A DNA stretch of 64,000 nucleotides from an uncultured Candidatus Saccharibacteria bacterium. Lineage in GTDB: Bacteria > Patescibacteriota > Minisyncoccia > Phycocordibacterales > UBA2100. This document shows positions 1-64,000 of this stretch, one piece after another (position 1 is the stretch's first letter; each line of letters begins with the position of its first letter). The stretch spans positions 105,037 to 169,036 of the forward strand of contig CAZELA010000002.1 in the NCBI GenBank assembly GCA_964512835.1. Reading direction: 5' to 3'. The translations under genes and the position numbers were made by a program. The notes beneath the pieces are model-generated. The model worked only from the letters and a program-made list of their open reading frames with translations. It was not told the origin of the DNA and searched no databases.

Positions 1-325
1 TCTCCGCGATGAGCGCATCTGCGAAGTCGATCGGAGTTGAGTTGTCGGCATCGGTAAAAAGCCGCATGTCGCCCCTCGCTGCGAGCATGCCGGTACGGAC
101 CGCGGCGCCTTTACCGCGATTGGTCTCGTGTCGTATCAATCGCACGCGTTGTGAAGCCGCGTGACTCACCGATCGTGCGGTGTCGTCGGTTGATCCGTCA
201 TCGACCACAATGATCTCGCTGTCGTAGGGGAGTGACGCACAATACCGCTCGCATGCGGCAACCGTAGGTCCGATGCGGGAACTCTCGTTAAATGCCGGAA
301 TAACGACGGAAAGGCGCGGATGCAT
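1..325 (-). CDS. Glycosyltransferase family 2 (polyprenyl/dolichyl-phosphate sugar synthase-like). Only the 5' part lies in the window; the gene runs off the window start.
   Basis: Reverse-complement translation from the ATG at 325 gives MHPRLSVVIPAFNESSRIGPTVAACERYCASLPYDSEIIVVDDGSTDDTARSV...LIRHETNRGKGAAVRTGMLAARGDMRLFTDADNSTP. It carries the classic GT2 motifs (VVIPAxNE, VVDDGSTDDT, NRGKGxA, DAD). It is absent from the ORF track because it has no in-window stop. Track ORF 166..507(-) lies in another frame and looks spurious. Confidence 0.8.
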   Translation of the reverse strand, partial: MHPRLSVVIPAFNESSRIGPTVAACERYCASLPYDSEIIVVDDGSTDDTARSVSHAASQRVRLIRHETNRGKGAAVRTGMLAARGDMRLFTDADNSTPIDFADALIAE

Positions 326-515
326 GCCGCTATTCGGAAAGTACCCCGATCACCATCTGAGCAGCTGTTGAAAGCGCAAACAGGATCGCGCCGATAAGAA
401 ACACCTTCCAGTCGAAGAACAACACCATGCGGCCGATCGAGTAAATAAGGAAAATAAAGGTGAGCGGCCAGACGAAGAACGAATTCACCGCCATGATGGA
501 TCCCCACATACCGGT

Positions 516-881
516 TTATACGAGCAGTGTGCGCACCTTGGCGACGATCTGTTTCGGCTCGAATTCCACCTTGACCATGTAGTCGATGGCACCGAGCTCC
601 CGCCCTTTCTGAATGTCTTCCGGCTGACCGAGATTGCTGAGAATCACGACGGGTATCTTAGATAACTCCGAATCCTCTTTGAGTGTCTGGAGTACTTCGA
701 AACCGTTCTTTCGGGGCAGCAGAATATCGAGCAGTACGAGATCGGGTCGTTGCTCCTTGGTTACGTTGATTGCCTGTTCACCATCGAACGCATTAGCTAC
801 CTGGTAGCCCGCATCGGAGAGTTCACGGGATAGTATCGAAAAAATAAGCTGGTCGTCCTCGACGATGAGTACCTTTTTCAT
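516..881 (-). CDS. Single-domain response regulator (CheY-like receiver)
   Basis: MKKVLIVEDDQLIFSILSRELSDAGYQVANAFDGEQAI...PDLVLLDILLPRKNGFEVLQTLKED...IPVVILSNLG...GAIDYMVK. Acidic pocket DD, phospho-acceptor D in LLDILLP, and conserved K are present. No output domain and no adjacent kinase. Confidence 0.85.
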   Translation of the reverse strand: MKKVLIVEDDQLIFSILSRELSDAGYQVANAFDGEQAINVTKEQRPDLVLLDILLPRKNGFEVLQTLKEDSELSKIPVVILSNLGQPEDIQKGRELGAIDYMVKVEFEPKQIVAKVRTLLV

Positions 882-922
882 GGTGGTATCAGTATAGCTC
901 AGGAATTGCTGCGGCGGCCCCC

Positions 923-2482
923 CTAGAAAGAACCGACGAGATCTTTGCGTATCATAAGGAATATGTTCAAGTCCGGATCCTCATATGACGGTTTCAGGAC
1001 CGTGTAATCCGTGAGTTCCCGCCGGGCCAGACAGTCGCGGACATCGTAGTGGCTGGTAACGCGTTCCCCGTCGGCACACAGTACAAGCATATAGGGTCCG
1101 TTCGTTGCACCGATCAGGCCCCCTGAGTTTCCTGAGAGGCGGACCAATTGTGTGTCGAGCCTCTCCTCGAGTCCGTCCCAAAGCATGTCGGGCACGAATA
1201 TAAGACCACCGGACCTGAATCCGACCGCGGAAAAGAATGAGTAATCCGCGTAGGCATCGCCTTCGCGGATCATTCTGATATCCGCTGCTGCAGCGTCGAG
1301 GGCACGTTCTGCGATTGCTTCGCGGGACCGGGTCGTAATCGGGTGCTTATGCAGTGCAGCGGCAATGAACGGGGAATTCACCGAAGCGAATATAATTGCG
1401 GCGACCGGTAGTGTCATTAGTACGTTGGGAAACGGGAGATATTCTAATAGAAAGACACCCAGTGCCGACACGGTGAGTGCGAGTGCAAAGGTGGCCGGTA
1501 TCACAAAGCGACTGTCGACCGGTGTTCCGAACACCGCGGCAACGGTGCACTGCAAAAGCATCACCGCTATCAGACCGAGCATCATGTATTTTTTAAACGC
1601 GGTCGCTTTTGAATAGAGGTACAGGCAGGTTGCGCTTGCAATGATCAGGACGGTGAACGCGAGCAGTGCATTCGTCAGGTTCGGGTTCTCCTGCGGAATA
1701 AGGCGCACAAAAAGAGTTTTCACGAGCGCGATAAGGTGACCGCTCGTACGGGCCGGGGTTTCGGTGCCCGGAAAGATAGGTTCTGCAAACATTCGAGGGA
1801 CAAGAAATATGAGAAACGAGTATCCCATAGCCGCCGCTCCTGCAATGCGTACGCCGTGCGCACCGCGGTGCGTATAGGAGGTATAGAGTATCGCTGCGCC
1901 GAAAAGTGGTGCAACCGCGAGGGCTGACATATGCATCGCCAGCGCCGATATGCCGAGGATGATCGACGTGATCAGTAGTGAAATTCGGCCGCTTATGTGC
2001 GCGCGGTATAGCGTGAACGCGGACCCGATCAACAACGGTTCCATAAAGTACGGCTGCCATACAAATGACGAGGTTTCCCGTATCATTTCCGGCGCGACCG
2101 CGTAGAGCAGTGATGCAATAAGTGCCGTACGTGTCCCGAATAAATCGCGACCGAGCAGGTACAGCAGATATATTCCGCCGCACGTAAGCGCGATGAACGC
2201 GATCTCGAGCATCTGCCACGAAGTAGAAATCAGCAGGGGGACTGCAAGTAGGTAGAAATACAACGGACTATTACCGAGATGCGGTAACGTCCCGTTCCAC
2301 GGACCGGCAGCGGGGAAGTTATGGAACGTAACGATATGCTTTGCGGTCAGGTAGTCACGGTAGCCCTCGCCGCCATTCACTCCGAGCGGATGATCATACG
2401 CGATGAATCTCAGAAAAAAGGCAAGACATATGATCGCCGCAATCGCGACATGGGGTCCTGTACGAACGAGAAATTTCCGCAT
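923..2482 (-). CDS. Polytopic membrane glycosyltransferase, GT-C fold (ArnT/PMT/GT39-GT83-like)
   Basis: 519 aa with about 11-13 hydrophobic helices and a C-terminal soluble domain. Immediately upstream (same strand) is a GT2 polyprenyl-phosphate sugar synthase-like gene, the classic donor-synthase plus GT-C transferase pairing. Confidence 0.6.
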   Translation of the reverse strand: MRKFLVRTGPHVAIAAIICLAFFLRFIAYDHPLGVNGGEGYRDYLTAKHIVTFHNFPAAGPWNGTLPHLGNSPLYFYLLAVPLLISTSWQMLEIAFIALTCGGIYLLYLLGRDLFGTRTALIASLLYAVAPEMIRETSSFVWQPYFMEPLLIGSAFTLYRAHISGRISLLITSIILGISALAMHMSALAVAPLFGAAILYTSYTHRGAHGVRIAGAAAMGYSFLIFLVPRMFAEPIFPGTETPARTSGHLIALVKTLFVRLIPQENPNLTNALLAFTVLIIASATCLYLYSKATAFKKYMMLGLIAVMLLQCTVAAVFGTPVDSRFVIPATFALALTVSALGVFLLEYLPFPNVLMTLPVAAIIFASVNSPFIAAALHKHPITTRSREAIAERALDAAAADIRMIREGDAYADYSFFSAVGFRSGGLIFVPDMLWDGLEERLDTQLVRLSGNSGGLIGATNGPYMLVLCADGERVTSHYDVRDCLARRELTDYTVLKPSYEDPDLNIFLMIRKDLVGSF

Positions 2483-2487
2483 GGTGC

Positions 2488-2757
2488 TTACTCACTGGAG
2501 GTTGCAGAACGTGTGACCGCTGCCGCTGCTGAAGCGGGATATACCGTAAGGCGGGGGAATTCGTACACGTGCATCGCCGTTTTCGTAGACTGCATATCTT
2601 GGTATTGGGTACCGATATAAAACGAAAGGACCGGAATCACGCCCACGAACAGAATGATCCCGAGCATACGTGAGAACGGCGTCGGTTCATGCCAGTTAAT
2701 GTTCATGCGGAAAGTATAGCGCGACAGAACTACGCTGATCGCAAAAAAGAACGTCAC
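2488..2757 (-). CDS. Small membrane protein (hypothetical), 2 TM
   Basis: 89 aa ORF ending 5 nt before the GT-C gene start. Two hydrophobic helices (FFFAISVVLSRY, ILFVGVIPVLSFYIG). Confidence 0.4.
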   Translation of the reverse strand: MTFFFAISVVLSRYTFRMNINWHEPTPFSRMLGIILFVGVIPVLSFYIGTQYQDMQSTKTAMHVYEFPRLTVYPASAAAAVTRSATSSE

Positions 2758-2800
2758 CCTCCGCAGGCAAGGGTGACGTGGTATGCGAACGAGGCGACGG

Positions 2801-3385
2801 CTACTTGGTCGCCGAAATGGTGAACGTGGTCGGGCCGCCGGCGAGCGTGAACTTGTTCGGAGAACAGATATTCACATCCTTGATGTTCAGCAGATTCTCC
2901 TTGCCTTGGGCGCTCACGCCGCCGCCGACGAAGTCGAAATAGAGGTCGCGTTTGCAGCTCCCTTCGCCGGTTGTGCCGATGTCGCCGAAGTCGACGACTT
3001 TGGAATCACCGGGTTCGATTCTTGAGCTCGACGGCAAATAATTCTTCCAGGTGCCTTCCTTGTTGCCCTGCTCGGCGTAGAGATTTCTCAGAGCAACCTT
3101 GCTCTTGTTGATGATCTCGACGCTGCGATTGTTCAAGCCGGATTTCGTTGCGGGTTGCGGTGCTGCGGCAGCAGGAGCCGGCGCGGTCTTTGCGGCAGCG
3201 GGTGCCGGAGCCGCAGCGGGTGTCGCCGCAGATCCTTTGGATGCCGACGCAGGTGCCGCAGCGGGTGCGGATTTTGCCGGCGCGGGCGGCGGTGCAGCAG
3301 TCTGCGCCGATACCTGCGTGGTCGCGAGCGCGAAGCCGATGCAAAGCGAGAAAAGGGTATGTGCAGTCCGGCGAAAGTGCCGCAT
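2801..3385 (-). CDS. Secreted Ala/Pro-rich protein with a C-terminal globular domain (hypothetical)
   Basis: The start is trimmed to the internal ATG at 3385 (MRHFRRTAHTLFSLCIGFALATTQVSAQ is a signal peptide), preceded by AAGGAGA 5 nt upstream. The track ORF start at 3487 would overlap the tRNA. An Ala/Pro-rich linker precedes a C-terminal domain of about 110 aa. Confidence 0.6.
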   Translation of the reverse strand: MRHFRRTAHTLFSLCIGFALATTQVSAQTAAPPPAPAKSAPAAAPASASKGSAATPAAAPAPAAAKTAPAPAAAAPQPATKSGLNNRSVEIINKSKVALRNLYAEQGNKEGTWKNYLPSSSRIEPGDSKVVDFGDIGTTGEGSCKRDLYFDFVGGGVSAQGKENLLNIKDVNICSPNKFTLAGGPTTFTISATK

Positions 3386-3492
3386 GGTTGTCTCCTTGGT
3401 TTGTTCGTCTCTCGAAGCCTCAATGTGCTCCGCGGAAACGATACATAGGAGGCAGATCGTCGTCAACGGAACGATATTGTCTGTCAATTGTG

Positions 3493-3566
3493 TGTCAGGG
3501 GCGGGAGTTGAACCCGCGACCTTAGCGTTATGAATGCTATGCTCTAACCAACTGAGCTACCCTGAC
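3493..3566 (-). tRNA. tRNA-Met (anticodon CAT), elongator-type (G1-C72 paired); could also be the tRNA-Ile2 (lysidine) type
   Basis: The reverse complement is GTCAGGGTAGCTCAGTTGGTTAGAGCATAGCATTCATAACGCTAAGGTCGCGGGTTCAACTCCCGCCCCTGACA. It forms a cloverleaf with a 7-bp acceptor stem, a GTTCAACT T-loop and a CAT anticodon. CCA is not encoded. Confidence 0.8.
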
Positions 3567-3704
3567 GAGAGAGGACCAGAAAAGCGAGCATGCTCGCCTT
3601 ATTCCGAACGATGGCAGGGGACGGTCCGAGTACCCTGACGTGTTGTGGAGAATATCGCAAAATGACTTTTTTTGCGAGTCCGGGGATAGGGTACACTTTG
3701 CCTC

Positions 3705-3953
3705 ATGGAACCCATAGAGATCCTTGGTATCGTCTCGGCCGGTATGACGTTGACCGCGTTTGTCGGCAATGAGTACGGCAAATTAACCGCAGAAAGCGTC
3801 TGGTATGACGGACTCAATTTTCTGGCTTCGATCGGGCTGCTTCTGTATGCGGCACACCTGGGCTCACTGCCGTTCATGGTCATAAATACCGTGTGGGCGC
3901 TCGTGTCCGGCTTCGACGTTGTGAAGTACTTCTGGGGGGCGAAAAAAGTTTGA
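3705..3953 (+). CDS. Small membrane protein (hypothetical)
   Basis: 82 aa with 2-3 hydrophobic helices, lying between two tRNA genes. No recognisable motif. Confidence 0.4.
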   Translation: MEPIEILGIVSAGMTLTAFVGNEYGKLTAESVWYDGLNFLASIGLLLYAAHLGSLPFMVINTVWALVSGFDVVKYFWGAKKV

Positions 3954-4005
3954 AAATAGGGGAATTCGTTGTATTCTGTGCCCGTTACGGGTAACCGCTA
4001 ACGAT

Positions 4006-4079
4006 GCAGGTGTAGCTCAATTGGTTAGAGCACTCCCCTGTCACGGGAGAGGCTGCGGGTTCGAGTCCCGTCACTTGCG
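4006..4079 (+). tRNA. tRNA-Asp (anticodon GTC)
   Basis: GCAGGTGTAGCTCAATTGGTTAGAGCACTCCCCTGTCACGGGAGAGGCTGCGGGTTCGAGTCCCGTCACTTGCG. The 7-bp acceptor stem has one G-U pair. Anticodon loop is CTGTCAC and the T-loop is TTCGAGT. CCA is not encoded. Confidence 0.85.
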
Positions 4080-4087
4080 CAAATGAA

Positions 4088-4110
4088 CGACGCCCTTCGG
4101 GGCGTTTTTC
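4088..4110 (+). terminator. Rho-independent terminator after tRNA-Asp
   Basis: GACGCCC-TTCG-GGGCGT stem-loop followed by TTTTT. Confidence 0.6.
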
Positions 4111-4317
4111 ATTTGCGCAGTGAAGCAGAGCGCGGGGTGCTCTGCGTCGGGACTCGAAGGGTTTTGCGCGGGTGCCCGAAAGCTTTCGGGCTCGCAAAAC
4201 CAGGGCCGAGCGGAGCTTTTTCGCGACGGCGAAAAGCGAGCGCTTGACCGAGTCCGTCTTATTCTCAGATAAACGCCGTCCTCCGGCCGCGCTTTTCATT
4301 GTGATAGGATATCTCGC

Positions 4318-4884
4318 ATGCCTCCTCGAGAACCTCAGCGATCATCAGGCCGTACGTGGGTCCTGTTCGTTATTTGTCTTATCCTCATCGGCGCGATAGG
4401 CGGATTCGGTACCTACTCCTTTTATGCACAGAACGAAACGGCGCGACAGACGATCGCGCGCATGGAGACGCAGATCGGGGATTTGAGTAAGTCGGTGCAG
4501 GTTTCAGAAGATCAGAAAAATCTGCTGCAGGAGCAGATCGAGAAACTCAAGTGTAAGACATTCTGGCGAGCAAATGCGTGCGCCCCGGAGAGTGAAATGG
4601 CGTCATTCTCTGCACAACCGTCATCCGGCACGTCGCCGTTGAAAGTTAAATTCACGATCAAAGCCCCGGGTCTCGGATATACGGTGGATTTCGGTGACAG
4701 CTCATCCACGCCGCTCACCATCGCGCAGAATGCCGACGGCGGCTGCACACAGGGAGCAGACGGGCTCTGCACGGTTGTCTTGCAACACACGTATACCGCT
4801 ACTGCGAACACGTCATTTGCGGCCCAGATCAAGAAGGATGATGCGGTCGTGACCGAAACAAAGATCGACGTCCGTGTGAAATAA
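4318..4884 (+). CDS. Membrane-anchored coiled-coil protein with a C-terminal PKD domain
   Basis: N-terminal TM (WVLFVICLILIGAIGGFG), then a heptad-like segment (QIGDLSKSVQVSEDQKNLLQEQIEKLK). PKD signatures follow: SPLKVKFT...VDFGDSS...LQHTYT. Confidence 0.65.
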   Translation: MPPREPQRSSGRTWVLFVICLILIGAIGGFGTYSFYAQNETARQTIARMETQIGDLSKSVQVSEDQKNLLQEQIEKLKCKTFWRANACAPESEMASFSAQPSSGTSPLKVKFTIKAPGLGYTVDFGDSSSTPLTIAQNADGGCTQGADGLCTVVLQHTYTATANTSFAAQIKKDDAVVTETKIDVRVK

Positions 4885-5105
4885 GCGCGTTTGCTATACT
4901 TCCGTCATGGACCCCTTGTACGGATTTCTGAAGACCATCCTCGATTTTCTCGTGCAGATCATCATGTTGTTCATCAACATGATCGTATACATACTGCACT
5001 TCATCGGTGATCTCATTCAGAGTCTCGCGAACTCGGTGTAGTTTTTACATGGGATTTTTCTCTCGTACCCGCACGCACGACGGGGAAACCGCGCACGAGG
5101 GGAGC

Positions 5106-5639
5106 ATGCTCCTCGAGATCGCTAAATACACGCTCATTTCGCTGCTCGTAGTCGCGCCGTTCCGTATTTTCGTGGCGCAGCCGTTCATAGTTTCCGGCGA
5201 GTCCATGAGTACCACGCTCGAGCCGCAGGAGTACCTGATCGTTGATCAGCTCACGTACCGTCGTACCGAACCCGTGCGCGGTGATGTCGTTATATTCAAA
5301 TATCCGCTTGACCCGAGCGTCTACTTCGTAAAGCGCGTCATCGGATTGCCCGGCGAGACGGTGCGGATCGACCATAACGTGGTCACGGTGCAGGGTAGCT
5401 CTATGAGTGAGCCGTTGCGCTTGGATGAGCCGTATGTGTCGTCGGTCTCGCCGGACACGCGGTCGCTGGAGATCACGCTCGAAAGCGATGAATATTTCGT
5501 ACTCGGTGATAATCGAAAAGAAAGCTCCGATTCGCGCGTGTGGGGACCGCTGCAAAGAAAATTCATCGTCGGTCGCGCGTTTGCACGCGTGTTTCCGATT
5601 ACGAAGTTCGCCGCATTTCCGGGTGAACATCGCTATTGA
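5106..5639 (+). CDS. lepB: Signal peptidase I (S26 family)
   Basis: The catalytic Ser box is VSGESMSTTL, the Lys box is YFVKRVIGLPGETV and box E is VLGDNRKESSDSRVWGPL. The start is placed at ATG 5106 (MLLEIAKYTLISLLVV is the TM anchor, preceded by GAGGGGAG). The track ORF begins earlier at 5007, and an ATG at 5049 is also possible. Confidence 0.85.
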   Translation: MLLEIAKYTLISLLVVAPFRIFVAQPFIVSGESMSTTLEPQEYLIVDQLTYRRTEPVRGDVVIFKYPLDPSVYFVKRVIGLPGETVRIDHNVVTVQGSSMSEPLRLDEPYVSSVSPDTRSLEITLESDEYFVLGDNRKESSDSRVWGPLQRKFIVGRAFARVFPITKFAAFPGEHRY

Positions 5640-5740
5640 TGTGTAAACACATCGCGTGAAGATGCTATCCACACGAATGTGTCGCGCGCGGATCATTCGC
5701 AACTGCGTTTAGCGCTATAATATGAGTACGAATACTTTGT

Positions 5741-6217
5741 ATGTCGTCCTTTTTACAGCGCTTGAAAGCGAAAGACGTGATCCCGGGTGCACCCGAGGAC
5801 AAAAAACAGGACAAGGTTGTGATGCAGGCAGAAAAATCGCCCGGTAATCCGTCGACGGATGAACAGCTTCCGGTCGACATCTACAAAATTCCAGGAGCCA
5901 TCATCATTTACGCACAGCTTGCCGGGTCGAACGTCGATGATTTTGGCGTCACTATCGAGGGCGATGGTGACATCGTCACGATAAAGGGCGAGCGAAAGCG
6001 CCCGGAAGGTGAACATTTTCAGTTGCCGACTGCCGAAGGCCGCGAAAAGATCCTCGAAGAATGTTCGTGGGGAAATTTCTATCGGCAGATCATCTTGCCT
6101 TCCGAGGTCGATTCCGACCGTACCGAGGCTGTGATGAAAGAGGGCGTGCTGATGCTCCTGCTTCCGTTGAAAAAGGGAGAGAGTTCGGGCATTCGTATCC
6201 GGGTCAACAAGGCCTGA
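5741..6217 (+). CDS. Hsp20/alpha-crystallin family small heat-shock protein
   Basis: Alpha-crystallin domain: VDIYKIPGAIIIYAQLAG...FGVTIEGD..VTIKGERK....GEHFQ....EECSWGNFYRQIILPSEVD...EAVMKEGVLMLLLPLK. Confidence 0.85.
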   Translation: MSSFLQRLKAKDVIPGAPEDKKQDKVVMQAEKSPGNPSTDEQLPVDIYKIPGAIIIYAQLAGSNVDDFGVTIEGDGDIVTIKGERKRPEGEHFQLPTAEGREKILEECSWGNFYRQIILPSEVDSDRTEAVMKEGVLMLLLPLKKGESSGIRIRVNKA

Positions 6218-6258
6218 TCAATTTTCACACACGTTTCGTGACCGCGAAACGCACCCGC

Positions 6259-7743
6259 ATGAAGCAGACCCGCCGAACGCAGGCATACATTTTCATACTT
6301 ACGGCGCTTTTAAGTGTCGTACCGTTCGCTGTGTCCGCCGCCGAGATGTCCTTCTCGCCGGCGACCGGTTCGTTTGATTCGGGCAAAGAATTTTCCGTCA
6401 AAGTACTCGTCAATCCGGGGGTCGACAGCGTGAACGCCGCCGACGGGCAGATCCTGTTCGACAAGGACGTTCTTTCAGTCTCGAGTGTCACGAAAGACGG
6501 TTCCGCCTTTTCCTTGTGGACCGCAGACCCGGCGTTCTCGAATAGCGCGGGTACCATCGATTTCAGCGGCGGTACGCCGACCGCCTTTTCCAAATCAGGC
6601 ACCGTGATCACGATTAAATTCAAAGGCAAGAAAGTCGGCGATGCAAAGTTGAGTTTTGCAAAGGGTTCGGTTCTCGCTGCCGACGGTAAGGGGACAAACG
6701 TGTACACCAAGGGCGGCGAAGCAACATACGCCATCAAAGAGGCCGCCGCCGCGCCGCCGCCTGAGCCCGCGGCGGAGCCCGAGGCTGCGGGGGAGGCATT
6801 CGGCGGTTCACCGCCTATCGCGCCGACGATCAATTCGGCTACACATCCGAAAGCAGAAAATTGGTACGGAACAAGCACGGTCAAGATGGATTGGAAGGTT
6901 CCGCCCGACGTCACCTCAATCAGGTGGCTTTTCAGCAGTAAAGAAGACGAAAAGCCGACACAGGTACTGAAAGCAGACGTCTCATCGTCGACACAAACCG
7001 GGATTGCAGACGGCGTCTGGTATTTCTATCTCCAATACAAGAACGAAGCGGGGTGGGGCGAGGTCGGTAAGCGAAAGATCATGATCGATACCGTCCAGCC
7101 GCTCGCGTTTGATGTGGGGCTGCTTGATCAGGGTGACAACGCGAATACGCCGAAGTTCTCGATGAAAACAACTGACGAGCTCTCGGGTATGGATCGTTAC
7201 GAAATTTACATCGGTGGCACCCAGGTGGGCAGTGTAAAAGATGCGGACCTCACGGACGGTTACCTGGTGCCGCCGCAGGAAGGAGGGGTGCAAAAAGTTC
7301 TCATCAAGGCGTTCGATAAGGCGGGGAATATCCGGGAATCGGAAAAAGATCTAAACCTGCCCGTTGTCGCGAAACCCGTAAAGGGTGCAAAACCCGGCGA
7401 AGTTGTGGAGGCTCCCGGGTTCTTCACGACCGAACGAATACTACTGCTCATTTTTGCATTCGTGATCGGTGTACTCACGACGCTTAACATACAAAAACGT
7501 AAACATGTCGACAGTGATCGGCTCCACGTGCTGCAGGAGGTGGCGGCGGTGCGCGACAAAAACGACAAGATCTTCTCGGCGATGCGCGAAGAGTTCGAGC
7601 AGATGGTCCAGGATCTGGACGACAAGCCGCAGCTGACGCCCACGGAGCGCGACCTTTTGGAGCGTATAAAAGAGGTCCTCGAGATCTCGGAGGAGATCGT
7701 GGATACCGGTATGGATGAGCTCAAAAAGACGATTCGGGGATAA
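6259..7743 (+). CDS. Cohesin-domain cell-surface protein with a C-terminal TM anchor and a cytoplasmic coiled-coil tail
   Basis: The start is trimmed to ATG 6259 (MKQTRRTQAYIFILTALLSVVPFAVSAAE is a signal peptide). The cohesin-like beta-sandwich region resembles the other cohesins in this window (GSFDSGKEFSVKVLVN...GTIDFSGGTPTAFSKSGTVITIKFKGKKVGDAKLSF). Then come a Pro/Ala linker, a TM helix (ILLLIFAFVIGVLTTL) and a charged helical tail. Confidence 0.7.
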   Translation: MKQTRRTQAYIFILTALLSVVPFAVSAAEMSFSPATGSFDSGKEFSVKVLVNPGVDSVNAADGQILFDKDVLSVSSVTKDGSAFSLWTADPAFSNSAGTIDFSGGTPTAFSKSGTVITIKFKGKKVGDAKLSFAKGSVLAADGKGTNVYTKGGEATYAIKEAAAAPPPEPAAEPEAAGEAFGGSPPIAPTINSATHPKAENWYGTSTVKMDWKVPPDVTSIRWLFSSKEDEKPTQVLKADVSSSTQTGIADGVWYFYLQYKNEAGWGEVGKRKIMIDTVQPLAFDVGLLDQGDNANTPKFSMKTTDELSGMDRYEIYIGGTQVGSVKDADLTDGYLVPPQEGGVQKVLIKAFDKAGNIRESEKDLNLPVVAKPVKGAKPGEVVEAPGFFTTERILLLIFAFVIGVLTTLNIQKRKHVDSDRLHVLQEVAAVRDKNDKIFSAMREEFEQMVQDLDDKPQLTPTERDLLERIKEVLEISEEIVDTGMDELKKTIRG

Positions 7744-7822
7744 CTTTCTGAAAAGTGGGGATTTTACCCCCAGAAATTGTCCAGTTTTGGCTTGAAATCA
7801 GGACAAAATCGCGTTTGTAGGG

Positions 7823-7831
7823 TGCTAAAAT
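7823..7831 (+). promoter_or_regulatory. Candidate extended -10 promoter element (TGcTAAAAT) in the AT-richer 150-nt spacer upstream of the giant gene
   Basis: TGCTAAAAT sits about 63 nt upstream of ATG 7894 in the lowest-GC stretch of the region. No good -35 is present. Pattern match only. Confidence 0.2.
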
Positions 7832-7893
7832 TAGGGAACGGATCTCCGCCATTTTTTGGCGTGTTTTCCGTATAGAAAAAAGCTCCCGAAAAC

Positions 7894-10800
7894 ATGAGGC
7901 TCTCTCACCTCAACGTGCGCAGAAATCGCGTCGCAGCGGCTCTTTTTGCTGCGGCGATTGTTGCGTATGCGCTCTATACGACCGGGCATTATGTGACCGC
8001 ATATCGTGAGACGAAAAGTGCACACGTTTTTCCGACAACGGCGACCGCAACAGGGTGGGATACTCCCGAGGCGGCACTCTCACAGGAGCTCGGGGCGAAT
8101 GCGCCGTTTGAATCGTTCGACACGACGAACTCCGCGCATCTTTCGATTGCGGGTAATACGCCGGTCGTCGAGACGCCGAACATTCCGCCGTCTGCACCGG
8201 ATAGCACTGAACAGCAACCGGTCGAGAACGCAACTACCACTCCCGAGGCTGCACCGTCAGGATCAGAAGCGCCGACGGCTGAGCCCGAGCAGGTACCGCC
8301 TGCGGTGGTCCCGGAGCAGACACCGAGCGCGCCGGTAGAGACGCCGTCAGCAGTTCCGGCAGAAACTCCTGCGGCAACTCCTGCAGAAACACCGACGACA
8401 CCCGCGACCGAAGCGCCCCCGGTCGAAACAAGCGTCTCCAAAATCTTTCACACAATCACGTCTTCACTGGTGAAGACTGCATATGCAACCACGACCGAAA
8501 GCGCGCTTCCGGACGACACGGCCGGCGGCGGGGCAGAAACATCGTCAATGACGGAAGACGTCCCGACATGTTTTTTGCAGCAAAAAGAGTGTCACACGAT
8601 TCAGCTCGACGGCTTCACTGTTTCTGGAGAAATCACCGAGACAAATTTTGAAAAGGCGAACCTGAACTTTTCGTTCGCCGCCGGAATCGGCGAGACGGAG
8701 CTCGTCGACGACAAGCTCGAAGTCCGCTACTACCATGCGGGTAAATGGCGCGAAGTGGGCGAGATTTTCCTCAACAAGCAGCTCTCCAACGCATCCAACG
8801 GCGGCTACTTCACTGCAACACTCGACGACGTGGCGTCGTGGGAAGAAATGTCCGATATCAAAGTCGTTATCGAATACGATCGCAATAACGATTCTGCGGT
8901 CGACCTGTATCTTGATGCGGTATGGATTGATGCGCAGTATCGGGAGCTGTTGTCGGATGTTGTTACCGACGAAGACGACATCCCTGAGTTGCCGGAGAAT
9001 GTGGTTCTGGAGTTGAACGAAGGCGGTGCGGTCGGCGAGCTTGTACTTTCTGACGGCACGCATGTTTCGTTCCCGTATACAGACGACCTTACTGATTCAC
9101 TGGTCATCCGAGCGGACAAGGTTACATACAGCCGCGCCGGAGATGTCGTATATGCGAGTCTCACGAACACGAGTGGCGTTGCTGATTCAGTGCGTTTGTA
9201 TACCGCATTTCCGCGCGGTTTCGGGTCGGTTGTAGATATTTCCGAACTGAAAAAGAATGTTCCGACCACAACGGAAACACCGCAGTACCAGGAGGTTACC
9301 TATCTGTGCGATGCGGGATGGAAATCGCTCGAGGTGAACGCAACGTCGACGGACACCGTTGCGTCCTCCTCACCGGCCGCATCGTATCGATGTGACGCTA
9401 CCGACGAAGAGCGAGTGTGTTCGGTACTCAACGACGATAAGACGAACTGCTCTGTTGACCGGGTGCAAGTCGGTTCGGAAAGCTCCGTCACGTACTCAAG
9501 TGGTTGGGTGCCGCTCATTTCAATCGACGGACAGACCGACCAGGACTCGCTGTCGGAATTTCTACCGCCGCTGTACCGCGTACTCTCAAAAACGACTGAA
9601 ACAATCGACATTCTTCCGGGGCAGACGGTGTATGTTCGCTTGCGACTTGAGTCAAACGAAACGGATGCGCTTCAGTTCACTCTTCTTGCGCAGGGTGCGG
9701 CGATTTCCGGAGACCTGCAGAGCGAGCTCTTGAAGAGCGAGCGTGAACTGAAAGGCGGCGAACCGCTTGCTAAGAAAAAGGGCAACTCGCGCATGTTCGG
9801 TCGTGCGGAGTTCGACGGCGATGAATTACCGGCATTCAAGTTCCAGTTCAAGTCAAAGCGCAACTTCGTATCACGCGGCCTCAATGTGCTGTTGGGTCGG
9901 GGAAACGAGTTCGGCGTTTCCGGCGTGACATTCTTGCGCGAAGACGGAACAGAGGTCACGCTCCCGGTTTCGGTTGAATACGGCGAGGACGGTCAGTGGA
10001 CGCTTGAGATCAAAACGCATCCGCGCGAATTCCGACCGGGTAAATATATGGCGGACATCGTCATGCACGAAGGCACCGACGAATTCACGGAGCGCGTTGA
10101 ATTCTATTGGGGAGTGCTCGCGATGAATATCAATCAGTCTTCGTATCGACCGGGGGAGACGGTACCGATCGCTTTGGCTGCACTTGATGACATGGGCGAC
10201 ACAATCTGCGATGCCGACATTCGACTCACGGTTACGGACCCCACCGGCACATCGACGCCGGTGTCCGTCGAACAGTCCGGGCTTTGCGGCGACAATAACA
10301 TCATCGATGTTGCAGACTATCTTGCCGTCTACACCACGTCGCTCCCCGGCTCGTACACCGCCGTTGCCACCGAATACGATGATCGCGGCCTCATCGTGCA
10401 TCGCGTGTACGATACCTTCGAGGTGCGCGCAGAAGTCCTGTTCACGATCCGTCGAGCGGGCATGACCCGTATTTATCCGGTCGCGGCATACACGATGGAT
10501 CTGGAACTGACATCGAGCGCCGACTTTGCGGGCGAATTCGTGGAATCCGTTCCGGTCGACTTCGATGTCCTCACGAGTGACGGTGCGGAGATCCGCATGT
10601 ACGGCGGTGCAAAAAATCTCGTGTGGCCCGTTGACTTGAAAGCGGGGGAGACGATGAAGGTTTCGTACACGTATGACGCGCCGGACATTTCGCCGTATAT
10701 GTACTTGCTCGGTCCTGCACAGGTACAGGGCGCGTCGGGGTTGCCGTTCGAGGAACCTCGCCAGTGGAAGATTGCATCCGACGCAACCGGGAACATGCTC

Positions 10801-13800
10801 TTGTACTGGGACAGTACGTATATTCCGACAGGGTGGACGTGCGTATCCTGCTTGCCTGCAGATTCGTTCTACCAGCGCTTCGTCATGGGTTCATCCACCG
10901 CCGGCACAAACGGCGGCGCAGCAACGACCGCTCACACTGCAACGGGCGCGGTTACAGCGTCTGCATCGTCACAGACGGTGGGAGCGAACAATCGGGCAAC
11001 TCCGGTCGTGGCGCACACGCACTCGTTTACGCCCGTCATCACTGCGACGAGTACGTTACCTGCGTACCGACAACTTGCGATCATCCAATCCAATACCGCA
11101 GGCGAGCCGTCTTCGATCCCGACCGGAGCGATTGCAATGTTCGATGCCGCAGTACCGAGCGGATGGACCGCGTACACTGCCCAGAACGGACGATACATTC
11201 GAGGTGAGAGCACTTCGACCGCGGGCACGACCGGCGGCAGCAACACGCACAAGCACGATGTTTCCGGAACGACCGGTGCGGCCGTTACTACCGTGAATGC
11301 GCAAAACCCGGGAACTACGATAGCCGTCGCCGCTGCTGCACATACGCACACGCTAACCGCAACAACGACGGGAAGCGTGAGCAACGAACCGCCGTATATT
11401 GAAGTCATTCTCGGTAAGTTGAATGCGACGTCGTCGCCGACGAATCAGATGATCGCAATGTGGAGCGGGGACCCGCCGACCGGATGGACAACGACATCGA
11501 GTTCCTCTGAGGCGATGGCGAACAAGTTCATAAAGGCGTCCACGACATACGGCGGAACAGGCGGCGCATTTACGCACAGTCACATCGATATGACCAACGT
11601 GCCGACCGGCGGTCCGAGCGGAACCGTCAACCGAAATAATGCCGCCGGTACAAACGTTGCGACTGCAGCACATACGCACAATGTGAACATAACGTCGTTC
11701 TCCACCGACTCACATCTGCCCCCGTATCGAACGGCAATCTTTGCAAAGCGAGTGGGCGGTGCCGCACCGAGTGGGCCGACTTTGTACGACGTATTATTTG
11801 CGAACGAACGAACGGGAACTTCGACACCGGCCTTTGAATTCAGTGCGACAGACCCGGACGGCGCTGACACGATCATCTATGAATTCCAATGGGACGACGA
11901 CAGCGACCTCGATACGTCACCGATCGGTGACAGAACGTCGGATGTCGAAACGGGATGCTCGCCGAACTGCTTCCAAAACCTGACAACGCCGATCAATACG
12001 TCACCGTTCACCGAGGGAAATCGTATCCGGTTCACGGTCCAGACACCGCTCGTCTCCGGTACCACATACTACTGGCGTGTACGTGCGCGCGAGAGCGGCG
12101 GTGGCGGCACGTGGGGCACGTGGGCAACAACGACGAGCTTCACCTATCTCGCTGGAACCGACCCGTCCCAGTGGTTCCAGACCACAGACGTCCAGTTTGA
12201 TTCAAACACAATGAGCGGGGCAGAAACGTTCGGGTCGGATGCCGCCCGGCTTGCGATATCGCCCTCGCAGGAAGCGCTTGTTGTCTACGGCGAGGGTACG
12301 GTACAGACGCCGCGATATCGTATATGGAACGGTACCTCGTGGAGCGCGGAAAGTTCCGCAAATTCCGTCGGCGGCGTCATTCAGTGGGTTGTAACCAAAG
12401 CCGCACCGACGAGGGATGAATATGTAAGCGGTACACAAGACAACGTCAACGACGTGAATGTGCAGATATTCAACGGGACCACCGATACGTGGGGATCGGT
12501 CACGGAAATGACGACGGGTGTCGCGAATAATGCCCGACGCGGCTTTGACCTGACTTACGAGTCACAGTCGGGCGACATTATGTCGGTGTACTGCGACGGC
12601 GATGCCGACCCCTCGTATCGTGTCTGGAACGGCTCGTCGTGGAGTGCGCCTCAGACGGTAAACATTACGAGCGCGAACAACTGCGAATGGATCTCGCTTG
12701 CCTCCGACCCGACGTCCGACGAGATCATCCTCGTAGAGCGCGATACGGGCGCGGGTTACGAAGCGCAGGTCTGGGACGGAAGCGCGTGGGGTAATGCCAA
12801 GACGCTCGGCTCCATGACCGATACCGCCCATGAAGGTATCGCAGTTAAATACGAAGAATCGGGTGATCAGGCGATGGTTGTCACCTCGAACGGAAACACA
12901 AGCGGTTTCGTGTGGACGACATGGAGCGGTACCTCGTGGGGTATCACGCAGACGCAGGGTCTCGGCGACGACTTTGAGTGGGGCAGACTTCGTGCGGACG
13001 ACGGATCCGACAAGCTCTCGCTCTGTTACATCGACGAAGACGCAGACGTCGGTACGCTCGTTTGGGACGGTAACGCATGGGATGCATTCACGACCGCGTT
13101 GGATGAACGCGACACGATCGGTAATGCTAAGACAGATCGCGCCGTAGACTGTGCGTACGAAACGACGACAGGACGCGACGGCTACGTTATGTTGCCGTAC
13201 TCCGACACGGCTGCGGCGCAGTACCAGTACTGGAACGGCACATCGTGGACCGCGAAGGCGGCGATCAGCACCATTCAGGACTCGTGGACCGTAAACGCCG
13301 TACGCACATCCGCAGGCGGCGTGCTCGCGTTTTTCCACGACGATGTCAATTCCCGCTATGACTTCTCCGACTGGAACGGAATTTCGTGGTCGACTGCAAC
13401 GACGCTTGAGACGGTGCCGTCCGCCACGACAACGCCGTTCTATCAGCCGATCGATATGGTCGCGCAGGTGTACGAATCGTCGTCGGGCACCATGACCGGC
13501 GGAACGATCGACTTCGACCAGGTACCGGGACGACAGACATGGGGCGAGATCTTGTGGCACACCACCGAGCCGTCGGGTACCGACGTGAAATTACAGGTCT
13601 TGTATGACAGCGGTAGCGGCTGCAGTACGCTCGTGCCGGATGTTGCACTCAATGCAAACCCGGGTCTCAACAGTATCGGCTATGACGCCACGACCTCGCC
13701 GATTAACATCTCCGGGCTCTCAACGTCGACATACAACCGCATTTGTGTTCGTGCGACGTTTACGACAACCAATACAAGTGCGCCGCAGCTTGATGACTGG

Positions 13801-16800
13801 TCGGTCACGTGGGAGCGACAGCCCTACCTGACGCAAACGCATTTCCGCTGGTATGCAAACGCGGCGACCTCGCTCACACCGTCGGACGCGTGGCCGTCGG
13901 GCGGTACCGATCTTGCGGAGGATGCAGCGGTTCCGACCATTTACTCACCGTCACCGGGTGATGTATTGCGTCTACGGATGAGTCTCTTGGAAGAGAACGT
14001 GTCGCTTTCGGCAGGGGATCTCTCGGTAAAACTGCAGTACGCGGAGGGGGCAACGTGCAGTGCCTCGCTTACGTGGCAGGATGTCGGCGCCATAGGATCG
14101 ACCACCGCAAAATGGCGCGGGTATGATAACGCTTCGCTTTCCGACGGAGCAACGCTCGCGTCTACGTTGCTCGCCGGGAGCGATACACGCGCGACCTACG
14201 AAGAAGCAAATGATTCGGCGGTAAACCCGTTCTCGGTTTCAGTCGGCAACGAACTTGAATATGACTGGGTGATTCAGCACAACGCGACCGGCAACACGAA
14301 CTATTGTTTCCGGGCGGTCACATCAACCGGCGTGACACTGAACGAATACGACCTGTATCCGAGTCTTGTCACCGACTCGCCGCCGGATGCACCGACGCTT
14401 GAGTCGCCGTTCAATAACGAATCACTCGCATCTACCACCCCGTGGTTCCAATTCGTCTCCGAAGATCCGGAGAACGATGATGTTACGTACCAGGTGCAGA
14501 TCGATGATGCGTCGGACTTCAGCTCCGTGAATATTGACCGCGATTCACAGAACAATTTTGCGGAATTCCAGAACCTGGTTACGCCGTCGGACAAGGACCC
14601 CTTCACGCCATCAAACTCTACGCGGTTCATACCGTCGTCATCGCTGTCGAACAATACGACCTACTACTGGCGCGTGCGCGCGAAAGACCGAACGAAGTCC
14701 GCCGAATGGAGCGCGTGGTCCGGAACGCAGAGCTTTACGGTCGACACGAGCGTCACCATTTCCACGTGGAAACAGACGACGCTCTATCAGTTCTCTACAG
14801 ACGATCACGAAGATACCGAGGCAACATCGACCGATTCAGTCGTTATCTCGAGCGGCTTCACGGTCGGTACGACCTCGAGTTCACTCATTGACTTCGATTG
14901 GCATACGACCGGAAACGCGTGGGGCTCCTTCAGTTTCAAACACTCCACGACCTCGAGCTCGATCCGATATCACATTGAATATTTCGACACCGACGTGTGG
15001 TCCCTCGTTCCGGATGCGGACTTGCCGGGAAATTCGACGGGCTTCGTCGGGACTACATCGCTCCTTTCAATGAGTCCGACGATCTATAACCAGATACGAA
15101 TCCGGGCCGACATGACGAACAGTGGTGCGTCGCCGCGACTCGATGACTGGACCATCGCCTGGGGCTATGCAGTTGAACAGCCGGCAATAACCACGTTGTT
15201 CGACAACGAAAAGACCGCTACAACAACGCCGTCATTCACATTCAAATCCGGCGATCCGCAGAGCGATGATCTGGTGTACGAAGTTTCCATATCGACGACG
15301 CAGGCATTTACGTCGTCTACGACGCGGCGCTCGAGTCTGAACACGGGCTTTTCGAACACGGCGTCATCGACCGACACAAGCCCGTTCACGCAGAACAATC
15401 TGATCAACTTTACGCTACAAGCCGCAGATGCGCTTACCAACGGTACGACCTACTGGTGGAAGGTTCGCGCAATCGATCCGACCGGCGGCAACGTGTGGTC
15501 TGTGTGGTCGGACCTGCGAAGCTTTACCGTCGATACGTCGGTTGCCGTATCAACGTGGTTCCAGACGACAGATGAACAGTTCCAGTCCGATACGCTCGAC
15601 AATATCGAAACGAGCGGCGGAAAGGCGCAGATTACCTCTACGATCAAGGAGGCATTCATGGTGTACTCCGAAGGTACTGTGCAGGTGCCGCGCTTCCGAT
15701 TGTGGAACGGTACCGTATGGGGAACCGAGCTCTCCGGTGTATCGGTGGGTGACACGATCCGTTTCGAGGAAGCGGCAGCAGCTCCGACGCGCGACGAATA
15801 CATCATCATGACCGAGGGCTCGACCGGCGTTGTCGATGCACAGGTCGTTGACGGCGCAACTGATACCGCCGGCAATATCGCGCGTATCAACACGGCCGTT
15901 TCGGATCCGACGCAGCGCGGATTCGATGTTGCGTACGAAACATCGTCGGGCGATGCGCTCGCGGTTGCGTGTTTCGGCACCGAAGCGACCTATCGCGTGT
16001 GGAACGGGTCGTCGTGGACGGCGACTTCGACGATCAATCTTGCGGTATCCACCAACTGCGAATGGGTCAAGCTGGTGTCAGATCCGACCTCCGACGAGAT
16101 CATCATGGTGGTGCGAGACTCGACGACTGGTGCAGTCGACTATGAGGCGCTTGTCTGGAACGGTTCTGCATGGGGAAATTCCATGACGATGGGTTCACAG
16201 GTTACCGTCGCAAACGAGGGTATCGCGGTAGAGTACGAAGAAAGCGGCGGTCAGGCGATTGTGGCGGTCTCGAACGGGGCAAACAACAACTTTATATGGA
16301 ATTCCTGGAACGGTTCCGCGTGGGCCGGTACTGCGACTGTGGCGATCGGAAACGACTTTGAAGGCGGTCGTATTGTGCGCGATGTGGGAACCGATCGAAT
16401 GACTATGTGTTACATCGATGCAGATTCCGACATCGGCTATGCAACCTGGGGCGGTTCCGCGTGGACCGGATCCACCGAAGTTGAAACACTTGGTAACAGT
16501 GTGAACGATCGACCGGTTTCATGCGAATACGAAACCGCAGGATCGCGCGACGGCTACACCATGATGGTGCACTCGGACACCACACAGGCGGAATATGAAT
16601 ATTGGAACGGCAGTGCCACGACCGCGCCTGCGGTCATCAACACGGTAACCGACTCCGCCGAAGTGCGTACGGCACGAACAGGAGACGGGTTGATTATGGC
16701 GTTCTTCTACGACGACGCAAACACTGAATACGACGTCACATACTGGAACGGAACGACGTGGTCGACCGAACAGCAGATCGAGCCGACCTCGATCACGACC

Positions 16801-19800
16801 GTTGCGCCGCCGACGATCCCGCTCGATATCGTCGCACGACGATATCCTGCGTTCGTTGCGGGATCAATCACGTCGACTGCCATCAATTTCAGTGACGGAA
16901 CCGGTCCGAAATGGGGTGCGATATCGTTCAGTAAAACAACACCGGGCGCGAGTACGGTGAAGCTGCAGGTCGAGTACTTTACCTCCACGAGTTCGTGGGC
17001 GCTCATTCCTGACAGTGTGATCCCCGGCAACTCGGTCGGTACGACAACGACGCTCGACATGTCGAACGTGAATCGAATCACCTATTCGACGATTCGCATG
17101 AAGGCAAACCTCGCTTGTGTTGCCGGTAATTGTCCGACACTCAATGATTGGACGCTCACGTGGGCACAAGGCATCAACGTCCAGGGTACCGTGCAGCAGT
17201 ATGATCAATCGACGAATGTTACGTCCGGTACTGTTGCGGTCGCGGTCAACGGCGTGAAGCAGACGGGGAAGACCGCCACGATCACCGGAAGCGGCACGTT
17301 CTCGATCGCGAACGTTACGGTATTCCAGGATGATATCGTGACCGTCTTTGTTGACGGGGCAGGAGACGCGAGCGAAGCAGTCGCGATCACCAAATACGAC
17401 GGCAACGGCGACATCACCGGCTTAAATCTGTACGAGCGACACCTCTCACTCGGTTCTGACGATAATCAAACGATCACCAACAACAACATTTCGCAGTTCG
17501 ATATGAGTGTCGCGGCAGATGACGACATCTTTTATGACGTGGATGCGGGGAATGACCTCACCGCCACTTCAACCGGTACGGTCTGGGATGTGGAACTCTG
17601 GGTTAAGGCAGGTACCACGTACCGACCCGATAGTGCCTCGAGCGGATTCGCGACAGTGTACGGACTCGAGAATAACGGCACGATCACGATGGACGGAAAC
17701 ACAATGACATTGTTGGGGTCGTGGGACAACAACGCGGTGTTCAATAAAGACGCCTCAACGGTCATCTTTGCCGCCACGTCGTCGACGCGTACGATCGACT
17801 CGACGGGGGCTTCGCTCTCGACGTTCAACCATGTGACGTTCGGTACCGCCTCCACTGCTGCTACGTGGACACTCACGACACCGCTCGATGTTGACGGCAA
17901 CCTCACGCTTAACTTCGGAACGCTCTCGCCCGCCACGACGGCTATCACAATCGGCGGCAATCTCTCAATCGGCGCATCGGGCACCTTTACAAAGGGAACC
18001 GCAACGACAACATTCGACGGATCATCGTCTGCCACGTGGACCGACAGCACGGCTGCAAAACAAGACATGGGATCGGTCGCAATCGACGGTACGACAAAGA
18101 CGGTTCAGCTTGGCTCCGCAGTGAAAGCTACGAATATCACGATCGGTTCCGACGATACGTTGAATGTGACTGCGGGTAACTACGGGATCGAAGTCACCGG
18201 TAATTGGACGAACAATAACTCGTTCGTTGCACAAAGCGGAACGGTCACGTTCAGCTCGACTGCCGTTGGTAAAACAATCGTTCCGGGTTCTTCGAGTTTC
18301 TATAACATTACATTTAACGGCATCGGCGGTAATTGGGCGTTCTCGCAGGCGGTGACCGCAGGGAATGACTTTACAATCGCGACCGGAACGGTGACTTTGC
18401 CGTCATCGACAACGACTATCACCGGTTCGTTCCTTGTGACCGGCGGTGCATTCCAGCCGAATAACGGCGCGGTCGTGTTTAATTCGTCGGCGACCGGCAA
18501 AACGGTGAACCCGAACACGTCGCCCTTCTACGACCTCACATTCTCGGGCACCGGTTCGTGGTCATTCGGTGTGACGAACGCTACGTCATCACGCCACGTC
18601 ATCATTACGCAGGGTGCGGTGACGATGCCGTCGGGAACGCTTGCGATAGGCGGGTCGTTCAGAAAGACGGGCGGATCATTCGCACACAACAACGGCATAC
18701 TCCGATTTACCGCGTCGAATGCGCAAACAGTGCAGTGGAGCGGGTCGGATGCGTATCAGACATACTTTAGCGGGACTGCCGGTTCATGGTCATTCCTCGA
18801 TGCCTCGGCTACCAGTACGAATAATGTGCGATTCGAGGCGGGAACATCGACCCTTCCGTCGGGAACATTTGCGGTCGGCGGGTCGTGGATAGCGACCAAC
18901 GGCGGATTCACCCATAACAGCGGCACGGTTAAGTTCACTGCCACATCGACCGCAAAGACGATATCGACCGGCACATCCATATTCTCGAGTATGTGGTTCG
19001 ACGGGGTAGGCGGCGGCTGGACGCTCTCGGGTAGCACAACTGCGGCGGGCGCCTTTACGCTCTCGAATGCGACCGCATTCACCATGTCTCCGAATTTTAC
19101 GCTTGCGGTCGGCGGCGCGTTCACCAATGCGGTCGGCGGGTCGGCGACCACATGGGCCACATCAACACTTTCGCTCTACTCCGGCACGAATTACTCTATT
19201 AATACAAAGACGACAGGGGGTGATGTGTACGGAACACTCTCGCTTGGCGCAAATACGAACATTCGATCATGGAACTCGACCGCGGCTACGACGACGGTCG
19301 CCTCAACCGCATCGGTATACTCGCAAGACAACTCCACCATCGGTGGGACACCGGTTGACGGCGATCTCTATATATATGGAGCATTTACAAGCTCGGCGAA
19401 TGAATACTGGAGTTACGCGACCGATTTCGACGGCACCGCGCTCGGCGTTTCATCGCGCCAGGTGAATGTGCGTATCGCAACTTCGAGTACTATTGCGTAC
19501 AACACGGGAACGCTGCAGATCCTGGGTACCTCGACCGCGACGACGACCATCCAAAATCAGGGAACCGGTCGCTACGCATTCGCGATCTCCGGCGGCACAT
19601 TGCAGGCTCAGTATTACTCGGTAAAGAACGGTGACGTAAACGGGTTCTCGATCTCGGGCTCGACGGCGATTTCGTCACTTGCAGACGGCGACTTCGAGCT
19701 GGGAGTGAACGGCGGGACCGCACTCAAAGTTACAAGTACCGTCATTGATGCGAACAGTGCGCTCCAGATTCAGCGTGTGAGATTCGCAACCTCGACCGGC

Positions 19801-22800
19801 ATCACGACGGGATTCAACGTGACCGAAACGGGTACACCAAGTTCGTACTGGTGGTTCCGCAATCACTACGGCAATTACGCCGGCGAGAGTTTTGATTCGG
19901 ATCCGGGGCCGAATAGCGGTAATCCCGGTTATGTACGATGGGACGACTCGGGCTTTACGATCTCTGTTTCGGGAAATGTGTACTCGGACGAAGGCAGTAC
20001 CGCGATCGGTTCACCGGCCTGCGACGGCGTCACCGCGAACGTGCGCATTGTGGTGAACTTCGGATCGTTCGCGTCGTCGACCCCGTGCAATGCCTCGACG
20101 GGTGCGTACACAATTTCCGGCATTACCTTCAGCGGCGACGCGGTCCTCACGACGTATTTGAATACGAACGGCGGCGCACGCGCAGTAACGGTTACGCGAA
20201 CGGCAACCGCGAACGTGACCGGTCTCGATCTCTACCAAAACGAAGTCATCGTGCGACACGAGGACGTTGCTCCGCTTACGATCGCGAACATGGCGGTGTA
20301 CGACTCGGGTGATGACAGCGATATCCCGTTCACTGCGGCAACAGGCACACCCGACACACTCACGGTCTCGCCCGGCAATGAATTGCATGTCTGGACCGGT
20401 AAGACATTCGTGCCGGGAGGCAACATGTCGCTGACCAGCGGGGGAGCGAACGGCTCGAAGGATGGTCGGCTCCACATTGCGACCTCGTCTGTATTCACCG
20501 CAACGGGCGCAGAATCACACTCGATCGGCGGCGGACTTGCGATCCAATCAGGGGCAACATTTACGACCGCAAGCTCGACGTTTACGTTCACGGCGACCAC
20601 GACGAACAAGTCGATCTATGCGGTCGCTCCGATATCGTTCTGGAACACGACATTCAACGGTTCCGGCGGCTCATGGTCGTTTGATAACGGATTCTCGACG
20701 ACGACCGTGCTCAATACCATGACGTTCACTGCGGGAACGCTGACCGGCACGGGAGACCTAACGCTCACGCAGGGCACGCTTACGGGATCAGGCACCGTGA
20801 ACATGACGGGCGGCACCATTACACTCCACGGTACCGGTGTGTTCGGTAACAACAATAACTGGCAGTTCTCGACGCTCTCGCTCGGTAACGGCACAAACGC
20901 AGGGTCGTCGGTGAAAACAGGAACCGGCACAACGACCGTTACCGGTGTGCTCCGCATCAATACATTGCAGCGACTGTATGCCGCAACGTCGTCGTGGGTC
21001 TTGTCGGGATCGGGAACACCGTTTGCGGTTGCCTCCGGTGCAACGTTTACCGCGCAAGTGGCGCCGTTCACATTCTCGGGAACCGGCGCAACGACGGTCG
21101 CGGATCAGGCATATGCGGCGCTCTTGCTCACACCGAGCGCAGCGGGTACTCCTACATACACGCTCCGTGGCGGTACATTGTCGGCAACCTCACTCGCCGT
21201 AGGCAGTACGAATCCTGTGGCCGTCGACGTAAATACGAATGACCCGTCACTTTCGATTTCGGGCACGGTGACGATCGGATCCGGCAGTACACTTATTGCA
21301 TCGAATGTCGGCGCGCTCGATGTAGGCGGTAGCTGGTCGAACCTTGGAACATTCACTTCCTCCGCGGGCACGGTTAACTTCAACTCGTCAGATACAGGCG
21401 AGACGATTGATCCGGGTCAGTCGAGCTTTGCGACACTTTCATTCAACGGTGTCGGCGGTGGGTGGACGATACTTCAGAATGCTACATCCACGGGCGACAC
21501 GTTGCTGGTAAATGCCTCGGCATTTACGCTATCTCCGAACAAGACCCTTGCAGTGGGCGGCACCTTCACGAACTCAGTCGGCGGGTCGGCGACCACGTGG
21601 GCAACATCGACCCTCTCGCTCTATTCGGGCACAAGCTACTCTATTAATACAAAGTCGGCGGGGAATGATCTGTACGGTACGCTCCTGATCGGTGCAAACA
21701 CCGATGTGCGCATGTGGAATTCGAGTGCGGCCACTACTACGGTGAACTCGACCGGCTCGCTCTACTCGCAGGATCACGCGGCGGTCGACGGAAGTCTTTA
21801 TATCTGGGGCGAATATGTACGGTCGACCGGCAGCGACTATTGGAGCTATCTGACCGACTTCGACGGCACATCGCTTGCCACCTCGACGCCGCGTGGCGTA
21901 TCGGTCCTGATCGCAACATCGAGCTCGATCACGCTCTCCGGCGGCTCACTCGATATTACAGGTACAACAACAGCGACTACCACAGTTCAAAATCAGGGAA
22001 CGGGCCGCTACGCGTTTACTGTTTCCGGCGGTACGTTCAATGCGCAGTACTACCAGATCCGAAACACTGACCTCAACGGCCTTTCGTTCACCGGTTCACC
22101 GACCATTACCACGCTGTCCGACGGTGATCTGCAGCTCGGTGTAAACGGGGGTAGCACGATCACGGTTGCAGGAACGGTGATCGATGCGAATCCGCTGAAG
22201 ATCTTCCAGCGCAATAATTTCTCGACCACGACCGCGAGCGGTATTACGAGCGGCTTTAACGTGAAGGCGACGGGATCTTCCGGCTCTTCGTGGAAGTTCA
22301 ACCTGCACTACGGCGCATTCGGCGGCGAAGCGTACGATTCCGATCCGGACGGCGACCCGGGGTACCTGCGATGGGATGACAGCGCAAGTTCGATCTCTGT
22401 TTCGGGCAATGTGTACTCCGACGAAGGTTCGACGGTCTCCGGTGCATGTAACGGCTCCACGCAGGTGGTGCGCCTCAAGGTGCAGGGTGCCGGTACGTAT
22501 ACATCGTCGTGCAGCTCTGCAACGGGCGCATACTCGATCTCGGGAGTCGCGTTCAACCCGGGCGACACGCTGACCGTCTTCTTGGACAACGCGACGGGCA
22601 CGCGCCGTGCGGCAAACGTATCGATCGATCCGATCAGTTCGATATCGAACATGCACCTGTACGAAAATCGCGTAATCGTTCGTCACGAAGATACAAGCGC
22701 GATCACTATCGCAAAAATGGCGCAGTACGATGCCGACCAGGATAGTGACATTCCGTTCAATGCGACCGATGCGGCGACCGATACGCTCGTTGCGACCGGC

Positions 22801-25800
22801 ACAAAACTTATCGTATTTACCGGAAAAACATTCACGCCGGGCGGCAACATTACGCTGATCGGGGGCGCTGCAAATGCCTATGACGCAACGCTCGAGGTTG
22901 CAACGAGCTCAAGCCTGATCGCTGCAAATAATCAGTACTACTCGATCGGCGGGTCGCTGATCATCGGTAGCAGTGCGACGTTCACATCTGCCAGCTCGAC
23001 GGTCACCATGACCGCGACGACGACCGGTAAGACAATCACGCTCAATAATTCGACGCTCTACAATATCGTGTTCAGCGGAACCGGCGGCAACTGGGCATTC
23101 AGCGGCTCAACCATGACTGCGCTCGGCGACTTCCTCGTTACCGCCGGTACCGTTAACCTGCCGACCGCAACGTCAACGGTCGCGGGCTCGTTCCTCAATT
23201 CAGGCGGCACACTGCAGCACAACAACGGAACGCTCTACCTTACCGCGACCTCAACCGGCAAGGTGGTGCGACTGAATAATTCAAATCTCTACAATATCGA
23301 ATTCAACGGCACCGGCGGTGCATGGTCCTTTGCCGATGCGTCCGCCACGTCGTCGAACAATGTCACGATAACCGCCGGCACCGTGACCGCACCTACGACC
23401 ATGCTTACGGTCGGCGGATCATTCCAGAATTTCGGCACGTACACCGCAGGCGTCGGCACAACGAAGTTCACAGCGAACGCGACGGGTAAGTCGATCCGAT
23501 TCGGAGGTTCTGCGCTCTACAACATTCTCGTTGACGGCGTCGGCGGCGGCTGGACCATTACGGATACGAGCGCGACGGCGACACGCGACTTCACGATCCT
23601 GCACGGTACGACAACGCTACCGACGGGCACGTTCACGGTCGGCGGTTCCTGGACCACGACGGGCGCCGGCTTTACCGCGGCAACGACGAGTACGGTGCTC
23701 TTCAACGCGACCACGACCGGGAAGACCATCGATCCGGGCATCTCGACGTTCGGCGGCGTTACATTCAATAGTTCGGCCGGCGGCTGGACGGTATCACAGA
23801 GCGCGACGTCGACAGGTGACACAACGATCACTGCCGCGACAAGCTTTACGCTCTCGCCGAATAAGACGCTTGCGGTCGGGGGCACGTTCACGAACTCAGT
23901 CGGCGGCGCAGCGACCACCTGGGCGACCTCGACGCTCTATCTGTACTCGGGCACGAATTACTCTATTAATACAAAGTCGGCAGGGAACGATGTGTACGGG
24001 ACGCTCTTCGTGGGAGCAAACACCGATGTGCGTATGTGGAAGTCGACCGCCGCGACCACGACCGTTACCTCGACCGGTTCGCTGTACTCGCAGGACAATG
24101 CCGCAATCAACGGTACGGCTGTGGCGGGCAATTTGTACATCTGGGGAGAGTATGTTCGATCGTCAGGCAACGACTATTGGAGTTATGCGACCGACTTCGA
24201 CGGAGCGGCGCTCGGCGGCTCGTCGCGTATCGCAAACGTACGTATTGCAACGTCGAGCTCGGTTACGATTTCGGGTGGCTCGCTCGAAATAATCGGCGCT
24301 GCAGGTGCCACGACCACAATTCAAAACCAGGGTACAGGCAGCTATGCATTCACGGTTTCCGGCGGCACGTTCAACGCAACCCGCTACCAGATCCGTAATA
24401 CCGACGTGAACGGGCTCAACTTCACCGGTACGCCGGCGATCACGTCGCTCGATCTCGGTGACTTCCAGCTTGGAGTGAACGGCGGCAGCATGATATCGGT
24501 CAGCGGCGCAGCCATCGATGCCAACGCGTCGAAGCAGATCAGTTATGTGCAGTTCGCCACGTCAACCGGCATCGCATCCGGCTACAACGTGTCGCTCACG
24601 AGTTCATCGACTGCTGCATGGACGTTCCTGTCGCACTACGGAAACTATGCCGGTGAATCCTATGACTACGACGGAGCGGATACGTGCGGCAAGATTCGCT
24701 GGAGCGACAGCTCGTGTCTCTTTGTGAACCAGGGTCACTACCGATGGCGAAACGATGACGGCGGCGTCGGCGCTCCGACGACGGAATGGTACAACGCGTC
24801 ATGGTCGAAGCGACAGAAGGTTGTCGTCTCGAACTCGACGGCGTCCGTGCTCACGAATCAGGCGGTGCAGATCGTCGTGCCGTACGACGCAGACATGCAG
24901 AGCGACTTCGACGACCTACGGTTTACGGACTCGACCGGTACGACGTCGATCTCTTACTGGATCGAAAACACGAACGCATCGGCCTCATCGACGGTGTGGG
25001 TGAAGCTCCCGTCCGTTCCGGCAAACGGATCATCGGTCATCTATATGTATTACGGTAACTCCGGCGCGTCGGACGCAAGTAACGGCACAAACACGTTTAA
25101 GACGTTCGAAGATTTTGAATCGGGATCCGTGTCGGGTTATTCAGGCGACACGTCGCTCTTCAGCGTCGGTACTACATACCACCACACGCACACCTACGGG
25201 CTCGACGCCGGAACGAACTTCAATGACTTTACGACAAGCGGGTTGTATAAGACCGGCTCGCTGAGCGCGCAGGGCGATACGATCCACTTCTATCAGTATG
25301 TGGATGACTCGCGTGACGACGAGCCGTGTACGCTCTTCGGCGTGGGCGGTTCGGCAAATAACTATGCGGTATGTCTCGATCACTATCCGGTGGAGAGGAT
25401 TTCCATCGCAAAGAACGTAACGAGAAACGACGAAAGCGGTACGGTGCTCGCATCGACCACAGTCTCGTATTCGACCGGCTGGTACGACGTACGGGTGGAT
25501 TGGCTCACCAACAACTCTATTAATGTGACCGTATTGAATGACGACGGATCGGCATTTGCCACACTGAATACGACCGATTCAAGTCACACGAGCGGTGGGT
25601 ACGGGTTCTCGTACTGGGCGATGAAGGGCGGGTGGGACTTCTTCTCGGTTCGACCGTACGTATCGGCGACGCCGACGTATGTATTTGGTACCGAACAAAT
25701 TAGCGACGGCGCATCGTGGCTTGCCGCCGAGGACACCGTCACGTCCGGTATATCAACAGGACAGAATGTGCGCGTGCGATTCACGGTACAGAACACGGGG

Positions 25801-27003
25801 GCACCGCTCTCGAGTAAGCAGTTCAAATTGCAGTTCGCCGCCAAGAACGCATTGAACTGCGAATCAACGACCGGATTCAGTGATGTTCCGACGCAAAGCG
25901 GCGGCAGCTGCACCGGCAACGCTGCGTGTATGGCACCGTCGTCGCAGTTCGTTGATCAGACCTCGATCTCTGACCTCTTGTCTCGCCCGGCGAGCATGAC
26001 CTTTACGCAGGGCAAGATCGTCGAGGATACGTCGGCAACGACGAATGCGATCAATGTCGGCACGAACGAGGCAACGGAAGTCGAATTCAACTTCCAGCTC
26101 ACGACGAACGCCGTTGCCAATTCGTACTGTTTCCGCACCGCTCGAACCGATACGGGTGCACTCGACAGCTACGACCATGTGGCAGAGATCGGCCTCACGT
26201 TCCCGCCGACGATCTCGAATTTCAACTTCCCGCTCATCTACTACGCAACCAGTTCCGGTATCGCGCTGACAGAAGGTACGACCACGCTTGTATACGCAAC
26301 GGGAACGGTGACCGACTTCAACGGGTATGCCGATATCGTGCTCGCCTCGTCAACGATCTACCGATCCGGCGTCGGCTCGACATGTTCGGCGAATGACAAC
26401 AACTGCTACAAGGTTCCTTCGTGTGCACTCTCGCTCTGCTCCGGCAATTCGTGCACCATCACGTGCTCCGCAAATGTGCAGTATTTTGCAGAGCCGACCG
26501 ATGCACAAAGCCCCTCGTACAGTGCAGAAAGCTGGCTCGCGAGCGTGCGCATCCAGGATGCCGCAGGACTCTCGGCGACCGCGACGACGAGCGCGGAAAT
26601 GGGTACTATGCGAGGACTCTCCGTGAATACATCGATCGCATACGATGACGACACGATACCGGGTATGGATCCGGGTGCGAACACCGGTTCCCGCCTTGCT
26701 ACTACAACGGTCACAAACACCGGCAATTCGCCGATCGATATCCGTCTGTCCGGCGAAAATGTAGGCTCAATCCCGGTGAACAGTCAGAAGTATTCGACGA
26801 GCACGTTTACGTACGCCTCGTGCTCGGTCTGTGCGTTGCTCTCCGGCCCGTCGACTCCTGTCGGTGCAGGGCTTAATATCCCGAAAGCTACGGCCTCGAC
26901 GACGCCGACGACAAGCGACGTGTACTGGGGTATCTCGATCCCGATTCCCACCGCAACAGGGCTCCAGCAGGGAACTAACTACTTTGAAGCGGGAGCTCCG
27001 TGA
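7894..27003 (+). CDS. Giant (6369 aa) N-terminally anchored, multi-domain repeat-rich cell-surface protein (adhesin-like)
   Basis: One uninterrupted 19,110-nt ORF. It starts with an N-terminal signal-anchor (VAAALFAAAIVAYALY) and a Pro/Thr/Ala/Glu-rich linker. Next come three HxH...LPPY tail-collar-like repeats (about 10.9-11.8 kb) and FN3-like modules ending in TTYYWRVRA. Two copies follow of a region of about 570 aa with WNG[ST]SW blades. A long array of Thr/Gly/Ser beta-helix-like units of about 55 aa sits inside three near-identical 2.3-2.4-kb tandem repeats. The C-terminal region has a motif set (HYRWRNDDG..., LRFTD..G, VWVKLP, YMYYGN) that resembles DUF2341 (from memory), then a LamG/concanavalin-like region. 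The tail carries SWLASVRIQD....VYWGISIP, shared with the ORF at 32239..34140. Confidence 0.85.
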   Translation: MRLSHLNVRRNRVAAALFAAAIVAYALYTTGHYVTAYRETKSAHVFPTTATATGWDTPEAALSQELGANAPFESFDTTNSAHLSIAGNTPVVETPNIPPSAPDSTEQQPVENATTTPEAAPSGSEAPTAEPEQVPPAVVPEQTPSAPVETPSAVPAETPAATPAETPTTPATEAPPVETSVSKIFHTITSSLVKTAYATTTESALPDDTAGGGAETSSMTEDVPTCFLQQKECHTIQLDGFTVSGEITETNFEKANLNFSFAAGIGETELVDDKLEVRYYHAGKWREVGEIFLNKQLSNASNGGYFTATLDDVASWEEMSDIKVVIEYDRNNDSAVDLYLDAVWIDAQYRELLSDVVTDEDDIPELPENVVLELNEGGAVGELVLSDGTHVSFPYTDDLTDSLVIRADKVTYSRAGDVVYASLTNTSGVADSVRLYTAFPRGFGSVVDISELKKNVPTTTETPQYQEVTYLCDAGWKSLEVNATSTDTVASSSPAASYRCDATDEERVCSVLNDDKTNCSVDRVQVGSESSVTYSSGWVPLISIDGQTDQDSLSEFLPPLYRVLSKTTETIDILPGQTVYVRLRLESNETDALQFTLLAQGAAISGDLQSELLKSERELKGGEPLAKKKGNSRMFGRAEFDGDELPAFKFQFKSKRNFVSRGLNVLLGRGNEFGVSGVTFLREDGTEVTLPVSVEYGEDGQWTLEIKTHPREFRPGKYMADIVMHEGTDEFTERVEFYWGVLAMNINQSSYRPGETVPIALAALDDMGDTICDADIRLTVTDPTGTSTPVSVEQSGLCGDNNIIDVADYLAVYTTSLPGSYTAVATEYDDRGLIVHRVYDTFEVRAEVLFTIRRAGMTRIYPVAAYTMDLELTSSADFAGEFVESVPVDFDVLTSDGAEIRMYGGAKNLVWPVDLKAGETMKVSYTYDAPDISPYMYLLGPAQVQGASGLPFEEPRQWKIASDATGNMLLYWDSTYIPTGWTCVSCLPADSFYQRFVMGSSTAGTNGGAATTAHTATGAVTASASSQTVGANNRATPVVAHTHSFTPVITATSTLPAYRQLAIIQSNTAGEPSSIPTGAIAMFDAAVPSGWTAYTAQNGRYIRGESTSTAGTTGGSNTHKHDVSGTTGAAVTTVNAQNPGTTIAVAAAAHTHTLTATTTGSVSNEPPYIEVILGKLNATSSPTNQMIAMWSGDPPTGWTTTSSSSEAMANKFIKASTTYGGTGGAFTHSHIDMTNVPTGGPSGTVNRNNAAGTNVATAAHTHNVNITSFSTDSHLPPYRTAIFAKRVGGAAPSGPTLYDVLFANERTGTSTPAFEFSATDPDGADTIIYEFQWDDDSDLDTSPIGDRTSDVETGCSPNCFQNLTTPINTSPFTEGNRIRFTVQTPLVSGTTYYWRVRARESGGGGTWGTWATTTSFTYLAGTDPSQWFQTTDVQFDSNTMSGAETFGSDAARLAISPSQEALVVYGEGTVQTPRYRIWNGTSWSAESSANSVGGVIQWVVTKAAPTRDEYVSGTQDNVNDVNVQIFNGTTDTWGSVTEMTTGVANNARRGFDLTYESQSGDIMSVYCDGDADPSYRVWNGSSWSAPQTVNITSANNCEWISLASDPTSDEIILVERDTGAGYEAQVWDGSAWGNAKTLGSMTDTAHEGIAVKYEESGDQAMVVTSNGNTSGFVWTTWSGTSWGITQTQGLGDDFEWGRLRADDGSDKLSLCYIDEDADVGTLVWDGNAWDAFTTALDERDTIGNAKTDRAVDCAYETTTGRDGYVMLPYSDTAAAQYQYWNGTSWTAKAAISTIQDSWTVNAVRTSAGGVLAFFHDDVNSRYDFSDWNGISWSTATTLETVPSATTTPFYQPIDMVAQVYESSSGTMTGGTIDFDQVPGRQTWGEILWHTTEPSGTDVKLQVLYDSGSGCSTLVPDVALNANPGLNSIGYDATTSPINISGLSTSTYNRICVRATFTTTNTSAPQLDDWSVTWERQPYLTQTHFRWYANAATSLTPSDAWPSGGTDLAEDAAVPTIYSPSPGDVLRLRMSLLEENVSLSAGDLSVKLQYAEGATCSASLTWQDVGAIGSTTAKWRGYDNASLSDGATLASTLLAGSDTRATYEEANDSAVNPFSVSVGNELEYDWVIQHNATGNTNYCFRAVTSTGVTLNEYDLYPSLVTDSPPDAPTLESPFNNESLASTTPWFQFVSEDPENDDVTYQVQIDDASDFSSVNIDRDSQNNFAEFQNLVTPSDKDPFTPSNSTRFIPSSSLSNNTTYYWRVRAKDRTKSAEWSAWSGTQSFTVDTSVTISTWKQTTLYQFSTDDHEDTEATSTDSVVISSGFTVGTTSSSLIDFDWHTTGNAWGSFSFKHSTTSSSIRYHIEYFDTDVWSLVPDADLPGNSTGFVGTTSLLSMSPTIYNQIRIRADMTNSGASPRLDDWTIAWGYAVEQPAITTLFDNEKTATTTPSFTFKSGDPQSDDLVYEVSISTTQAFTSSTTRRSSLNTGFSNTASSTDTSPFTQNNLINFTLQAADALTNGTTYWWKVRAIDPTGGNVWSVWSDLRSFTVDTSVAVSTWFQTTDEQFQSDTLDNIETSGGKAQITSTIKEAFMVYSEGTVQVPRFRLWNGTVWGTELSGVSVGDTIRFEEAAAAPTRDEYIIMTEGSTGVVDAQVVDGATDTAGNIARINTAVSDPTQRGFDVAYETSSGDALAVACFGTEATYRVWNGSSWTATSTINLAVSTNCEWVKLVSDPTSDEIIMVVRDSTTGAVDYEALVWNGSAWGNSMTMGSQVTVANEGIAVEYEESGGQAIVAVSNGANNNFIWNSWNGSAWAGTATVAIGNDFEGGRIVRDVGTDRMTMCYIDADSDIGYATWGGSAWTGSTEVETLGNSVNDRPVSCEYETAGSRDGYTMMVHSDTTQAEYEYWNGSATTAPAVINTVTDSAEVRTARTGDGLIMAFFYDDANTEYDVTYWNGTTWSTEQQIEPTSITTVAPPTIPLDIVARRYPAFVAGSITSTAINFSDGTGPKWGAISFSKTTPGASTVKLQVEYFTSTSSWALIPDSVIPGNSVGTTTTLDMSNVNRITYSTIRMKANLACVAGNCPTLNDWTLTWAQGINVQGTVQQYDQSTNVTSGTVAVAVNGVKQTGKTATITGSGTFSIANVTVFQDDIVTVFVDGAGDASEAVAITKYDGNGDITGLNLYERHLSLGSDDNQTITNNNISQFDMSVAADDDIFYDVDAGNDLTATSTGTVWDVELWVKAGTTYRPDSASSGFATVYGLENNGTITMDGNTMTLLGSWDNNAVFNKDASTVIFAATSSTRTIDSTGASLSTFNHVTFGTASTAATWTLTTPLDVDGNLTLNFGTLSPATTAITIGGNLSIGASGTFTKGTATTTFDGSSSATWTDSTAAKQDMGSVAIDGTTKTVQLGSAVKATNITIGSDDTLNVTAGNYGIEVTGNWTNNNSFVAQSGTVTFSSTAVGKTIVPGSSSFYNITFNGIGGNWAFSQAVTAGNDFTIATGTVTLPSSTTTITGSFLVTGGAFQPNNGAVVFNSSATGKTVNPNTSPFYDLTFSGTGSWSFGVTNATSSRHVIITQGAVTMPSGTLAIGGSFRKTGGSFAHNNGILRFTASNAQTVQWSGSDAYQTYFSGTAGSWSFLDASATSTNNVRFEAGTSTLPSGTFAVGGSWIATNGGFTHNSGTVKFTATSTAKTISTGTSIFSSMWFDGVGGGWTLSGSTTAAGAFTLSNATAFTMSPNFTLAVGGAFTNAVGGSATTWATSTLSLYSGTNYSINTKTTGGDVYGTLSLGANTNIRSWNSTAATTTVASTASVYSQDNSTIGGTPVDGDLYIYGAFTSSANEYWSYATDFDGTALGVSSRQVNVRIATSSTIAYNTGTLQILGTSTATTTIQNQGTGRYAFAISGGTLQAQYYSVKNGDVNGFSISGSTAISSLADGDFELGVNGGTALKVTSTVIDANSALQIQRVRFATSTGITTGFNVTETGTPSSYWWFRNHYGNYAGESFDSDPGPNSGNPGYVRWDDSGFTISVSGNVYSDEGSTAIGSPACDGVTANVRIVVNFGSFASSTPCNASTGAYTISGITFSGDAVLTTYLNTNGGARAVTVTRTATANVTGLDLYQNEVIVRHEDVAPLTIANMAVYDSGDDSDIPFTAATGTPDTLTVSPGNELHVWTGKTFVPGGNMSLTSGGANGSKDGRLHIATSSVFTATGAESHSIGGGLAIQSGATFTTASSTFTFTATTTNKSIYAVAPISFWNTTFNGSGGSWSFDNGFSTTTVLNTMTFTAGTLTGTGDLTLTQGTLTGSGTVNMTGGTITLHGTGVFGNNNNWQFSTLSLGNGTNAGSSVKTGTGTTTVTGVLRINTLQRLYAATSSWVLSGSGTPFAVASGATFTAQVAPFTFSGTGATTVADQAYAALLLTPSAAGTPTYTLRGGTLSATSLAVGSTNPVAVDVNTNDPSLSISGTVTIGSGSTLIASNVGALDVGGSWSNLGTFTSSAGTVNFNSSDTGETIDPGQSSFATLSFNGVGGGWTILQNATSTGDTLLVNASAFTLSPNKTLAVGGTFTNSVGGSATTWATSTLSLYSGTSYSINTKSAGNDLYGTLLIGANTDVRMWNSSAATTTVNSTGSLYSQDHAAVDGSLYIWGEYVRSTGSDYWSYLTDFDGTSLATSTPRGVSVLIATSSSITLSGGSLDITGTTTATTTVQNQGTGRYAFTVSGGTFNAQYYQIRNTDLNGLSFTGSPTITTLSDGDLQLGVNGGSTITVAGTVIDANPLKIFQRNNFSTTTASGITSGFNVKATGSSGSSWKFNLHYGAFGGEAYDSDPDGDPGYLRWDDSASSISVSGNVYSDEGSTVSGACNGSTQVVRLKVQGAGTYTSSCSSATGAYSISGVAFNPGDTLTVFLDNATGTRRAANVSIDPISSISNMHLYENRVIVRHEDTSAITIAKMAQYDADQDSDIPFNATDAATDTLVATGTKLIVFTGKTFTPGGNITLIGGAANAYDATLEVATSSSLIAANNQYYSIGGSLIIGSSATFTSASSTVTMTATTTGKTITLNNSTLYNIVFSGTGGNWAFSGSTMTALGDFLVTAGTVNLPTATSTVAGSFLNSGGTLQHNNGTLYLTATSTGKVVRLNNSNLYNIEFNGTGGAWSFADASATSSNNVTITAGTVTAPTTMLTVGGSFQNFGTYTAGVGTTKFTANATGKSIRFGGSALYNILVDGVGGGWTITDTSATATRDFTILHGTTTLPTGTFTVGGSWTTTGAGFTAATTSTVLFNATTTGKTIDPGISTFGGVTFNSSAGGWTVSQSATSTGDTTITAATSFTLSPNKTLAVGGTFTNSVGGAATTWATSTLYLYSGTNYSINTKSAGNDVYGTLFVGANTDVRMWKSTAATTTVTSTGSLYSQDNAAINGTAVAGNLYIWGEYVRSSGNDYWSYATDFDGAALGGSSRIANVRIATSSSVTISGGSLEIIGAAGATTTIQNQGTGSYAFTVSGGTFNATRYQIRNTDVNGLNFTGTPAITSLDLGDFQLGVNGGSMISVSGAAIDANASKQISYVQFATSTGIASGYNVSLTSSSTAAWTFLSHYGNYAGESYDYDGADTCGKIRWSDSSCLFVNQGHYRWRNDDGGVGAPTTEWYNASWSKRQKVVVSNSTASVLTNQAVQIVVPYDADMQSDFDDLRFTDSTGTTSISYWIENTNASASSTVWVKLPSVPANGSSVIYMYYGNSGASDASNGTNTFKTFEDFESGSVSGYSGDTSLFSVGTTYHHTHTYGLDAGTNFNDFTTSGLYKTGSLSAQGDTIHFYQYVDDSRDDEPCTLFGVGGSANNYAVCLDHYPVERISIAKNVTRNDESGTVLASTTVSYSTGWYDVRVDWLTNNSINVTVLNDDGSAFATLNTTDSSHTSGGYGFSYWAMKGGWDFFSVRPYVSATPTYVFGTEQISDGASWLAAEDTVTSGISTGQNVRVRFTVQNTGAPLSSKQFKLQFAAKNALNCESTTGFSDVPTQSGGSCTGNAACMAPSSQFVDQTSISDLLSRPASMTFTQGKIVEDTSATTNAINVGTNEATEVEFNFQLTTNAVANSYCFRTARTDTGALDSYDHVAEIGLTFPPTISNFNFPLIYYATSSGIALTEGTTTLVYATGTVTDFNGYADIVLASSTIYRSGVGSTCSANDNNCYKVPSCALSLCSGNSCTITCSANVQYFAEPTDAQSPSYSAESWLASVRIQDAAGLSATATTSAEMGTMRGLSVNTSIAYDDDTIPGMDPGANTGSRLATTTVTNTGNSPIDIRLSGENVGSIPVNSQKYSTSTFTYASCSVCALLSGPSTPVGAGLNIPKATASTTPTTSDVYWGISIPIPTATGLQQGTNYFEAGAP
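12160..13880. repeat. Intragenic duplicated module, copy 1 (about 570 aa, repeated WNG[ST]SW blades, beta-propeller-like)
   Basis: The protein segment from TDPSQWFQTTDVQFDSN to WNGISWSTATT has 8 or more W-N-G-[ST]-[SAT]-W motifs spaced about 55-75 aa apart. Copy 2 is at 15550..17160 with the same blade order. Confidence 0.6.
15550..17160. repeat. Intragenic duplicated module, copy 2 (paralogous to 12160..13880)
   Basis: VSTWFQTTDEQFQSD....RFRLWNGTVWGTE...RVWNGSSWTAT...LVWNGSAWGNS...IWNSWNGSAWAG...TWGGSAWTGS...YWNGTTWSTE is collinear with copy 1 at the protein level. The nucleotide sequences have diverged. Confidence 0.6.
18900..24720. repeat. Three near-identical tandem long repeats (units about 2.45 kb, 2.32 kb, then a truncated third) inside the giant gene
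   Basis: The anchor string ctattaatacaaag recurs at 19196, 21641 and 23963 (spacings 2445 and 2322 nt). Each copy has long flanking runs of near-identical nucleotides (e.g. WATSTLSLYSGT.YSINTK...YWSY.TDFDGT...RIATSS...IQNQGTG.YAF..SGGT..AQYY...N.D.NG). Identity is high enough to be recombinogenic. Confidence 0.75.
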
Positions 27004-27704
27004 TGATTGCCATGACCACACAACGTTCACATACCCGTTCACCGAAAAAGCGCACCACCATGATCGTCAGCGCAGTCATTTTGTTGTGCGTGGCCGGTTT
27101 TGCGTACATCAATTTCAGCGCATCGCGATTCGAGAAGTCGTTTGGAGCGTACGACGCAGCTGAACGTGCCTACGAGGAATCCGCCTTCAAACCCGGCGCG
27201 GAGGAAAATCCGGTGCGCCAGCAGGTTAACCAGTTACTTGCACAGGTGCTGCAGGTGGACATGTCGCAGGAGGCGCGTATAGACATGGCGCGGCAGGGTA
27301 TCGCGCACCTTGATGATATTGAAGATCAGATCGATGATGTGAAGGAAAAAGGGGATGTTGTCGCGCCGCTTCTTGCCTCCGTTGAAAAAGGCGCACGCTC
27401 ACCGGGTAATGCGGCAAAGCGATCGGATCTGATGGAGATCGTGAAGCTCGGTAAGCGCCAGACCGAGATTATTGCTGATATTCGCGGTCTTTCGTACCGG
27501 GCCGACTACTACACGACCGAGATCTTTGAACGGGTGATTGACGACCAGGGTCTGATAACCGACGACCATAAGACCTACCTCAACGGCCAGATCCCGCAGC
27601 TCGAAGAGCAATTCAATAAGCGTTCAAATCTGTATAGGGAGCTGGCCGACAACCGTTCAAAACTCAACGAACTTGCCGTAAAGCTCGGGTACACGAGCCA
27701 ATAG
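27003..27704 (+). CDS. Membrane-anchored helical protein (hypothetical). Its start overlaps the giant-gene stop.
   Basis: The GTG at 27000 or ATG at 27003 overlaps the TGA at 27001..27003 (translational coupling). It has a basic N-terminus, one TM (MIVSAVILLCVAGFAYINF) and then a charged, largely helical domain of about 190 aa. No known motif. Confidence 0.5.
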   Translation: MIAMTTQRSHTRSPKKRTTMIVSAVILLCVAGFAYINFSASRFEKSFGAYDAAERAYEESAFKPGAEENPVRQQVNQLLAQVLQVDMSQEARIDMARQGIAHLDDIEDQIDDVKEKGDVVAPLLASVEKGARSPGNAAKRSDLMEIVKLGKRQTEIIADIRGLSYRADYYTTEIFERVIDDQGLITDDHKTYLNGQIPQLEEQFNKRSNLYRELADNRSKLNELAVKLGYTSQ

Positions 27705-27730
27705 CGGGGAGGTGGGGATATGCAGTCGGA

Positions 27731-28081
27731 ATGAATAGAGTACAATGGCGAGCAACTATGGAAGAAACGTACACACACGACCACGATGTGCATGCGCGTC
27801 GAGAGACCGGGGGTTTTATGCGTACCGTCGATAGCATCAGTGACTTTTTTGTGCGGGCGCTCGGCACCATTGCACACGATGCTTCACTCTTTATCGGGGT
27901 AGCGCTCACGCTCGTCGGTTTGCTTTCGATCGAGGCTGATAAGTTCTGCGACGGTAACACCGCGGACTATTTGTCATGCACACGACCGTCGACCTACTAC
28001 TTTTACAGTCCGCTTGATATTGCGATCGTTGTTGTCGGTGTATTTTTGATTCTGATTTGGGTACGCAGCCGTCGTGACTGA
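27731..28081 (+). CDS. Small membrane protein (hypothetical), 2 TM
   Basis: 116 aa with two hydrophobic helices (LFIGVALTLVGLLSI; IAIVVVGVFLILIWV). Followed by a terminator hairpin. Confidence 0.4.
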   Translation: MNRVQWRATMEETYTHDHDVHARRETGGFMRTVDSISDFFVRALGTIAHDASLFIGVALTLVGLLSIEADKFCDGNTADYLSCTRPSTYYFYSPLDIAIVVVGVFLILIWVRSRRD

Positions 28082-28126
28082 TTTTTCCCGAGACTGCGAA
28101 CGTTGAACGAAACACGGGTGTTACAC

Positions 28127-28154
28127 TGAAGAGGCCACGCGCGGCCTCTTTTTG
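28127..28154 (+). terminator. Rho-independent terminator
   Basis: AAGAGGCC-ACGCGC-GGCCTCTT stem followed by TTTTT, immediately before the FN3 gene start. Confidence 0.55.
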
Positions 28155-28156
28155 AT

Positions 28157-29596
28157 ATGCAACACTCGATACACGCACGGATCAAAGCGATATGCATCAC
28201 ACTGTGTGCCGCTGCGATCGTCGTGATTGCGTTTCGCGCATATGCTGCCGAAATATCCAATGTAAAGATCACCGACGTAAAGTCGGATTCCGCGACTGTA
28301 TCGTGGTCGACCGATAAAAAAACGGATGCGACCATCAATTTCGGTCTTGATGAGCGGTTCGGTACGGTCCGCGACAGTGCGTTTGATAAAAAAGACCATA
28401 CGCTCACCATCGACAGCCTCGAGCCTGCGACCACGTACCACTTCCGTGTCGTCTCGACGGACGAAGAGGGCAACAAAAGCACGACTGCCGGGTATGTGTT
28501 CACGACAAAAGACGATCAACAGAAGATCAAAGAGCGCATCATCAAGGACATCAAAAAGATCAAGGAGCCCGAAGCGATCCTTGAGATCAATGAACAGGTA
28601 AAGGAAACCGCCGGCGACATATTGAAACCGCCCACGATTCTCGGTCTCCCGCGTGTGACGGTGGATCAGACAAAGGCGACCATCGTATGGACGACCGACC
28701 GTGAATCAAGCTCCATGGTGTACCTATCGCCCGACAGTGACTACACCGGCTCGTCGAACGATTACACGATTGCGCAGGGTGATCCGAATGCGTCGGAATC
28801 CAAGCACACGGTCGAGGTCATCGGGCTCGAGCCGTCGACGCTGTATCACTTCAAAGTCGTCTCCGATGACTCAACAGGGCTTGCCGGTGAAAGCGAAGAC
28901 GACACGTTCAAGACCAAATCGATCCTGCCTTCGATCAGGAACGTAAAGGTAAACCGTATTCAGGAAAAATCCGCCGTCATTTCGTGGGACACCGGCGGTG
29001 TGCTTGCGCGCGGTATCGTGGAGTACACGAATACACGCACCAAGATCACGAAGGTCGCAGGTTCATCCGTCTTTGCTGCAAATCAGAATGTGCAGCTTGC
29101 CGATCTTGAATTCGGCACGCGTTACACCGCAGTCATCCGTACCACCAACCAGGACGGTGACAACGCCGAGAGCCAGCCGTTTCAGTTCATTACCATCCGC
29201 GACGTGATCCCGCCGGCGATTTCAAAGGTAAAGAACGAATCAACGCTCTTCCCGGGGGAAGACGTGAAAATCCAGACCATTATCGCGTGGGAGACCGATG
29301 AGCCTGCGACGTGCCAGGTGTTTTACTCTCAGGGACTTTCGACCGGAAACGGCGGAACGGGTGCAGAATTCGTGCCGAAAGAAACGAATCCGCTGACATC
29401 GCACACCTCGGTCATCGTCGGGTTTACGCCGGGCACCGTCTATCAATTCTGGGTAGTCTGTAACGATGAGGGTCAGAACGAAAGCCGTTCGGAAGACTTC
29501 GTGCTGATCACGCCGATCAAGGAAAAGTCGATCATCGACATCATTCTTCAGAACTTCCAGGGTACATTCGGCTGGGTCAACAACATCGGCAAATAG
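28157..29596 (+). CDS. Membrane-anchored protein with four fibronectin type III-like repeats (purple-acid-phosphatase-N-like FN3)
   Basis: N-terminal TM/signal (ICITLCAAAIVVIAF). Four repeats follow, of the form VK[IV]T....S.ATVSW.TD........G......GT.........H...I..LEPATTYHFRVVSTD..GN. Confidence 0.75.
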   Translation: MQHSIHARIKAICITLCAAAIVVIAFRAYAAEISNVKITDVKSDSATVSWSTDKKTDATINFGLDERFGTVRDSAFDKKDHTLTIDSLEPATTYHFRVVSTDEEGNKSTTAGYVFTTKDDQQKIKERIIKDIKKIKEPEAILEINEQVKETAGDILKPPTILGLPRVTVDQTKATIVWTTDRESSSMVYLSPDSDYTGSSNDYTIAQGDPNASESKHTVEVIGLEPSTLYHFKVVSDDSTGLAGESEDDTFKTKSILPSIRNVKVNRIQEKSAVISWDTGGVLARGIVEYTNTRTKITKVAGSSVFAANQNVQLADLEFGTRYTAVIRTTNQDGDNAESQPFQFITIRDVIPPAISKVKNESTLFPGEDVKIQTIIAWETDEPATCQVFYSQGLSTGNGGTGAEFVPKETNPLTSHTSVIVGFTPGTVYQFWVVCNDEGQNESRSEDFVLITPIKEKSIIDIILQNFQGTFGWVNNIGK

Positions 29597-29597
29597 T

Positions 29598-30944
29598 ATG
29601 GCAAAAACTTCCATTCGTACCGACAAGATGTTCATTACCTACAACAAGGGTAAATCGAACGAATTCAAGGCGCTGCAAGACGTGAACGTCGAGATCTATC
29701 CGCGCGAATACATCATTCTGTTCGGTCCGTCCGGCTGCGGAAAGTCGACACTTTTGTACACCATGCTCGGCGGTATTCCGCCGTCCGACGGTCACATGTT
29801 CGTGCAGAACGAAGACATTTATGCGTATACGCCCGAGGAGTTGAACCGCTATCAGCAGACGACGATCGGCATCGTGTATCAGCAGTTCAACCTGATTTCG
29901 TCGCTCTCCGTTATCGATAACGTCGCGCTACCCATGCTCTTTTTGGGCATACAACCTGCCGAACGACTGGCTCGTGCGGCGCAGCTATTGCGTCGATTCG
30001 GAGTGCCGGAGCGCGTCGAGAATAAACTTCCTGTGGAAATGTCCGGCGGTCAGCAGCAGCGTGTTGCCGTTGCGCGCGCACTCATCAACGACCCGGAAAT
30101 TCTGCTCGCCGACGAACCGGTGGGTAACCTGGACTCCATTTCCGCAGAGCACGTTATGGATTCGTTCCAAGAGATCAATGAGCGCGACCGCAAAACCGTG
30201 ATCCTCGTTACGCACGATGCGAAGTACCTTCCGTATGCGCACCGGGTGTTCTACATGCGCGACGGCAAACTACGCCGCATCGTCGTGAACCCGCAGAAAG
30301 AGCAGGTCAAACGAACGAAGCCCGGCGAGACCATCGTGACCGAGATCGAGCAGCTTGCACGCATGTATCCGTATGCGGAACCGGTGGAGTTGAAGGTGAA
30401 GAGTGTCGTGAACTTCGTTACGCAGTCGATCGGATTCAGCCAGGTGCAACGCCTCGAAGAAGCAATTCTGTATGTGCTGAAGGGCACCATGAACGAACAG
30501 ATGTTCTCGGAGTTTTTGGGGAAGCCGTTCCATCTGGGCGGCGTCGGTATTCCGCCCGAAGAAGTGGAGCCGATGGCAAGCAGGGTGTTCAACCTTATCC
30601 GCTATTCGATCGATGTGCAGCGATTCCGAAGCGAGACCCAGAGCGACAACATGTTTATGCACCAACAAAAGTTCGTTGAGCGACTGCTCACGTACCTGAA
30701 AGAAGAAGTCGGGTTTCAGTGTTCGCAGGAGCAGCTACGCACGCTCCGCGAAGCGGTTGCCGACCGCGTAGGCGGCATTACCGATGCCGAACAGTTCAGT
30801 GAAAGGCTTTTGTTGAACAACGAAATGGGCGGCGCAGGATTCGAGGAACGAATGGGATACAAAATAGCAGTGCACATGGAAAAACTTATCGCCCAAGGCG
30901 GGTACGTCATTCTCCCGAACGAACTGGAGGGAGGCCACACTTGA
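29598..30944 (+). CDS. ABC transporter ATP-binding protein (MacB/LolD/FtsE-type) with an atypical C-terminal extension of about 220 aa
   Basis: Walker A is GPSGCGKST, the Q-loop is VYQQFNL, the signature is MSGGQQQRVAVARAL, Walker B is ILLADEP and the H-loop is VTHD. The ABC domain ends near residue 230. A further domain of about 220 aa with no motif I recognise follows. Confidence 0.9.
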   Translation: MAKTSIRTDKMFITYNKGKSNEFKALQDVNVEIYPREYIILFGPSGCGKSTLLYTMLGGIPPSDGHMFVQNEDIYAYTPEELNRYQQTTIGIVYQQFNLISSLSVIDNVALPMLFLGIQPAERLARAAQLLRRFGVPERVENKLPVEMSGGQQQRVAVARALINDPEILLADEPVGNLDSISAEHVMDSFQEINERDRKTVILVTHDAKYLPYAHRVFYMRDGKLRRIVVNPQKEQVKRTKPGETIVTEIEQLARMYPYAEPVELKVKSVVNFVTQSIGFSQVQRLEEAILYVLKGTMNEQMFSEFLGKPFHLGGVGIPPEEVEPMASRVFNLIRYSIDVQRFRSETQSDNMFMHQQKFVERLLTYLKEEVGFQCSQEQLRTLREAVADRVGGITDAEQFSERLLLNNEMGGAGFEERMGYKIAVHMEKLIAQGGYVILPNELEGGHT

Positions 30945-30945
30945 T

Positions 30946-32154
30946 ATGCAGGTACGCGACATTGCATTGCTTTCGACCCGTATGTTCAAAACGAACCCGT
31001 CTCGTACGTGGCTTACGATTTTGGGCATGGGTGTGGGAACGGGTGCCGTTGTGGCGCTGGTGGGTTTGGGCTTCGGTCTCCAGAGCATCATCCTCGACAA
31101 GATCGTGCTCGGCGACTCGCTGCTCTCGCTCAACGTTTCGAACCCCGCATCAAAGATCGTCGTGCTCGACCTGCCGACGACCGAAGCGTTCGCTGCCATG
31201 GATACGGTCAAAGATGTTTCCGGCGTGGTTACGTTCCCGACGCTTGTTACGTATCAGGGTCTGACCGGTAACGCCAACATTCAGGGTCTCGCGCCGTCGT
31301 ACTTTTTGTATACCGGCGCACAGGCTGCGGCAGGGGATCTGTTTACGAATGAGGACGCAGAGACCGATCGCAATGCGGTCGTTATCAGTAGTGCCATGCT
31401 GAAGCTCTTCGGTGTCGAAGATCCCGAAGAGGTGCTCGGTAAAACGCTTACCTTTCGCGTATTTGTACCGAACGAAGGCAGTGAATCAACGACAGAAGTG
31501 CAGCTGCCCAAGCAGTACAAGATCAAGGGGGTAACGGCCGACACCGGCAACCTGTCCGCAGCGATCACGCTCGAGGAGTTTCAGTCCAATTTTAAGATTC
31601 CGTATTTCGATCGCGTACAGGTGCGTGTAATCGACACCAAATCACTGCCACTCGCCCAGGACGCCATCATTGCTAAGGGTTTTACCGTGACCGCACTCTC
31701 AAAAACAGTGGAACAGGCGAACAAGATCTTTCAGGGCATCCAGGTGATTCTCGCGGTGTTCGGCGGCATTGCGCTTACGGTATCCGCGATCGGTATGTTC
31801 AACACCATGACCGTTACGCTCCTCGAGCGTACGGCCGAGATCGGTGTTATGCGTACGATCGGCGCATCGTCAAAAGACATCGTTATCTTGTTCGTGGCAG
31901 AGGCCATTATCGTGGGTTTGTTGGGCGGTGTGGTGGGGATCCTCATCGGGGGAGGCATCGGCATGTTCTTCAACGGACTCCTCTCAGTGGCTGCAAGTAA
32001 ATTCGGGGGAGAATCGGTCAGTCTCTTCAAATACCCGGTCTGGTTCCTTATATTCATCTGCTCGTTCTCGGGCGGGGTAGGGTTCCTCACGGGGCTTTTT
32101 CCGGCTAGGCGTGCCGCAAAGATCAACCCGCTCGACGCGATCCGTTACAAATAG
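30946..32154 (+). CDS. ABC transporter permease, FtsX/MacB family (4 TM with a large extracytoplasmic domain between TM1 and TM2)
   Basis: TM1 is TWLTILGMGVGTGAVVALVGLGFGL. A soluble domain of about 230 aa follows, then three C-terminal TMs with the FtsX-like motif LERTAEIGVMRTIGAS..DI. Its start is 1 nt after the ATPase stop. Confidence 0.85.
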   Translation: MQVRDIALLSTRMFKTNPSRTWLTILGMGVGTGAVVALVGLGFGLQSIILDKIVLGDSLLSLNVSNPASKIVVLDLPTTEAFAAMDTVKDVSGVVTFPTLVTYQGLTGNANIQGLAPSYFLYTGAQAAAGDLFTNEDAETDRNAVVISSAMLKLFGVEDPEEVLGKTLTFRVFVPNEGSESTTEVQLPKQYKIKGVTADTGNLSAAITLEEFQSNFKIPYFDRVQVRVIDTKSLPLAQDAIIAKGFTVTALSKTVEQANKIFQGIQVILAVFGGIALTVSAIGMFNTMTVTLLERTAEIGVMRTIGASSKDIVILFVAEAIIVGLLGGVVGILIGGGIGMFFNGLLSVAASKFGGESVSLFKYPVWFLIFICSFSGGVGFLTGLFPARRAAKINPLDAIRYK

Positions 32155-32238
32155 CATTCAGTTAAGCCGTAAAATCGGTACTTATCCACATTGGAAACCC
32201 TCGTAAAGAGGGTACGGGTGCTACGATTCTTAGTAAGT

Positions 32239-34140
32239 ATGTCCGAAACGATGCATCGGAGGCTAGGCGTATTCCTCAAACGGACACGCACGACCGAGGG
32301 AAAGATCACGATTTTTACGTCGCTGGTCGGCTGTTTGGTCTTGGTATGCGTATTTACGATATTCCAGGTGAACGTGCCTGTGGCAAGCGCCGACGACGTG
32401 CAGACGTCTGTCACTGTGCTTAACACACCGCCCACATTTGATACCGATGTCGCTGAATCTCCGGCATCCGCTACGACAACGCCCACGAACGCTGGGGCGG
32501 TGTTGTCGTTCACGGTGCAGGCCACCGACTCGTCGGGAGACAACTACTACCTGCTAATCTGCAAGGTTGGAGGGACGGCAACGGGCAACTCGGGCGCTGC
32601 GCCCACATGCCCAGGCGGTATATCGAATCAGTGGGCGGTATCGGGCGCAACGGCGAGCGGTGCCGTAGCAACGGCCGCAACCACCACCAAGAACGATCTG
32701 CCGTTCAATAACGAGCGCAACGACTGGTTTGCGTACATTTGTGATAACAACGCGACGCTCGCGCGCTGCAACGCAACCGCAAACCGCGGAACACCCAATG
32801 CTGATAGCGCGTCTCCGTTCTTTATCAACCACATCCCGGTGTTTTACTCACTCTCCAACAACTCCCCACAAAACCCGGGCGGTACCGTAACCTGGACCAC
32901 CGGATCGTCGGACCCTGATTCGCTGGCCGGGGCGCAAAATATTACGTTATACGTGTGTAAGACGGCGGCATTTAACGGGTCGCAGTGCACAACGGGCGGT
33001 GCATGGGCAACGTCTACAGCGGTTACCTCGAATGCGGGTACATCAACACCTATTGCGATTCCGACCGCCGATCGCTTGTATAACGCCTATGTATACATCT
33101 CGGATCAATACGGACTCGCCGCAACGTCCTCGTTCCAAGGATCGAACTCGTTCTTTTCTGTAAGTAACCAAACGCCTTCGATAAGTGCGGCAGGCATCAG
33201 TCTGCTTGATACGGACAACGTTGGTAACCTTACGCTTACCGTACCGCAGGCGACATCCGGCCCGTTCAAGGTTCAGTTCGTGGTCGCGGACAACAACGGG
33301 TGTTTGAATGCATCATCTACAAGCGAAATTGTTTCCAATGTGATTTCGGTGTACCGATCAAGTGCAACATGCACATCCGGCTCTAACTACGATTCCAACA
33401 ACTGCTATGCATCGTCGTCGCCCTTGTTCACGCCGTTCTATTCGTGTGCCATTGATTCCGCGGTCAACGCCTGCAGTGGCGCAACGGACAGCGATGTCGG
33501 CGTGACATGCACGTTCTCGCTGTGGTACAACGCCGACGCAACAGACGGTGTTTCCTCTGCAACGTCTGTGTACTTTGCCGACAACTGGCTCGCTGCGGTG
33601 CGAGCAACCGATGACAACGCATCGTCGAGTCCGGTTACGGTCTCCTCGACCGGTAATGAGCTGACGAGCTTCCTCGCGTTCGATGTTTCTACAACGACTG
33701 TGGCATACGGCTCGTTGCAGCCGGGCGAAACAACAACGCCGATGATCGCCAACACCGACCTCAAGGCAGTCGGTAACGTGGGTCTCGATGAGGATCTCTA
33801 CGGTTCCACCATGTGCACCACCTGGGTGGGTGGAGGCGGCGGTTCGGCTCCGGATAACTGCGATGTCGGTGGTCCGAACGCAGGTACCAAGATCCCGGTA
33901 GGCCAGCAGCGCGTCGCAACATCATCTATCGCGTATTCATCGACCGATTCGTACACGCTTACCGCATCGACTTCGCCGGCATCGGTCCTGATCAACGTGC
34001 AAAAGACAACTGCTACGAGCTCGCCGCAAACCAAGAACACCTATTGGGGTATCGCGATCCCGACGACCATCACACTCGCCGGTAACTACTCGGGCCAAAA
34101 CACTATCGTCGGAAAGAAGAGCAGTCCTGCTAACTGGTAG
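32239..34140 (+). CDS. Secreted/anchored Thr/Ser-rich protein. Its C-terminal domain is paralogous to the giant protein's C-terminus (NWLAAVRATDD ... YWGIAIP).
   Basis: The start is trimmed to ATG 32239 (the track begins at 32191). A signal-anchor (IFTSLVGCLVLVCVFTIF) is followed by the mature N-terminus ADDVQTSVTVL. The C-terminal region of about 250 aa aligns by eye with the last 250 aa of the 6369-aa protein. Confidence 0.7.
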   Translation: MSETMHRRLGVFLKRTRTTEGKITIFTSLVGCLVLVCVFTIFQVNVPVASADDVQTSVTVLNTPPTFDTDVAESPASATTTPTNAGAVLSFTVQATDSSGDNYYLLICKVGGTATGNSGAAPTCPGGISNQWAVSGATASGAVATAATTTKNDLPFNNERNDWFAYICDNNATLARCNATANRGTPNADSASPFFINHIPVFYSLSNNSPQNPGGTVTWTTGSSDPDSLAGAQNITLYVCKTAAFNGSQCTTGGAWATSTAVTSNAGTSTPIAIPTADRLYNAYVYISDQYGLAATSSFQGSNSFFSVSNQTPSISAAGISLLDTDNVGNLTLTVPQATSGPFKVQFVVADNNGCLNASSTSEIVSNVISVYRSSATCTSGSNYDSNNCYASSSPLFTPFYSCAIDSAVNACSGATDSDVGVTCTFSLWYNADATDGVSSATSVYFADNWLAAVRATDDNASSSPVTVSSTGNELTSFLAFDVSTTTVAYGSLQPGETTTPMIANTDLKAVGNVGLDEDLYGSTMCTTWVGGGGGSAPDNCDVGGPNAGTKIPVGQQRVATSSIAYSSTDSYTLTASTSPASVLINVQKTTATSSPQTKNTYWGIAIPTTITLAGNYSGQNTIVGKKSSPANW

Positions 34141-34229
34141 GTACGCTGTTGCGCAAAAGGGGTTCAAAGTCGGGGAATATCCAGGTTTTACTGGACTTTT
34201 GAGGGCCTCACCGTGATACTATTGAGACC

Positions 34230-35228
34230 ATGATGTCACTGCCGTGGCGGCTGTTAGGACTGCGGTTTTTTGCCGCCCTACTCTTGATACTTGTCTTTTT
34301 TGGCGGGTTCAGGTTTGCCTCGGCCGGATTTGGTATCACGCCGCCGTACGTCCAGAATGAACGCCTCACGCGCGGAACGGTGTATGAACAGCGCATCACC
34401 ATTGTGCGCTCGGACCCGACCGTAGATCAAAAAGCGGAGATAAGTATGAACATCCCGGGTGTCGAATCCTGGTTCGTCGTTGACCGTGGCACATCGTTCC
34501 TGCTTCCAAAAGGTGAGACGCAGGTACCGATCGTGATCGCGGTGCATGTGCCGGCAGATGCAGAATACACACGGCACCAAGGAACCATCCGAATCCGCAC
34601 GTCGTCAGCGGAGGGTTCAGACGGTGGAGCCGGCGTGTCGATTGCACTCGGTGCGCAGATCGACGTTGATATTAAGGTCGTCGACAAGATCTACGATTTT
34701 GACGTGCGACGCATTCGCAGTGCGGACGTGGAAGAGAGTCGTCGCAGGTGGGGACTTGTGTTCCCGGCAAAGATTCGGTTTTTCATGACGATCGAGAACA
34801 CGGGTAATGCTGTGTACGGACCGACAAAAGTAAAATTTGATATCTACGACAGCGAGGTGGAGAAGCTATACGAGACGACATACAACACCAACAAGATCGA
34901 TCAGATCGATCCGTTCGCGATCAAGGAAGTGCTCGCGGAATTGCCGACGCGGTTACCAGTGGGGCGCTACACGGCTAAGTACACGATCTACAAGGGCGAA
35001 GAGATCGCGCAACAGAATCAGATAAATCTTTCGATTGCATCGCTCGGCGCCGTGCAGGGGTATACAGGCTACGGTTTTGACGGGCTCTCGACAAAGGACA
35101 AACTGAAAGTTGCCGGCGTTGTTTCGATACCTGTACTGCTTTTGCTGAGCCTGTTCATCGCACTTGGCGTGCGCCGCCGCAGACAGCGGGCCCGCCGTAA
35201 CGCATACCAAAACGCGGCTCGCCGCTAG
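34230..35228 (+). CDS. Surface protein with signal peptide, beta-rich ectodomain and a C-terminal TM anchor (DUF916/CscA-like architecture)
   Basis: Signal peptide (LLGLRFFAALLLILVFFGGFRFASA). The ectodomain carries the motifs WFVV, HVPADAEYTRHQGTIRI and VAGVVSIP. A TM (VLLLLSLFIALGV) follows, then a basic tail (RRRRQRARR). Same layout as 54768, 56114 and 58937. Confidence 0.7.
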   Translation: MMSLPWRLLGLRFFAALLLILVFFGGFRFASAGFGITPPYVQNERLTRGTVYEQRITIVRSDPTVDQKAEISMNIPGVESWFVVDRGTSFLLPKGETQVPIVIAVHVPADAEYTRHQGTIRIRTSSAEGSDGGAGVSIALGAQIDVDIKVVDKIYDFDVRRIRSADVEESRRRWGLVFPAKIRFFMTIENTGNAVYGPTKVKFDIYDSEVEKLYETTYNTNKIDQIDPFAIKEVLAELPTRLPVGRYTAKYTIYKGEEIAQQNQINLSIASLGAVQGYTGYGFDGLSTKDKLKVAGVVSIPVLLLLSLFIALGVRRRRQRARRNAYQNAARR

Positions 35229-35234
35229 CGCGGT

Positions 35235-36371
35235 ATGCATATGGTCGACAAACGTCTCGCGGTACCGGGCCTCATTGTCGTCGCGGCATTTTTGCTCGGC
35301 ATTATGATCCAGTTCGCGTTTGCCGCAGATGTACAGACGTCGCTCTCGATGCTCGTGTGCGGCGACGGTATAAACGGCGGCGGTGTTGAAGTGTGTGACG
35401 ACGGGATCAACCTCGGCGGTTACGGCTCCACGACTGCCGAGCGTAAATGCATGCCGGGCTGCACTGCATACGACAACTACTGCGGCGACGGTATTCTGCA
35501 GGCTCGGTTCGGTGAGCAGTGCGACGACGGAAACACGATAGCGACCGACTTGTGTTCACTGTCATGCCGCACACTTGCACCAGCCGGTTCCACGGTATCG
35601 GGCTCGCCGACCGTCGGCTCGACGCCGTTCATTCCCGGTGCACAAGCGGGCACTATCGCATCAGAAACACAGACGCGCGTCGTGCTGCGCGGCAAGGCCT
35701 ACCCGAACGCTGTGGTCAATGTGCTGCTCGACGGAAAAATAAAAGGTACCGCACTCGCGGATTCGAACGCCGACTTTCAGTTCATTTCGACCGAGATCAC
35801 GCCGGGTACCGCCACGTTCGGCTTCACGGCAAAGGATTCCAACGGAGTGGAATCGGTCACGACATCGGTCGTGTTCGATGTGGCGCAGAGCGCGGTATCC
35901 ACCGTCGCAAACGTATTCTTCCCGCCAACGATCCAGGTGAGCGAGCGCCAAGTGCCGAAAGGTGAGCCCCTGACGGTCTCCGGTTTTTCGGTGCCGAAAG
36001 CAAGTATTTCGAGCGAGATCGGCGGCGGCACAAAGACGACACTGAACGCAACTGCCGACGGGACGGGGGCATGGGCGCTGCGTGTTGATACCTCGTCACT
36101 GACCGACGGCATGCACACCGTAAAATCGTACTTCAAACTCGACACGAGCATTCAGTCCGGATTCGGTAAGTCGATATCGTTTAGTGTGGGAGAGGGAGCG
36201 TTTGCCGATACGGGCTCAGCGGATCTCAACGGCGACGGCAAAGTGAACCTCGTCGACTTCTCGATCTTTCTGTTGAAGTGGCAATCCGACGACATTCAGA
36301 GCGACTTCAACGCCGACGGCACGGTCAATCTGGGAGACTTTTCGATCATGTTGTTTAACTGGACCGGATAA
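35235..36371 (+). CDS. Secreted protein with Myxococcus-type cysteine-rich repeats, an Ig-like region and a C-terminal dockerin
   Basis: Signal peptide, then the mature N-terminus ADVQTSLSML. Two repeats have the form CGDG..N...E.CDDG.N / CGDGILQARFGEQCDDGNT...CS.SC. The C-terminal dockerin pair is DLNGDGKVNLVDFSIFLLKW....DFNADGTVNLGDFSIMLFNWTG. Confidence 0.75.
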   Translation: MHMVDKRLAVPGLIVVAAFLLGIMIQFAFAADVQTSLSMLVCGDGINGGGVEVCDDGINLGGYGSTTAERKCMPGCTAYDNYCGDGILQARFGEQCDDGNTIATDLCSLSCRTLAPAGSTVSGSPTVGSTPFIPGAQAGTIASETQTRVVLRGKAYPNAVVNVLLDGKIKGTALADSNADFQFISTEITPGTATFGFTAKDSNGVESVTTSVVFDVAQSAVSTVANVFFPPTIQVSERQVPKGEPLTVSGFSVPKASISSEIGGGTKTTLNATADGTGAWALRVDTSSLTDGMHTVKSYFKLDTSIQSGFGKSISFSVGEGAFADTGSADLNGDGKVNLVDFSIFLLKWQSDDIQSDFNADGTVNLGDFSIMLFNWTG

Positions 36372-36403
36372 ATATGACGCTAAAAAACCGCTATACTGCT
36401 CGT

Positions 36404-37327
36404 ATGAATCGCGTTTTGGTCGCCATCGCACTCGGCGCTGCGCTTGTTGTTCCCGCTCTTGTTGATGCGGCGACTATTTACGTAAACCCCACCGAGGGAA
36501 CATACGGCCTCTCCGACACATTCATCACCGACATTCGCCTCGACAATCAGAACGAATGTGTGAATGCTATCCACGTTGAAATCCGCTACCCGACCGAAAC
36601 ACTCCGAGCCGTCGATTTCAGTAAGGGCAATTCGATCCTCAGCCTGTGGATCGAAGAGCCGAAGATTGATACCGATAAAGGCACAATCTCGTTCTCCGGC
36701 GGCATCCCGGGAGGGTATTGCGGACGAATCCCGGGCGACCCCGTGCTCTCCAATGTGCTCGGCAAGATCGTCTTTAGTGTGGTCGGTGCCGAGCAAAAAA
36801 GCGCAACCGTTTCCGTCGAGGAAGGTTCTGCGGTATACAAGAACGACGGACAGGGCAGCCGTGCCGAGCTCACTCGTCAGAGCGGTATTTATTCAATCAA
36901 GCCGACGCCACTCTCCGCTACTAATCCGTGGCTCGCGCAAGTCGGAGACGACAAGACTCCGCCGGATGAATTCGTGATTACCGTTGAATCAACACGCGGG
37001 GTATTCGGCGGCGATTACTACGCGGTCTTTTCGACCGAGGACAAACAGAGCGGACTCGACCACTACGAGATCTTCGAGCGCGGCAGCTGGCGGCCCGTTA
37101 CGTCCCCGCATCAGCTGAAGGATCAGCACCTGCTCAATATTCAGATCAAAGCAATCGACAAAGCAGGTAATGAACGCATGGGTACATATGTGCAGGGCAG
37201 TGCGGCGCCGCGTGTTCCGGAAGAGAACGACTACTCGATCGCGATCGCAGTCGTCATCGGACTGCTCCTGCTTGGCGGGTACATGTGGTATCGCGACCGC
37301 AAGCGCAAGGCCTCCGCCGCAGCATGA
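36404..37327 (+). CDS. Cohesin-domain protein with a C-terminal TM anchor (cell-surface anchoring scaffold)
   Basis: The start is at ATG 36404 (MNRVLVAIALGAALVVPALVDA); the track begins at 36374. The cohesin-like region is ATIYVNPTEGTYGLSDTFITDIRL......IHVEIRYP.E.L.....S.GNSILSLW.......DKGTISFSGGIPGG. A C-terminal TM (IAIAVVIGLLLLGGYMWY) and a basic tail follow. Confidence 0.7.
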   Translation: MNRVLVAIALGAALVVPALVDAATIYVNPTEGTYGLSDTFITDIRLDNQNECVNAIHVEIRYPTETLRAVDFSKGNSILSLWIEEPKIDTDKGTISFSGGIPGGYCGRIPGDPVLSNVLGKIVFSVVGAEQKSATVSVEEGSAVYKNDGQGSRAELTRQSGIYSIKPTPLSATNPWLAQVGDDKTPPDEFVITVESTRGVFGGDYYAVFSTEDKQSGLDHYEIFERGSWRPVTSPHQLKDQHLLNIQIKAIDKAGNERMGTYVQGSAAPRVPEENDYSIAIAVVIGLLLLGGYMWYRDRKRKASAAA

Positions 37328-38292
37328 AACGGTACCTCGCACTTGTAGGAGTATGCCTCTTTGCTCTACCGGGAGTCGTGTGCGCGGCCGAGGGTGTGCT
37401 CTACATTTCTCCCGACCACGGCACCTATACGCTCGACAGTGAATTCGTAGTCGACGTGCTGGCTGATACCGACGGAACCGCGTCGTTTGCCGCCGAGGCC
37501 GATATTGCATTCAATCCGCAGTCGCTCGCCGTACAAAAAATCTCGACCGACGGTTCGGTGCTCGCGCTCTGGCCGACGCCGCCCGAATTCTCGAATACCA
37601 AAGGAACAATCAGATTCTCGGGAACTGCCGCCGAGCGATTCAATGCTCGTGACGCGCGGCTTATTCGGATAACCTTCCGGGCGATCGGGGTACATGCGGC
37701 AGACCTGCACATCGAATCCGGCGCTATACTCGAGAACAACGCACGTGCGATGAACATCATTACATCGATGCGTTCCGCCAATCTCACGATTGTCGCAAAA
37801 CAGGACGTGCCTACTCCTCCTGAAACGGTCGCCGTGCCCGAGACTGAACCCATCGTGCCCGAGGTGAAGGGTGCACAAATCTCTGTCCCGAATATCAGCG
37901 GCTATGACGACCGCGTGTCTGTCGGCGACCGCATCACTTTGCAGGGGAGTGCCACACCGGATTCGTCGATCACGGTTTTTTTGCAGCATGACGACGACAC
38001 ACCGATCGAAAGCACGGTGCTCACGACTCGCGACGGATCGTTCACGTATGTTGCCCGCGAGAAAGCGGTGCGCGGCGTATATCGCGCTTGGGCGACCGCG
38101 GCAGGAACCAGCGAACCGCTTATGTCCGACAAGGTTGTGATCGCCGTGGGAGGCAACGCATTTGCTGCCGCTGCCGAGAGCCTGACACCAATGCTGTTGA
38201 TGGGCTTGCCGTATTTGCTCGCACTCATCGTTGCCGGCATCTCGCTCGGATTTTTGTATAACCGTCGTTCCGCAACAAAGCGGATCATGTAA
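37324..38292 (+). CDS. Cohesin-domain protein with a C-terminal TM anchor (second anchoring scaffold)
   Basis: The start ATG 37324 overlaps the previous stop (ATGA). Signal peptide is MKRYLALVGVCLFALPGVVCA. The cohesin-like region is EGVLYISPDHGTYTLDSEFVVDVL......FAAEADIAF.P.SL......DGSVLALW.......TKGTIRFSG. A Thr/Pro linker and C-terminal TM (LLMGLPYLLALIVAGISLGFLY) follow. Confidence 0.7.
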   Translation: MKRYLALVGVCLFALPGVVCAAEGVLYISPDHGTYTLDSEFVVDVLADTDGTASFAAEADIAFNPQSLAVQKISTDGSVLALWPTPPEFSNTKGTIRFSGTAAERFNARDARLIRITFRAIGVHAADLHIESGAILENNARAMNIITSMRSANLTIVAKQDVPTPPETVAVPETEPIVPEVKGAQISVPNISGYDDRVSVGDRITLQGSATPDSSITVFLQHDDDTPIESTVLTTRDGSFTYVAREKAVRGVYRAWATAAGTSEPLMSDKVVIAVGGNAFAAAAESLTPMLLMGLPYLLALIVAGISLGFLYNRRSATKRIM

Positions 38293-39078
38293 CTACTGAC
38301 GCATTCGCGTAAAGAAAATCGACAGGTCGGCCAGATTGCATGCGCCGTCACGATCAAGGTCGTACTTCGCGTTATACGGTGCGATGATCTGGATCGCGAT
38401 GATCGAAAGGTCTACAACGTTCACTTTGCCGTCGCCGTTGAAGTCGATCGTCGGCGGGGCAAGTGTCTCGTCATTCATTTTGGATGCCGCAGTGCTACGG
38501 GATGCGGGTGCTTCGTCCGGGATATCAAACGTATAGATTCTCCTGCTGCTCTGTACCTCCGTGCCTTTTCCGTCGGCTGCGAATATTTGTGCGTCTTTGA
38601 ACGACAGCTGCGCGGAGCCGGATTTCTTTGCCTTGAGCGAAAGCGTAACGATGGTGCCGATCCCCGAAAGGCCTCCGCCTTCGATGGTACCGCCCGAAAA
38701 ATGCACCTCACCGAGCTTTTCTTTGATGCTGGTTTCCTCGGTCCACAGATCCAGGAACGAGTTTTCTTTGCTGATACCCACGATCTCTATCATGTCCTCC
38801 GGAAATTTGATCGTCGCACCGACCGTATTGATCGGCGTCTTTGTGTTGATGCGGATGTCGACATCGGTCGTCTCGCCGACTTTCAGTGTGGACGAGCTGT
38901 GAGGGGAGATATACAGCACGGTCTCGTTTCCCATTGATGCGGCGCTCCCTGCGATCAGGGTCACGATCGAGTCGCCGCGGTTGATGAGCACGGTTGTGGA
39001 AGCGGTAAGCAGTACTAAAACAGCGATTGCATGAAGAATGCCGATTTTGTGCACGAAATCAGCGATCCTGTGGAACAT
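38293..39078 (-). CDS. Cohesin + dockerin adaptor scaffold protein
   Basis: N-terminal signal-anchor (ILHAIAVLVLLTASTTVL). The cohesin-like region is TVLYISPHSSSTLKVGETTDVDIRINT.TPINTVGATIKFPEDMIEIVGISKENSFLDLW........GEVHFSGGT. The C-terminal dockerin pair is DFNGDGKVNVVDLSIIA.....KYDLDRDGACNLADLSIFFTRM. Confidence 0.7.
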   Translation of the reverse strand: MFHRIADFVHKIGILHAIAVLVLLTASTTVLINRGDSIVTLIAGSAASMGNETVLYISPHSSSTLKVGETTDVDIRINTKTPINTVGATIKFPEDMIEIVGISKENSFLDLWTEETSIKEKLGEVHFSGGTIEGGGLSGIGTIVTLSLKAKKSGSAQLSFKDAQIFAADGKGTEVQSSRRIYTFDIPDEAPASRSTAASKMNDETLAPPTIDFNGDGKVNVVDLSIIAIQIIAPYNAKYDLDRDGACNLADLSIFFTRMRQ

Positions 39079-39093
39079 GAGAAAAGTCTAGCA

Positions 39094-39870
39094 TCATTCC
39101 TCAACGGCCGGTGACGGGATGATGAAGGGGGTGTTTACACTCAGGATCGTTGTCGTGGATTCGTAATTATCACCGTGGACAAGTACGCCGCGCACGGACG
39201 GCGTATCATCGATAAGTACGTCCACTGTCCCGGTGGCGATCCGCTGTACAAGGGATCGTAGCGTTCCGCCCTCGACAAGCTGCCCCTCCTTCGATACTCG
39301 GAAACGATACGAGTGGTACGTCGTGGTGCCGACCGAGAGGTCGGTCGGTTTACCGGTAAGCGTCAGATACGCGCCGCCGTTCCCAAGGATCGCCAGCGTG
39401 TCCAAAAACGGTCCCGCAACGGCGATGTTCTGATACTGCGGGGGAATGGAAGCTGCGGGTAGGCGGTGCCACTCCGGACCGTTTGGGATCGTCTTTTTTA
39501 AGAGCGGGCTGTCAGTCTCGATTTTTACGTACACGCTGTCTCCGACAGCCAGGTTCTGGAGGCTAAAAGTATGGGATTGCTCATGTTTGGACAGTTCGGG
39601 CGTGAAGAGGGTGGTGGTTGCGAACGATCCATATCGTTTGCCCTCATAATCCAGCCTATAGAGGCCGGAAATGCGCATAGCGCGCGCCGAGACCACGGTC
39701 GCTGTGTCCACTGTCATTTCGTACGATCGAAGCCCTTGAACGGCTTGTATAGCGGTTTGAAGCCGCTCATCGAACGAGCCCGATGACTCCGCTCTGTAGA
39801 GTAGGTATCCGCCTACCAACAGACCGACAAGGCAGATGGCTATCGCATATCTGTAAACGTGCGTATGCAT
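39094..39870 (-). CDS. Membrane-anchored exported protein (hypothetical)
   Basis: The start is trimmed to ATG 39870 (MHTHVYRYAIAICLVGLLVGGYLLY is a signal-anchor); the track begins at 39993. No recognisable motif. Co-directional with the cohesin-dockerin adaptor. Confidence 0.5.
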   Translation of the reverse strand: MHTHVYRYAIAICLVGLLVGGYLLYRAESSGSFDERLQTAIQAVQGLRSYEMTVDTATVVSARAMRISGLYRLDYEGKRYGSFATTTLFTPELSKHEQSHTFSLQNLAVGDSVYVKIETDSPLLKKTIPNGPEWHRLPAASIPPQYQNIAVAGPFLDTLAILGNGGAYLTLTGKPTDLSVGTTTYHSYRFRVSKEGQLVEGGTLRSLVQRIATGTVDVLIDDTPSVRGVLVHGDNYESTTTILSVNTPFIIPSPAVEE

Positions 39871-40041
39871 GGCGGACGTCTCATCAGTGTATAGGTCATC
39901 AGGTAGAGAACAAGGGGTTCGTCGCGCAAAAAAGGACAGCGACCGGATCAAAAAATGGCGAAAGACAAACTCGACACCTCGAAAGTTGTCCACATCGAAA
40001 AATAGGCTAAAAACCTAGGGATTATACAATTACCTCATGAC

Positions 40042-40088
40042 ATCTCGACCCCCGAGATTGCATAAATGAGTAAAACTCGACCCTCGAG
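40042..40088 (+). promoter_or_regulatory. Two palindromic operator-like sites immediately upstream of, and overlapping the start of, the HTH gene
   Basis: Site 1 is ATCTCGACCCCCGAGAT (40042..40058, perfect 6-bp arms). Site 2 is CTCGACCCTCGAG (40076..40088, perfect 5-bp arms). Both share the half-site CTCGA-CCC-TCGAG, are about 30 bp apart, and the second abuts the start codon at 40091/40097. Confidence 0.4.
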
Positions 40089-40090
40089 AT

Positions 40091-40486
40091 TTGCCTATGA
40101 TGACGAAAAAAAGCGAATACATTTCACTTCGAGAAGCGGCGGCCATGTCCGGCTACACTCCCGACTATGTCGGGCAGTTGATTCGCAGCGGAAAACTGCC
40201 GGGTAAGCAGGTGTTTGCAAACGTCGCTTGGATGACGACCGAGGACGCACTTCGTGACTACATGGACAAAAAGCGTGGTGCTCCGCTCACAAAAGGGGCG
40301 GTATCGACGGGTTTTATGAACACTATTCAGCGAGAGATCGAATCGCCGCGCCTCGTAAAGCGGCTTTCGATCGCTCTCATGATCGTGAGCGTCGCATTCC
40401 TGATGCTTGTTTTCTACATATTTTCAACTTCGCTCGACCAGCGACTCAATCAGCGCGCCATTCAGCGCCTCGAGCAACAAACCTGA
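40091..40486 (+). CDS. Small helix-turn-helix (excisionase/MerR-like HTH) protein with a C-terminal TM helix
   Basis: The HTH is ISLREAAAMSGYTPDYVGQLIRSGKLPGKQV; the pattern hydrophobic-xxEAA..hG.s...h..hh..G.hP is typical of HTH_17/excisionase-type domains. A C-terminal TM follows (LSIALMIVSVAFLMLVFYIFS). The track uses TTG 40091; ATG 40097 is equally possible. Confidence 0.65.
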   Translation: MPMMTKKSEYISLREAAAMSGYTPDYVGQLIRSGKLPGKQVFANVAWMTTEDALRDYMDKKRGAPLTKGAVSTGFMNTIQREIESPRLVKRLSIALMIVSVAFLMLVFYIFSTSLDQRLNQRAIQRLEQQT

Positions 40487-40490
40487 TCAC

Positions 40491-43400
40491 ATGAACACAC
40501 ATACACGATCATGGGTAAGCATGAATCGAAGCATCCCGCGACTGATCGCGGTTCTTGCATGTGTGATTATGTGCACGATTGCTTTCGCAGACACGGCGCA
40601 CGCAGCAACCGGGGTGCCGCGAATCATGAACTACCAGGGCCGTCTCATGAACTCGGGCGGTTCGCTCCTCGGCGGATCGAGCGGCACGGATTACTGCGTA
40701 AAGTTCTCGCTCTACGACAACGCATCCGTCGGTTCCGGCACGAAGCTGTGGCCGTCGTCGGCGCCGTCGACTATGACGGTCAATGTGAAGAGCGGTGTGT
40801 TTAATGCGGGTGTGGGAGACACGAATGCCGGGGGAGACACGTTGAACTTTGATTTTGAGTCGAACGATGCGGTGTACCTCAACGTCGAAGTGGCAAGCAA
40901 GGTCGGTGCGACGTGCGCTGCCGGCGACGGTGCAGAGAGTTTTGAAAATCTGTCACCCCGTCAGCGCGTGACCGCGTCGGGGTACGCAATCAATTCTGCA
41001 ACGCTCGGCGGTCAGACCGGGGCGTACTACCGCGCAAATTCATACTCAACCACGAGTGCCGCGTACGACCTCTCAACGTACGACAAAGGGTATTTCTTTT
41101 CGACGACGTCGGTGAACTACTGGAATTCGACGGTAGGTGCCTGGGCGACAACCTCGTCAGATGCGTGGTTTGCAACAAAGACGACAGATAACCTTCCGCA
41201 GGGTATTACGAATCTGTACTACTCGAACAGCGCGGTCAATGCATTCCTTGCGGGATCAACGACGGTTGCGAAGTCGTTCAGTAACAACTCGTTCAGCGGC
41301 GTGAATAATTTCACGGGCGACGTAACGCTCACCAATGCGACGACCTCGAATTTTAATATTCTGAACACTGTTTCGGGTGGCGGACTTGTTTCGTGCTCGG
41401 CGAGTTCGGACAAACTCATCTGGAATGCTACGACGCGGCAGTTCGGATGTGGTGCAGATGCCGGGGCAGGCGGCGGTTTGACGGCGCTCGGGGCGGAATT
41501 CTCCTCGTATCAGACAGGTTCGTCTCAGACGCTTGCAACGAGCTCGGATACAAACATCGGCATCACCATTACGTCATCCGGCGACACGCACACGTTCACC
41601 CCGACCTGGTCGGGAACACTCGGTGCCGGTCGCGGCGGAACCGGTATCGGTTCGGTATCACAAAACGGCATCCTGATCGGCGCGGCGGGAAATACATGGT
41701 CGCAGGTATCAACGTCGTCCCTCGGTCTGCCGACATTTGCGACTCTCTCGTCGTATCTCGGACTCTCGGCGTGGTACGCAACCACGACCGATGCGCTTAC
41801 CGAAGGTGTAACGAACAAGTATTACACCGATACACGCGTTGCGAGCGTGATCGCAGGCACGACTACCGACGCGCTCGCAGAGGGTGCAACAAACAAGTAC
41901 TACACGGACAACCGCGTACAAACATACTTGAACGGCGTCGACAAGGGGTTCTACTTTTCTACCACCAGCGCATCACAGTTCGCATCCGTCGGTCTTGCGT
42001 TCTCGACAACATCAGCAGCGTACTTTAATTCCGTTAATCCCGGGGCATCATTTTCTACCACATCGGCCTCGTACTTCTCGTCGCTCGGTCTCGCATACTC
42101 GACGACATCGACTGCGTTCAATCTGTCGACCTACGACAAGGGTTACTTCTTCTCGACCACATCGGTCGCGTTCTGGGATTCGACGCAGTTCCGATGGGCA
42201 ACCACCAGCTCGGACGCATGGCTCGCGACGAAGTCGACAACGGATCTTGCCGAAGGCAGCAACCTCTACTACACGCCGACTCGTGTTGCCGGTGTGATTG
42301 CAGGCACCACGACCGATGCGCTGGCAGAGGGAACGAACAATAAGTACTTCACCGATAATCGTGTGGCGAGCGTGATCGCCGGCACCACAACTGATGCGCT
42401 TGCCGAGGGAAGCGTGAACAAGTACTACTCGAACGGGTTGGTGCAGACGTATTTGAACGGCGTCGACAAAGGCTACTTCTTCTCGACCACGTCGGCGCTG
42501 TACTTCAATGCGCAGAATCCTGGTGCGTCGTTCTCAACAACCTCTGCGGATTTCTGGAAGACGCAGAACAATTTCCACTCAACCACATCGTTTGCGTTTA
42601 ATCTTTCGACCTACGACAAGGGATACTTCTTCTCGACGACATCGGTGAATTACTGGGAGGGAACACAGAACCGCTGGGCGACAACATCATCAGATGCGTG
42701 GCTTGCGACCAAGTCCACGAGCGATCTTGCGGAGGGAAGTAATCTCTACTACACCCCGACTCGTGTTGCCGGTGTGATTGCAGGCACCACGACCGATGCG
42801 CTGGCAGAGGGAACGAACAATAAGTACTTCACCGATAATCGTGTCGCAACCGTTATCGCCGGCACTACCACTGATTCACTCGCAGAGGGTGCGACAAACA
42901 AGTATTACCAGGATTCGCGCGTTGCCTCATACATCAACGGCTCGTCCACGATCCCGTCGGTCGGGGGAGGTGCGTACGGCGATATCTTATCGTGGAACGG
43001 TTCGCGCTGGAGCGTGGCTGCTACATCATCGATCGGGCTCCCGACATTTGCGAATCTTGCAAACTACTTCACGCTCGCGTCGTGGTACGCAACCACAACT
43101 GATGCGCTCGACGAGGGAGTAAACAATATGTATTTCACGCCGGCGCGGTTTGCAGCATCGCTCGCAGCGACAACGACCGACGCGCTCGCGGAAGGCACGA
43201 ACAATCTCTACTTCTCTACGAACCGAGTCGCGACGGTACTTGCCGCAACCACAACCGATGCGATCGCAGAGGGAAGCGCGAACAAGTACTACAATGATTC
43301 CCGCGTTCAGACGTTCCTTAATACAATTTCCAAAGGCTACTTCTTCTCCACCACGTCGGCGTCGAATTTTGCATCCGCCGGACTCGCGTTCTCTACCACG

Positions 43401-46400
43401 TCGACCGACTACTGGAAGTCGCAGCAGAATTTCCACTCGACGTCATCGTTTGCGTTTAATCTCGGAACGTACGACAAGGGGTACTTCTTCTCGACCACAT
43501 CGGTTAATTACTGGGAGGGAACACAGAACCGCTGGGCAACCACCAGCTCGGACGCATGGCTTGCGACGAAGTCGACCAGTGATGTGGCCGAGGGTATCAA
43601 TCTGTACTTCACGCCGACGCGCGTTGCGGAGATTATTGCCGGCACCACAACTGATGCGCTTGCCGAGGGAAGCGTGAACAAGTACTACTCGAACGGGTTG
43701 GTGCAGACGTATTTGAACGGCGTCGACAAAGGCTACTTCTTCTCGACCACATCGGCAGCGTATTACGCTTCGCAGAATCCGCAGAGCTTCTCGACGTCGT
43801 CTGCGAATTACTACATGCAGGCTTCGACGACGGTTCCGAAAACATATTCAAACAACACGTTCACCGGAACCAATGATTTCCAAAACGTGACTGCCGCCAG
43901 CGCGACGTCGACGACCTCATTTACGGGTACCGCATCGTCCAGCAATCTGTATTCGAACATCGCGAACATCGGCTCCTTGATCGCGGGCGCATTCACCGGA
44001 AACGTCATCACCGCAACGAATGCAACCACGACAACCTTGTACGCAGGCACCGCATCCTCGACGAATTCGTTCACAAATACCGCGACCATTGGTACTGCGA
44101 ACGTGGGCAGCGCAACGGTTAATTCGTTGACGCTCAATAATGCGCTGACCGCGGGCAACGGGGGAACCGGACTGAGCACGGTGACGCAAAACGCTCTATT
44201 AATAGGAGGCCCGGCCAACACCTGGACGCAGATTGCTACGTCGTCGCTCGGGCTGGTCGCATTCTCTGATCTGGGTGCCTACATGGGCTTGGCACAGTGG
44301 TATGCAACGACAACCGATGCGCTCGCCGAGGGATCAAACAATAAGTACTTTACGGTAAATCGCGTCGCTGCCGTGCTTGCCGCAACCACGACGGATGCGA
44401 TCGCAGAGGGAAACACCAATCTCTACTTCACACCGAATCGTGTTGCGGGTGTCATTGCGGGCACCACAACCGACGCGCTTGCCGAAGGCACAACGAATAA
44501 GTACTACTCGAACGGTTTGGTTCAGACATATTTGAACGGAATCGACAAGGGGTTCTACTTCTCGACGACCAGCTCGGATGCATGGCTCAACACGAAAACC
44601 TTTGCTTCGTTCTCGACCACATCGGCGGACTATTGGAAAACGCAGAACAATTTCCACTCCACGACCTCGTTCGCGTTTAATCTTTCGACTTACGACAAGG
44701 GTTATTTCTTCTCGACGACATCGGTGAACTACTGGGAGGGAACACAGAACCGCTGGGCAACCACCAGCTCGGACGCATGGCTTGCGACCAAGTCCACGAG
44801 CGATCTTGCGGAGGGAAGTAATCTCTACTACACCCCGACTCGTGTTGCCGGTGTGATTGCGGGCACGACGACGGATGCGCTCGCAGAGGGTGCAACAAAC
44901 AAGTACTACCAGGATTCGCGCGTTGCCTCATACATCAACAGCTCGTCCACGATCCCGTCAATTGGAGGCTCATCCTACGGAGACATTCTGTCATGGAACG
45001 GTTCGCGCTGGAGTGTTGCAGCTACATCTTCGATCGGGCTTCCGACATTCGCAAACCTTGCAAACTACTTCACGCTCGCATCGTGGTACGCAACCACAAC
45101 TGATGCGCTCGACGAGGGCGTAAACAATATGTATTTCACTCCGGTACGCGTGGCAACCGTGCTTGCCGCAACGACGACCGATGCGATCGCAGAGGGAACG
45201 AATAACCTCTACTTTACCGCTAATCGCGTTGCGAGCGTTTTGGCGGCAACGACGTCTGACGCAATCGCTGAAGGCTCGACCAATCAGTACTACACCGATA
45301 ACCGAGTGCAGTCGTTCCTGAACACGGTCTCAAAAGGCTACTTCTTCTCGACCACGTCTGCTTCAAATTTCGCGGCAGCCGGGCTCGCATTCTCCACGAC
45401 GTCATCGAACTACTGGCTTTCGACTCAGACGATACCTTCGTTCTCGACAACCTCTGCAGATTTCTGGAAAACCCAGAACAATTTCCACTCCACGACCTCG
45501 TTCGCGTTTAATCTTTCGACTTACGACAAGGGTTATTTCTTCTCGACGACATCGGTGAACTACTGGGAGGGAACACAGAACCGCTGGGCAACCACCAGCT
45601 CGGACGCATGGCTTGCGACCAAGTCCACGAGCGATCTTGCGGAGGGAAGTAATCTCTACTACACCCCGACTCGTGTTGCCGGTGTGATTGCAGGCACCAC
45701 GACCGATGCCCTGGCAGAGGGATCGAATAACAAGTACTACACGGACAACCGCGTCCAAACATACTTGAACGGTGTCGATAAGGGCTTCTACTTCTCGACC
45801 ACTTCGGCATCGGTGTTCTCGGCCCGCGGCCTTTCGTTCTCGACGACCTCCACCGACTATTGGCGAAGCGTAAACAACTTCTTCTCGACAACGAGCGCGT
45901 CGCACTTCTCGTCGCTCGGTCTCGCGTTCTCGACAACATCAGCCGCGTATTTCCTCGGGCTGAATCAGGGCGCGGCATTCTCGACAACATCAGCAAATCA
46001 TTTTGTCGATGCATCAACAACGATCCCCAAGACATATACGAACAACACGTTCAGTGGGACGAACAGTTTCTCGAACATTACGTTCGTGCAGGGCACCTCG
46101 ACCTCGCTCTTTGCAAATGTGTTGTCGGCGGTCAGCAGCTTGTTCGGCAGCTTTAGCGCTACATCGACAACAGCCACGTCCACCATCTCGGGACCGGTGG
46201 CGTTTGGTACATCCACAACGAACTATAAGTATTCGTTCATGGGCCAGACAACCGGTGCGACCGGTGCCACAGGCACAGCGATTGTTGCGATATCGAACGA
46301 CAACAATACGCTTTCGTCCGGCAACAATGTGTTGCGACTCAACCTCCGAACGCCGTACGCGACCGCATGTACGAGCGCAACGACGTGCCCGCGATTCGAG

Positions 46401-49400
46401 GAATATTTCACGGGTGTGAATTCGGGATCAGACACTGGTGGACGCAGCGTGGGCAGTCTCCGTTTGTCGACTGCAGGAACGGGCATCACACAGACCTCAG
46501 GCGCGGCCGACTTTGCGGAGTACATGCAGCTGAGCGAGTCCGCGGCGGTCGGCGATATCGTATCGCTCAACTCGAGCGGTGAGTATCGAAAGGCGACGGC
46601 GGGCGAGTCGCTGATCGGCGTCGTCTCTGACAATGCCGCATTCGTCGGTAATGCAAATCTTGAGGGCGAAACGAACGCATATATCGTGGGTTTTGCCGGC
46701 GTGATTCGCACGACGGTCTCGACCGCAAACGGCACCATCAATGCAGGTGATCTTATCGCCGCCTCAGACGTGCCGGGCGTCGGTATCAAGCTGTCGAAAT
46801 CCGGTTATGCACTCGGTCAGGCACTCGAAAGCTACAGCGGCGGCGGCCAGGGAACAATCGCGGTGTTGGTACTGCCGAAATTCGTAGATGCAGCCGTGGC
46901 GCTCGAGAGCTACGGTGGCGGCGCATCCGGCGCGTCCGGGTACTGGGATCTCTCGACGAGCACGAATACCGTATCGCTCGCATCGAGCACGTATTCGGTA
47001 TCGATCGGGACGAGCGCATCGACATCGAACCTTGTCGTGTCGAACGGATTCACGTTCGGCAAGGCAAGCGGCGTGCTCAAGTCGGTTGCCGGTGTCGTTA
47101 CCTCGACGCTCGTAAACCTCGCCGGCGATGTGACCGGCGTGCTCGGTATTTCAAACGGGGGAACGGGAACTTCGACCGCACCGCAGAATGGTCAGGTGCT
47201 CGTCGGTAACGCTACTGGCGGCTACGACCTCGTGGCGGCCTCGACACTTGTTTCGCAGAATCAGGGTAATACATTCTCCACCACCTCAACCGACTACTGG
47301 AAAACACAGAATAATTTCTTCTCCACCACCTCTGCTTCAGTCTTCTCCGCAAATGGTCTATCGTTCTCGACCACCTCGACCGACTATTGGCGAAGCGTAA
47401 ACAACTTCTTCTCGACAACGAGCGCGTCGCACTTCTCGTCGCTCGGTCTTGCGTTCTCGACCACGTCGGCGCAGTACTTCCTCGGACAGAATCTTGGCGG
47501 CGCGTTCTCGACCACCTCGACCGACTACTGGAAAACGCAGAATAATTTCCACTCGACCACCTCGACCGCATACGATCTCTCGACCTATGACAAGGGATAC
47601 TTCTTCTCCACTACATCAGCCTCCGCGTTCCTCGCGCTCAATCAGGGCGCGGCGTACTCCACAACCTCTGCAGCATTCAATTTGTCGACCTACGACAAGG
47701 GATACTTCTTCTCGACGACATCGGTGAACTACTGGGAGGGAACACAGAACCGCTGGGCAACCACCAGCTCGGACGCATGGCTTGCGACCAAGTCCACGAG
47801 CGATCTTGCGGAGGGAAGTAATCTCTACTACACCCCGACTCGTGTTGCCGGTGTGATTGCAGGCACCACGACCGATGCGCTCGCGCAGGGTGCGACCAAC
47901 AAGTACTTCAGCAACGGGCTTGTTGATCAATACCTTGCGTCGTCGTCGTCCGTCCCGAAAACCTTCACGAACAATACGTTCACGGGTACCAATGCATTCG
48001 GCGCGATCACCGCGGGCGGCGCAACGACGACCGCGCTTTCTACGAATAGTGCGTCGACCTCGAACCTTGTTATCTCAACCCTTCAGAATTCCATGCTCTA
48101 CACAGGGGCGGGCGGCGTCGTTTCGGCCGCGACAATCTCGGGACCGCTTTCGTTCTCTGCCGGCACGCTCTCGATCCAGCAGGCAAGTGCGTCTCAGAAC
48201 GGTTACCTTTCGTCGTCGGATTTCAATTCGTTCAATAACCGACTCTCCACGTCGTCACTCAATACTATAGATAGGGGACAGTTCTTCTCGACCACCTCGG
48301 CGTCGGCGTTTTCTGCGAGCGGCCTTTCGTTCTCGACCACCTCGACCGACTACTGGCGAAGCGTAAACAACTTCTTCTCGACAACGAGCGCGTCGCACTT
48401 CTCGTCGCTCGGTTTGGCGTTCTCGACGACATCCGCATCCACATTCCTCGGGCTGAACCAGGGAGCTGCGTTCTCCACCACGTCGGCATCGAACTTCGCA
48501 GCTGCGGGCCTCGCGTTCTCGACGACCTCGGCACAATATTTCCAGTCGCAGAACGACACGTCGTACTCCACGACTTCGGAGAATTATTATCAGCAGTCGT
48601 CGACGACGGTCGTGACTGCATACAAGAACAACACGTTTACCGGCACCAATTCGTTCCAGAACATCACTGCGACCGGCGCAACCACCACTGTTATCTCGAC
48701 AACCATTGCGTCAACGACGAATCTCGTTGTATCGGGCCAGTCCAATGCATTACTCGGTACGGGTGCAAATGGGGTTGTACAGGCAACCACGTTCTCAGGC
48801 CCGCTCTCGTACAACGGCGGCATTCTCACGCTCACGCAGTCCGGTGCAGCACAGAACGGCTACCTTTCATCCACCGATTGGAATTCGTTTAACAGCCGAC
48901 TCTCCACCAGCACACTCGCGCTCATCGATAAGGGCTTCTTCTTCTCGACCACATCCGCATCGGTATTTGCGGCGTCGGGCCTCGCGTTCTCGACGACCTC
49001 GACGGATTACTGGAAATCGCAGAATAATTTCTTCTCGACCACTTCGGCATCGTTCTTCTCGACCCTTGGTCTCGCATTCTCCACCACATCGGCTGCGTAC
49101 TTTACGTCACAGAACCAGGGTGCGTCGTTCTCGACTACTTCGCAGAATTACTACATGCAGTCATCGACCACCGTTCCCACAACCTACAAGAACAACACAT
49201 ACACCGGCACGAATTCATTCCAGAATGTCACGGCGACCGGCGCAACCACCACCGTTATCTCGACCGGCATCGCATCGACCACGAACCTGGTGGTCGGTAT
49301 CTCGAACGGCCTCCTCGGGTCGGCCGTGAACGGCGCAGTGCAGGCAACCACGTTCTCGGGACCGCTCTCGTACAACGGCGGCATTCTCACGCTCACGCAG

Positions 49401-51614
49401 TCCGGTGCAGCACAGAACGGCTACCTTTCATCCACCGACTGGAATTCGTTTAACAGCCGACTCTCGACCAGCACACTCGCGCTGTTTGATAAGGGCTATT
49501 TCTTCTCGACGTCATCGACCGATTACTACATGCAGTCATCAACAACGGTGCCGACGACCTACAAGAACAATACGTTCATCGGTGTGAACGCATTCGCGAA
49601 CATCACGGCGACCGGTGCTACCACCACGTCGCTCTTTACCGGGGTCGCATCCTCGACGAACCTCTTCTCGACATCTGCGCGCTTCGGTTCACTCGCGGGC
49701 TTCTCACTCACGGGATCCGTTGCCGCTGCTGCAAACAGCATTACGGGCATCAACATCGCATCCACGACCGACCTGTGGATCTCGAATATTCGTAACGGAC
49801 TGCTTGCGACTAACGGGCAGGGGACGGTCGTCGCATCATCAACCCCCACTGCGTCGAGCTTTAACGCGACAAGCAATACGGCTTCTCAGCTACCATACGC
49901 ATCAACGACCGCGATCTCGGCATTGCAACAGCTTTCTATCGGTGCAGCGAACGGCACGATATTGCAGGGCGGTTCAACAGGAACGTCGACCATCGCCGGT
50001 GTCATCAATGTTACGGGCACGAACTCGACGTCGACCTTCTCGGGAGGGGTGAGCGCAACACGATTCAGCTTCTCGGCTACGTCCACCGGCTCACAGGGTA
50101 TCAACCTCACCGGCGGCTGTTTTGCCATCAACGGCACGTGCGTGAGCGGCGCCGTGAATTCGGTGAGTGCAACAAATACAACGCTGACCGTAAATCCGAA
50201 TGCGGGCAACGTGGGCATCTCGCTCAATCTTTCCAATCCGAATCTCTGGACCGGCTTGCAGCAGTTCGGAAATGCGACGACGAGCCTGCTCGAGGCAACG
50301 CAGTTCTATGCACGCACGATCGCCGCAACGTCGTCGAACGTGCTTTCGTTGCAGGGTAATTCGGGACTGACATTCGGTTCTACGACCGCGCAGATGCTCG
50401 CGATCACACCGTCGACGAACCGGGTCACACTCGGCACCGGCGGATCGAACCCGTCGCTCCTCGTGCTCGACACGAAGAACACGGCAGGAGACCCAACGGG
50501 TATCGACGGATCGATGTATTTCAACTCGAATATAGGCGTATTTCGCTGCTACAACGGTGGATGGGTAACCTGCGGCGGGGAAGCGGCAAGCTCGACCGGC
50601 GACGTACAGTTCCGAAACGTGGACGGCTCGTTCACCGCGACATCGAACTTTAACTGGTCGCAGGTCGGCAACGGCCTCACACTTACGGGCTCATCCACAA
50701 CGCAGACGCTCGATATCTTCAAGATCGCCTCGAGCTCCGGTCGAGTTATGTTCGGGGTCAGTGGTATGGGTATTGTCGCTCTCTCTACAACGACAGACCC
50801 CACGACTCCGCCAGCCGGCGAACTTAATATATACGCAAAAGAAATCGCTGGACGAGTCATGCCGAAATGGGTCGGTCCTGCCGGTGTAGACACGCCGTTT
50901 CAGGCAGGCCTCGGCTTTAACCGGACTGCGCTCATGATGCCCGCCGGCGGTGCGACTGCGACAACTTTTATCGGTGGCTACGGATCGACATTTACAAACG
51001 TTGTAACGACCGCGGCAAATCCGACCCCTGCAACGACGAACCTTTTGACATCCACGAGACGTGCCACGTTCAGTACGAACGCAACCGCAAACACGATTAC
51101 ATCTCATCGCCAAAGTACGTTGCAGGTTACTCGCGGTAACGCTTCAAATATTGGAGGATTCTTCTACACCATCCGTTTTGGAACGTCGGCAACCGCCGCC
51201 GGTAATCGCGTGTTCGTGGGCCTCTCAGATTCTGTAGCTGCCCCGACGAACATTGATCCACTCGTGACGGGTACAATCGGGCGCGTAGGCATGGCTGCTA
51301 ATCTCAATACCGGCAACTGGAGCTTTGTTCAAAATGCAGCGGGTACCGGCGTTACTGCATTTAATCTCGGCGCGAATTTCCCGATTGATAACACAAGCTT
51401 GTACGAGCTCATTTTGTACGCGAAACCGAATGACACGGTGATAAATTATCGAGTCACGAATTTGTCCACGGGAGCGCAGATTTCAAGTACGACGAACCCA
51501 ACCAACCTGCCCAGCAATACCACGTATCTCGCGCCTCAATTCTGGATGGTCAATGTTGCCGCATCAATCGTGACATTTGACTTCGGTGGGTGGTATTTGG
51601 AAAGTGACCAGTAA
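40491..51614 (+). CDS. Giant (about 3700 aa) secreted fibrous protein built from phage-tail-fibre-type repeats
   Basis: The start is placed at ATG 40491 or 40521 (MNRSIPRLIAVLACVIMCTIAFADTAHAA is a signal peptide); the track begins at 40407. There are dozens of units of about 20 aa of the form TTDALAEG[ST]NNKY[YF]TDNRV..VIAG. These match the phage tail fibre repeat consensus (T.D.L.EG..NLY.T..R.), as recalled from memory. They are interleaved with units such as GYFFSTTS..F......FSTTS. The C-terminal 900 aa are non-repetitive. Confidence 0.85.
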   Translation: MNTHTRSWVSMNRSIPRLIAVLACVIMCTIAFADTAHAATGVPRIMNYQGRLMNSGGSLLGGSSGTDYCVKFSLYDNASVGSGTKLWPSSAPSTMTVNVKSGVFNAGVGDTNAGGDTLNFDFESNDAVYLNVEVASKVGATCAAGDGAESFENLSPRQRVTASGYAINSATLGGQTGAYYRANSYSTTSAAYDLSTYDKGYFFSTTSVNYWNSTVGAWATTSSDAWFATKTTDNLPQGITNLYYSNSAVNAFLAGSTTVAKSFSNNSFSGVNNFTGDVTLTNATTSNFNILNTVSGGGLVSCSASSDKLIWNATTRQFGCGADAGAGGGLTALGAEFSSYQTGSSQTLATSSDTNIGITITSSGDTHTFTPTWSGTLGAGRGGTGIGSVSQNGILIGAAGNTWSQVSTSSLGLPTFATLSSYLGLSAWYATTTDALTEGVTNKYYTDTRVASVIAGTTTDALAEGATNKYYTDNRVQTYLNGVDKGFYFSTTSASQFASVGLAFSTTSAAYFNSVNPGASFSTTSASYFSSLGLAYSTTSTAFNLSTYDKGYFFSTTSVAFWDSTQFRWATTSSDAWLATKSTTDLAEGSNLYYTPTRVAGVIAGTTTDALAEGTNNKYFTDNRVASVIAGTTTDALAEGSVNKYYSNGLVQTYLNGVDKGYFFSTTSALYFNAQNPGASFSTTSADFWKTQNNFHSTTSFAFNLSTYDKGYFFSTTSVNYWEGTQNRWATTSSDAWLATKSTSDLAEGSNLYYTPTRVAGVIAGTTTDALAEGTNNKYFTDNRVATVIAGTTTDSLAEGATNKYYQDSRVASYINGSSTIPSVGGGAYGDILSWNGSRWSVAATSSIGLPTFANLANYFTLASWYATTTDALDEGVNNMYFTPARFAASLAATTTDALAEGTNNLYFSTNRVATVLAATTTDAIAEGSANKYYNDSRVQTFLNTISKGYFFSTTSASNFASAGLAFSTTSTDYWKSQQNFHSTSSFAFNLGTYDKGYFFSTTSVNYWEGTQNRWATTSSDAWLATKSTSDVAEGINLYFTPTRVAEIIAGTTTDALAEGSVNKYYSNGLVQTYLNGVDKGYFFSTTSAAYYASQNPQSFSTSSANYYMQASTTVPKTYSNNTFTGTNDFQNVTAASATSTTSFTGTASSSNLYSNIANIGSLIAGAFTGNVITATNATTTTLYAGTASSTNSFTNTATIGTANVGSATVNSLTLNNALTAGNGGTGLSTVTQNALLIGGPANTWTQIATSSLGLVAFSDLGAYMGLAQWYATTTDALAEGSNNKYFTVNRVAAVLAATTTDAIAEGNTNLYFTPNRVAGVIAGTTTDALAEGTTNKYYSNGLVQTYLNGIDKGFYFSTTSSDAWLNTKTFASFSTTSADYWKTQNNFHSTTSFAFNLSTYDKGYFFSTTSVNYWEGTQNRWATTSSDAWLATKSTSDLAEGSNLYYTPTRVAGVIAGTTTDALAEGATNKYYQDSRVASYINSSSTIPSIGGSSYGDILSWNGSRWSVAATSSIGLPTFANLANYFTLASWYATTTDALDEGVNNMYFTPVRVATVLAATTTDAIAEGTNNLYFTANRVASVLAATTSDAIAEGSTNQYYTDNRVQSFLNTVSKGYFFSTTSASNFAAAGLAFSTTSSNYWLSTQTIPSFSTTSADFWKTQNNFHSTTSFAFNLSTYDKGYFFSTTSVNYWEGTQNRWATTSSDAWLATKSTSDLAEGSNLYYTPTRVAGVIAGTTTDALAEGSNNKYYTDNRVQTYLNGVDKGFYFSTTSASVFSARGLSFSTTSTDYWRSVNNFFSTTSASHFSSLGLAFSTTSAAYFLGLNQGAAFSTTSANHFVDASTTIPKTYTNNTFSGTNSFSNITFVQGTSTSLFANVLSAVSSLFGSFSATSTTATSTISGPVAFGTSTTNYKYSFMGQTTGATGATGTAIVAISNDNNTLSSGNNVLRLNLRTPYATACTSATTCPRFEEYFTGVNSGSDTGGRSVGSLRLSTAGTGITQTSGAADFAEYMQLSESAAVGDIVSLNSSGEYRKATAGESLIGVVSDNAAFVGNANLEGETNAYIVGFAGVIRTTVSTANGTINAGDLIAASDVPGVGIKLSKSGYALGQALESYSGGGQGTIAVLVLPKFVDAAVALESYGGGASGASGYWDLSTSTNTVSLASSTYSVSIGTSASTSNLVVSNGFTFGKASGVLKSVAGVVTSTLVNLAGDVTGVLGISNGGTGTSTAPQNGQVLVGNATGGYDLVAASTLVSQNQGNTFSTTSTDYWKTQNNFFSTTSASVFSANGLSFSTTSTDYWRSVNNFFSTTSASHFSSLGLAFSTTSAQYFLGQNLGGAFSTTSTDYWKTQNNFHSTTSTAYDLSTYDKGYFFSTTSASAFLALNQGAAYSTTSAAFNLSTYDKGYFFSTTSVNYWEGTQNRWATTSSDAWLATKSTSDLAEGSNLYYTPTRVAGVIAGTTTDALAQGATNKYFSNGLVDQYLASSSSVPKTFTNNTFTGTNAFGAITAGGATTTALSTNSASTSNLVISTLQNSMLYTGAGGVVSAATISGPLSFSAGTLSIQQASASQNGYLSSSDFNSFNNRLSTSSLNTIDRGQFFSTTSASAFSASGLSFSTTSTDYWRSVNNFFSTTSASHFSSLGLAFSTTSASTFLGLNQGAAFSTTSASNFAAAGLAFSTTSAQYFQSQNDTSYSTTSENYYQQSSTTVVTAYKNNTFTGTNSFQNITATGATTTVISTTIASTTNLVVSGQSNALLGTGANGVVQATTFSGPLSYNGGILTLTQSGAAQNGYLSSTDWNSFNSRLSTSTLALIDKGFFFSTTSASVFAASGLAFSTTSTDYWKSQNNFFSTTSASFFSTLGLAFSTTSAAYFTSQNQGASFSTTSQNYYMQSSTTVPTTYKNNTYTGTNSFQNVTATGATTTVISTGIASTTNLVVGISNGLLGSAVNGAVQATTFSGPLSYNGGILTLTQSGAAQNGYLSSTDWNSFNSRLSTSTLALFDKGYFFSTSSTDYYMQSSTTVPTTYKNNTFIGVNAFANITATGATTTSLFTGVASSTNLFSTSARFGSLAGFSLTGSVAAAANSITGINIASTTDLWISNIRNGLLATNGQGTVVASSTPTASSFNATSNTASQLPYASTTAISALQQLSIGAANGTILQGGSTGTSTIAGVINVTGTNSTSTFSGGVSATRFSFSATSTGSQGINLTGGCFAINGTCVSGAVNSVSATNTTLTVNPNAGNVGISLNLSNPNLWTGLQQFGNATTSLLEATQFYARTIAATSSNVLSLQGNSGLTFGSTTAQMLAITPSTNRVTLGTGGSNPSLLVLDTKNTAGDPTGIDGSMYFNSNIGVFRCYNGGWVTCGGEAASSTGDVQFRNVDGSFTATSNFNWSQVGNGLTLTGSSTTQTLDIFKIASSSGRVMFGVSGMGIVALSTTTDPTTPPAGELNIYAKEIAGRVMPKWVGPAGVDTPFQAGLGFNRTALMMPAGGATATTFIGGYGSTFTNVVTTAANPTPATTNLLTSTRRATFSTNATANTITSHRQSTLQVTRGNASNIGGFFYTIRFGTSATAAGNRVFVGLSDSVAAPTNIDPLVTGTIGRVGMAANLNTGNWSFVQNAAGTGVTAFNLGANFPIDNTSLYELILYAKPNDTVINYRVTNLSTGAQISSTTNPTNLPSNTTYLAPQFWMVNVAASIVTFDFGGWYLESDQ
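42270..47890. repeat. Dispersed near-identical intragenic repeats (88 to about 440 nt) within the 11-kb gene
   Basis: For example, gactcgtgttgccggtgtgattgcaggcaccacgaccgatgcgctggcagagggaacgaacaataagtacttcaccgataatcgtgt is identical at 42279 and 42759. Blocks of about 200 nt beginning ctacgacaagggttatttcttctcgacgacatcggtgaactactgggagggaacacagaaccgctgggc recur at about 44690, 45530 and 47695. The YGDILSWNGSRWSVAATSSIGLPTFANLANYFTLASWYATTTDALDEGVNNMYFTP block recurs at about 42960 and 45000. Confidence 0.7.
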
Positions 51615-51635
51615 TTATTAAGTACCGAAAATAGT

Positions 51636-52514
51636 ATGTATAGATCCGACAACAAATCTGCAGTGTGCCTACTCTCACTCGCGATCACGCTCATGATCAC
51701 GGTGCCGTTTATCGCGTTTGCAGAGGCCGAAGCACAGGCGGCCGATGCAGCTGCTCAGATCGCAGAGACAACATCTGTTATGCCTGAGGCGTCGGCAGAC
51801 ACCGCCGCGACTGATTCTGTCGTCAATACGCCCGCGCCCACAAGTGAACAGTCGACTGAGGCGGTGCAAGAAACTGCCACGAGTACGCAGAGTACAGCGG
51901 GAGTCGACGAACTTGCCGGTACGGTCGACCCGACGGAAGGGGGGACCGAAAGCACGCCGATACCGGTCGAAGAAGCTACATCGACCGATGCGGTCACGCC
52001 CGAAACTATTCCGCTTCCGGAACCGACGCCTAATCTTGCACCCGACCAAATACCGGTAGAGGCGCATTCTGACCTCACCGTTGTTGCGACGGGTATCAAG
52101 GACGAAGCACGCGAACTCAGTAATGCAGAGCTCAACGCGCTCATCGAGCCTGATTTCGTGACGCAATTGTCGGGCAAAACGATTCCGACCAAGGTGAAGG
52201 TTGGTGAGTCGGAAGCAGTAACAGCGACGGCTGACCCCGTTTCCGGAGATCTTCATCTCTCGGGTACATGCGATGATATCTACTATGTCGTGCTGTTGTA
52301 CAAGAACCAGACCGACTACGAAACCGACCCGGGCTCGTACATTGTGAATAGGGCATACCCTTGCACGAACGGCGCGTACACCTATACGCTCGACGATATC
52401 CCTCCGAGAGTGCAGAACGGCACCTACTATCTGTTGATCGGTGCTCAGGGTGAGCACGGTTCATGGCGACCGGTCACCCCGCTTCAGGAAGTATCTATTA
52501 ATAGAAGCCATTAA
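51636..52514 (+). CDS. Secreted acidic Thr/Glu/Pro-rich protein with a C-terminal globular domain (hypothetical)
   Basis: Signal peptide (AVCLLSLAITLMITVPFIAFAEA), then a low-complexity acidic linker. The C-terminal domain of about 130 aa contains Cys pairs (CDDIYYVVLLY...CTNGAY). Confidence 0.55.
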   Translation: MYRSDNKSAVCLLSLAITLMITVPFIAFAEAEAQAADAAAQIAETTSVMPEASADTAATDSVVNTPAPTSEQSTEAVQETATSTQSTAGVDELAGTVDPTEGGTESTPIPVEEATSTDAVTPETIPLPEPTPNLAPDQIPVEAHSDLTVVATGIKDEARELSNAELNALIEPDFVTQLSGKTIPTKVKVGESEAVTATADPVSGDLHLSGTCDDIYYVVLLYKNQTDYETDPGSYIVNRAYPCTNGAYTYTLDDIPPRVQNGTYYLLIGAQGEHGSWRPVTPLQEVSINRSH

Positions 52515-52524
52515 GCCTGTATCC

Positions 52525-52923
52525 ATGATTCAAACCATCGTTCGTTCGATCACGCAGGGCCTCATATTCGCCATATTCGCCGCGAGCGTGCTTTTTGTGT
52601 ATGCGAATCACATCGCGCCCTCGCAAGTTAGCGCGTTTCCTGCTGTGCCTTCCGAGAAATGGCAGGCGGTATTTCTCTCCGGCGGCCAGGTCTATTTTGG
52701 CAAGCTAACGGACGCGGGTATCGGATACGTCACACTTTCAGACGTGTACTACCTTAAATCCGCAAGTGAGCTGGAACAGTCCAATCTCAACCTCGTAAAA
52801 CTCGGTGGTGAACTGCATGGTCCGGAGGACACCATCTATATCCGCAAAGAAAGCATCTCGTTCTGGGAGAACATGAAAGATTCCTCGCGCGTCGTGCAGT
52901 CAATCGAAAGCGCGAAGCGCTAA
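52525..52923 (+). CDS. Small N-terminally anchored exported protein (hypothetical)
   Basis: The start is trimmed to ATG 52525 (MIQTIVRSITQGLIFAIFAASVLFVYA). The track ORF start at 52441 overlaps the previous gene. About 100 aa of soluble domain. Confidence 0.45.
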   Translation: MIQTIVRSITQGLIFAIFAASVLFVYANHIAPSQVSAFPAVPSEKWQAVFLSGGQVYFGKLTDAGIGYVTLSDVYYLKSASELEQSNLNLVKLGGELHGPEDTIYIRKESISFWENMKDSSRVVQSIESAKR

Positions 52924-52928
52924 GGCCT

Positions 52929-53399
52929 ATGACCATCGATCTCCGTAAACATGCAGCCCGTCCGGAATACGAACACGCCCGTATGCCGAACGCGCCGCGC
53001 GCGGAGACGCATACCGATGTTCCGCGTGCGCGTATGCAGCCGAAACGGTCACGCGAAAAGCTTGTGATGCTCGTTGCGGCGGGCGCAATCGCACTTATTG
53101 TGTTGATACTCGTTATATTCGGTATCACAAAGGCGTGGGGAGCGCTTTTTGGCGGAACCGAATACGAAATGAAGTCTCTGGTTGCCGACGTCGGCGAGCA
53201 CATGCTCCTGCCGGAGAACGAAACCCCGACACTCGCGACCGTGAGCGATCTGCACGCGCTCGAAGGGCAGATGTTCTTCCGCAATGCGGCAGTGGGCGAC
53301 AAGGTCCTTATGTACCTCGTATCGCAACAGGCGATTCTGTATCGGCCTTCGATCGACAAGATTATTGAGGTCGGGCCGATAACCGGCAGTGCACAATAA
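52929..53399 (+). CDS. Small N-terminally anchored exported protein (hypothetical)
   Basis: Basic N-terminus, one TM (LVMLVAAGAIALIVLILVIFGI), then about 100 aa of soluble domain. Its stop is 1 nt before the next gene's start. Confidence 0.45.
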   Translation: MTIDLRKHAARPEYEHARMPNAPRAETHTDVPRARMQPKRSREKLVMLVAAGAIALIVLILVIFGITKAWGALFGGTEYEMKSLVADVGEHMLLPENETPTLATVSDLHALEGQMFFRNAAVGDKVLMYLVSQQAILYRPSIDKIIEVGPITGSAQ

Positions 53400-53400
53400 T

Positions 53401-54735
53401 ATGTATGCCTCGCGTACACAGCGAAAAGCAATCGGCGCGTTCGTCGCGGCGGTGCTGTGTGCACTGACAACGTCGTACGTGTTTGCAGACCAGCTATCGA
53501 GCTCGAATTTTCAATTCAATGACTCGGGTTTTACGCAGCTCGGCGGCTACTCCACAACAACGAATTTTAAACAGTTCGGCACACTACAGCCTATTGCCGA
53601 CGGCGAGTCGCAGAGTACGCACTTTCTCCTCGCCGGGGGGTATCTGTACCCGGCTGATACTACGCCTCTCGTTACCCAGAACTGGCGTTGGTACGACGAT
53701 TCAGTGAACGATGAACCGACGATCCCATATGCGTCGGAAAACGTCGCCCCGTCCGCCGTGGGCTACGACGATCCGTTGAAACTTCGCATCACCGTAAAGG
53801 ACGACAGCGGTGCCGGCGTCACACATGTAAAACTGCGACTGCAATTCGCGACATCGTCCGATTTTTCCGAAGGAGTTTCGTTTGTGGGCGAGCAGGGCAC
53901 CTGCGGCACGACGACATGGTGCTATGCAAACGGGGGCGGCACCGACAATCAGCCTGTCCAGTCTAATTTGTTGTCGGATTCGCAGAGCTGTTCCGGCGGC
54001 GTCGGAGACGGGTGCGGTACGTATAACGAGTCGGGAACGTCAACATCACTCTTCTTCCATTGGCCGAGCACCCGTCGTGAGTACGACTTTACGATCAAGC
54101 AATCAAACGCGCCGCAAAGTACGGTGTACTTTTTCCGTCTCGTCGACGCAGAAACGGGTTCTCCGCTTGGATTAAACTCGGGCGCAACATACCCGAGCCT
54201 TACCGTCGCAGGCGGCACGCTGACCTTTTCAATCGGCGGACTCGCGTCAGGGACGTCTACGGAAGGTGTGGTGACCGATGTTACAACGTCTCCCACTACG
54301 GTCGGATTCGGAACGCTGACGCTCGGAGCGCCGACAATCGCTGCGCATCGCCTTACGGTGAACACAAATGCAGGCTCCGGGTATAAGATCTACACGTATC
54401 AACGGCAGGGGTTGCTGAGTGCAACCTCCAAAGAAATTGCGCCGTTTATAGCAACCAACGACGCACCGCTCGGATGGAGTACCGGCTGTACGTCCACGTC
54501 GACGGGATGTTACGGATACCATACCGGCAAGGATGTGCTCGAGGGAGGTTCCACGCGATTTGCCGCCGACGATTCATTCGCAAAGTTCACTTCAATCCCG
54601 ACCGAGGTTGCATTCGGTTCAGGACCGGCGACCGACGAGACGACGGACATCGTTTACAAGATTGAGGTGAACGATCTGCAGGACGCAGGGTCATATCAGG
54701 GAGCGATTCTCTATATTGTTACCCCCGTCTTTTAA
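53401..54735 (+). CDS. Secreted beta-rich protein with a WxL-like C-terminal motif (...YQGAILYIVTPVF), paralogous to 57679..58833
   Basis: ATG 53401 (MYASRTQRKAIGAFVAAVLCALTTSYVFA is a signal peptide). It has Thr/Gly-rich beta segments of the form T.TF.I.G.A.GT. An upstream Trp motif (LGWSTG) lies about 95 aa before the C-terminal L.Y.V.TPVF motif. Confidence 0.7.
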   Translation: MYASRTQRKAIGAFVAAVLCALTTSYVFADQLSSSNFQFNDSGFTQLGGYSTTTNFKQFGTLQPIADGESQSTHFLLAGGYLYPADTTPLVTQNWRWYDDSVNDEPTIPYASENVAPSAVGYDDPLKLRITVKDDSGAGVTHVKLRLQFATSSDFSEGVSFVGEQGTCGTTTWCYANGGGTDNQPVQSNLLSDSQSCSGGVGDGCGTYNESGTSTSLFFHWPSTRREYDFTIKQSNAPQSTVYFFRLVDAETGSPLGLNSGATYPSLTVAGGTLTFSIGGLASGTSTEGVVTDVTTSPTTVGFGTLTLGAPTIAAHRLTVNTNAGSGYKIYTYQRQGLLSATSKEIAPFIATNDAPLGWSTGCTSTSTGCYGYHTGKDVLEGGSTRFAADDSFAKFTSIPTEVAFGSGPATDETTDIVYKIEVNDLQDAGSYQGAILYIVTPVF

Positions 54736-54767
54736 GTTGTGCATAAAAAGCAGCTCTAATCCTTGTT

Positions 54768-56111
54768 ATGCTAAGCGGAACGAACTCTATGACGCAGCGA
54801 TTGAGGATCGGATTTTTTCTGCTGGCATCGCTCGCATTCGCTGTCATCACGCCGGTTTCGGCTCACGCGCAGGTTGCAGCAACTATGACCGTGAGTCCGG
54901 TCGTGATCGACGAAAAAGCAAAGGCGCGCGATATCCTGAAAGAAACGATCACGCTCACCAATACATCGCAGCGAAAGATCATGCTCTATCCGTCGGTTAA
55001 CAACGTGAAGCCGAAAGACGGGCAGGAAGCATTTGTTTCCGCGCAGGATGCAACCGATCGGCAGGATTCACTCGCAAATTGGATCGAAATATCGCGCGGC
55101 GTCATCGAGTTGAGTCCCGGAGAGACGCGCGAAGTGCCGTTTGTGATACGTGTGAGCCTCAATGCCCTCCCGGATACGTACCACGCCGACATTTCGTTCT
55201 ACGAGGGGAGTGCACGCGAGGGGGCCGAAACACAGAACCCGCTCTCGGTAGTGACCGTAAATACAGAGGTCCAGGCCGATATCAAGGAGTCGATGCAATT
55301 GAATAAATTCATGACCGACGGATTCTTTTTTTCCGGAGACGATGTGCTGTTCAACTACCAGGTTGAAAACATCGGCAATCAGGAGTTAAAACCGAAGGGC
55401 GAGATCAGGATCTACGACCGCAAGGGTCGGGAGGTCGCATCGATCCCCGTGAACGCCGAGGGAAAAAGCCTTACACCCGAACAAAAGGCGCAGCTGGCCT
55501 CGGCGTGGAGCAGTGCGCAGGGGTTCGGAAAGTTCAAGGCGTTTTTGAATATCGATTACGGCAACAACCAGAACGGTACGCTGCAGGACACGGTCTTTTT
55601 CTGGATCATTCCGTGGCAGCAGTTGCTTGCGCTTCTGACCGTAAGCATTATCGCGATCATCATCTCGGCGCTGTATTTCCACCGGTGGCTCGAGCACAAA
55701 CACATGCAACGCTTTGCTTCGATGCACGGCGGTGCCGCAGCGCTCTCTGCACCGCCCGGAATGATCACTCCGGTTAACGCTGCGCCTATTGCGGCGATCA
55801 TGCCTGCACCTGTTACGGAAGAAAAGGCGGATAAGCCTACAAAGAGCGGATTCTTTTCGCGCTTCCGTTTCTTCAAGAAGAAGGCGTCTCAAGAAGCGGC
55901 GGCACCCGTTTCGGTAGCGGCATCGCCGGTTGTGCCCGAACAGCCGACACCGGCACGCGTTCCAGCGCCGGAGCCCGTCCGAGCGCCGATACCCGCGGCT
56001 CGTACGAGTGCACAGCGCACACAGGCGACCATCGATCTCACAGCCACCCAGATGACCGCGCCGACTCCGCGCACAGAAGGTCACGTCATCAACCTAAAGA
56101 ACGGTTCCTGA
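54768..56111 (+). CDS. Signal peptide + beta-rich ectodomain + C-terminal TM + Pro/Ala-rich cytoplasmic tail (DUF916/CscA-like architecture)
   Basis: Signal peptide (IGFFLLASLAFAVITPVSAHA). Motifs are WIEISRGVIELSPGETREVPFVIRV, DTYHADISFYEG and the sequence FFWIIP just before the TM (LLALLTVSIIAIIISALYF). A disordered tail of about 130 aa follows (APVSVAASPVVPEQPTPARVPAPEP...). Confidence 0.7.
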   Translation: MLSGTNSMTQRLRIGFFLLASLAFAVITPVSAHAQVAATMTVSPVVIDEKAKARDILKETITLTNTSQRKIMLYPSVNNVKPKDGQEAFVSAQDATDRQDSLANWIEISRGVIELSPGETREVPFVIRVSLNALPDTYHADISFYEGSAREGAETQNPLSVVTVNTEVQADIKESMQLNKFMTDGFFFSGDDVLFNYQVENIGNQELKPKGEIRIYDRKGREVASIPVNAEGKSLTPEQKAQLASAWSSAQGFGKFKAFLNIDYGNNQNGTLQDTVFFWIIPWQQLLALLTVSIIAIIISALYFHRWLEHKHMQRFASMHGGAAALSAPPGMITPVNAAPIAAIMPAPVTEEKADKPTKSGFFSRFRFFKKKASQEAAAPVSVAASPVVPEQPTPARVPAPEPVRAPIPAARTSAQRTQATIDLTATQMTAPTPRTEGHVINLKNGS

Positions 56112-56113
56112 GT

Positions 56114-57430
56114 ATGGTAAAGCGCTTCATTGCACTATTCGCGTTTGTTGTGATCGCCGGCGCACTGCCGGCATTCGCACAAGAATCGTTGTCGGTCACC
56201 GTTACACCGCCGCTGTTTCAGCTCTCGTTGAATCCGGGCGATACCTGGTCCAGTAATGTGAAAGTCGTAAACAATAACTCCTACGATATGGAGTACGCGG
56301 CGCAGGTCGTTGATTTTGAAACGCAGGGGGAATCCGGTCAGGCGACCTTTGTACCGTTGATCGAATCGTTCGCGAACGGATCATCGTCGGGGAGTTCACT
56401 CGGGTCGTGGATCGAAATATCCAAAGATCCGATCATGATACCTGCGGGGGAAAGCCGCCAGATCGAGTTTACCGTTCATACGCCCGAAAATGCCGACCCC
56501 GGAGGGCACTACGCCGCCATCATGGTCGGTCCGTACGAAGGACCGGACAAGATCAAAGGCTCTCACATGAAAGTCTCGAGTCTCGTCACATCACTGCTGT
56601 TTGTGCGTATAAAGGGCGAGATCATCGAGAGTGGTCGCATTCGGGAATTTACACCCGAGAAAACGCTCTACCAGCGCCCCGAGGCGAACTTTGCGCTGCG
56701 ATTTGAGAACACGGGGAACACGCATCTTCGACCGCAGGGTTCGATCACGATCTACAACATGTGGGGTAAAGAACGGGGACAGGTCCTGATAAACGAAAAG
56801 AGCACGTTCGGCAACGTATTGCCTCGCTCGATCCGGAAGTTTGAGTTCTCGTGGAATGGCGAGGAGAACTCGTTTGATATCGGTCGCTACAGCGCTGTCG
56901 TAACCCTCAACTACGGCGACGACGAAAAGCAAAACACGTCGGCAACGACGTATTTCTGGGTAATTCCGGTTGTGCCGGCCGCGATCACGATCGGCACTAT
57001 TATAGCGATCGTCCTCCTGATGACCTGGTTCATTCGCCGCTACATTCGCCGCGCGCTCTCTCTTGAGCGGGCGCATCTCGGCATTACCGACCATCCGGAT
57101 GTTCCCGATCGCCGCATCGCGCCGCGCGAGCCCGTATCGACGTTCCAAGCGCTCGTGCAGCCGATCAAAGAGGGGGTCGTGGATCTGCGATCCATTGGGG
57201 CGGCTCCCGCGCAGCGGATGCGCCTCGAGACGCCGGATTACGTCGAACCGATGACTGTCGGCAGCTTCTTCGCGAAATACCGCCTCTTTTTTGTCTTTGT
57301 ATTGCTCGTTATCGTAATTTCCGGTGGTACGTGGCTCTACTTAGCCAAGGTTTTGGTTCCACAGCGGGATTTCGAGATCCACGAACTTAAATCGACCGCA
57401 ACGTCGACCGTTGCGACGGAAGGTCGTTAA
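56114..57430 (+). CDS. Paralogue of 54768..56111: signal peptide + ectodomain + TM + cytoplasmic tail with a second C-terminal TM
   Basis: Signal peptide (FIALFAFVVIAGALPAFA). Motifs are WIEISKDPIMIPAGESRQIEFTVHTP, GGHYAAIMVGP and YFWVIP, then a TM (AAITIGTIIAIVLLMTWFI). A C-terminal segment of about 120 aa ends in a second hydrophobic helix (LFFVFVLLVIVISGGTWLYLA). The start is 2 nt after the previous stop. Confidence 0.7.
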   Translation: MVKRFIALFAFVVIAGALPAFAQESLSVTVTPPLFQLSLNPGDTWSSNVKVVNNNSYDMEYAAQVVDFETQGESGQATFVPLIESFANGSSSGSSLGSWIEISKDPIMIPAGESRQIEFTVHTPENADPGGHYAAIMVGPYEGPDKIKGSHMKVSSLVTSLLFVRIKGEIIESGRIREFTPEKTLYQRPEANFALRFENTGNTHLRPQGSITIYNMWGKERGQVLINEKSTFGNVLPRSIRKFEFSWNGEENSFDIGRYSAVVTLNYGDDEKQNTSATTYFWVIPVVPAAITIGTIIAIVLLMTWFIRRYIRRALSLERAHLGITDHPDVPDRRIAPREPVSTFQALVQPIKEGVVDLRSIGAAPAQRMRLETPDYVEPMTVGSFFAKYRLFFVFVLLVIVISGGTWLYLAKVLVPQRDFEIHELKSTATSTVATEGR

Positions 57431-57678
57431 GACTGTTCTCCACGGGCCGCTTGCGTCGGAACTCAGGTTTTAAGCGGTTATCCCCATCGTTTGGCTTGAT
57501 ATCAGAGGCTTTGTCAATACGATACCGTATACTTTACACAGGCGTGTTTTGTGGGTTCGGTACGTTTCTAGCTGCATTGGTCGAGCAATTGCAGGTGGAC
57601 GCGTATTTCTCTCTTATCGAACTATAGATACGCCTATTAGTACAAAGCAGTTAAAAAATCGAATTAGTTCACTGTTAT

Positions 57679-58833
57679 ATGAACGTATTTGAACAAAGTA
57701 AGCAGTCGATGGCCTCCGTCCTGTCGTCTCCGCTCGCGATGATTCTGATCATCTCGACGCTTCTCTGGGCGACAGGAGCACCGATGCTTACCAAGCATGC
57801 AGATGCGGCACAGGTCACGCAGATCAGCGATACGCTGTACGATTCCGACCTCGGTGTAGCTTCTAAGCACATCCTTAGATACACCACGGCCTCATCTACA
57901 CCGGCTGGCGGCACGATCCAGTTCATATTTGATCCGACTACCAGCGCATTCGGAATGGCGGGCCCGACCGCAACGACAACGCAGATTACGGCTATCGGTA
58001 TGACGGTCGTTACTACGTGCGGTGGTGGTTCAGACGAAGTAACAGTCTCAACGAACTACACGGCCGGTTCAGAAGGATTTACGCTGACTGTCTGCGGTGG
58101 CGACTCCGTCCCGGCGGGGGCCAAGGTTATTAACTACGGCGCAACATCGTCTCCGATCATTACGAACCCTGCATCTGCCGGCTCGTATCGAGTGAATATG
58201 GTTGGCTCCAACGGAGACGTCGGTGCTACCCGTATTGCAATCATCGACGACGTCGTTGTTACTGCTGCAGTTGATACAACATTCACGTTCACTGTAGCGG
58301 GTGTTGCGACATCGACGGTGGTGAATGGCGAAACGACAACGGGCTCAACAACAGCAACGGCCATTAATTACAACTACATTACGCCGGGCTCGGGTGGTGC
58401 ACAGGTGATGGGTCAGTACCTATCGGTAATCACCAACGCAGCCTACGGATTCTCGGTAACAGTGCGAGAAGATACGAACCTGCTGTCATCGACAGGTGCA
58501 GACATTGACCTCTTCAAGGACGGAGCAACGACATCGGTTCCGACTGCATGGACGTCTCCGACGAATACTCTCGGAAGTGAATGGACGTACGGTCACTTCG
58601 GCGTAACATCGCAAGATACAACGCTCTCAGCGGGTGACGAATTCGGCTCTTCGCTGTTCGCCGGCAACATCGACACACCGCGACAGGTCTTCTATCACAA
58701 CGGACCGTCCGACGGTACAACCGACGATATCGGCGACACCTTCGTGGCGTACAAGGTAGAGATCGGTTCGCTGCAGGAAGCAGGTACCGACTACACCAAC
58801 ACGCTCACATACGTGGCAACCCCGGTGTTCTAA
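57679..58833 (+). CDS. Secreted beta-rich protein with a WxL-like C-terminal motif (...YTNTLTYVATPVF), paralogous to 53401..54735
   Basis: Signal peptide (LAMILIISTLLWATGAPMLTKHADA). Its central region is collinear with 53401 (TFTFTVAGVATSTVVNGETTTGSTTA vs TLTFSIGGLASGTSTEGVVTDVTTS). The proximal W motifs (AWTSP, EWTYG) lie about 90-105 aa before the C-terminus. A 248-nt untranslated leader precedes it. Confidence 0.7.
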   Translation: MNVFEQSKQSMASVLSSPLAMILIISTLLWATGAPMLTKHADAAQVTQISDTLYDSDLGVASKHILRYTTASSTPAGGTIQFIFDPTTSAFGMAGPTATTTQITAIGMTVVTTCGGGSDEVTVSTNYTAGSEGFTLTVCGGDSVPAGAKVINYGATSSPIITNPASAGSYRVNMVGSNGDVGATRIAIIDDVVVTAAVDTTFTFTVAGVATSTVVNGETTTGSTTATAINYNYITPGSGGAQVMGQYLSVITNAAYGFSVTVREDTNLLSSTGADIDLFKDGATTSVPTAWTSPTNTLGSEWTYGHFGVTSQDTTLSAGDEFGSSLFAGNIDTPRQVFYHNGPSDGTTDDIGDTFVAYKVEIGSLQEAGTDYTNTLTYVATPVF

Positions 58834-58936
58834 ACGCAGCAAACAGAGCTCGAAGTTTGCAGACATCCCCGCACTACGCGGGGATGTTGCGTTCATGGCG
58901 TGGTACAGTATGGCCATACTCCCTAAGACGGAAAAC

Positions 58937-60019
58937 ATGAACGCAACGCTGCGAAATGCCTCCCTTGCTCTTGTGCTTACACTCGCCGTACTTTTGTTCG
59001 GTGCAACGCAGACGCTCGCGCAAACTGCGACAGGCGGAGAGGGTGTGCAGATCAAGCCCGCTATCATAGAGGATCGTGCGGAACCGGGCAGTACGTATTC
59101 GTTCACGATGCGCGTGACAAATATATCCGGAACTGAAAAGACGTTTTATTTGGCCGCACAAGACATAAAGGGAATTACCGATGAGGGTGTTCCGATTTTT
59201 TCCGAAGAGAACGAAGTAACTCCGTACGAACTGAGTAAATGGATTCAGTTGCCGCAGGATAGCGTGGTGATTCCGGCTGACGGCACAGTTACCATACCGT
59301 TTACCGTGATTGTTCCGAAAGATGCATCGCCGGGCGCGCACTTTGGCGGCGTATTTTTGCTTGCAACACCGCCGAAGCAGCGTGTGACGGGATCCTCTAT
59401 CGGTATGAAAGTGGGATCTATTGTGAACCTGCGCATCGCGGGGGACGTGAACGAAGATGCGCAGCTTCGCGAGTTCTCATCGGGGCACATCGTGTATGGT
59501 TCTGCCGCGTCGATCGATTTTAATACGCGCATTGCGAATCTCGGCAATGTGCTGCTGCGTCCGCATGGCTTGATCGAGATCACGGACATGCGCGGCGCAA
59601 AAGTGGCAGTGGTAAAGATAAACGACAGCGGGGCAGGTGTGTTTCCTGCGAGCGATAAGACATTTGCATCGGTCTGGAATTACGACGGATTTGCTCTTGG
59701 GCGGTATCAGGCGGTTGCGAGTGTTGTCTATGGCGAGGATGGACGAAAAACGATTTCGTCTGCGACCAGTTTCTGGGTGCTCCCGCTGAAGCCTATTCTT
59801 TCGGTGCTCGGTTCGATCTTCGTGGCGCTCCTGATTCTCTATATGATCGTTCGTTCGTATATCAATCGAAAGATCCGCGAGATGAGCGGCGGCAGAGGCG
59901 GGGCGGAGCTCTATGCGCGGCGCAACCGATCCCCGGTACCGCGCCTGCTTATCATCGCGCTCGCACTGCTGTTCCTCGCAATCGTATTCCTCTTGATGTT
60001 GTTTGTGATGTTCGCATAA
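58937..60019 (+). CDS. Signal peptide + beta-rich ectodomain + C-terminal TM anchor (DUF916/CscA-like architecture), third paralogue
   Basis: The start is trimmed to ATG 58937 (MNATLRNASLALVLTLAVLLFGATQTLA). Motifs are WIQLPQDSVVIPADGTVTIPFTVIVP, GAHFGGVFL and SFWVLP, then a TM (ILSVLGSIFVALLILYMIV), a basic tail and a second hydrophobic C-terminal segment (LLIIALALLFLAIVFLLMLFVMFA). Confidence 0.7.
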   Translation: MNATLRNASLALVLTLAVLLFGATQTLAQTATGGEGVQIKPAIIEDRAEPGSTYSFTMRVTNISGTEKTFYLAAQDIKGITDEGVPIFSEENEVTPYELSKWIQLPQDSVVIPADGTVTIPFTVIVPKDASPGAHFGGVFLLATPPKQRVTGSSIGMKVGSIVNLRIAGDVNEDAQLREFSSGHIVYGSAASIDFNTRIANLGNVLLRPHGLIEITDMRGAKVAVVKINDSGAGVFPASDKTFASVWNYDGFALGRYQAVASVVYGEDGRKTISSATSFWVLPLKPILSVLGSIFVALLILYMIVRSYINRKIREMSGGRGGAELYARRNRSPVPRLLIIALALLFLAIVFLLMLFVMFA

Positions 60020-60026
60020 GTCCCGT

Positions 60027-60416
60027 ATGGCGAAGCGAAAAAAACACGCGTATCGCGACGAAAAGGAAATCATCCGGCGAACCGCGATCGTGATCGCTCT
60101 TGTGCTGTTCATATATGCGACGTCTATCGCATCGCCGAAAGTGTTGGTGCAGAGTGCCGCATCGATGCTCGGTTCGGCGGAAGTCGGTGTCTCGATGGGT
60201 GTTGCACCGAATCCGTATAACACCGCTGCGGCAGAGCTTGCGGCAAAGCAAAGCGAGCTTGATGCGCGAGAGGCACTGATCCGTGCAAACGACGGCGGTT
60301 CGCTAGCAGGCACCCGCATGCTCGCCGCAGGCAGCTTTATTGTGAGTATTCTCGTACTGATGCTTGTTGCAATGAACTACTACATGGACTGGCGGCGCGA
60401 TCGTCGCGTTGCATAA
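60027..60416 (+). CDS. Small membrane protein (hypothetical), 2 TM
   Basis: Basic N-terminus, then TM1 (TAIVIALVLFIYATSIA), about 60 aa, and TM2 (LAAGSFIVSILVLMLVAMNYY). It starts 8 nt after the previous stop. Confidence 0.45.
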   Translation: MAKRKKHAYRDEKEIIRRTAIVIALVLFIYATSIASPKVLVQSAASMLGSAEVGVSMGVAPNPYNTAAAELAAKQSELDAREALIRANDGGSLAGTRMLAAGSFIVSILVLMLVAMNYYMDWRRDRRVA

Positions 60417-60464
60417 AGAACCGCTGTGCGAATCCGGTGCAGTGTGTAGAACGGATCATGCATA

Positions 60465-61331
60465 GTGCGGGGTATAATTCATGGAATGAAAGCGCTCCTT
60501 CGATGGATCGTTGTTACCGTATGCACCGTTGTTTTGACGACGCTCGGTTTGAATGCGTTCGATAATCGCGACAACCCGCAGAACTCAATGCTCGGCGCTG
60601 CGTATACTGCAGTGAAAGGTGAGCCCTCAAAATGTCCGAAAGGCATGGCGTTCATCGGTGCCTCAGGCGGCGGATTTTGTATTGATGCATACGAAAATGC
60701 GACGGGAGATTCGTGCGCGGTACCGGACCCTGCAAGCAAATCACAATCGAGCGACAACTTGGCAGTCTCCTCGTGTAAACCGGTCTCCGAAGCAAAGCGC
60801 ACGCCATGGAGAAACATTTCACGCGACCAGGCGGAGCTTGCGTGCGCGCGGGCAGGGAAGCGCTTGCCGACAGCGCCCGAATGGTACAAAGCCGCACTCG
60901 GCACTCCCGACGGCGCCGAACCGACTCCAAACGGATGCAATATCGGTTTACGTGGTGCCGGCACGCTTTCGCAGACGGGTGCGCGGACCGAATGCGTCTC
61001 GCCGGCAGGTGCGTTCGACATGGTCGGAAACGCGTGGGAGTGGACTCAGGAAACCGTGACCAACGGTATGCTCGGCGCGACGCAGCTGCCGCCCGAAGGC
61101 TACATTAAAGGTATCGACGGCAACGGTATTCCGATTGCGACCGATCACGATGCTCCCGATCCGTCATTCTTTTCGGACTATTTTTGGATGGACCCGACGG
61201 ACACACGCGGCATCCTTCGCGGCGGTTACTGGAACAGTCAGACGGACGCGGGCCAGTACGCAATCAACATCACGGTACCGCCGTCGTTCTCGGGCGAGGC
61301 GGCAGGATTCCGCTGCGTGAAAGATATCTGA
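60465..61331 (+). CDS. Formylglycine-generating-enzyme-like (FGE-sulfatase / SUMF1 domain) protein with an N-terminal TM anchor
   Basis: Motifs characteristic of the FGE-sulfatase domain: RTPWRNISRDQAELACARAGKRLPTAPEWYKAA (cf. V.W.DA.AYC.W.G.RLPTEAEWE.AA), MVGNAWEWTQ, RGGYWNS and GFRCV. N-terminal TM: LLRWIVVTVCTVVLTTLGL. Confidence 0.7.
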   Translation: MRGIIHGMKALLRWIVVTVCTVVLTTLGLNAFDNRDNPQNSMLGAAYTAVKGEPSKCPKGMAFIGASGGGFCIDAYENATGDSCAVPDPASKSQSSDNLAVSSCKPVSEAKRTPWRNISRDQAELACARAGKRLPTAPEWYKAALGTPDGAEPTPNGCNIGLRGAGTLSQTGARTECVSPAGAFDMVGNAWEWTQETVTNGMLGATQLPPEGYIKGIDGNGIPIATDHDAPDPSFFSDYFWMDPTDTRGILRGGYWNSQTDAGQYAINITVPPSFSGEAAGFRCVKDI

Positions 61332-61332
61332 T

Positions 61333-63033
61333 ATGCGGCGGCTCTTAGCGGTGCTCATGGTTCTCATACCGCTCGCGTGCGCGCAGACCGCGCACGCGGG
61401 GTACATGTCGCCGATGTCGGACCTCATCAGCACCTCAAAACCGAGCACCGCCGCCTCACACATTTTTATTTTTAAAGTAACGAACGCCATTCCCGCATCC
61501 GGCTCGATTACCATCACGCCCGAAAACGCATTTTCCATCCCGGTCGGGTTTGGCTTTAACGATGTTGATCTTGCAGTATCGAGCGGCGGCCCGTATGCGG
61601 AGCGCGATCTTGCAGCGTCGGCAAGCGCCTCGTCGGACGGTGTGTTTGCGGTTTCCGGCGCCTCCGGCTCGATCACGATTACGTTGAATTCGTCGTCGGG
61701 GATTGCTGCCGGATCAATGGTGCGCATCGTGCTCGGCACCGCAGCATCCCATCAGACAGCCGGAAGTGCGTCGCCGATTAATCCTGCTTCTGCGGGTTCA
61801 TACCGTATACGTATTGATACGGCGAACGGTCCGTCGCACATCGACGACGCAAAGGCCATGATCGCGATCGTGCAACCGGTAACGACGGAACTCGTAGTTC
61901 CGTATCTGGCACCGATCATCTCGAACGGGTATCCGTCCGGTCAGTTACCCGCAGGGAGTGCACTGGTAGAACTTTCGATTCAGACCGACAAACCGTCGAG
62001 GTGTCGTTATTCCACGACGCCCGGCGTCGACTACGACGACATGACCAATACGTTCAGTAATATCGGAAACCTCCTGTTCTATACCGTGGTATCAGGCCAT
62101 GTCGACGGCGCATCATATGCGTACTATGTGCGCTGCTCTGATTTCGGTAACCTCGTGAATCTTGATGACTACGTGATTTCATTTTCGCTCGCTACAACAC
62201 CGACCGTTACGTCATCGGACGGCAATACGCCCAGCGGCGGTTCCGCAACCGGCGGTTCGGGCGGATCGGGAGGTTCCGGACCGTTTGCGGGCGGGAGCGC
62301 GCTCCTGTTCCTCTCGAACGTAACGCTCTCGGGTAAGGCGCCGCCGGGGACGACAGTAACCGTGCTTCGAGACGGGAAGGCGGCACTCACTATTCCGGCA
62401 GGTGCCGACGGATCGTTCTCGGGCAAAGTGACCGGCCTCGAACGAGGAACCTATACCTTTGTTACCTACGCCACGGATAAAGACGGTAACAAGACCGCGC
62501 GCTTTTCGTCCACGATCACGTTCGGATCGGGAACAAGCAACTACATTTCAAGCATCATGCTCTCACCCACGGTTTCAGTCGCAAAAACGATTCCCATTGG
62601 AGACGACGTACCGGTCTCCGGGCTCGCGATCCCCAACAGTACGGTGAACCTGGTCGTGCGAGATGTGCCGAAAACGGGTGTGGGTACGCCGAGGGAATAC
62701 ACGGCATCGAGCACGGCAGAAGGGACGTGGACCATCACGTTGCCGGCAAAGGGCTTTTCGCGCGGCACGTATGATTTCCGCGCGAAGTCGGTCATGCCGG
62801 AATCCTCGAGCGAATATTCAGCTCCATCGTACATGGGATACGGCGAGGATCCGTCGCAAAAAGCCGACACGGGTAACCGGTCCGACATCAATAAAGACGG
62901 CAAGGTGAATCTGGTCGACTTTTCGATCCTGCTCACGCACTGGAACGAGGCCGATGATGACGCCGACATCAATCAGGACGGCATCGTGAACCTGTCCGAC
63001 TTCTCGATATTGCTCTTTAACTGGACGGGGTAG
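61333..63033 (+). CDS. Secreted Ser/Thr/Gly-rich protein with Ig-like regions and a C-terminal dockerin
   Basis: Signal peptide (LLAVLMVLIPLACAQTAHA). The C-terminal dockerin pair is DINKDGKVNLVDFSILLTHWN....DINQDGIVNLSDFSILLFNWTG, with the same ...LFNWTG ending as 35235..36371. Confidence 0.7.
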   Translation: MRRLLAVLMVLIPLACAQTAHAGYMSPMSDLISTSKPSTAASHIFIFKVTNAIPASGSITITPENAFSIPVGFGFNDVDLAVSSGGPYAERDLAASASASSDGVFAVSGASGSITITLNSSSGIAAGSMVRIVLGTAASHQTAGSASPINPASAGSYRIRIDTANGPSHIDDAKAMIAIVQPVTTELVVPYLAPIISNGYPSGQLPAGSALVELSIQTDKPSRCRYSTTPGVDYDDMTNTFSNIGNLLFYTVVSGHVDGASYAYYVRCSDFGNLVNLDDYVISFSLATTPTVTSSDGNTPSGGSATGGSGGSGGSGPFAGGSALLFLSNVTLSGKAPPGTTVTVLRDGKAALTIPAGADGSFSGKVTGLERGTYTFVTYATDKDGNKTARFSSTITFGSGTSNYISSIMLSPTVSVAKTIPIGDDVPVSGLAIPNSTVNLVVRDVPKTGVGTPREYTASSTAEGTWTITLPAKGFSRGTYDFRAKSVMPESSSEYSAPSYMGYGEDPSQKADTGNRSDINKDGKVNLVDFSILLTHWNEADDDADINQDGIVNLSDFSILLFNWTG

Positions 63034-63043
63034 AATAGCCACC

Positions 63044-63598
63044 ATGCCGGGACTTACGCTCATACAACGAATCCCACTGCCGAAAAGCCGTAATGGGCGT
63101 ATTGCGCTCGCCGCGATCGTGCTCGTGCTGCTTGTGTCGCTCCTGTTCTGGATCCGATACCATCCGCGCGCGGGTGCCGTGTCGTTTGCACCGACGTACG
63201 AACTCACGCTCAAGGATTACAGCGGTAACGACGTACGACTGTCGCAGTACAAACGCGAAGTTCTGGTCGTCCACGCATGGGCGACGTGGTGTGTGTATTG
63301 TGCGGACGAGCTGAAGAATCTTGCAACGCTCAAGAAAAAGTACGGAGACAATATAGAAATACTTGCTCCCAACCGGGCCGAATCGGTCTACACCGCGAAA
63401 CCCTTTACGGATGCGCTGGACCTTGGCGAAACAATCACGTTCCTCCTAGATCCCGATGATGTGTTTTATAAATCGATCGGGGGATACGCGATGCCGGAGA
63501 CACTGTTCATCAACGACCGTGGCGAAGTGTTCTTCCACCAGCGGGGACCGATGAACCTCGTCGAGGTTGAGACAAAGATAGGGGAGCTGATCAACTAG
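63044..63598 (+). CDS. Membrane-anchored thioredoxin-fold thiol:disulfide oxidoreductase (TlpA/ResA-like)
   Basis: N-terminal TM (IALAAIVLVLLVSLLFWI). Active site WATWCVYCADE (CxxC) in a thioredoxin-like fold context (VLVVHAW...LKNLATLKKKYGDNIEILAPN...). Confidence 0.8.
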   Translation: MPGLTLIQRIPLPKSRNGRIALAAIVLVLLVSLLFWIRYHPRAGAVSFAPTYELTLKDYSGNDVRLSQYKREVLVVHAWATWCVYCADELKNLATLKKKYGDNIEILAPNRAESVYTAKPFTDALDLGETITFLLDPDDVFYKSIGGYAMPETLFINDRGEVFFHQRGPMNLVEVETKIGELIN

Positions 63599-63610
63599 AT
63601 CAGGTGCGGA

Positions 63611-63991
63611 CTAGTTCGTTTCCGGGGGTTTATTACCGGATTCTTCGCGGAACGCGACGAATTCTTTTTGCAGGGTTTCCAACTGTTCGTCGGAGAGGTC
63701 TTCCACGTCGATGAGTTGATCGCGGGCTTCTTTGATCGCCTTGATGAGCTCGTCGAGCTTCAGGTGGATCGCGTGTGCGTCGCGATTCTGTGTGTTCTGA
63801 ATCAGGAATACCATGAGGAACGTCAGAATGGTCGTGCTCGTGTTGATGACCAATTGCCACGAATCAGAAAAGTGAAAGATCGGCCCCGAGACGCCCCATA
63901 TAATGACGGCGCACACGGCGATCACGAACGCCCATGGAGAGCCCATGTGCTTACTCGTTTCCTGTGCAATCTTTCTGAATACTGCGTGCAT
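63611..63991 (-). CDS. Low-affinity iron permease family small membrane protein
   Basis: 126 aa: GSPWAFVIAVCAVIIWGVSGPIFHFSDSWQLVINTSTTILTFLMVFLIQNTQNRDAHAIHLKLDELIKAIKEA. This is the motif pattern of the bacterial low-affinity iron permease family (I recall FLMVFLIQN.QNRD....KLDELI as conserved). Convergent with the TlpA-like gene. Confidence 0.6.
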   Translation of the reverse strand: MHAVFRKIAQETSKHMGSPWAFVIAVCAVIIWGVSGPIFHFSDSWQLVINTSTTILTFLMVFLIQNTQNRDAHAIHLKLDELIKAIKEARDQLIDVEDLSDEQLETLQKEFVAFREESGNKPPETN

Positions 63992-64000
63992 GGCTACCAG

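What the first reader, a model, noticed from the sequence alone, without database searches (positions are those of the whole stretch)
35235..39078. Complete three-tier cohesin/dockerin surface scaffold without any glycoside hydrolase in the neighbourhood
Four adjacent genes give all parts of a cellulosome-style assembly line.
- Two proteins with a cohesin ectodomain and a C-terminal TM anchor (36404..37327 and 37324..38292, with an ATGA start/stop overlap).
- One cohesin+dockerin adaptor on the opposite strand (38293..39078).
- One dockerin-bearing cargo with Myxococcus-type Cys-rich repeats (35235..36371).

A further TM-anchored cohesin lies at 6259..7743. A second dockerin cargo at 61333..63033 ends in the same ...LFNWTG dockerin.

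The dockerins carry the canonical duplicated Ca-binding loop D.N.DG.VN..D, followed by the hydrophobic helix. No cellulase or other carbohydrate-active catalytic domain is present, so the scaffold likely displays adhesins or structural cargo rather than enzymes. The cohesin-bearing anchors use TM helices rather than SLH or sortase anchors.
Basis: partly seen in the sequence, partly recalled or inferred. Interest (0 to 1): 0.7.

Follow-up and report, generated by a model that had tools for sequence, protein, structure and literature searches.

The report
Non-cellulosomal cohesin–dockerin surface tethers, Parcubacteria
A tiny, probably symbiotic bacterium (Parcubacteria, candidate phyla radiation) encodes real cohesin and dockerin "plug-and-socket" modules that appear to fasten non-enzymatic stalk proteins to its membrane, in a gene cluster conserved across more than 150 related species and unrelated to cellulose digestion.

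Summary
All six ORFs exist with the stated ends, topology and ATGA overlap. Three proteins carry duplicated F-hand dockerins, all above the Pfam cut-off. Four carry cohesins. Only the adaptor cohesin passes Pfam, but AF2 models of the adaptor and of the Pfam-negative 36404..37327 protein match only solved cohesins at the top of a PDB fold search. All four cohesins also find each other by BLASTP.

No glycoside hydrolase or CBM occurs in the window, in 80 related genome loci, or among 119 metagenomic proteins with the same dockerin. Every such cargo is a variable head, two Ig-like domains and a dockerin.

It is not a scaffoldin: each protein has one cohesin, and the three-tier hierarchy is untested.

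The cluster lies in a conserved Parcubacterial operon: fn3, ABC, MacB, p629, p332, cargo, Coh1, Coh2, adaptor, giant protein. The cargo-type dockerin gene is followed by a membrane-cohesin gene in 75 of 88 independent contigs.

Best reading: a Ca-dependent, non-cellulosomal tethering system for surface or adhesion proteins. It is a new variant of a known kind and moderately interesting.

The parts
35235..36371 (+). CARGO: signal peptide, DUF4215/myxo Cys-rich repeats, two Ig-like domains, and a C-terminal class-A dockerin (36219..36368) ending ...LFNWTG*
   Evidence: Pfam DUF4215 30.6 bits and Dockerin_1 26.4 bits. TIGR02232 45.9 bits. Ca loops at 36222-36245 and 36303-36326. Orthologues lie directly upstream of Coh1 in 69 of 80 genome loci.
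36404..37327 (+). Coh1: signal peptide, cohesin (about 36470..36901), FN3/Ig-like domain (about 36956..37189), TM helix (about 37223..37291), and a short basic tail
   Evidence: No Pfam hit. AF2 pLDDT 90.6. Foldseek against PDB: the first 44 of 50 listed matches are cohesins, the best being the cohesin-FN3 module 2w1n at E = 3e-11, with TMt 0.75-0.77 to type I cohesins. There are 1,490 clusters at 50% identity with E <= 1e-30. C52 and C106 are invariant.
37324..38292 (+). Coh2: signal peptide, cohesin (about 37393..37773), Ig-like region, and C-terminal TM helix (about 38191..38247). Its start overlaps the Coh1 stop (ATGA).
   Evidence: Pfam Cohesin 17 bits, below the cut-off. BLASTP to CohX E = 2e-18 and to Coh1 E = 3e-12. 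TM helix. Overlap.
38293..39078 (-). ADAPTOR: N-terminal hydrophobic helix (anchor or long signal peptide), cohesin (38521..38922), a roughly 25-aa disordered linker, and a class-B dockerin (38296..38445)
   Evidence: Pfam Cohesin 25.1 bits and Dockerin_1 23.6 bits, both above cut-off. AF2 pLDDT 85. All 50 listed Foldseek matches are cohesins, with TMt 0.77-0.79 to the non-cellulosomal cohesins of C. perfringens and A. fulgidus. Profile hits to solved dockerins at E = 6e-7. 85 homologues at 26-98% identity, most 38-98%.
6259..7743 (+). CohX: signal peptide, cohesin, Ig-like domains, TM helix, and a cytoplasmic coiled-coil tail of about 85 aa. In other genomes it lies directly after a CARGO2-type gene and before a giant gene.
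   Evidence: Pfam Cohesin 23.5 bits. BLASTP to the other cohesins. TM helix. Synteny CARGO2-CohX-GIANT1.
61333..63033 (+). CARGO2: signal peptide, a different head domain, the same Ig-Ig-dockerin tail, and a class-A dockerin ending ...LFNWTG*
   Evidence: Dockerin_1 27.5 bits and Big_13 33.5 bits. 34% identity to CARGO over the last 240 aa. Ca loops at 62884-62907 and 62965-62988.
28157..35228 (+). Conserved upstream part of the same operon: fn3-repeat protein, ABC ATPase, MacB/FtsX permease, p629 (secreted, Cys-rich), and p332 (two Ig-like domains plus C-terminal TM, WxLIP-like)
   Evidence: Pfam. Same order in distant Parcubacteria. p332 against a WxLIP_PGBD-like protein by hhalign: probability 89%, E = 2e-6.
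39094..51614 (.). Conserved downstream neighbours: p258 (minus strand, N-terminal TM), an HTH_17 protein with C-terminal TM (40097..40486), and a 3,697-aa giant repeat protein (40521..51614) with an internal Peptidase_G2 IMC domain

Best explanation
What it is. This is a genuine but non-cellulosomal cohesin-dockerin system of a Parcubacterium (Patescibacteria / candidate phyla radiation).

Shown:
- Secreted stalk proteins consist of a variable head, two Ig-like domains and a C-terminal type-I-like dockerin of a very conserved class A.
- Their genes lie immediately upstream of genes for single-cohesin membrane proteins (signal peptide, cohesin, FN3/Ig spacer, TM helix).
- A third component carries one cohesin plus a distinct class-B dockerin.

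Inferred mechanism:
- After Sec export, the Ca-loaded dockerin of each stalk protein plugs into the conserved face of a membrane-anchored cohesin. This is presumably the canonical 8-3-6-5 sheet.
- The head is thereby tethered non-covalently a fixed distance above the membrane, without sortase or SLH anchoring.
- By gene adjacency, the likeliest pairs are CARGO with Coh1, CARGO2 with CohX, and the adaptor dockerin with Coh2.
- This would leave the adaptor cohesin free to add one more dockerin protein or to cross-link.

Inferred role. The module is one segment of a conserved surface operon: fn3 protein, MacB-type ABC transporter, p629, WxLIP-like p332, cohesin/dockerin genes, giant fibre proteins. 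Its role is therefore most likely envelope architecture or host/partner adhesion, not polysaccharide breakdown.
For: - Modules: Pfam; AF2 plus Foldseek; PDB sequence searches; mutual BLASTP.
- Topology.
- Dockerin form: both repeats are loop plus exiting helix with no entering helix, and the two repeats are nearly identical.
- Conservation of the family: the Coh1 family occurs in at least 157 GTDB species genomes, almost all titled as Patescibacteria lineages. It has 1,490 clusters at 50% identity with E <= 1e-30.
- Conservation of gene order: the order is kept in 80 loci, with cargo next to Coh1 in 69 of 80. It is also kept in loci at only 31-73% identity.
- Independent adjacency test: among the 88 of 120 metagenome contigs (selected only by the class-A dockerin C-terminus) that have at least 900 bp of downstream sequence, the next gene is a TM cohesin in 63. 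In 12 more it follows after one inserted gene.
- Dockerin distribution: in these loci only cargo-type and adaptor-type proteins carry dockerins.
- Cargo content: all class-A dockerin proteins share the Ig-Ig-dockerin tail, and ten diverse representatives have no catalytic domain.
- Cohesin conservation: in Coh1, strands 5, 6 and 8 and the 106-117 loop are the most conserved parts, and the C-terminal strands the least.
- Precedents: a dockerin-domain protein is essential in the cultured Saccharibacterium Southlakia (PMC10633639). Cohesin and dockerin proteins are expressed in a groundwater CPR bacterium (10.1101/2021.08.21.457207).
Against: - No direct or predicted complex was obtained, so binding, Ca dependence and partner assignment are inferred from homology and synteny only.
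- Three of the four cohesins fall below Pfam's cut-off.
- The cargo dockerin's best PDB sequence hit is a generic EF-hand protein, at scores similar to those of dockerins.
- Class-A dockerins next to Coh1-type and CohX-type cohesins are almost indistinguishable. No clean specificity code was found.
- The rest of the genome was not available, so dockerin-bearing enzymes elsewhere cannot be excluded.
- The adhesion or architecture function is inferred from domain content and neighbours only.
Confidence: 0.7

Rival explanations
1. One reading: a strict three-tier hierarchy. Membrane cohesin anchors bind a free, secreted cohesin-dockerin adaptor, which in turn binds the dockerin cargo.
For: - The adaptor has both modules and a flexible linker.
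- A nearly invariant Ala followed by small residues, 6-9 residues before the first cohesin strand, looks like a signal-peptidase I site. The protein may therefore be released.
- Two dockerin classes exist, as a hierarchy requires.
- The adaptor gene follows the second cohesin gene in 38 of 80 loci.
Against: - The cargo gene is glued to Coh1, not to the adaptor.
- CARGO2-type genes pair with CohX with no adaptor nearby.
- Several loci with 10 kb of downstream sequence have cargo, Coh1 and CohX but no adaptor.
- The adaptor's hydrophobic segment of about 21 residues is long for a cleaved signal peptide.
- No binding data exist.
Confidence: 0.25
2. A true cellulosome-like enzyme display system. 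Its dockerin-bearing glycoside hydrolases would be encoded elsewhere in the genome.
For: - The modules are homologous to cellulosomal ones.
- One paper interpreted CPR cohesin and dockerin proteins as a cellulosome (10.1101/2021.08.21.457207).
- The remainder of the genome was not examined.
Against: - No protein has more than one cohesin, and there is no CBM.
- No GH occurs in 64 kb or in 80 related 20-kb loci.
- All 119 real hits to the class-A dockerin terminus are Ig-stalk proteins.
- None of ten diverse representatives has a catalytic domain.
Confidence: 0.05
3. The modules do not pair. The "dockerins" would be Ca-binding EF-hand-type stabilisers of the stalk proteins, and the "cohesins" generic beta-sandwich spacers or ligand-binding domains of membrane proteins.
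For: - Many non-cellulosomal cohesin-like and dockerin-like modules have no demonstrated partner (own knowledge; Peer et al. 2009, FEMS Microbiol Lett 291:1).
- Pfam scores are marginal.
- EF-hand proteins score like dockerins against the cargo tail.
Against: - The dockerin gene is immediately followed by a cohesin gene in 85% of 88 independently selected contigs.
- The order holds across deep divergence.
- Both repeats have the F-hand form, and the class-A dockerin is very highly conserved.
- In Coh1, conservation peaks on the strands that form the canonical binding sheet.
Confidence: 0.1

Closest known systems
Non-cellulosomal cohesin-dockerin pairs: Clostridium perfringens toxin/glycosidase complexes (NagH/NagJ, PDB 2ozn, 2jh2, 2vo8, 2w1n) and the Archaeoglobus fulgidus cohesin (2xdh)
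   Same: - These are the best structural matches. The adaptor cohesin has TMt 0.77-0.79 to 2jh2, 2vo8 and 2xdh.
- Coh1 best matches the cohesin-FN3 double module 2w1n.
- The adaptor dockerin's best single-sequence PDB hit is the NagH dockerin 2jnk/2ozn.
- All have single cohesins per protein and no scaffoldin.
   Different: - In C. perfringens the modules sit on secreted glycoside hydrolases and toxins. Here they sit on non-enzymatic Ig-stalk proteins and on TM-anchored proteins.
- Here the partners are encoded as adjacent genes in a lineage-wide conserved operon.
Cellulosome anchoring and adaptor scaffoldins (C. thermocellum OlpA/OlpC/SdbA; A. cellulolyticus ScaA/ScaB; R. flavefaciens ScaE)
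   Same: - Type-I-like cohesin fold, with TMt 0.7-0.77 to OlpC, CohA2, ScaB Coh6 and the C. cellulolyticum cohesin.
- Duplicated, internally symmetric dockerin.
- One protein combines a cohesin and a dockerin, as adaptor scaffoldins do.
- Single-cohesin cell-surface anchors exist in cellulosomes too.
   Different: - No multi-cohesin scaffoldin, CBM or dockerin-borne CAZyme.
- Anchoring is by a C-terminal TM helix instead of SLH repeats or sortase.
- The host is an ultra-small CPR bacterium.
WxL / Csc cell-surface complex clusters of Firmicutes (CscA/DUF916-DUF3324, WxL proteins)
   Same: - The surrounding locus holds WxLIP_PGBD-like membrane-anchored two-domain proteins.
- It also holds secreted partners with shared C-terminal domains.
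- This is the same logic: operon-encoded, non-covalently assembled surface complexes.
   Different: - No WxL domain was detected by Pfam.
- Cohesin and dockerin modules are not part of Firmicute WxL clusters.
- The relationship of p332 is remote (hhalign probability 89%).

Membership tests
Cohesin (Pfam PF00963) | Nine-stranded beta-sandwich (jelly-roll) cohesin fold | tested here: met
   AF2 models of the adaptor and Coh1 have pLDDT 85 and 90.6. In Foldseek against PDB, all 50 listed matches for the adaptor and the first 44 for Coh1 are cohesins, with TMt up to 0.79. Coh2 and CohX were not modelled. They are linked by BLASTP at E = 2e-4 to 2e-18.
Cohesin (Pfam PF00963) | Score at or above the curated Pfam gathering cut-off (24.1 bits) | tested here: inconclusive
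   Adaptor 25.1 bits (met). CohX 23.5, Coh2 17.0 and Coh1 no hit (not met).
Cohesin (Pfam PF00963) | Binds a dockerin on the 8-3-6-5 sheet | not testable with these tools
   No multimer prediction was available. The only indirect evidence is that strands 5, 6 and 8 are the most conserved in Coh1.
Dockerin type I (Pfam PF00404) | Two tandem segments of about 22 residues, each a 12-residue Ca loop (D1, N/D3, D/N5, position 9, D12) followed by a helix, with no entering helix | tested here: met
   The regex finds both loops in CARGO and CARGO2 and the first loop in the adaptor. The adaptor's second loop (DLDRDGACNLAD) is read directly from the sequence. Consensus over 163 distinct class-A sequences. 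AF2 places two helices at adaptor residues 221-232 and 249-260.
Dockerin type I (Pfam PF00404) | Score at or above the Pfam cut-off (22.9 bits) | tested here: met
   26.4, 27.5 and 23.6 bits. Relatives reach 30-40 bits.
Dockerin type I (Pfam PF00404) | Ca-dependent binding to a cognate cohesin | not testable with these tools
   Only synteny is available: a cohesin gene lies next to the dockerin gene in 75 of 88 contigs.
Cellulosome | Scaffoldin with multiple cohesins, usually with a CBM | tested here: not met
   Each of the four proteins has one cohesin, and there is no CBM hit.
Cellulosome | Dockerins borne by carbohydrate-active enzymes | tested here: not met
   None in the window. None in the dockerin proteins of 80 genome loci. 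None among representatives of the 119 metagenomic class-A dockerin proteins. The whole genome was not available.
Cellulosome | Cell-surface attachment through SLH modules or sortase (LPXTG) | tested here: not met
   No SLH or LPXTG hit. C-terminal TM helices are used instead.
Adaptor scaffoldin | Cohesin(s) and a dockerin of a different specificity in one secreted polypeptide | tested here: inconclusive
   Both modules are present, and the dockerin class differs from the cargo class. Whether the N-terminal helix is cleaved is unresolved. Specificities were not tested.

The most novel reading that the evidence does not exclude
The cohesin/dockerin genes would be the tethering module of an undescribed, lineage-wide Parcubacterial envelope machine. 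In it, a MacB-type ABC mechanotransducer, WxLIP-like membrane proteins, cohesin-dockerin tethers and giant fibre proteins are co-encoded and together build the host-attachment organelle of these episymbionts. Cohesin-dockerin pairing would then be the general way these cells fix proteins to their surface, in place of sortase or SLH anchoring.
Probability: 0.3. Interest if true: 0.8.

Novelty: new variant of a known kind. Interest (0 to 1): 0.58.

Why it matters
Most non-cellulosomal cohesin and dockerin modules have no known function.

CPR/Patescibacteria are a large fraction of bacterial diversity, and their surface biology and host attachment are largely unknown.

This locus gives a well-defined, deeply conserved set of candidate partner pairs. 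The dockerin gene sits next to the cohesin gene in hundreds of genomes, so binding assays and structure prediction can test the pairs directly.

The locus also ties these pairs to a MacB-type transporter and giant surface proteins. If the pairing holds, it identifies a principal protein-anchoring mechanism of Parcubacteria and a handle on how they attach to hosts.

It also cautions against reading CPR cohesin or dockerin hits as evidence of cellulose degradation, as has been done (10.1101/2021.08.21.457207).

Tried and rejected
1. The last homologous-protein search, using the 66-aa dockerin, returned only short fragments. It was useless as a cargo census and was replaced by a degenerate DNA-pattern scan of metagenomes.
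2. I looked for a specificity code by comparing class-A dockerins next to Coh1-type and CohX-type cohesins. Only weak differences appeared (linker length, repeat-2 positions 2 and 11), with no clean partition.
3. PDB sequence-profile searches for p332 and p629 gave nothing meaningful. A per-member Pfam scan of the p332 family gave only weak Ig-like hits.
4. The FGE-sulfatase-like neighbour might modify the cargo, but no CxPxR motif occurs in any window protein.
5. The promoter/terminator scan was no better than shuffles.
6. The afdb50 fold library was unavailable.
7. The Southlakia essential "dockerin" protein SEML1_0315 is an Ig-rich 927-aa protein that is not next to a cohesin. It is only a loose precedent.
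8. Long database proteins with three profile matches are Coh1 and CohX joined in one ORF, with an internal TM helix and a second signal peptide. They are not true multi-cohesin scaffoldins.

Full report

Yes. The Coh1 stop and the Coh2 start overlap as ATGA at 37324-37327. The adaptor gene abuts Coh2 convergently at 38292/38293.

A window-wide regex for the dockerin Ca loop finds five loops, all in three proteins: 35235..36371, 61333..63033 and 38293..39078. The adaptor's second loop (DLDRDGACNLAD) falls outside that regex but is plain in the sequence. Pfam Dockerin_1 is above its 22.9-bit cut-off in all three, at 26.4, 27.5 and 23.6 bits. Both repeats are loop plus exiting helix with only short Gly/Ser or acidic connectors before them. 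This is the F-hand form that separates dockerins from ordinary EF-hands.

Pfam is less kind to the cohesins. Against a cut-off of 24.1 bits, the adaptor scores 25.1, 6259..7743 scores 23.5, 37324..38292 scores 17.0, and 36404..37327 has no hit. I therefore modelled the adaptor and the Pfam-negative protein from alignments of 50 and 53 homologues, giving pLDDT 85.4 and 90.6.

In Foldseek against the PDB, solved cohesins fill all 50 listed matches for the adaptor and the first 44 for Coh1. E-values reach 2.6e-10 and 3e-11, and target-normalised TM-scores (TMt) reach 0.75-0.79.
- The closest structures are compact type-I-like and non-cellulosomal cohesins: C. perfringens 2jh2, 2vo8 and 2w1n; A. 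fulgidus 2xdh; C. acetobutylicum CohA2; C. cellulolyticum.
- Type II cohesins align worse, at TMt about 0.5-0.6.
- Coh1 is cohesin plus an FN3/Ig-like domain plus a long C-terminal helix.

The four cohesin modules detect one another by BLASTP at E = 2e-4 to 2e-18. They share the motif S.L.LW..P....G.I.FSGG.

Hydropathy confirms the stated topology. The cargo proteins have a signal sequence only. The three anchors have a signal sequence plus a C-terminal TM helix. The adaptor has one N-terminal hydrophobic segment.

No GH, CBM, SLH or LPXTG hit occurs in any protein of the window, including the 6,369-aa and 3,697-aa giants.

**2. Where does it come from, and how conserved is it?**

Homologues that carry names come from Minisyncoccia, Parcubacteria and Paceibacterota MAGs. 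Nearly identical contigs occur in several JGI metagenomes.

A scan of GTDB species genomes with the Coh1 profile confirmed at least 157 species. The 80 loci kept are almost all titled as Patescibacteria lineages: Adler-, Kaiser-, Nealson-, Nomura-, Falkow- and Harrisonbacteria, and Spechtbacterales. A few titles read otherwise and are probably mislabelled bins. A full HMMER pass over 1.84 billion cluster representatives gave 1,490 clusters at E <= 1e-30, mostly 300-350 aa and aligned end to end.

Gene order is strikingly fixed. It runs: fn3-repeat protein, ABC ATPase, MacB/FtsX permease, p629, p332, CARGO, an occasional p384-like gene, Coh1, a second TM cohesin (Coh2/CohX type), adaptor, and a giant protein.
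- CARGO sits next to Coh1 in 69 of 80 loci. Many of the remaining loci are truncated contigs.
- The order persists at 31-73% amino-acid identity.

Most of the 64-kb window is surface-protein genes of this super-locus.

**3. What are the dockerins and what do they carry?**

In the related loci only cargo-type and adaptor-type proteins carry dockerins. There are two classes.
- Class A (cargo) is always at the extreme C-terminus. It is very conserved: D-[LI]-N-x-D-G-K-V-N-L-x-D-F-S-I-x-L-[FY]-x-W, a 5-9 residue linker, then a near-copy ending WTG*. Its high internal symmetry recalls the dual-binding type I dockerins.
- Class B (adaptor) is more variable and has two subtypes.

To census the cargo I scanned metagenome contigs for a degenerate DNA pattern encoding DFSI..[FY].WTG-stop, which returned 120 loci.
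- 119 are real, and every one shares the roughly 240-aa Ig-Ig-dockerin tail.
- The heads vary: a DUF4215 Cys-rich type of about 370-390 aa, a CARGO2 type of 560-640 aa, and short forms of 280-340 aa.
- Ten diverse non-CARGO representatives show only Big_6, Big_13, fn3 and Dockerin_1 (up to 40 bits). None has a catalytic domain.

So the cargo is a small family of non-enzymatic stalk proteins, not an enzyme repertoire.

**4. Do the dockerins and cohesins belong together?**

Direct binding could not be tested. The strongest indirect evidence is synteny in contigs selected only by the dockerin terminus. Of 88 contigs with at least 900 bp downstream, the next gene is a TM-anchored cohesin in 63. 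In 12 more it follows after a single inserted gene.

CARGO2-type genes are typically arranged WxLIP-like, FGE-like, CARGO2, CohX, giant protein. In this window that pair has been split to opposite ends, at 61333 and 6259.

Within Coh1, conservation is highest on strands 5, 6 and 8 (numbered by order) and on the 106-117 loop, which is braced by the invariant C52 and C106. It is lowest on the C-terminal strands. That fits a conserved 8-3-6-5 binding face, though my strand numbering is inferred.

I could not find a clean residue code separating dockerins next to Coh1 from those next to CohX.

**5. Most likely mechanism**

Shown: the modules, their topology, and their conserved adjacency.

Inferred:
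- Sec-exported stalk proteins dock Ca-dependently onto single-cohesin membrane proteins. This fixes their heads above the membrane without sortase or SLH.
- The likely pairs are CARGO with Coh1, CARGO2 with CohX, and the adaptor's class-B dockerin with Coh2. The adaptor cohesin would then provide one more socket or a cross-link.
- Whether the adaptor is released is open. A nearly invariant Ala followed by small residues just before the first cohesin strand looks like a signal-peptidase site. The roughly 21-residue hydrophobic segment also looks like an anchor.
- The neighbours point to envelope architecture or host attachment. They are a MacB-type ABC transporter, the WxLIP-like p332 (hhalign probability 89%), proteins sharing C-terminal domains with the giant proteins, and a giant protein with a phage-fibre-type IMC domain.

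**6. Comparison with what is known**

The modules are members of the cohesin and dockerin families by fold and motif. The system is not a cellulosome: there is no multi-cohesin scaffoldin, CBM, dockerin-borne CAZyme, or SLH/sortase anchor.

The closest known systems are the non-cellulosomal pairs of C. perfringens and the orphan archaeal cohesins. Non-cellulosomal modules are known to be widespread (own knowledge: Peer et al. 2009).

In the held literature I found no paper linking cohesin, dockerin and Parcubacteria, and only passing mentions for CPR:
- an essential dockerin-domain protein in Southlakia (PMC10633639);
- expressed cohesin and dockerin proteins in a Shapirobacterales MAG, read there as a cellulosome (10.1101/2021.08.21.457207);
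- highly expressed Ig-like and "PGBD" surface proteins in archaea-parasitising Paceibacterales (PMC10936435).

The conserved operon and the rule that a dockerin gene is followed by a TM-cohesin gene appear undescribed.

**7. Verdict**

This is a new variant of a known kind. Interest is moderate (about 0.58). It offers a concrete, testable handle on CPR surface biology, but binding, hierarchy and function remain inferred.

Noticed in passing
window 40521..51614 (+), with 40097..40486 (+): A 3,697-aa repeat protein (YFFSTTS-type repeats) carries a Peptidase_G2 intramolecular-chaperone autoproteolysis domain in its middle (aa 1985-2054) rather than at the C-terminus. It is preceded by a conserved small HTH_17 protein with a C-terminal TM helix whose ORF overlaps the giant ORF's start. 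The HTH-then-giant order recurs in related loci.
   Followed up: partly
window 7894..27003 (+) and 32251..34140 (+): The 6,369-aa protein (DUF2341, Ig_Rha78A_N) and the 629-aa operon protein p629 share their last roughly 240 residues (29-34% identity, motif YWGI[SA]IP). This may be a common anchoring or assembly domain. p629 has 16 Cys, many of them invariant.
   Followed up: partly
window 53389..60019 (+) and 34230..35228 (+): Two sets pair a secreted protein ending ...TPVF* with a WxLIP_PGBD-like two-domain protein that has a C-terminal TM helix. p332 is remotely the same kind (hhalign probability 89%). This resembles Firmicute WxL/Csc surface-complex clusters, but no WxL domain was detected.
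   Followed up: partly
window 60465..61331 (+): A secreted or anchored FGE-sulfatase-like domain protein lies directly upstream of CARGO2. FGE-like genes precede CARGO2-type genes in at least 9 metagenome loci. No CxPxR target motif occurs in any window protein.
   Followed up: partly
window 6259..7743 (+); proteins P0252-P0254, P0314, P0350, P0361: CohX-type anchors carry a conserved cytoplasmic coiled-coil tail of about 85 aa after the TM helix, which suggests an intracellular partner. Some database entries have Coh1 and CohX in one ORF, with an internal TM helix and a second signal peptide.
   Followed up: no
proteins P0250, P0251, P0324, P0360: The FN3/Ig-like second domain of Coh1 (aa 174-261) occurs as 15-33 tandem copies in giant proteins of 1,600-5,300 aa elsewhere.
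   Followed up: no
window 29598..32154 (+): The ABC ATPase (448 aa, with a C-terminal extension of about 230 aa) and the MacB/FtsX-type permease are the most conserved genes of the operon, at 70-73% identity where the cohesins are 31-46%. This suggests a mechanotransmission or export role tied to the surface proteins.
   Followed up: no
locus L007 7410..12591: In one distant relative, a PrkA / SpoVR / DUF444 (YeaH-like) gene trio is inserted between the second cohesin gene and the adaptor gene.
   Followed up: no

Follow-up and report, generated by a model that had tools for sequence, protein, structure and literature searches.

A membrane-anchored helix-turn-helix protein and a conserved palindrome pair as a putative self-regulating switch before a giant fibre gene in CPR bacteria

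The CPR/Patescibacteria form a major part of bacterial diversity and seem to rely on surface appendages for attachment to their hosts. To our knowledge, almost nothing is known of gene regulation in the CPR, and very few of these bacteria are cultivable. In the stretch of DNA analysed here (64 kb, the window), which comes from an ultrasmall bacterium of the CPR/Paceibacteria, a small gene for a protein with a helix-turn-helix (HTH) and a transmembrane (TM) helix stands directly before a giant fibre-like gene and is itself preceded by two palindromes. The question raised by this locus is whether the HTH-TM protein acts on these palindromes and, if so, which genes it would control and how.

The ORF as called mechanically runs from a TTG at 40091 to 40486 and encodes 131 aa, the size given in an earlier note on this DNA. 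The ORF is present, but homologues of the protein begin with MMTKK or MTQK, so that translation likely starts at the ATG at 40097, giving a gene for 129 aa (40097..40486, + strand) that is supported by homologues, profile search, AlphaFold model and hydropathy. Its product comprises a winged helix (residues 8-61), a disordered linker (62-72), a short helix (73-80), a TM helix (~90-112) and a 16-aa tail. Residues 90-108 have a mean Kyte-Doolittle hydropathy of 2.7, and the TM segment is contained in a predicted helix (84-128) with a pLDDT of 97 across 91-110, confirming the single C-terminal TM helix that had been proposed. A hydrophobic segment follows the HTH in 217 of 220 single-HTH relatives, and the topology is predicted to be N-in.

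The proposal of an N-terminal HTH of excisionase/MerR type was likewise borne out. The AlphaFold (AF2) model (pLDDT 79.5) gives the HTH a b-a-a-b-b-a topology, and this winged-helix fold superposes on solved members of the MerR superfamily. In a Foldseek search of the PDB, Xis (4j2n) and BldC (6ama/6amk) were matched with probability 1.0 and RacA (5i44) with 0.99, followed by MerR-family chains at lower probability (E ~0.03; target TM 0.6-0.83 overall and 0.71-0.83 for Xis/BldC). A profile search upholds the HTH for the family, with 26 of 32 relatives matching Pfam HTH_17 (PF12728) at E<=0.01 (best E 8e-6), but not for the window protein alone, which scores 20.9 bits (E 4.5e-4) against a gathering cut-off of 27. 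A sequence search of the PDB with the family profile gave noise only. The family is large, with at least 863 clusters at 50 % identity (E<=1e-10), and no description of it was found in the literature. No relatives were found among the viral contigs of IMG/VR, which speaks against a phage origin, and tblastn detected no paralogue in the window.

Upstream of the gene are two putative operators, both present in the window and kept in related loci: O1 (ATCTCGACCCCCGAGAT, a 17-bp dyad at 40042..40058) and O2 (AACTCGACCCTCGAGAT, 40074..40090). The palindromes had been described as sharing the half-sites CTCGA...TCGAG, at 40042..40058 and 40076..40088; there are indeed two, but the conserved unit is the 17-bp ATCTCG-N5-CGAGAT, which extends the second to 40074-40090. 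The region forms a 16-nt direct repeat, 15 of 16 positions being identical, with a start-to-start spacing of 32 bp. O1 and O2 are the only copies of the unit with <=1 mismatch in the 64-kb window, where fewer than 0.01 exact copies of 13 specified bases would be expected by chance (128 kb, two strands), so the palindrome is not one that occurs at random frequency.

A putative sigma-70-type promoter (40003..40030, + strand) lies before O1, with a -35-like TAGGCT (40003-40008), a 16-nt spacer and a -10-like TACAAT (40025-40030), O1 beginning 11 nt 3′ of the latter. A generic promoter scan made no + strand call at 40003-40030. The transcription start site of the operon would be placed from the -10-like hexamer. 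Further upstream is a DnaA-box-like 9-mer, TTGTCCACA (39986..39994, + strand), a conserved promoter element with its only exact copy in the window here. It is invariant in six of seven close relatives, and a DnaA-like box in either orientation occurs <=90 nt upstream of the operator in 59 of 78 loci, against 1.5 % of random positions. Relatives with proteins 70-77 % identical keep the block GGCTAAAAAC...GGGATTATACAATT almost unchanged, while its flanks diverge; in a footprint of close relatives, conservation covers the box, the promoter and both operators, and the spacers vary freely. More widely, 61 of the 78 loci have a TAnA[AT]T hexamer 4-18 nt before a site (null 5.8 %).

It had been suggested that the second palindrome overlaps the start codon. 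O2 in fact stops 6 nt 5′ of the ATG at 40097 and abuts only the unlikely TTG at 40091. Since the position of the sites is tied to the -10 box and not to the start codon, from which they are 3 to 168 nt away across loci, such an overlap is not the relevant feature. The spacing between paired sites is predominantly 31-32 bp, with 24-25 and 34-35 bp also seen; these are not always integral helical turns, which counts against binding by a dimeric autoregulator.

Several other readings of the region were set aside. A possible third operator near 39970 (CTCGACACCTCGAAAG) is degenerate, wrongly spaced and kept only in the 99 % relative. A minus-strand terminator was called at O2, but no gene reads into it. 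A replication origin was rejected, as the region has one DnaA-like box only and the turn in GC skew at 40 kb falls where the C-rich fibre gene lies. An invertible switch or excisionase function was discarded as well, no recombinase being found among the window ORFs scanned and the sites being self-symmetric.

The dyad is closely tied to the HTH-TM gene. It was found upstream of the homologous gene in 78 of the 80 genome loci compared, which represent many lineages of the Paceibacteria/Parcubacteria, as two sites in 56 loci, three in 7 and one in 15; the two loci without it (L025 and L061) count against the association. Among 117 sites with <=1 mismatch in 1.14 Mb, 112 fall at -260..+40 of the gene start and 3 at -273..-298, leaving only 2 elsewhere; chance alone would give ~2.5 in the whole 1.14 Mb. 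The association persists when the downstream gene family changes. A scan of metagenome contigs for twin sites returned at least 120 loci, ~95 of which were an unrelated high-GC hairpin repeat. Among the matches listed, several were a eukaryotic 20-nt satellite, a few were miscellaneous, and ten were of CPR type, all of these adjoining an HTH-TM gene (one cut by the contig end). By the standards of comparative genomics, the distribution in the 80 loci and the 1.14 Mb is the pattern that an autoregulated transcription factor would leave in the sequence.

The form of the sites fits a dimeric HTH, with half-site centres 11 bp apart and an asymmetric dyad centre that is found in both orientations (ACCCC and GGGGT). 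In the protein, the invariant residues (G19, Y20, D23, Y24, G26-R30, G32, K33, G36, Q38, V39, W45, T47 and T48) fall on the recognition helix and wing, and the predicted DNA-binding surface appears to be conserved as strictly as the half-site. Site and protein also vary together in two clades, although these are raw counts uncorrected for phylogeny. In the S18F clade ATATCG half-sites are present in 12 of 13 loci, against 11 of 67 elsewhere, and in the G19N/K37E clade GTCTCG..CGAGAC sites are present in 4 of 5 loci, against 2 of 75 elsewhere. This co-variation points to the membrane protein as the probable binder.

The stop codon of the HTH-TM gene (40484-40486) is followed by the ATG of the giant fibre-like gene (40491..51614, + strand; 3,707 aa), the product of which has a signal peptide and a Peptidase_G2 IMC autoproteolytic domain at residues 1995-2064, and the synteny of which is conserved. 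The junction is as tight as had been reported, with the gap corrected from 5 to 4 nt; an alternative fibre ATG at 40521 was chosen by the gene call in the 99 % relative. The rest of the probable operon (51636..57430, + strand) encodes small proteins and then three ~440-aa paralogues with weak pilin, chaperone and WxLIP-like matches, the gaps being <=32 nt. From this spacing, the HTH-TM gene would head an operon that includes the giant fibre gene and is transcribed as one unit. The gene order after the fibre gene recurs in relatives, and chromosomal synteny of the HTH-TM locus is kept across a class. The window cluster also encodes cohesin and dockerin proteins. On the other side, as already pointed out in the earlier note, a divergent gene for a 258-aa membrane-anchored protein (39094..39870, - strand) shares the intergenic region of 226 nt; it adjoins the HTH-TM gene in seven loci. 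A promoter-like match on the minus strand (-35 at 40048-40043, -10 at 40026-40021) overlaps O1.

The idea of a regulator dedicated to the giant gene does not hold, as what stays with the palindrome is the HTH gene, while the gene downstream varies in size and family. In nearly all loci the start of this downstream gene is -4, -11 or a few nt from the HTH-TM gene, and its product is a surface protein of about 330 to >3,300 aa, from different families in different clades, always with a signal peptide or N-terminal anchor. One locus that seemed to be without a fibre gene (L007) does have the ORF (MRIRSDL...GAPRILNYQGRL) right behind the stop of the HTH-TM gene; its gene calls were misleading. Nor do HTH-TM genes recur before other giant genes in the window, where the second giant gene (7894-27003, 6,369 aa) is unrelated to the fibre and lacks both the palindrome and an HTH-TM gene.

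Elsewhere in the CPR, the HTH is duplicated in tandem and joined by a single TM helix to ectodomains reaching about 3,800 aa, in proteins of up to 4,003 aa. Each chain has exactly two HTH domains, in keeping with a dimeric binder. Perfect sites lie upstream of two such fused genes (L211 and L213) and a site with one mismatch upstream of a third (L210), each 3′ of a promoter-like -35/-10 pair; the fourth (L212) has a degenerate copy only. All four of these loci also have a DnaA-like box immediately before the -35.

Because the palindromes are a conserved cis-element tied to the HTH-TM gene, autoregulation is the most economical reading. The suggestion of autoregulation made earlier is thus supported as regards the cis-element (78 of 80 loci), while DNA binding and the sign of regulation are deductions from it. 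We consider it probable that the protein is a membrane-anchored transcription factor of Xis/MerR fold which binds the dyads and controls, likely represses, its own operon. It would bind the two 17-bp dyads ATCTCG-N5-CGAGAT as dimers, which would then sit just 3′ of the -10, roughly over the start site and the early transcribed region. Binding would control, and most likely repress, the whole operon, from the HTH-TM gene through that for the 3,707-aa fibre to the pilus-like surface genes behind it. The anchor would hold the regulator where surface proteins are exported. As the duplicated module forms the cytoplasmic N-terminus of giant surface proteins in other CPR, the anchor probably links transcription of the operon to the condition of the surface apparatus, which it would sense.

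A more specific form of this reading can be put forward only tentatively, and we regard it as rather doubtful. The DNA-binding module would be physically part of the giant surface proteins, and the amount of active repressor at the operator would be set directly by what happens to the fibre, be it export, cleavage, assembly or contact with the host. In some lineages this would take the form of a single HTH-HTH-TM-ectodomain chain, and here that of a separate HTH-TM subunit translated together with the fibre, which might, for instance, serve as leader or partner and be set free or broken down once for each fibre exported. The DnaA-box-like element may additionally tie such surface-coupled feedback to the cell cycle.

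Of the competing explanations, the one that survives best is architectural, the protein binding the sites and tethering the operon DNA to the membrane, in a transertion-like manner, with little effect on the rate of transcription; synthesis of the giant secreted proteins, from transcription to export, would thereby be kept in one location. The near-universal TM anchor (217/220), the fusion of the module to giant exported proteins in relatives and the signal peptides or anchors of all downstream partners would suit such a role, and the closest solved folds include a DNA-to-pole tether (RacA) and architectural binders (Xis/BldC). We nevertheless think it unlikely, as a position directly after the -10 box is the classic one for repression and one or two sites per genome region would make a weak tether.

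Alternatively, the palindromes could work as RNA, two hairpins in the 5′ leader steering translation initiation or mRNA stability for the first gene, with the HTH-TM protein not being the binder. Both sites would be transcribed from the promoter at 40003-40030, and the leader folds as two hairpins (-17.4 kcal/mol, z -4.4). O2 ends 6 nt before the ATG throughout the clade of the window, and the site of L211 ends 2 nt before it. Leader structure could matter because the genes in the window mostly lack Shine-Dalgarno motifs. What is kept in the dyad, however, is base identity and not pairing: its changes are mostly one-sided and break pairs (A:G 22 vs A:T 2 at pair 3-15), compensatory ones are rare, and there is thus no covariation of the RNA type. 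The distance to the start codon varies while that to the -10 is constrained, and the strict co-occurrence with one DNA-binding family, together with the co-variation of protein and site, would go unexplained, which makes an RNA role quite improbable.

It is very unlikely that another factor, such as a soluble MerR/HTH_17 protein, binds the palindromes while the membrane HTH makes protein-protein contacts in assembly of the surface apparatus, as the HTH of RodZ does in binding MreB: three of the four fused genes have small soluble MerR/HTH_17 genes in divergent orientation on their upstream side, which could encode the real binders there, but neither the conserved Paceibacteria cluster nor the window ORFs scanned include such a gene (no other protein with a DNA-binding fold was found in the cluster), and both the invariant residues on the recognition helix and wing and the protein/site co-variation favour the membrane protein.

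Autoregulation by the membrane protein recalls ToxR, TcpP and CadC, in which an N-terminal cytoplasmic winged helix and a single TM helix allow action on promoter DNA from the membrane, the extracytoplasmic state being passed to transcription without a phosphorelay. These proteins have a DNA-binding domain of the OmpR/PhoB type and a periplasmic sensor, and they usually activate from direct repeats upstream of the -35. CadC has been described as a membrane-bound one-component regulator (PMC11484849). The window protein shares the layout of an N-terminal DNA-binding domain and single TM helix, given its predicted N-in topology, and the fused HTH-HTH-TM-ectodomain relatives share the overall layout. 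However, neither it nor its relatives match Trans_reg_C, the fold being Xis/MerR instead, only 16 residues follow the TM helix in place of a sensor domain, and the sites are dyads downstream of the -10. The HTH-TM family would represent a new variation on the membrane-bound one-component regulators.

Xis, BldC and HTH_17 are the best structural and Pfam matches to residues about 8-61, but Xis and BldC are soluble proteins of 50-70 aa that bind head-to-tail on direct repeats in an architectural role, with no TM helix and no link to surface genes. No integrase was found among the window ORFs scanned, and a function in recombination directionality is not indicated. MerR activators bind a dyad inside a 19-20 bp -35/-10 spacer and have a coiled coil and an effector-binding domain, whereas here the sites lie 4-18 nt downstream of a -10-like hexamer and the wing is followed by a disordered linker and the TM helix. 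Activation in the MerR style was considered for a -35-like ATGACA and -10-like ATAAAT around O1; these are not conserved in other loci (by eye), and the conserved upstream promoter is preferred. The MerR-like winged helix of RacA from Bacillus subtilis also matches the fold, and RacA ties DNA to the cell envelope by way of a short palindrome that it recognises. It differs in being anchored indirectly, through a coiled coil and DivIVA, and in having many sites around the origin, and neither autoregulation nor a link to surface fibres is known for it.

In Clostridium thermocellum, the single-pass protein RsgI, with SigI, links extracellular binding domains to transcription of the cohesin/dockerin complex. 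That logic would be shared by the present system, but the anti-sigma domain and partner sigma factor of RsgI have no counterpart among the window ORFs scanned. The anti-sigma-like switch imagined at first can thus be discounted, the protein having no anti-sigma domain. The window ORFs scanned include no sigma factor or site-2 protease and no match to the anti-sigma/sigma-70 family, a lone 'antisigma' match on another ORF (E 0.075) being noise.

As to the genes controlled, the Pam pilus operon is a CPR-specific surface filament cluster in which membrane-anchored chaperones are encoded, a 'tail fibre-like protein' being co-localised (bioRxiv 10.64898/2026.03.03.709456). Its pilins are reported mainly from Saccharimonadia and Microgenomatia, and that paper describes neither a helix-turn-helix protein nor transcription (bioRxiv 10.64898/2026.03.03.709456). 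The window genes at 53389-57430 match the CPR_Pam_pilin_C and pilus-chaperone models weakly, all far below cut-off; the ORF at 53389-54735 scores 24.5 bits against CPR_Pam_pilin_C (NF058581), for which the cut-off is 55. A further resemblance, which is a lead only, is to MYRF, a transcription factor of eukaryotes that is membrane-bound until a phage tailspike chaperone domain releases it (PMC3742443). A DNA-binding domain and a TM helix occur in MYRF together with an autoproteolytic chaperone domain of tail-fibre type, and here a Peptidase_G2 IMC is found in the adjacent fibre protein. The two differ in DNA-binding fold, domain order and kingdom, the IMC being here in the exported protein and not between the DNA-binding domain and the TM helix.

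What emerges is a widespread undescribed family of regulators with a probable operator sequence and a conserved promoter layout before a giant-fibre/pilus-like operon, and the predicted operator and HTH domain provide a handle that is testable in vitro without cultivation of the organism. The comparative evidence points to an undescribed self-regulating switch for the attachment apparatus of CPR/Paceibacteria. The fusions of the DNA-binding module to surface proteins of 2,000-4,000 aa suggest a direct line from surface to promoter which, if confirmed, would be a new coupling between the production of surface structures and transcription. Should the availability of the repressor truly depend on the fibre, the operon would be under a transcriptional feedback coupled to secretion or contact, a form of control undescribed in bacteria.

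The reading frame flagged in the earlier note is present in the window, running mechanically from TTG 40091 to 40486 (131 aa). As its homologues begin with MMTKK or MTQK, the likely start is ATG 40097, giving a protein of 129 aa with a winged-helix DNA-binding domain and a single transmembrane helix (HTH-TM). Its stop codon (40484-40486) is followed after a 4-nt gap by the in-frame ATG (40491) of the giant fibre gene (40491-51614, forward strand, 3,707 aa), and a second ATG at 40521 is the start in the gene call of a 99 % relative. For most window genes the 25 nt upstream of the start codon contain no recognisable Shine-Dalgarno motif (about 20 gene starts).

The only Pfam match of the protein is to HTH_17, sub-threshold at 20.9 bits (cut-off 27), a model also matched by 26 of 32 relatives. 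An AlphaFold model from an alignment of 32 relatives (mean pLDDT 79.5) predicts a DNA-binding domain formed by a strand (residues 8-10), two helices (11-18, 22-30), two strands (36-38, 45-48) and a further helix (49-61), then a disordered stretch (62-72), a short helix (73-80) and a single long helix (84-128). Mean hydropathy reaches 2.7 over residues 90-108, and the tail after the hydrophobic segment has only 16 residues. With Foldseek the N-terminal domain matched mycobacteriophage Xis and Streptomyces BldC (probability 1.0), Bacillus RacA (0.99) and, lower, MerR-family DNA-binding chains (target TM 0.6-0.83, E about 0.03), while a profile search of PDB sequences gave no meaningful match. 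The fold is thus common to HTH-TM and these proteins, from which it differs by its membrane anchor; furthermore, its operator does not lie within a MerR-type spacer, and no integrase was found nearby, among the window ORFs scanned.

HTH-TM belongs to a family of proteins of 125-150 aa from CPR bacteria, with 167 matches in a 90 %-clustered database and 4,715 representatives at E ≤ 1e-3 (863 at E ≤ 1e-10) in a 50 %-clustered library. Lineages named in the genome records are Paceibacteria/Parcubacteria (Adler-, Lloyd-, Sung-, Jorgensen-, Kaiser-, Azam-, Yanofsky- and Doudnabacteria); no relative was found among IMG/VR viral contigs, nor a description of the family in literature searches. A single HTH is present in 220 of the 261 family members retrieved (median 134 aa), with a hydrophobic segment after it in 217; another 40 have at least two HTH motifs, with a transmembrane segment in 37. 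Sequence conservation is almost complete in the recognition helix and wing and moderate in the transmembrane helix and the juxtamembrane motif FYIFSxSxDxRL; the linker is free. Down to about 40 % protein identity the gene is kept in the same cluster, which contains, in order, an ABC ATPase, a MacB/FtsX-like permease, five secreted proteins (cohesin or dockerin domains occur in some), a pair of divergently transcribed membrane proteins, HTH-TM, the giant protein, three small proteins and three paralogues of about 440 aa.

Upstream of the gene lie two 17-bp dyads of the form ATCTCG-N5-CGAGAT, the putative operators O1 (40042-40058, ATCTCGACCCCCGAGAT) and O2 (40074-40090, AACTCGACCCTCGAGAT). They form a 16-nt direct repeat, identical at 15 of 16 positions and 32 bp apart start to start, and no further match with at most one mismatch occurs in the 64-kb window. 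The twin palindromes of the earlier note therefore stand, but its overlap of the second with the start codon does not, as O2 ends 6 nt before the ATG. Among 80 loci compared (one genome per species, at most two mismatches accepted), the dyad is found upstream of the homologous gene in 78, with two sites in 56, three in 7 and one in 15. The frequency check proposed with that note, run over the 1.14 Mb of these loci, returned 117 sites with at most one mismatch, 112 of them at -260 to +40 of the HTH-TM gene, three at -273 to -298 and two elsewhere. Chance alone would give about 2.5 sites over all of this sequence. Neighbouring sites are most frequently spaced by 31-32 bp (28 cases), also by 24-25 (12), 34-35 (9) and 21 bp (5). 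The logo of 140 distinct sites reads aA-ATCTCG-[A/G]NNN[T/C]-CGAGAT-t, its asymmetric centre occurring in both orientations.

The dyad is absent at two loci, L025 and L061. The former is an HTH-TM paralogue in a MAG that also holds a second locus (L063), and upstream of it (2607-2675) the 9-nt unit TAATTAGRN is repeated in tandem about eight times, possibly as an operator of a different, direct-repeat kind. A scan of metagenome contigs for sites was swamped by unrelated repeats. A hairpin repeat of about 55 nt, GTAGCCATCTCGCTCCGCGAGATG-N7-GTCTCGCGGAGCGAGACGGCTAC, is abundant there on high-GC contigs (GC 0.55-0.70; among L091-L209); it is unrelated to the CPR operator, having half-sites in common by chance, and looks like a REP/MITE-type element.

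The HTH gene is the only never-changing partner of the motif, and two lineage-specific substitutions on the predicted DNA-binding surface of its product accompany changed half-sites. ATATCG half-sites occur in 12 of 13 loci of the S18F clade vs 11 of 67 elsewhere (p 2.5e-7) and GTCTCG..CGAGAC in 4 of 5 loci of the G19N/K37E clade vs 2 of 75 (p 4.6e-5), counts that represent few evolutionary events and p values that ignore kinship.

In relatives with 70-77 % protein identity the region is a series of conserved blocks separated by free spacers, in the order GTTGTCCACA; TAGGCTAAAAAC...GGGATTATACAATT; O1; O2; start codon. In 61 of 78 loci a site is preceded, at a distance of 4-18 nt, by a -10-like hexamer, TAnA[AT]T (5.8 % of random positions), whereas the last site is 3 to 168 nt from the gene start; the sites therefore follow the promoter and not the start codon. 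Conservation points to a promoter with TAGGCT (40003-40008), a 16-nt spacer and TACAAT (40025-40030), which a generic promoter scan did not call. From its position O1 would span roughly +5 to +21 and O2 roughly +37 to +53, which, given this promoter, is a repressor-type placement. A DnaA-box-like 9-mer, TT[G/A/T]TCCACA (39986-39994), is a conserved part of the HTH-TM promoter, being found in either orientation within 90 nt upstream of the operator in 59 of 78 loci (null 1.5 %). A second window copy, TTATCCACA (32182-32190), sits in the gap before a gene of about 630 aa, 31 nt ahead of TACGAT.

In the proposed mode of action the protein would be inserted in the membrane, its winged helix facing the cytoplasm, and dimers on O1 and O2, at the head of the transcribed region, would limit transcription of the operon headed by its own gene. 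We regard this autoregulator model as reasonably probable as a whole, binding to O1 and O2 as somewhat more so and repression as somewhat less so. HTH-TM would work like the membrane-bound one-component regulators of the ToxR/CadC type, but it has another DNA-binding fold and, in the split form, lacks a sensor domain; nothing in the analysis supports the anti-sigma role suggested earlier. Less probably, the protein is mainly an architectural tether of DNA to membrane.

The profile search also matched many long proteins, single polypeptides from other CPR lineages that have a pair of HTH in tandem, one transmembrane helix (residues 130-203) and, beyond it, up to about 3,800 residues (e.g., P0123, 3,936 aa; P0135, 2,201 aa; and P0244, at 4,003 aa the longest; also P0127, P0138 and P0140). 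Because their post-membrane region resembles, by eye, the N-terminus of separate giants (L068, L080, L087), split and fused versions of one system are suggested to exist. In each of the four fused genes examined (L210-L213) a TT[A/T]TCCACA box stands directly 5′ of a TTGAC(A/T) -35, and the -10 after it is TAAAAT or TATAAT. In three of them the dyad comes next. L211 and L213 have a perfect copy, which in L211 ends 2 nt ahead of the likely ATG, and the copy in L210 has one mismatch, while L212 has a degenerate copy only. L211 lies in the same kind of cluster, as WxLIP and dockerin genes are downstream. L213 has a second perfect dyad, ATCTCGTGTCTCGAGAT (1694-1710, at +193 in the gene), which encodes NLVSRDF in frame between HTH1 and HTH2, and an SRDF/VRDF motif recurs in this linker of other fused proteins (P0138, P0142); it thus looks as if the tandem HTH arose by duplication of an operator-plus-HTH unit. 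Two HTH per chain fit one dyad per protein, implying a dimer per dyad for the single-HTH form.

Small, divergent genes for soluble MerR/HTH_17 proteins (70-80 aa) lie upstream of three of the four fused giants (L210 1822-2034, L211 1530-1745, L213 918-1160), L211 also having a 248-aa HTH_17-like gene just upstream. This adjacency would favour such a soluble protein as the actual binder, but the Paceibacteria cluster has no such gene. Departures from the dyad are mostly one-sided (pair 3-15 is A:G 22 times vs A:T twice), so that its conserved feature is, on these counts, base identity and not pairing; an RNA-hairpin role of the transcribed dyads, although the leader folds at -17.4 kcal/mol (z -4.4), is opposed by the absence of covariation at the dyads and by their unfixed distance to the start codon.

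Besides a signal peptide, the window giant has a Peptidase_G2 IMC autoproteolytic domain (residues 1995-2064; 28.1 bits, cut-off 25). This intramolecular-chaperone domain is placed mid-chain and not at the C-terminus, which hints at self-cleavage into two large pieces. The distance from the HTH-TM stop to the start of the downstream gene is nearly always -4, -11 or a few nt. In closer relatives the product of that gene has the N-terminal 140-170 residues of the fibre in common; in distant ones its place is taken by a different protein, either a secreted one, acidic or rich in Ser/Thr, of about 600 aa, or one of 1,700-2,200 aa that has an N-terminal anchor. The check proposed earlier, for HTH-TM genes before other giant genes, found none in the window, as neither the gene nor the palindrome precedes the second giant ORF (7894-27003; 6,369 aa, N-terminal anchor, Pro/Thr/Ala-rich), which has no detectable similarity to the fibre gene.

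The three paralogues of about 440 aa (53389-57430) match CPR Pam-pilin, fimbrial chaperone and WxLIP_PGBD models weakly; with a 374-aa protein (58895-60019) they give weak or borderline scores for these models, namely 24.5 bits for CPR_Pam_pilin_C (cut-off 55) and up to 28.2 bits for WxLIP_PGBD. They are candidate components of a distant Pam-like pilus system of Paceibacteria, a class on which the Pam-pilus preprint lays no emphasis. In that preprint a tail-fibre-like protein adjoins pam operons, and neither a helix-turn-helix protein nor transcription is mentioned (bioRxiv 10.64898/2026.03.03.709456). Several secreted cluster proteins (6061-7743, 35235-39078, 61333-63033) have cohesin- or dockerin-like domains and Ig-like repeats, which suggests cellulosome-style plug-and-socket assembly on the cell surface. 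As for HTH-TM itself, the natural fusions, together with the conservation of the anchor, suggest the surface proteins themselves as the source of the signal acting on its binding.

Follow-up and report, generated by a model that had tools for sequence, protein, structure and literature searches.

A probable Sec-exported surface fibre or adhesin of a Patescibacteria bacterium with modular and partly phage-related architecture

Patescibacteria are ultra-small bacteria, and how the episymbiotic forms among them find and hold their hosts is a question on which the protein family described here bears. The only candidates for host attachment put forward to date are type IV pili and a few proteins with lectin-, dockerin- or FN3-domains (PMC10633639, PMC12206443), and for a cultivated Saccharibacterium host glycans have been proposed as the targets of essential envelope proteins with lectin-like, dockerin and FN3 domains (PMC10633639). 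A 64-kb stretch of DNA from an uncultured Candidatus Saccharibacteria bacterium, in the following referred to as the window, contains an exceptionally long gene which the original prediction interpreted as a cellular fibre composed of phage tail-fibre repeats. This raises the question whether the gene belongs to the cell or to a phage and which role its product might play. We consider it probable that the gene encodes a modular, length-hypervariable and Sec-exported surface fibre or adhesin of a Patescibacteria (CPR) bacterium, which belongs to a large uncharacterised family.

According to the ORF list and the translation, positions 40407-51614 of the forward strand form a single open reading frame. 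The start codon ATG at position 40491 yields a protein of 3,707 aa (Table 1), and the expectation of one intact gene of about 3700 aa with a Sec signal peptide was thus borne out; a further ATG is located at position 40521. Direct reading of the translation reveals a typical Sec signal peptide at the N-terminus (MNTHTRSWVSMNRSIPRLIAVLACVIMCTIAFADTAHA, followed by ATG), and cleavage is predicted between AHA and AT. The mature protein comprises 3,669 aa with a mass of 381.5 kDa, a pI of 4.9 and a Ser+Thr content of 30%. Cysteines are spaced as if paired at residues 69/142, 302/320, 1960/1966, 3210/3217 and 3353/3361, which fits an extracellular protein. Classical adhesin anchors (LPXTG-sortase, trimeric autotransporter/YadA, RTX/T1SS) had zero matches in Pfam or NCBIfam, the NCBIfam search of the protein returned nothing meaningful, and neither a C-terminal transmembrane helix nor a known cell-wall-binding Pfam domain was detected; the translation ends with FDFGGWYLESDQ and is devoid of a hydrophobic tail. 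Promoter and terminator scans gave counts at the level of shuffled sequences. In AF2 models, the confidence is low outside two domains of the protein. For the homologue searches, three sub-regions of the protein served as queries.

Table 1. Features of the fibre gene, with positions in the window and residues of the encoded protein.
Feature	Residues (aa)	Position (nt)	Strand	Evidence and remarks
Whole gene, predicted secreted fibre protein	3,707 aa	40491..51614	+	ORF list, translation
Sec signal peptide (predicted)	1-38	40491..40604	+	read from translation; homologues start alike
Conserved N-terminal domain (VPRIMNYQGRL...SPRQR...)	39-190	40605..41060	+	phmmer
Proximal stalk	191-1841	41061..46013	+	motif map
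89-nt exact repeat		42276..42364	+	exact-match scan; partner 42756-42844, offset 480 nt
218-nt exact direct repeat, copy 1		44643..44860	+	exact-match scan; copy 2 45474-45691, offset 831 nt (277 codons)
218-nt tract copy 2 (45474-45691) and 173-nt tract copy 1 (45537-45709)		45474..45709	+	exact-match scan
Spacer/Cys-pair region before autochaperone	1842-2006	46014..46508	+	LRLNLRTPYATACTSATTCPRF; kept in P0031, L005, L008, L009
phi29 gp12-type intramolecular chaperone (Peptidase_G2), start DFAEY	2007-2141	46509..46913	+	Pfam, PDB, BLASTP, AF2, Foldseek, PHROG
Distal stalk	2142-3227	46914..50171	+	motif map; DNA repeat families D6, D7, D10
173-nt exact repeat, copy 2		47706..47878	+	exact-match scan; 155 nt identical to 44706-44860
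Conserved C-terminal region	3228-3707	50172..51611	+	homologues P0001-P0020; tblastn; PHROG; BFVD
Concanavalin-A-like lectin/glucanase beta-sandwich	~3497-3707	50979..51611	+	putative glycan-binding tip

The signal peptide is followed by a domain of ~140 aa with the pattern IxYQGRL...PRQR, and this arrangement is widespread. In a phmmer search of 1.84 billion representatives, 1,078 related proteins were found at E<=1e-3 and 253 at E<=1e-30. In nearly all of the best 150 of the 1,078 relatives the domain starts at residue ~15-65, right after the signal peptide, and in few of them later (~78-131). The lengths among these best 150 range from 174 to 5,948 aa, with 33 of the 149 analysed proteins having at least 2,000 aa, and between related genomes the family shows a ten-fold length spread. 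The distal parts of these proteins are homologous to phage proteins of fibres and of the receptor-binding position. The relatives are named as Paceibacterota, Parcubacteria, Kaiserbacteria, Minisyncoccia, Saccharibacteria and Adlerbacteria. No match to the N-domain was obtained in Pfam, in PHROGs or by tblastn against phage genomes, where the N-terminal 392 aa also remained without match. Judged from its sequence, the gene is a member of a very large, Pfam-dark family of putative Patescibacteria surface proteins with more than 1,000 protein clusters, of which literature searches on the repeat motif and on Patescibacteria tail fibres, adhesins and intramolecular chaperones yielded no description. 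Curated models are at present lacking for repeat, N-domain and C-domain alike. From its position, we guess that the N-domain may be the cell-proximal or anchoring part.

Behind the N-domain, the motif map resolves a long stalk. Units of the A type (TTDALAEGxxNKYYTDNRVxxVIAG, 23-26 aa) occur 25 times between aa 432 and 2485, accompanied by one degenerate copy. These units had been recognised correctly in the original prediction but with a period of about 20 aa, whereas their actual spacing is 26 aa (n=9) or 23 aa (n=6). The B units (FSTTS type) are present in 54 copies at aa 185-3009 with a spacing of 15-18 aa. Both types together account for only ~40% of the protein, which is therefore not mostly made of them as had been assumed, and the remaining stalk consists of other recurring modules, namely STTVPKTYxNNTF spacers, GGTG knots and QNGYLSS knots. 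The proximal stalk harbors 23 of the 25 A units and 31 B units together with GGTG and SWNGSRW knots, and the distal stalk harbors 23 B units, two A units, three STTVP-spacer/QNGYLSS knot modules and one GGTG knot. As the final repeat element is located at aa ~3017, the non-repetitive C-terminus comprises ~690 aa instead of the proposed ~900 aa.

The proposed relation of these repeats to phage fibres could not be confirmed with the tail-fibre model itself: Phage_fiber_2 (PF03406) matched neither the whole protein (E<=1) nor two isolated repeat blocks (E<=10), and no other Pfam tail-fibre model matched the protein. The A-type repeat in a cyanophage fibre likewise had no match in Pfam. In substance the likeness holds nevertheless, since PHROG families of phage structural and tail proteins are matched by isolated A-unit blocks, as are cyanomyovirus fibres in tblastn. 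Natural blocks of three A units matched phrog_697 'structural protein' with E-values of 3e-7 to 1.4e-6, and natural A blocks also matched phrog_2952 'minor tail protein' (6e-7) and phrog_33244 'tail fiber protein' (9e-4); for nine natural units that were artificially concatenated, the PHROG match reached 6.7e-18. By tblastn against phage genomes, the A units matched 103 cyanophage records (best E 7e-11), the matched 'fiber' or 'structural' proteins being encoded immediately upstream of the neck genes gp13/gp14 and carrying TTDDLSEGATNLYYTDARADARIAAA repeats with the same 26-aa period. The PHROG scan with the whole protein yielded a single weak match and is misleading in view of the matches of isolated segments; we suspect that the HMMER bias filter hid the matches of this repetitive query. 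A block of B units found no match in phage genomes, and for the FSTTS units and the N-domain a phage counterpart is absent from the phage searches and PHROGs.

A virion tail fibre (phage, prophage or tailocin) from a prophage that has decayed or escaped recognition would explain why three module classes of the protein are homologous to phage structural proteins. The small gene upstream encodes an excisionase-like HTH_17 domain, and phages of Patescibacteria are poorly covered in reference libraries, so that their genes might go unrecognised. Nevertheless, we regard a virion protein as highly improbable. The protein carries a Sec signal peptide, the N-domain has no match in phages, and no close relative was found in IMG/VR. 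Pfam searches of ~30 ORFs and PHROG searches of ten neighbours detected no phage-like genes in the window, in line with the original prediction; capsid, portal, terminase, tail tube, integrase and lysis genes were found neither in the 40 kb upstream nor in the 12 kb downstream. Instead, genes for an ABC transporter, a signal peptidase, cohesin/dockerin and WxL-like (WxLIP) surface proteins adjoin. Synteny largely refutes a prophage origin: the order of ABC/MacB, dockerin protein, small HTH_17 protein, fibre gene and eight downstream ORFs recurs in no fewer than four further genomes or contigs with only 65-73% DNA identity. The conserved neighbours surround a homologue of 1,009 aa in GCA_043785455.1 and also the homologues in L005, L008 and L009, and the syntenic homologues have lengths of 1,009, at least 2,426 and at least 3,615 aa compared to 3,707 aa here. 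The fibre gene is chromosomal, and the assignment to the cell rather than to a prophage is supported by both the gene content of the window and the synteny across species.

Like the N-domain with its family, two further domains of the cellular fibre had escaped the original prediction. The first is an internal autochaperone domain of the phi29 type, for which a PF11962 match of 28.1 bits (cut-off 25) was obtained at aa 1995-2064, covering only profile positions 39-108 of 228. BLASTP aligned A2006-D2007 to S691-D692 of gp12 with 30% identity over 125 aa, and the first residue of the PDB chain 3gqh_A, the crystallised C-terminal fragment of gp12 starting with D692, aligns to D2007. The confident fold in the AF2 model also begins exactly at D2007, with pLDDT values of 84-96 for aa 2007-2135 and below 50 for the spacer/Cys-pair region at aa 1842-2006. 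A Foldseek search of the PDB with the AF2 domain ranked 3gqh_A first (E 1.9e-5, TM 0.55 on target) and 3suc second, with phage capsid decoration proteins of a related beta fold on the ranks below, and phrog_4775 'pre-neck appendage protein' matched the domain with an E-value of 1.2e-4. The Asp-x-x-Glu arrangement is kept (A2006-D2007-F-A-E2010-Y vs gp12 S691-D692-F-A-E695-Y), and the DFAE motif is also present in the relatives P0031, P0035 and P0046. In phages, trimer folding starts from the gp12-type domain, which afterwards removes itself by cleavage; gp12 is cut between S691 and D692 with D692 and E695 as the catalytic residues. These likenesses suggest that the fibre may likewise trimerise and cleave itself. 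The release of the phi29 domain is reportedly ATP-dependent, which makes it implausible outside a cell. In the fibre the domain is not placed at the extreme C-terminus but internally, at aa 2007-2141 of 3,707, and it is internal as well in L008 (at least residue 1090), L009 (at least residue 1212) and P0149 (residue 1000 of 2,570). Elsewhere, to our knowledge, such autochaperone domains have been described solely as C-terminal caps that are removed.

The second domain is the phage-related, lectin-fold tip. The C-terminal region, which is shared with short family members and phage proteins, matches gp22 of the Rhodobacter phage RcKemmy (tblastn E 6e-24, 86% coverage, 31% identity), phrog_13925 (E 2.1e-39) and the BFVD entry A0A6J5M0N0 (E 7.7e-31, 35% identity). 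Its last ~210 residues adopt in the prediction a curved two-sheet beta-sandwich matching solved members of the ConA-like fold, with an identity to these members which is too low for residue-level transfer. A scan of IMG/VR found no close relative of the tip. Mtd-like names among the BFVD matches prompted the idea of a diversity-generating retroelement (DGR). The corresponding candidate, a DGR target protein, was rejected: no template repeat was found, the similarity in DNA or protein between the gene and the rest of the window being one 34-nt chance-level match only, and among the scanned ORFs of the window no reverse transcriptase was found.

Since the ConA-like fold also comprises GH16 and PL7 enzymes, the tip could be catalytic instead of adhesive. 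More generally, the product might be a surface or matrix fibre whose role is not host recognition, such as a protective glycocalyx-like 'fuzz', a factor of aggregation or biofilm formation, a stalked polysaccharide-degrading enzyme or a decoy occupying phage receptors. This is compatible with GH16 glucanase and PL7 lyase folds matching the tip as strongly as lectins do, with a stalk of 30% Ser/Thr, with a PMT_2 glycosyltransferase encoded in the window, and with the fact that nothing ties the protein to a host cell. We rate such other roles as unlikely, because the tip is homologous to phage proteins in receptor-binding position, e.g. RcKemmy gp22, and because stalk and tip vary extremely between species on a constant base.

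The DNA sequence of the stalk indicates how such variation may arise. Exact-match scans detected direct repeats of 89 to 218 nt (Table 1), among them the proposed pair at 42279/42759, which proved to be an 89-nt exact match at 42276/42756, a 113-nt tract at 42378/43638, and tracts of 104 and 101 nt at 42699/47778/45609. The best extended matches span 306 nt at 94% and 323 nt at 91% identity. The original prediction of near-perfect blocks of 88 to ~440 nt therefore holds for exact repeats of 89-218 nt, but no block is near-perfect at 440 nt, and the supposedly near-identical pair at ~42960/45000 is only ~80% identical (42852-43415 vs 44853-45416). A mismatch-free run of 218 nt in a 94%-identical pair has a probability of ~1e-6 under uniform divergence (0.94^218), hence the exact tracts are not due to chance. 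In general, the repeat copies are 79-97% identical in protein and just 53-89% at third codon positions, which indicates old copies kept by selection, whereas exact tracts of 155-173 nt in the subset at aa 1401/1678/2401 argue for recent conversion. The tract at 47706..47878 and its partners flank the autochaperone domain with in-frame offsets of 2,169 and 3,000 nt (multiples of 3). Such long identical tracts mean that unequal recombination could alter the length and the modules of the fibre, including a loss of the chaperone domain, and recombination at the repeats may be ongoing. The suggested variability in length was found between species, with homologues of 1,009 to at least 3,615 aa compared to 3,707 aa here, and the in-frame exact repeats supply a mechanism. 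An exact 30-mer scan of metagenomes detected no strain variants of the gene, and a subsequent protein scan of metagenomes revealed short family members only.

The same repeats require that the assembly be considered. With perfect repeats of 89-218 nt, which can exceed short-read k-mers, a real gene might have been partly mis-joined, collapsed or expanded in size and repeat order. The exact protein was not found elsewhere in an exact look-up of public assemblies, so that the exact repeat number rests on one assembly with 218-nt perfect repeats, and the relative L005 carries a frameshift and appears to be collapsed. An artefact of this kind is nonetheless quite improbable: the reading frame is open for 11.2 kb across every repeat, most copies differ at many synonymous sites and are thus individually placeable, and independent assemblies contain homologues with like modules of 2,570 (P0149), at least 2,426 and at least 3,615 aa.

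For a cellular surface fibre, we propose the following working. The protein would leave the cell unfolded and then take the shape of a long and probably trimeric fibre on the outside, in which the chaperone domain would act as a node of folding and registration and possibly as a site of self-cleavage between A2006 and D2007. The N-domain would hold the fibre at the envelope, and the lectin-like tip may bind glycans on another cell, presumably the episymbiont's host; surface location as well as glycan and host binding are inferred. The family plan comprises the N-domain after the signal peptide, then a stalk that varies freely and, at the distal end, a tip. In this member, the stalk would have grown to ~3,000 residues via duplication of two short repeat types, partly homogenised by gene conversion, of which the A type (26 aa) also occurs in phage fibres and the B type (15-18 aa) is known from cells only. 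A more far-reaching but doubtful idea is that Patescibacteria recruited modules of phage receptor-binding fibres as a host-recognition organelle with a self-processing and switchable domain. Such an organelle would combine a constant N-terminal base, common to more than 1,000 protein clusters, with stalks and tips that can be exchanged and in part derive from phages; recombination would swap and resize them, much as phages shift their host range. Cleavage would create a two-part fibre of aa 39-2006 and aa 2007-3707, the latter with the lectin tip, and in-frame recombination between the flanking identical tracts of 155-173 nt would switch the chaperone domain in or out. If the tips do bind host glycans, the family would make the host range of uncultured lineages readable from sequence, document clearly how modules move between phage fibres and cellular adhesins, and show an autochaperone domain in an unusual internal role. 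If not, the family is still useful for annotation.

Comparison with known proteins underlines the composite nature of the fibre. The short family members (~640-700 aa; P0009, P0017, L012, L016-L019) share the signal peptide and the N-domain, and their C-terminal ~280 aa are 59-80% identical to the fibre; at one fifth of its size, they have neither A/B repeats nor a chaperone domain and appear to be the family's basal form. The giant Gram-positive adhesins SraP and Aap possess an N-terminal L-type lectin and a C-terminal LPXTG anchor. They show no sequence homology to the fibre, in which the polarity is reversed and LPXTG is absent, and their stalks are not phage-related.

Among phage proteins, those of cyanomyoviruses (S-MbCM100_090, S-M1 WAX22852; phrog_697) have the 26-aa core T(T)DxLxEGxxNLYYTxxR in common with the fibre. 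They carry five to seven units near the C-terminus in contrast to 25 in the fibre, lack FSTTS units, signal peptide, N-domain and lectin tip, and are encoded in the virion structural module, unlike the fibre gene. Homology to the last ~410 residues of the fibre is found in RcKemmy gp22 and its relatives in phrog_13925 (Curvibacter phage P26059A, Microcystis phages, Flavobacterium phage 11b gp33 and A0A6J5M0N0). These proteins of 340-850 aa are annotated as 'hypothetical' and have no signal peptide; gp22 is the final tail gene before the lysis cassette (holin), the usual position for tail-fibre and receptor-binding genes, and a receptor-binding role of this type is suggested by the gene position. 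With phi29 gp12 (PDB 3GQH, 3SUC), the fibre shares the domain, its DFAEY start and the predicted fold. The gp12 pre-neck appendage (tailspike) has a beta-helix body that is absent from the fibre and is not Sec-exported as the fibre is; the residue before the conserved Asp (P1) is Ser in gp12 and Ala in the fibre, and the match ends at about residue 808 of the 854 gp12 residues. In gp12 the domain makes up the C-terminal 163 residues, which are removed, whereas the internal domain of the fibre is followed by a further 1,560 residues.

The gene under study (window 40491-51614, forward strand) codes for a modular protein which is exported by a signal peptide and carries A repeats (TTDALAEG-type), an internal chaperone-type domain and a tip region, all homologous to parts of phage fibres. 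The gene belongs to a conserved cluster for surface proteins; between species, its product varies several-fold in length. In the ORF list and its translation, the gene forms a single open frame (window 40407-51614). Its first ATG, at 40491, follows the stop codon of the small gene upstream by 4 nt, and a second lies at 40521; translation from the first yields 3,707 aa. By direct reading, the N-terminus, MNTHTRSWVSMNRSIPRLIAVLACVIMCTIAFADTAHA followed by residues ATG, shows the charged, hydrophobic and AxA pattern of a Sec signal peptide. The mature protein comprises 3,669 aa (381.5 kDa, pI 4.9) with 16% Thr, 14% Ser and cysteines at paired-looking positions. Because Ser and Thr make up 30% of the fibre, O-glycosylation of its stalk by a PMT_2-type enzyme is conceivable. 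According to the motif map, the A units (TTDALAEGxxNKYYTDNRVxxVIAG) occur 25 times at a spacing of 26 or 23 aa and the B units (FSTTS-type) 54 times at 15-18 aa. Other repeated modules are STTVPKTYxNNTF spacers and GGTG, SWNGSRW and QNGYLSS knots.

Regions of the fibre protein (aa), other genes of the window and perfect direct repeats within the fibre gene (nt)
Feature	Position	Strand	Remark
Signal peptide	aa 1-38		motif map
N-domain	aa 39-190		motif map
Proximal stalk	aa 191-1841		motif map
Spacer and Cys-pair region	aa 1842-2006		motif map
Folded domain	aa 2007-2141		motif map; starts DFAEY
Distal stalk	aa 2142-3227		motif map
C-terminal region	aa 3228-3707		motif map; non-repetitive
PMT_2 glycosyltransferase	923-2482	-	membrane protein, protein O-mannosyltransferase-like
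Signal peptidase I			
tRNA-Met (CAT)	3492-3566	-	
tRNA-Asp (GTC)	4006-4080	+	
Second giant ORF	7894-27003	+	6,369 aa; Ig-like and DUF2341 domains (Ig_Rha78A_N, MG2, DUF2341 matches)
Fn3 protein			
MacB-type ABC transporter			
Five cohesin and/or dockerin plus bacterial Ig-like proteins	6061-7743, 35235-36371, 37285-38292, 38293-39078 (-), 61333-63033		around the fibre gene
FGE-sulfatase-like protein			
Redoxin			
Small HTH_17 protein	40091-40486	+	excisionase/MerR-like; C-terminal hydrophobic helix; ends 4 nt 5' of the fibre ATG
WxL-like/WxLIP cluster	53389-60019	+	conserved, downstream of the fibre gene
Repeat, 218 nt	44643/45474		exact-match scan
Repeat, 173 nt	45537/47706		exact-match scan
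Repeat, 155 nt	44706/47706		exact-match scan
Repeat, 113 nt	42378/43638		exact-match scan
Repeat, 89 nt	42276/42756		exact-match scan

The original prediction named the Pfam family Phage_fiber_2, which was matched neither by the whole protein nor by isolated repeat blocks at E<=10. Despite this, its view of the A unit as phage-fibre-like was borne out, and the unit is a genuine phage-fibre repeat. Residues ~430-850 matched 103 cyanophage genomes in tblastn (best E 7e-11), in proteins annotated as 'fiber protein' or 'structural protein' and encoded immediately upstream of the neck genes gp13/gp14; these contain TTDDLSEGATNLYYTDARADARIAAA repeats with the same period of 26 aa. Among PHROGs, natural three-unit blocks matched phrog_697 ('structural protein', E 3e-7 to 1e-6), phrog_2952 ('minor tail protein', E 6e-7) and phrog_33244 ('tail fiber protein', E 9e-4). 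The whole 3,707-aa query retrieved no PHROGs phage family, but segments of 82-480 aa gave clear matches (E down to 2e-39), and giant repetitive proteins should therefore be scanned in pieces. A block of B units gave no match to phage genomes. The A repeat is also present in two metagenomic proteins, P0089 with a C-terminal Peptidase_S74 and P0059 on a 43-kb contig whose neighbouring genes strongly match phage families, and in a second cellular context, that of P0056, whose 189-kb contig also encodes glycosyltransferases and a sigma factor.

The internal domain had been overlooked in the sequence reading. It matches the Pfam model Peptidase_G2 ('IMC autoproteolytic cleavage domain') at aa 1995-2064 with 28.1 bits (cut-off 25), and the sole PDB sequence match of the whole fibre protein is 3gqh, a C-terminal fragment of phi29 gp12, residue 1 of which aligns to D2007. 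In BLASTP against full-length gp12, A2006-DFAEY was aligned to S691-DFAEY and the match continued through gp12 residue 808 (30% identity over 125 aa). When aa 1940-2200 were modelled with AF2, the chain came out disordered through 2006 and confident from D2007 to ~2135 (pLDDT 84-96), and a Foldseek search against PDB with the domain model ranked 3gqh and 3suc (pre-mature gp12) at the top. In phi29, this domain reportedly aids folding of the gp12 trimer and then cleaves itself between S691 and D692. MEROPS lists for its family G2 a catalytic Asp and a catalytic Glu three positions on, and the fibre protein keeps both. In contrast to gp12, its domain is internal with 1,560 residues beyond, the residue before the Asp is Ala, and folding would take place outside the cell. 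An internal position is likewise found in the homologous loci L008 and L009, the homologue P0149 and the frameshifted locus L005. Three small membrane proteins of ~260 aa (P0041, P0043, P0045) contain a related beta domain that lacks the DxAE motif, between a signal peptide and a C-terminal segment like the ATP-synthase c-subunit hairpin; one of them carries a JGI annotation as ATP-synthase c-subunit.

Homologues of the last 480 aa are named Paceibacterota or Patescibacteria; many are ~640-690 aa long and have the last ~280 aa in common at about 65% identity. The best match in an isolated phage is gp22 of Rhodobacter phage RcKemmy (31% identity, 86% coverage, E 6e-24), which as the last tail gene lies between those for a GTA-type TIM-barrel host-specificity protein and the holin. 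Further matches are RcCWillis, Curvibacter phage P26059A, two Microcystis phages, Flavobacterium phage 11b and phrog_13925 (E 2e-39), and the best match in a viral structure library is A0A6J5M0N0 'Phage tail repeat like' (E 7.7e-31, 35% identity). The AF2 model, confident for the last ~210 residues only, predicts a lectin fold at the end of the protein. This fold is common to glucanases and lyases, so that the protein may have a role other than recognition, as an enzyme on a stalk, a matrix or a decoy. The proposed working of the fibre, with glycan binding by its tip, is biologically plausible in the light of Wang et al. 2023 (PMC10633639), who suggested that essential envelope proteins with lectin-like, dockerin and FN3 domains target host glycans in a cultivated Saccharibacterium.

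The gene content of the window, the lack of PHROGs matches in ten neighbours and synteny across genomes support the view that the gene is cellular and not part of a prophage. A prophage fibre is unlikely in view of the signal peptide, the synteny and the lack of visible phage genes in the window. The 1,009-aa homologue P0004 (GCA_043785455.1) has the same neighbours in the same order, and L005, L008 and L009 have flanking genes in common with the window at 65-73% DNA identity; the relatives are named Candidatus Saccharibacteria, Adlerbacteria and Parcubacteria. By this evidence, the fibre gene belongs stably to the chromosome of a Patescibacterium. Counterparts of the HTH_17 protein (124-131 aa) occupy the same position in L005, with a 4-nt overlap with the fibre start, and in the homologous locus L003; it may act on the fibre gene as a regulator tethered to the membrane. 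The gene order of the downstream cluster is the same in L003, L008 and L009. Two of its proteins (448 and 384 aa) terminate in LYIVTPVF and LTYVATPVF, similar to a WxL-type C-terminus, and three (447, 438 and 374 aa) combine a C-terminal TM helix with a domain or layout like that of WxLIP_PGBD, with borderline Pfam matches in two of the three (56114-57430 and 58895-60019). This cluster may form a surface complex holding the fibre. The five cohesin/dockerin proteins suggest a cohesin-dockerin surface assembly system, and the 6,369-aa ORF, which has no sequence similarity to the fibre gene, probably encodes another giant surface protein. No RNA genes other than the two tRNA genes were found in the window.

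Repeats within the gene were searched by blastn of the gene against itself and by an exact-match scan, which also detected perfect direct repeats of 104 and 101 nt. Extended pairs reach 94% identity over 306 nt and 91% over 323 nt, and the remaining pairs are mostly 70-85% identical; no near-perfect repeat is as long as the ~440 nt originally reported. Two of the three repeat positions given as examples were approximately right, and the third (~42960/45000) is merely ~80% identical. Seven copies of one 75-aa module were compared for divergence. Six are similar, with 79-97% protein and 53-89% third-codon identity, those at aa 1401, 1678 and 2401 being most alike; the first (aa 197) has just ~45% protein identity to the others. 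The copies are most simply read as old duplications held alike by protein-level selection, of which a subset would have undergone gene conversion or duplication recently. The number of repeats may have been mis-assembled, but the open frame, the synonymous differences among copies and independent homologues of giant size speak for a real architecture. The offsets between exact tracts (480, 831, 1,260, 2,169 and 3,000 nt) are all divisible by three, so unequal crossing-over would keep the frame, and the tracts at 44706/45537 and 47706 lie on either side of the DFAEY domain.

As a query of its own, the N-domain retrieved 1,078 representative proteins, 253 of them at E<=1e-30. Among the best 150, with lengths of 174-5,948 aa, it starts almost always within the first ~65 residues, right after the signal peptide, and in a few cases at ~78-131. 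A module census of 149 N-domain proteins (median length 1,167 aa; 33 with at least 2,000 aa) revealed at least three A units in 6, at least five B units in 8, the gp12-type motif in 11 and a YLESD-type C-terminus in 5. No match to the N-domain was found in phage genomes or PHROGs. Pfam contains no model for N-domain, repeats or tip and gave almost no matches in nine sampled family members. Homologues with the C-terminal domain of the fibre protein differ in module counts and measure 641, ~680-706, 926, 1,009, 1,777, 2,570, at least 2,426 and at least 3,615 aa. The homologue in L009 (1-10846, MAG contig CAZYLZ010000001.1) has at least 3,614 aa, is open at the locus edge and contains the chaperone domain at position 1212 or beyond and a ~200-aa glycine-rich block (aa ~2300-2480). 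It shares base and tip with the fibre protein but differs in its use of modules, each A-like unit standing alone ahead of four or five B units. As judged from sequence, the picture would be that of a constant base bearing freely exchangeable stalks and tips.

In the proposed mechanism, the protein would form a long, probably trimeric fibre kept at the envelope by the N-domain, possibly via neighbouring cohesin/dockerin or WxL-like proteins. The gp12-type domain would nucleate folding and may self-cleave between A2006 and D2007, and the lectin-like tip would bind host-cell glycans, the lineage being presumably episymbiotic. Identical in-frame DNA tracts could let recombination resize the fibre or delete the chaperone domain. 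Taken as a whole, a fibre system by which Patescibacteria recognise their hosts, derived from phages, processing itself and tunable by recombination, is a tentative and rather improbable proposal. No description of the N-domain family, the 26-aa repeat or a cellular protein with an internal gp12-type chaperone was found in the literature. Giant repetitive adhesins are a known kind of protein, as are bacterial proteins with phage-fibre chaperone domains. In its organisation, this family would be a cellular counterpart of phage tail fibres.
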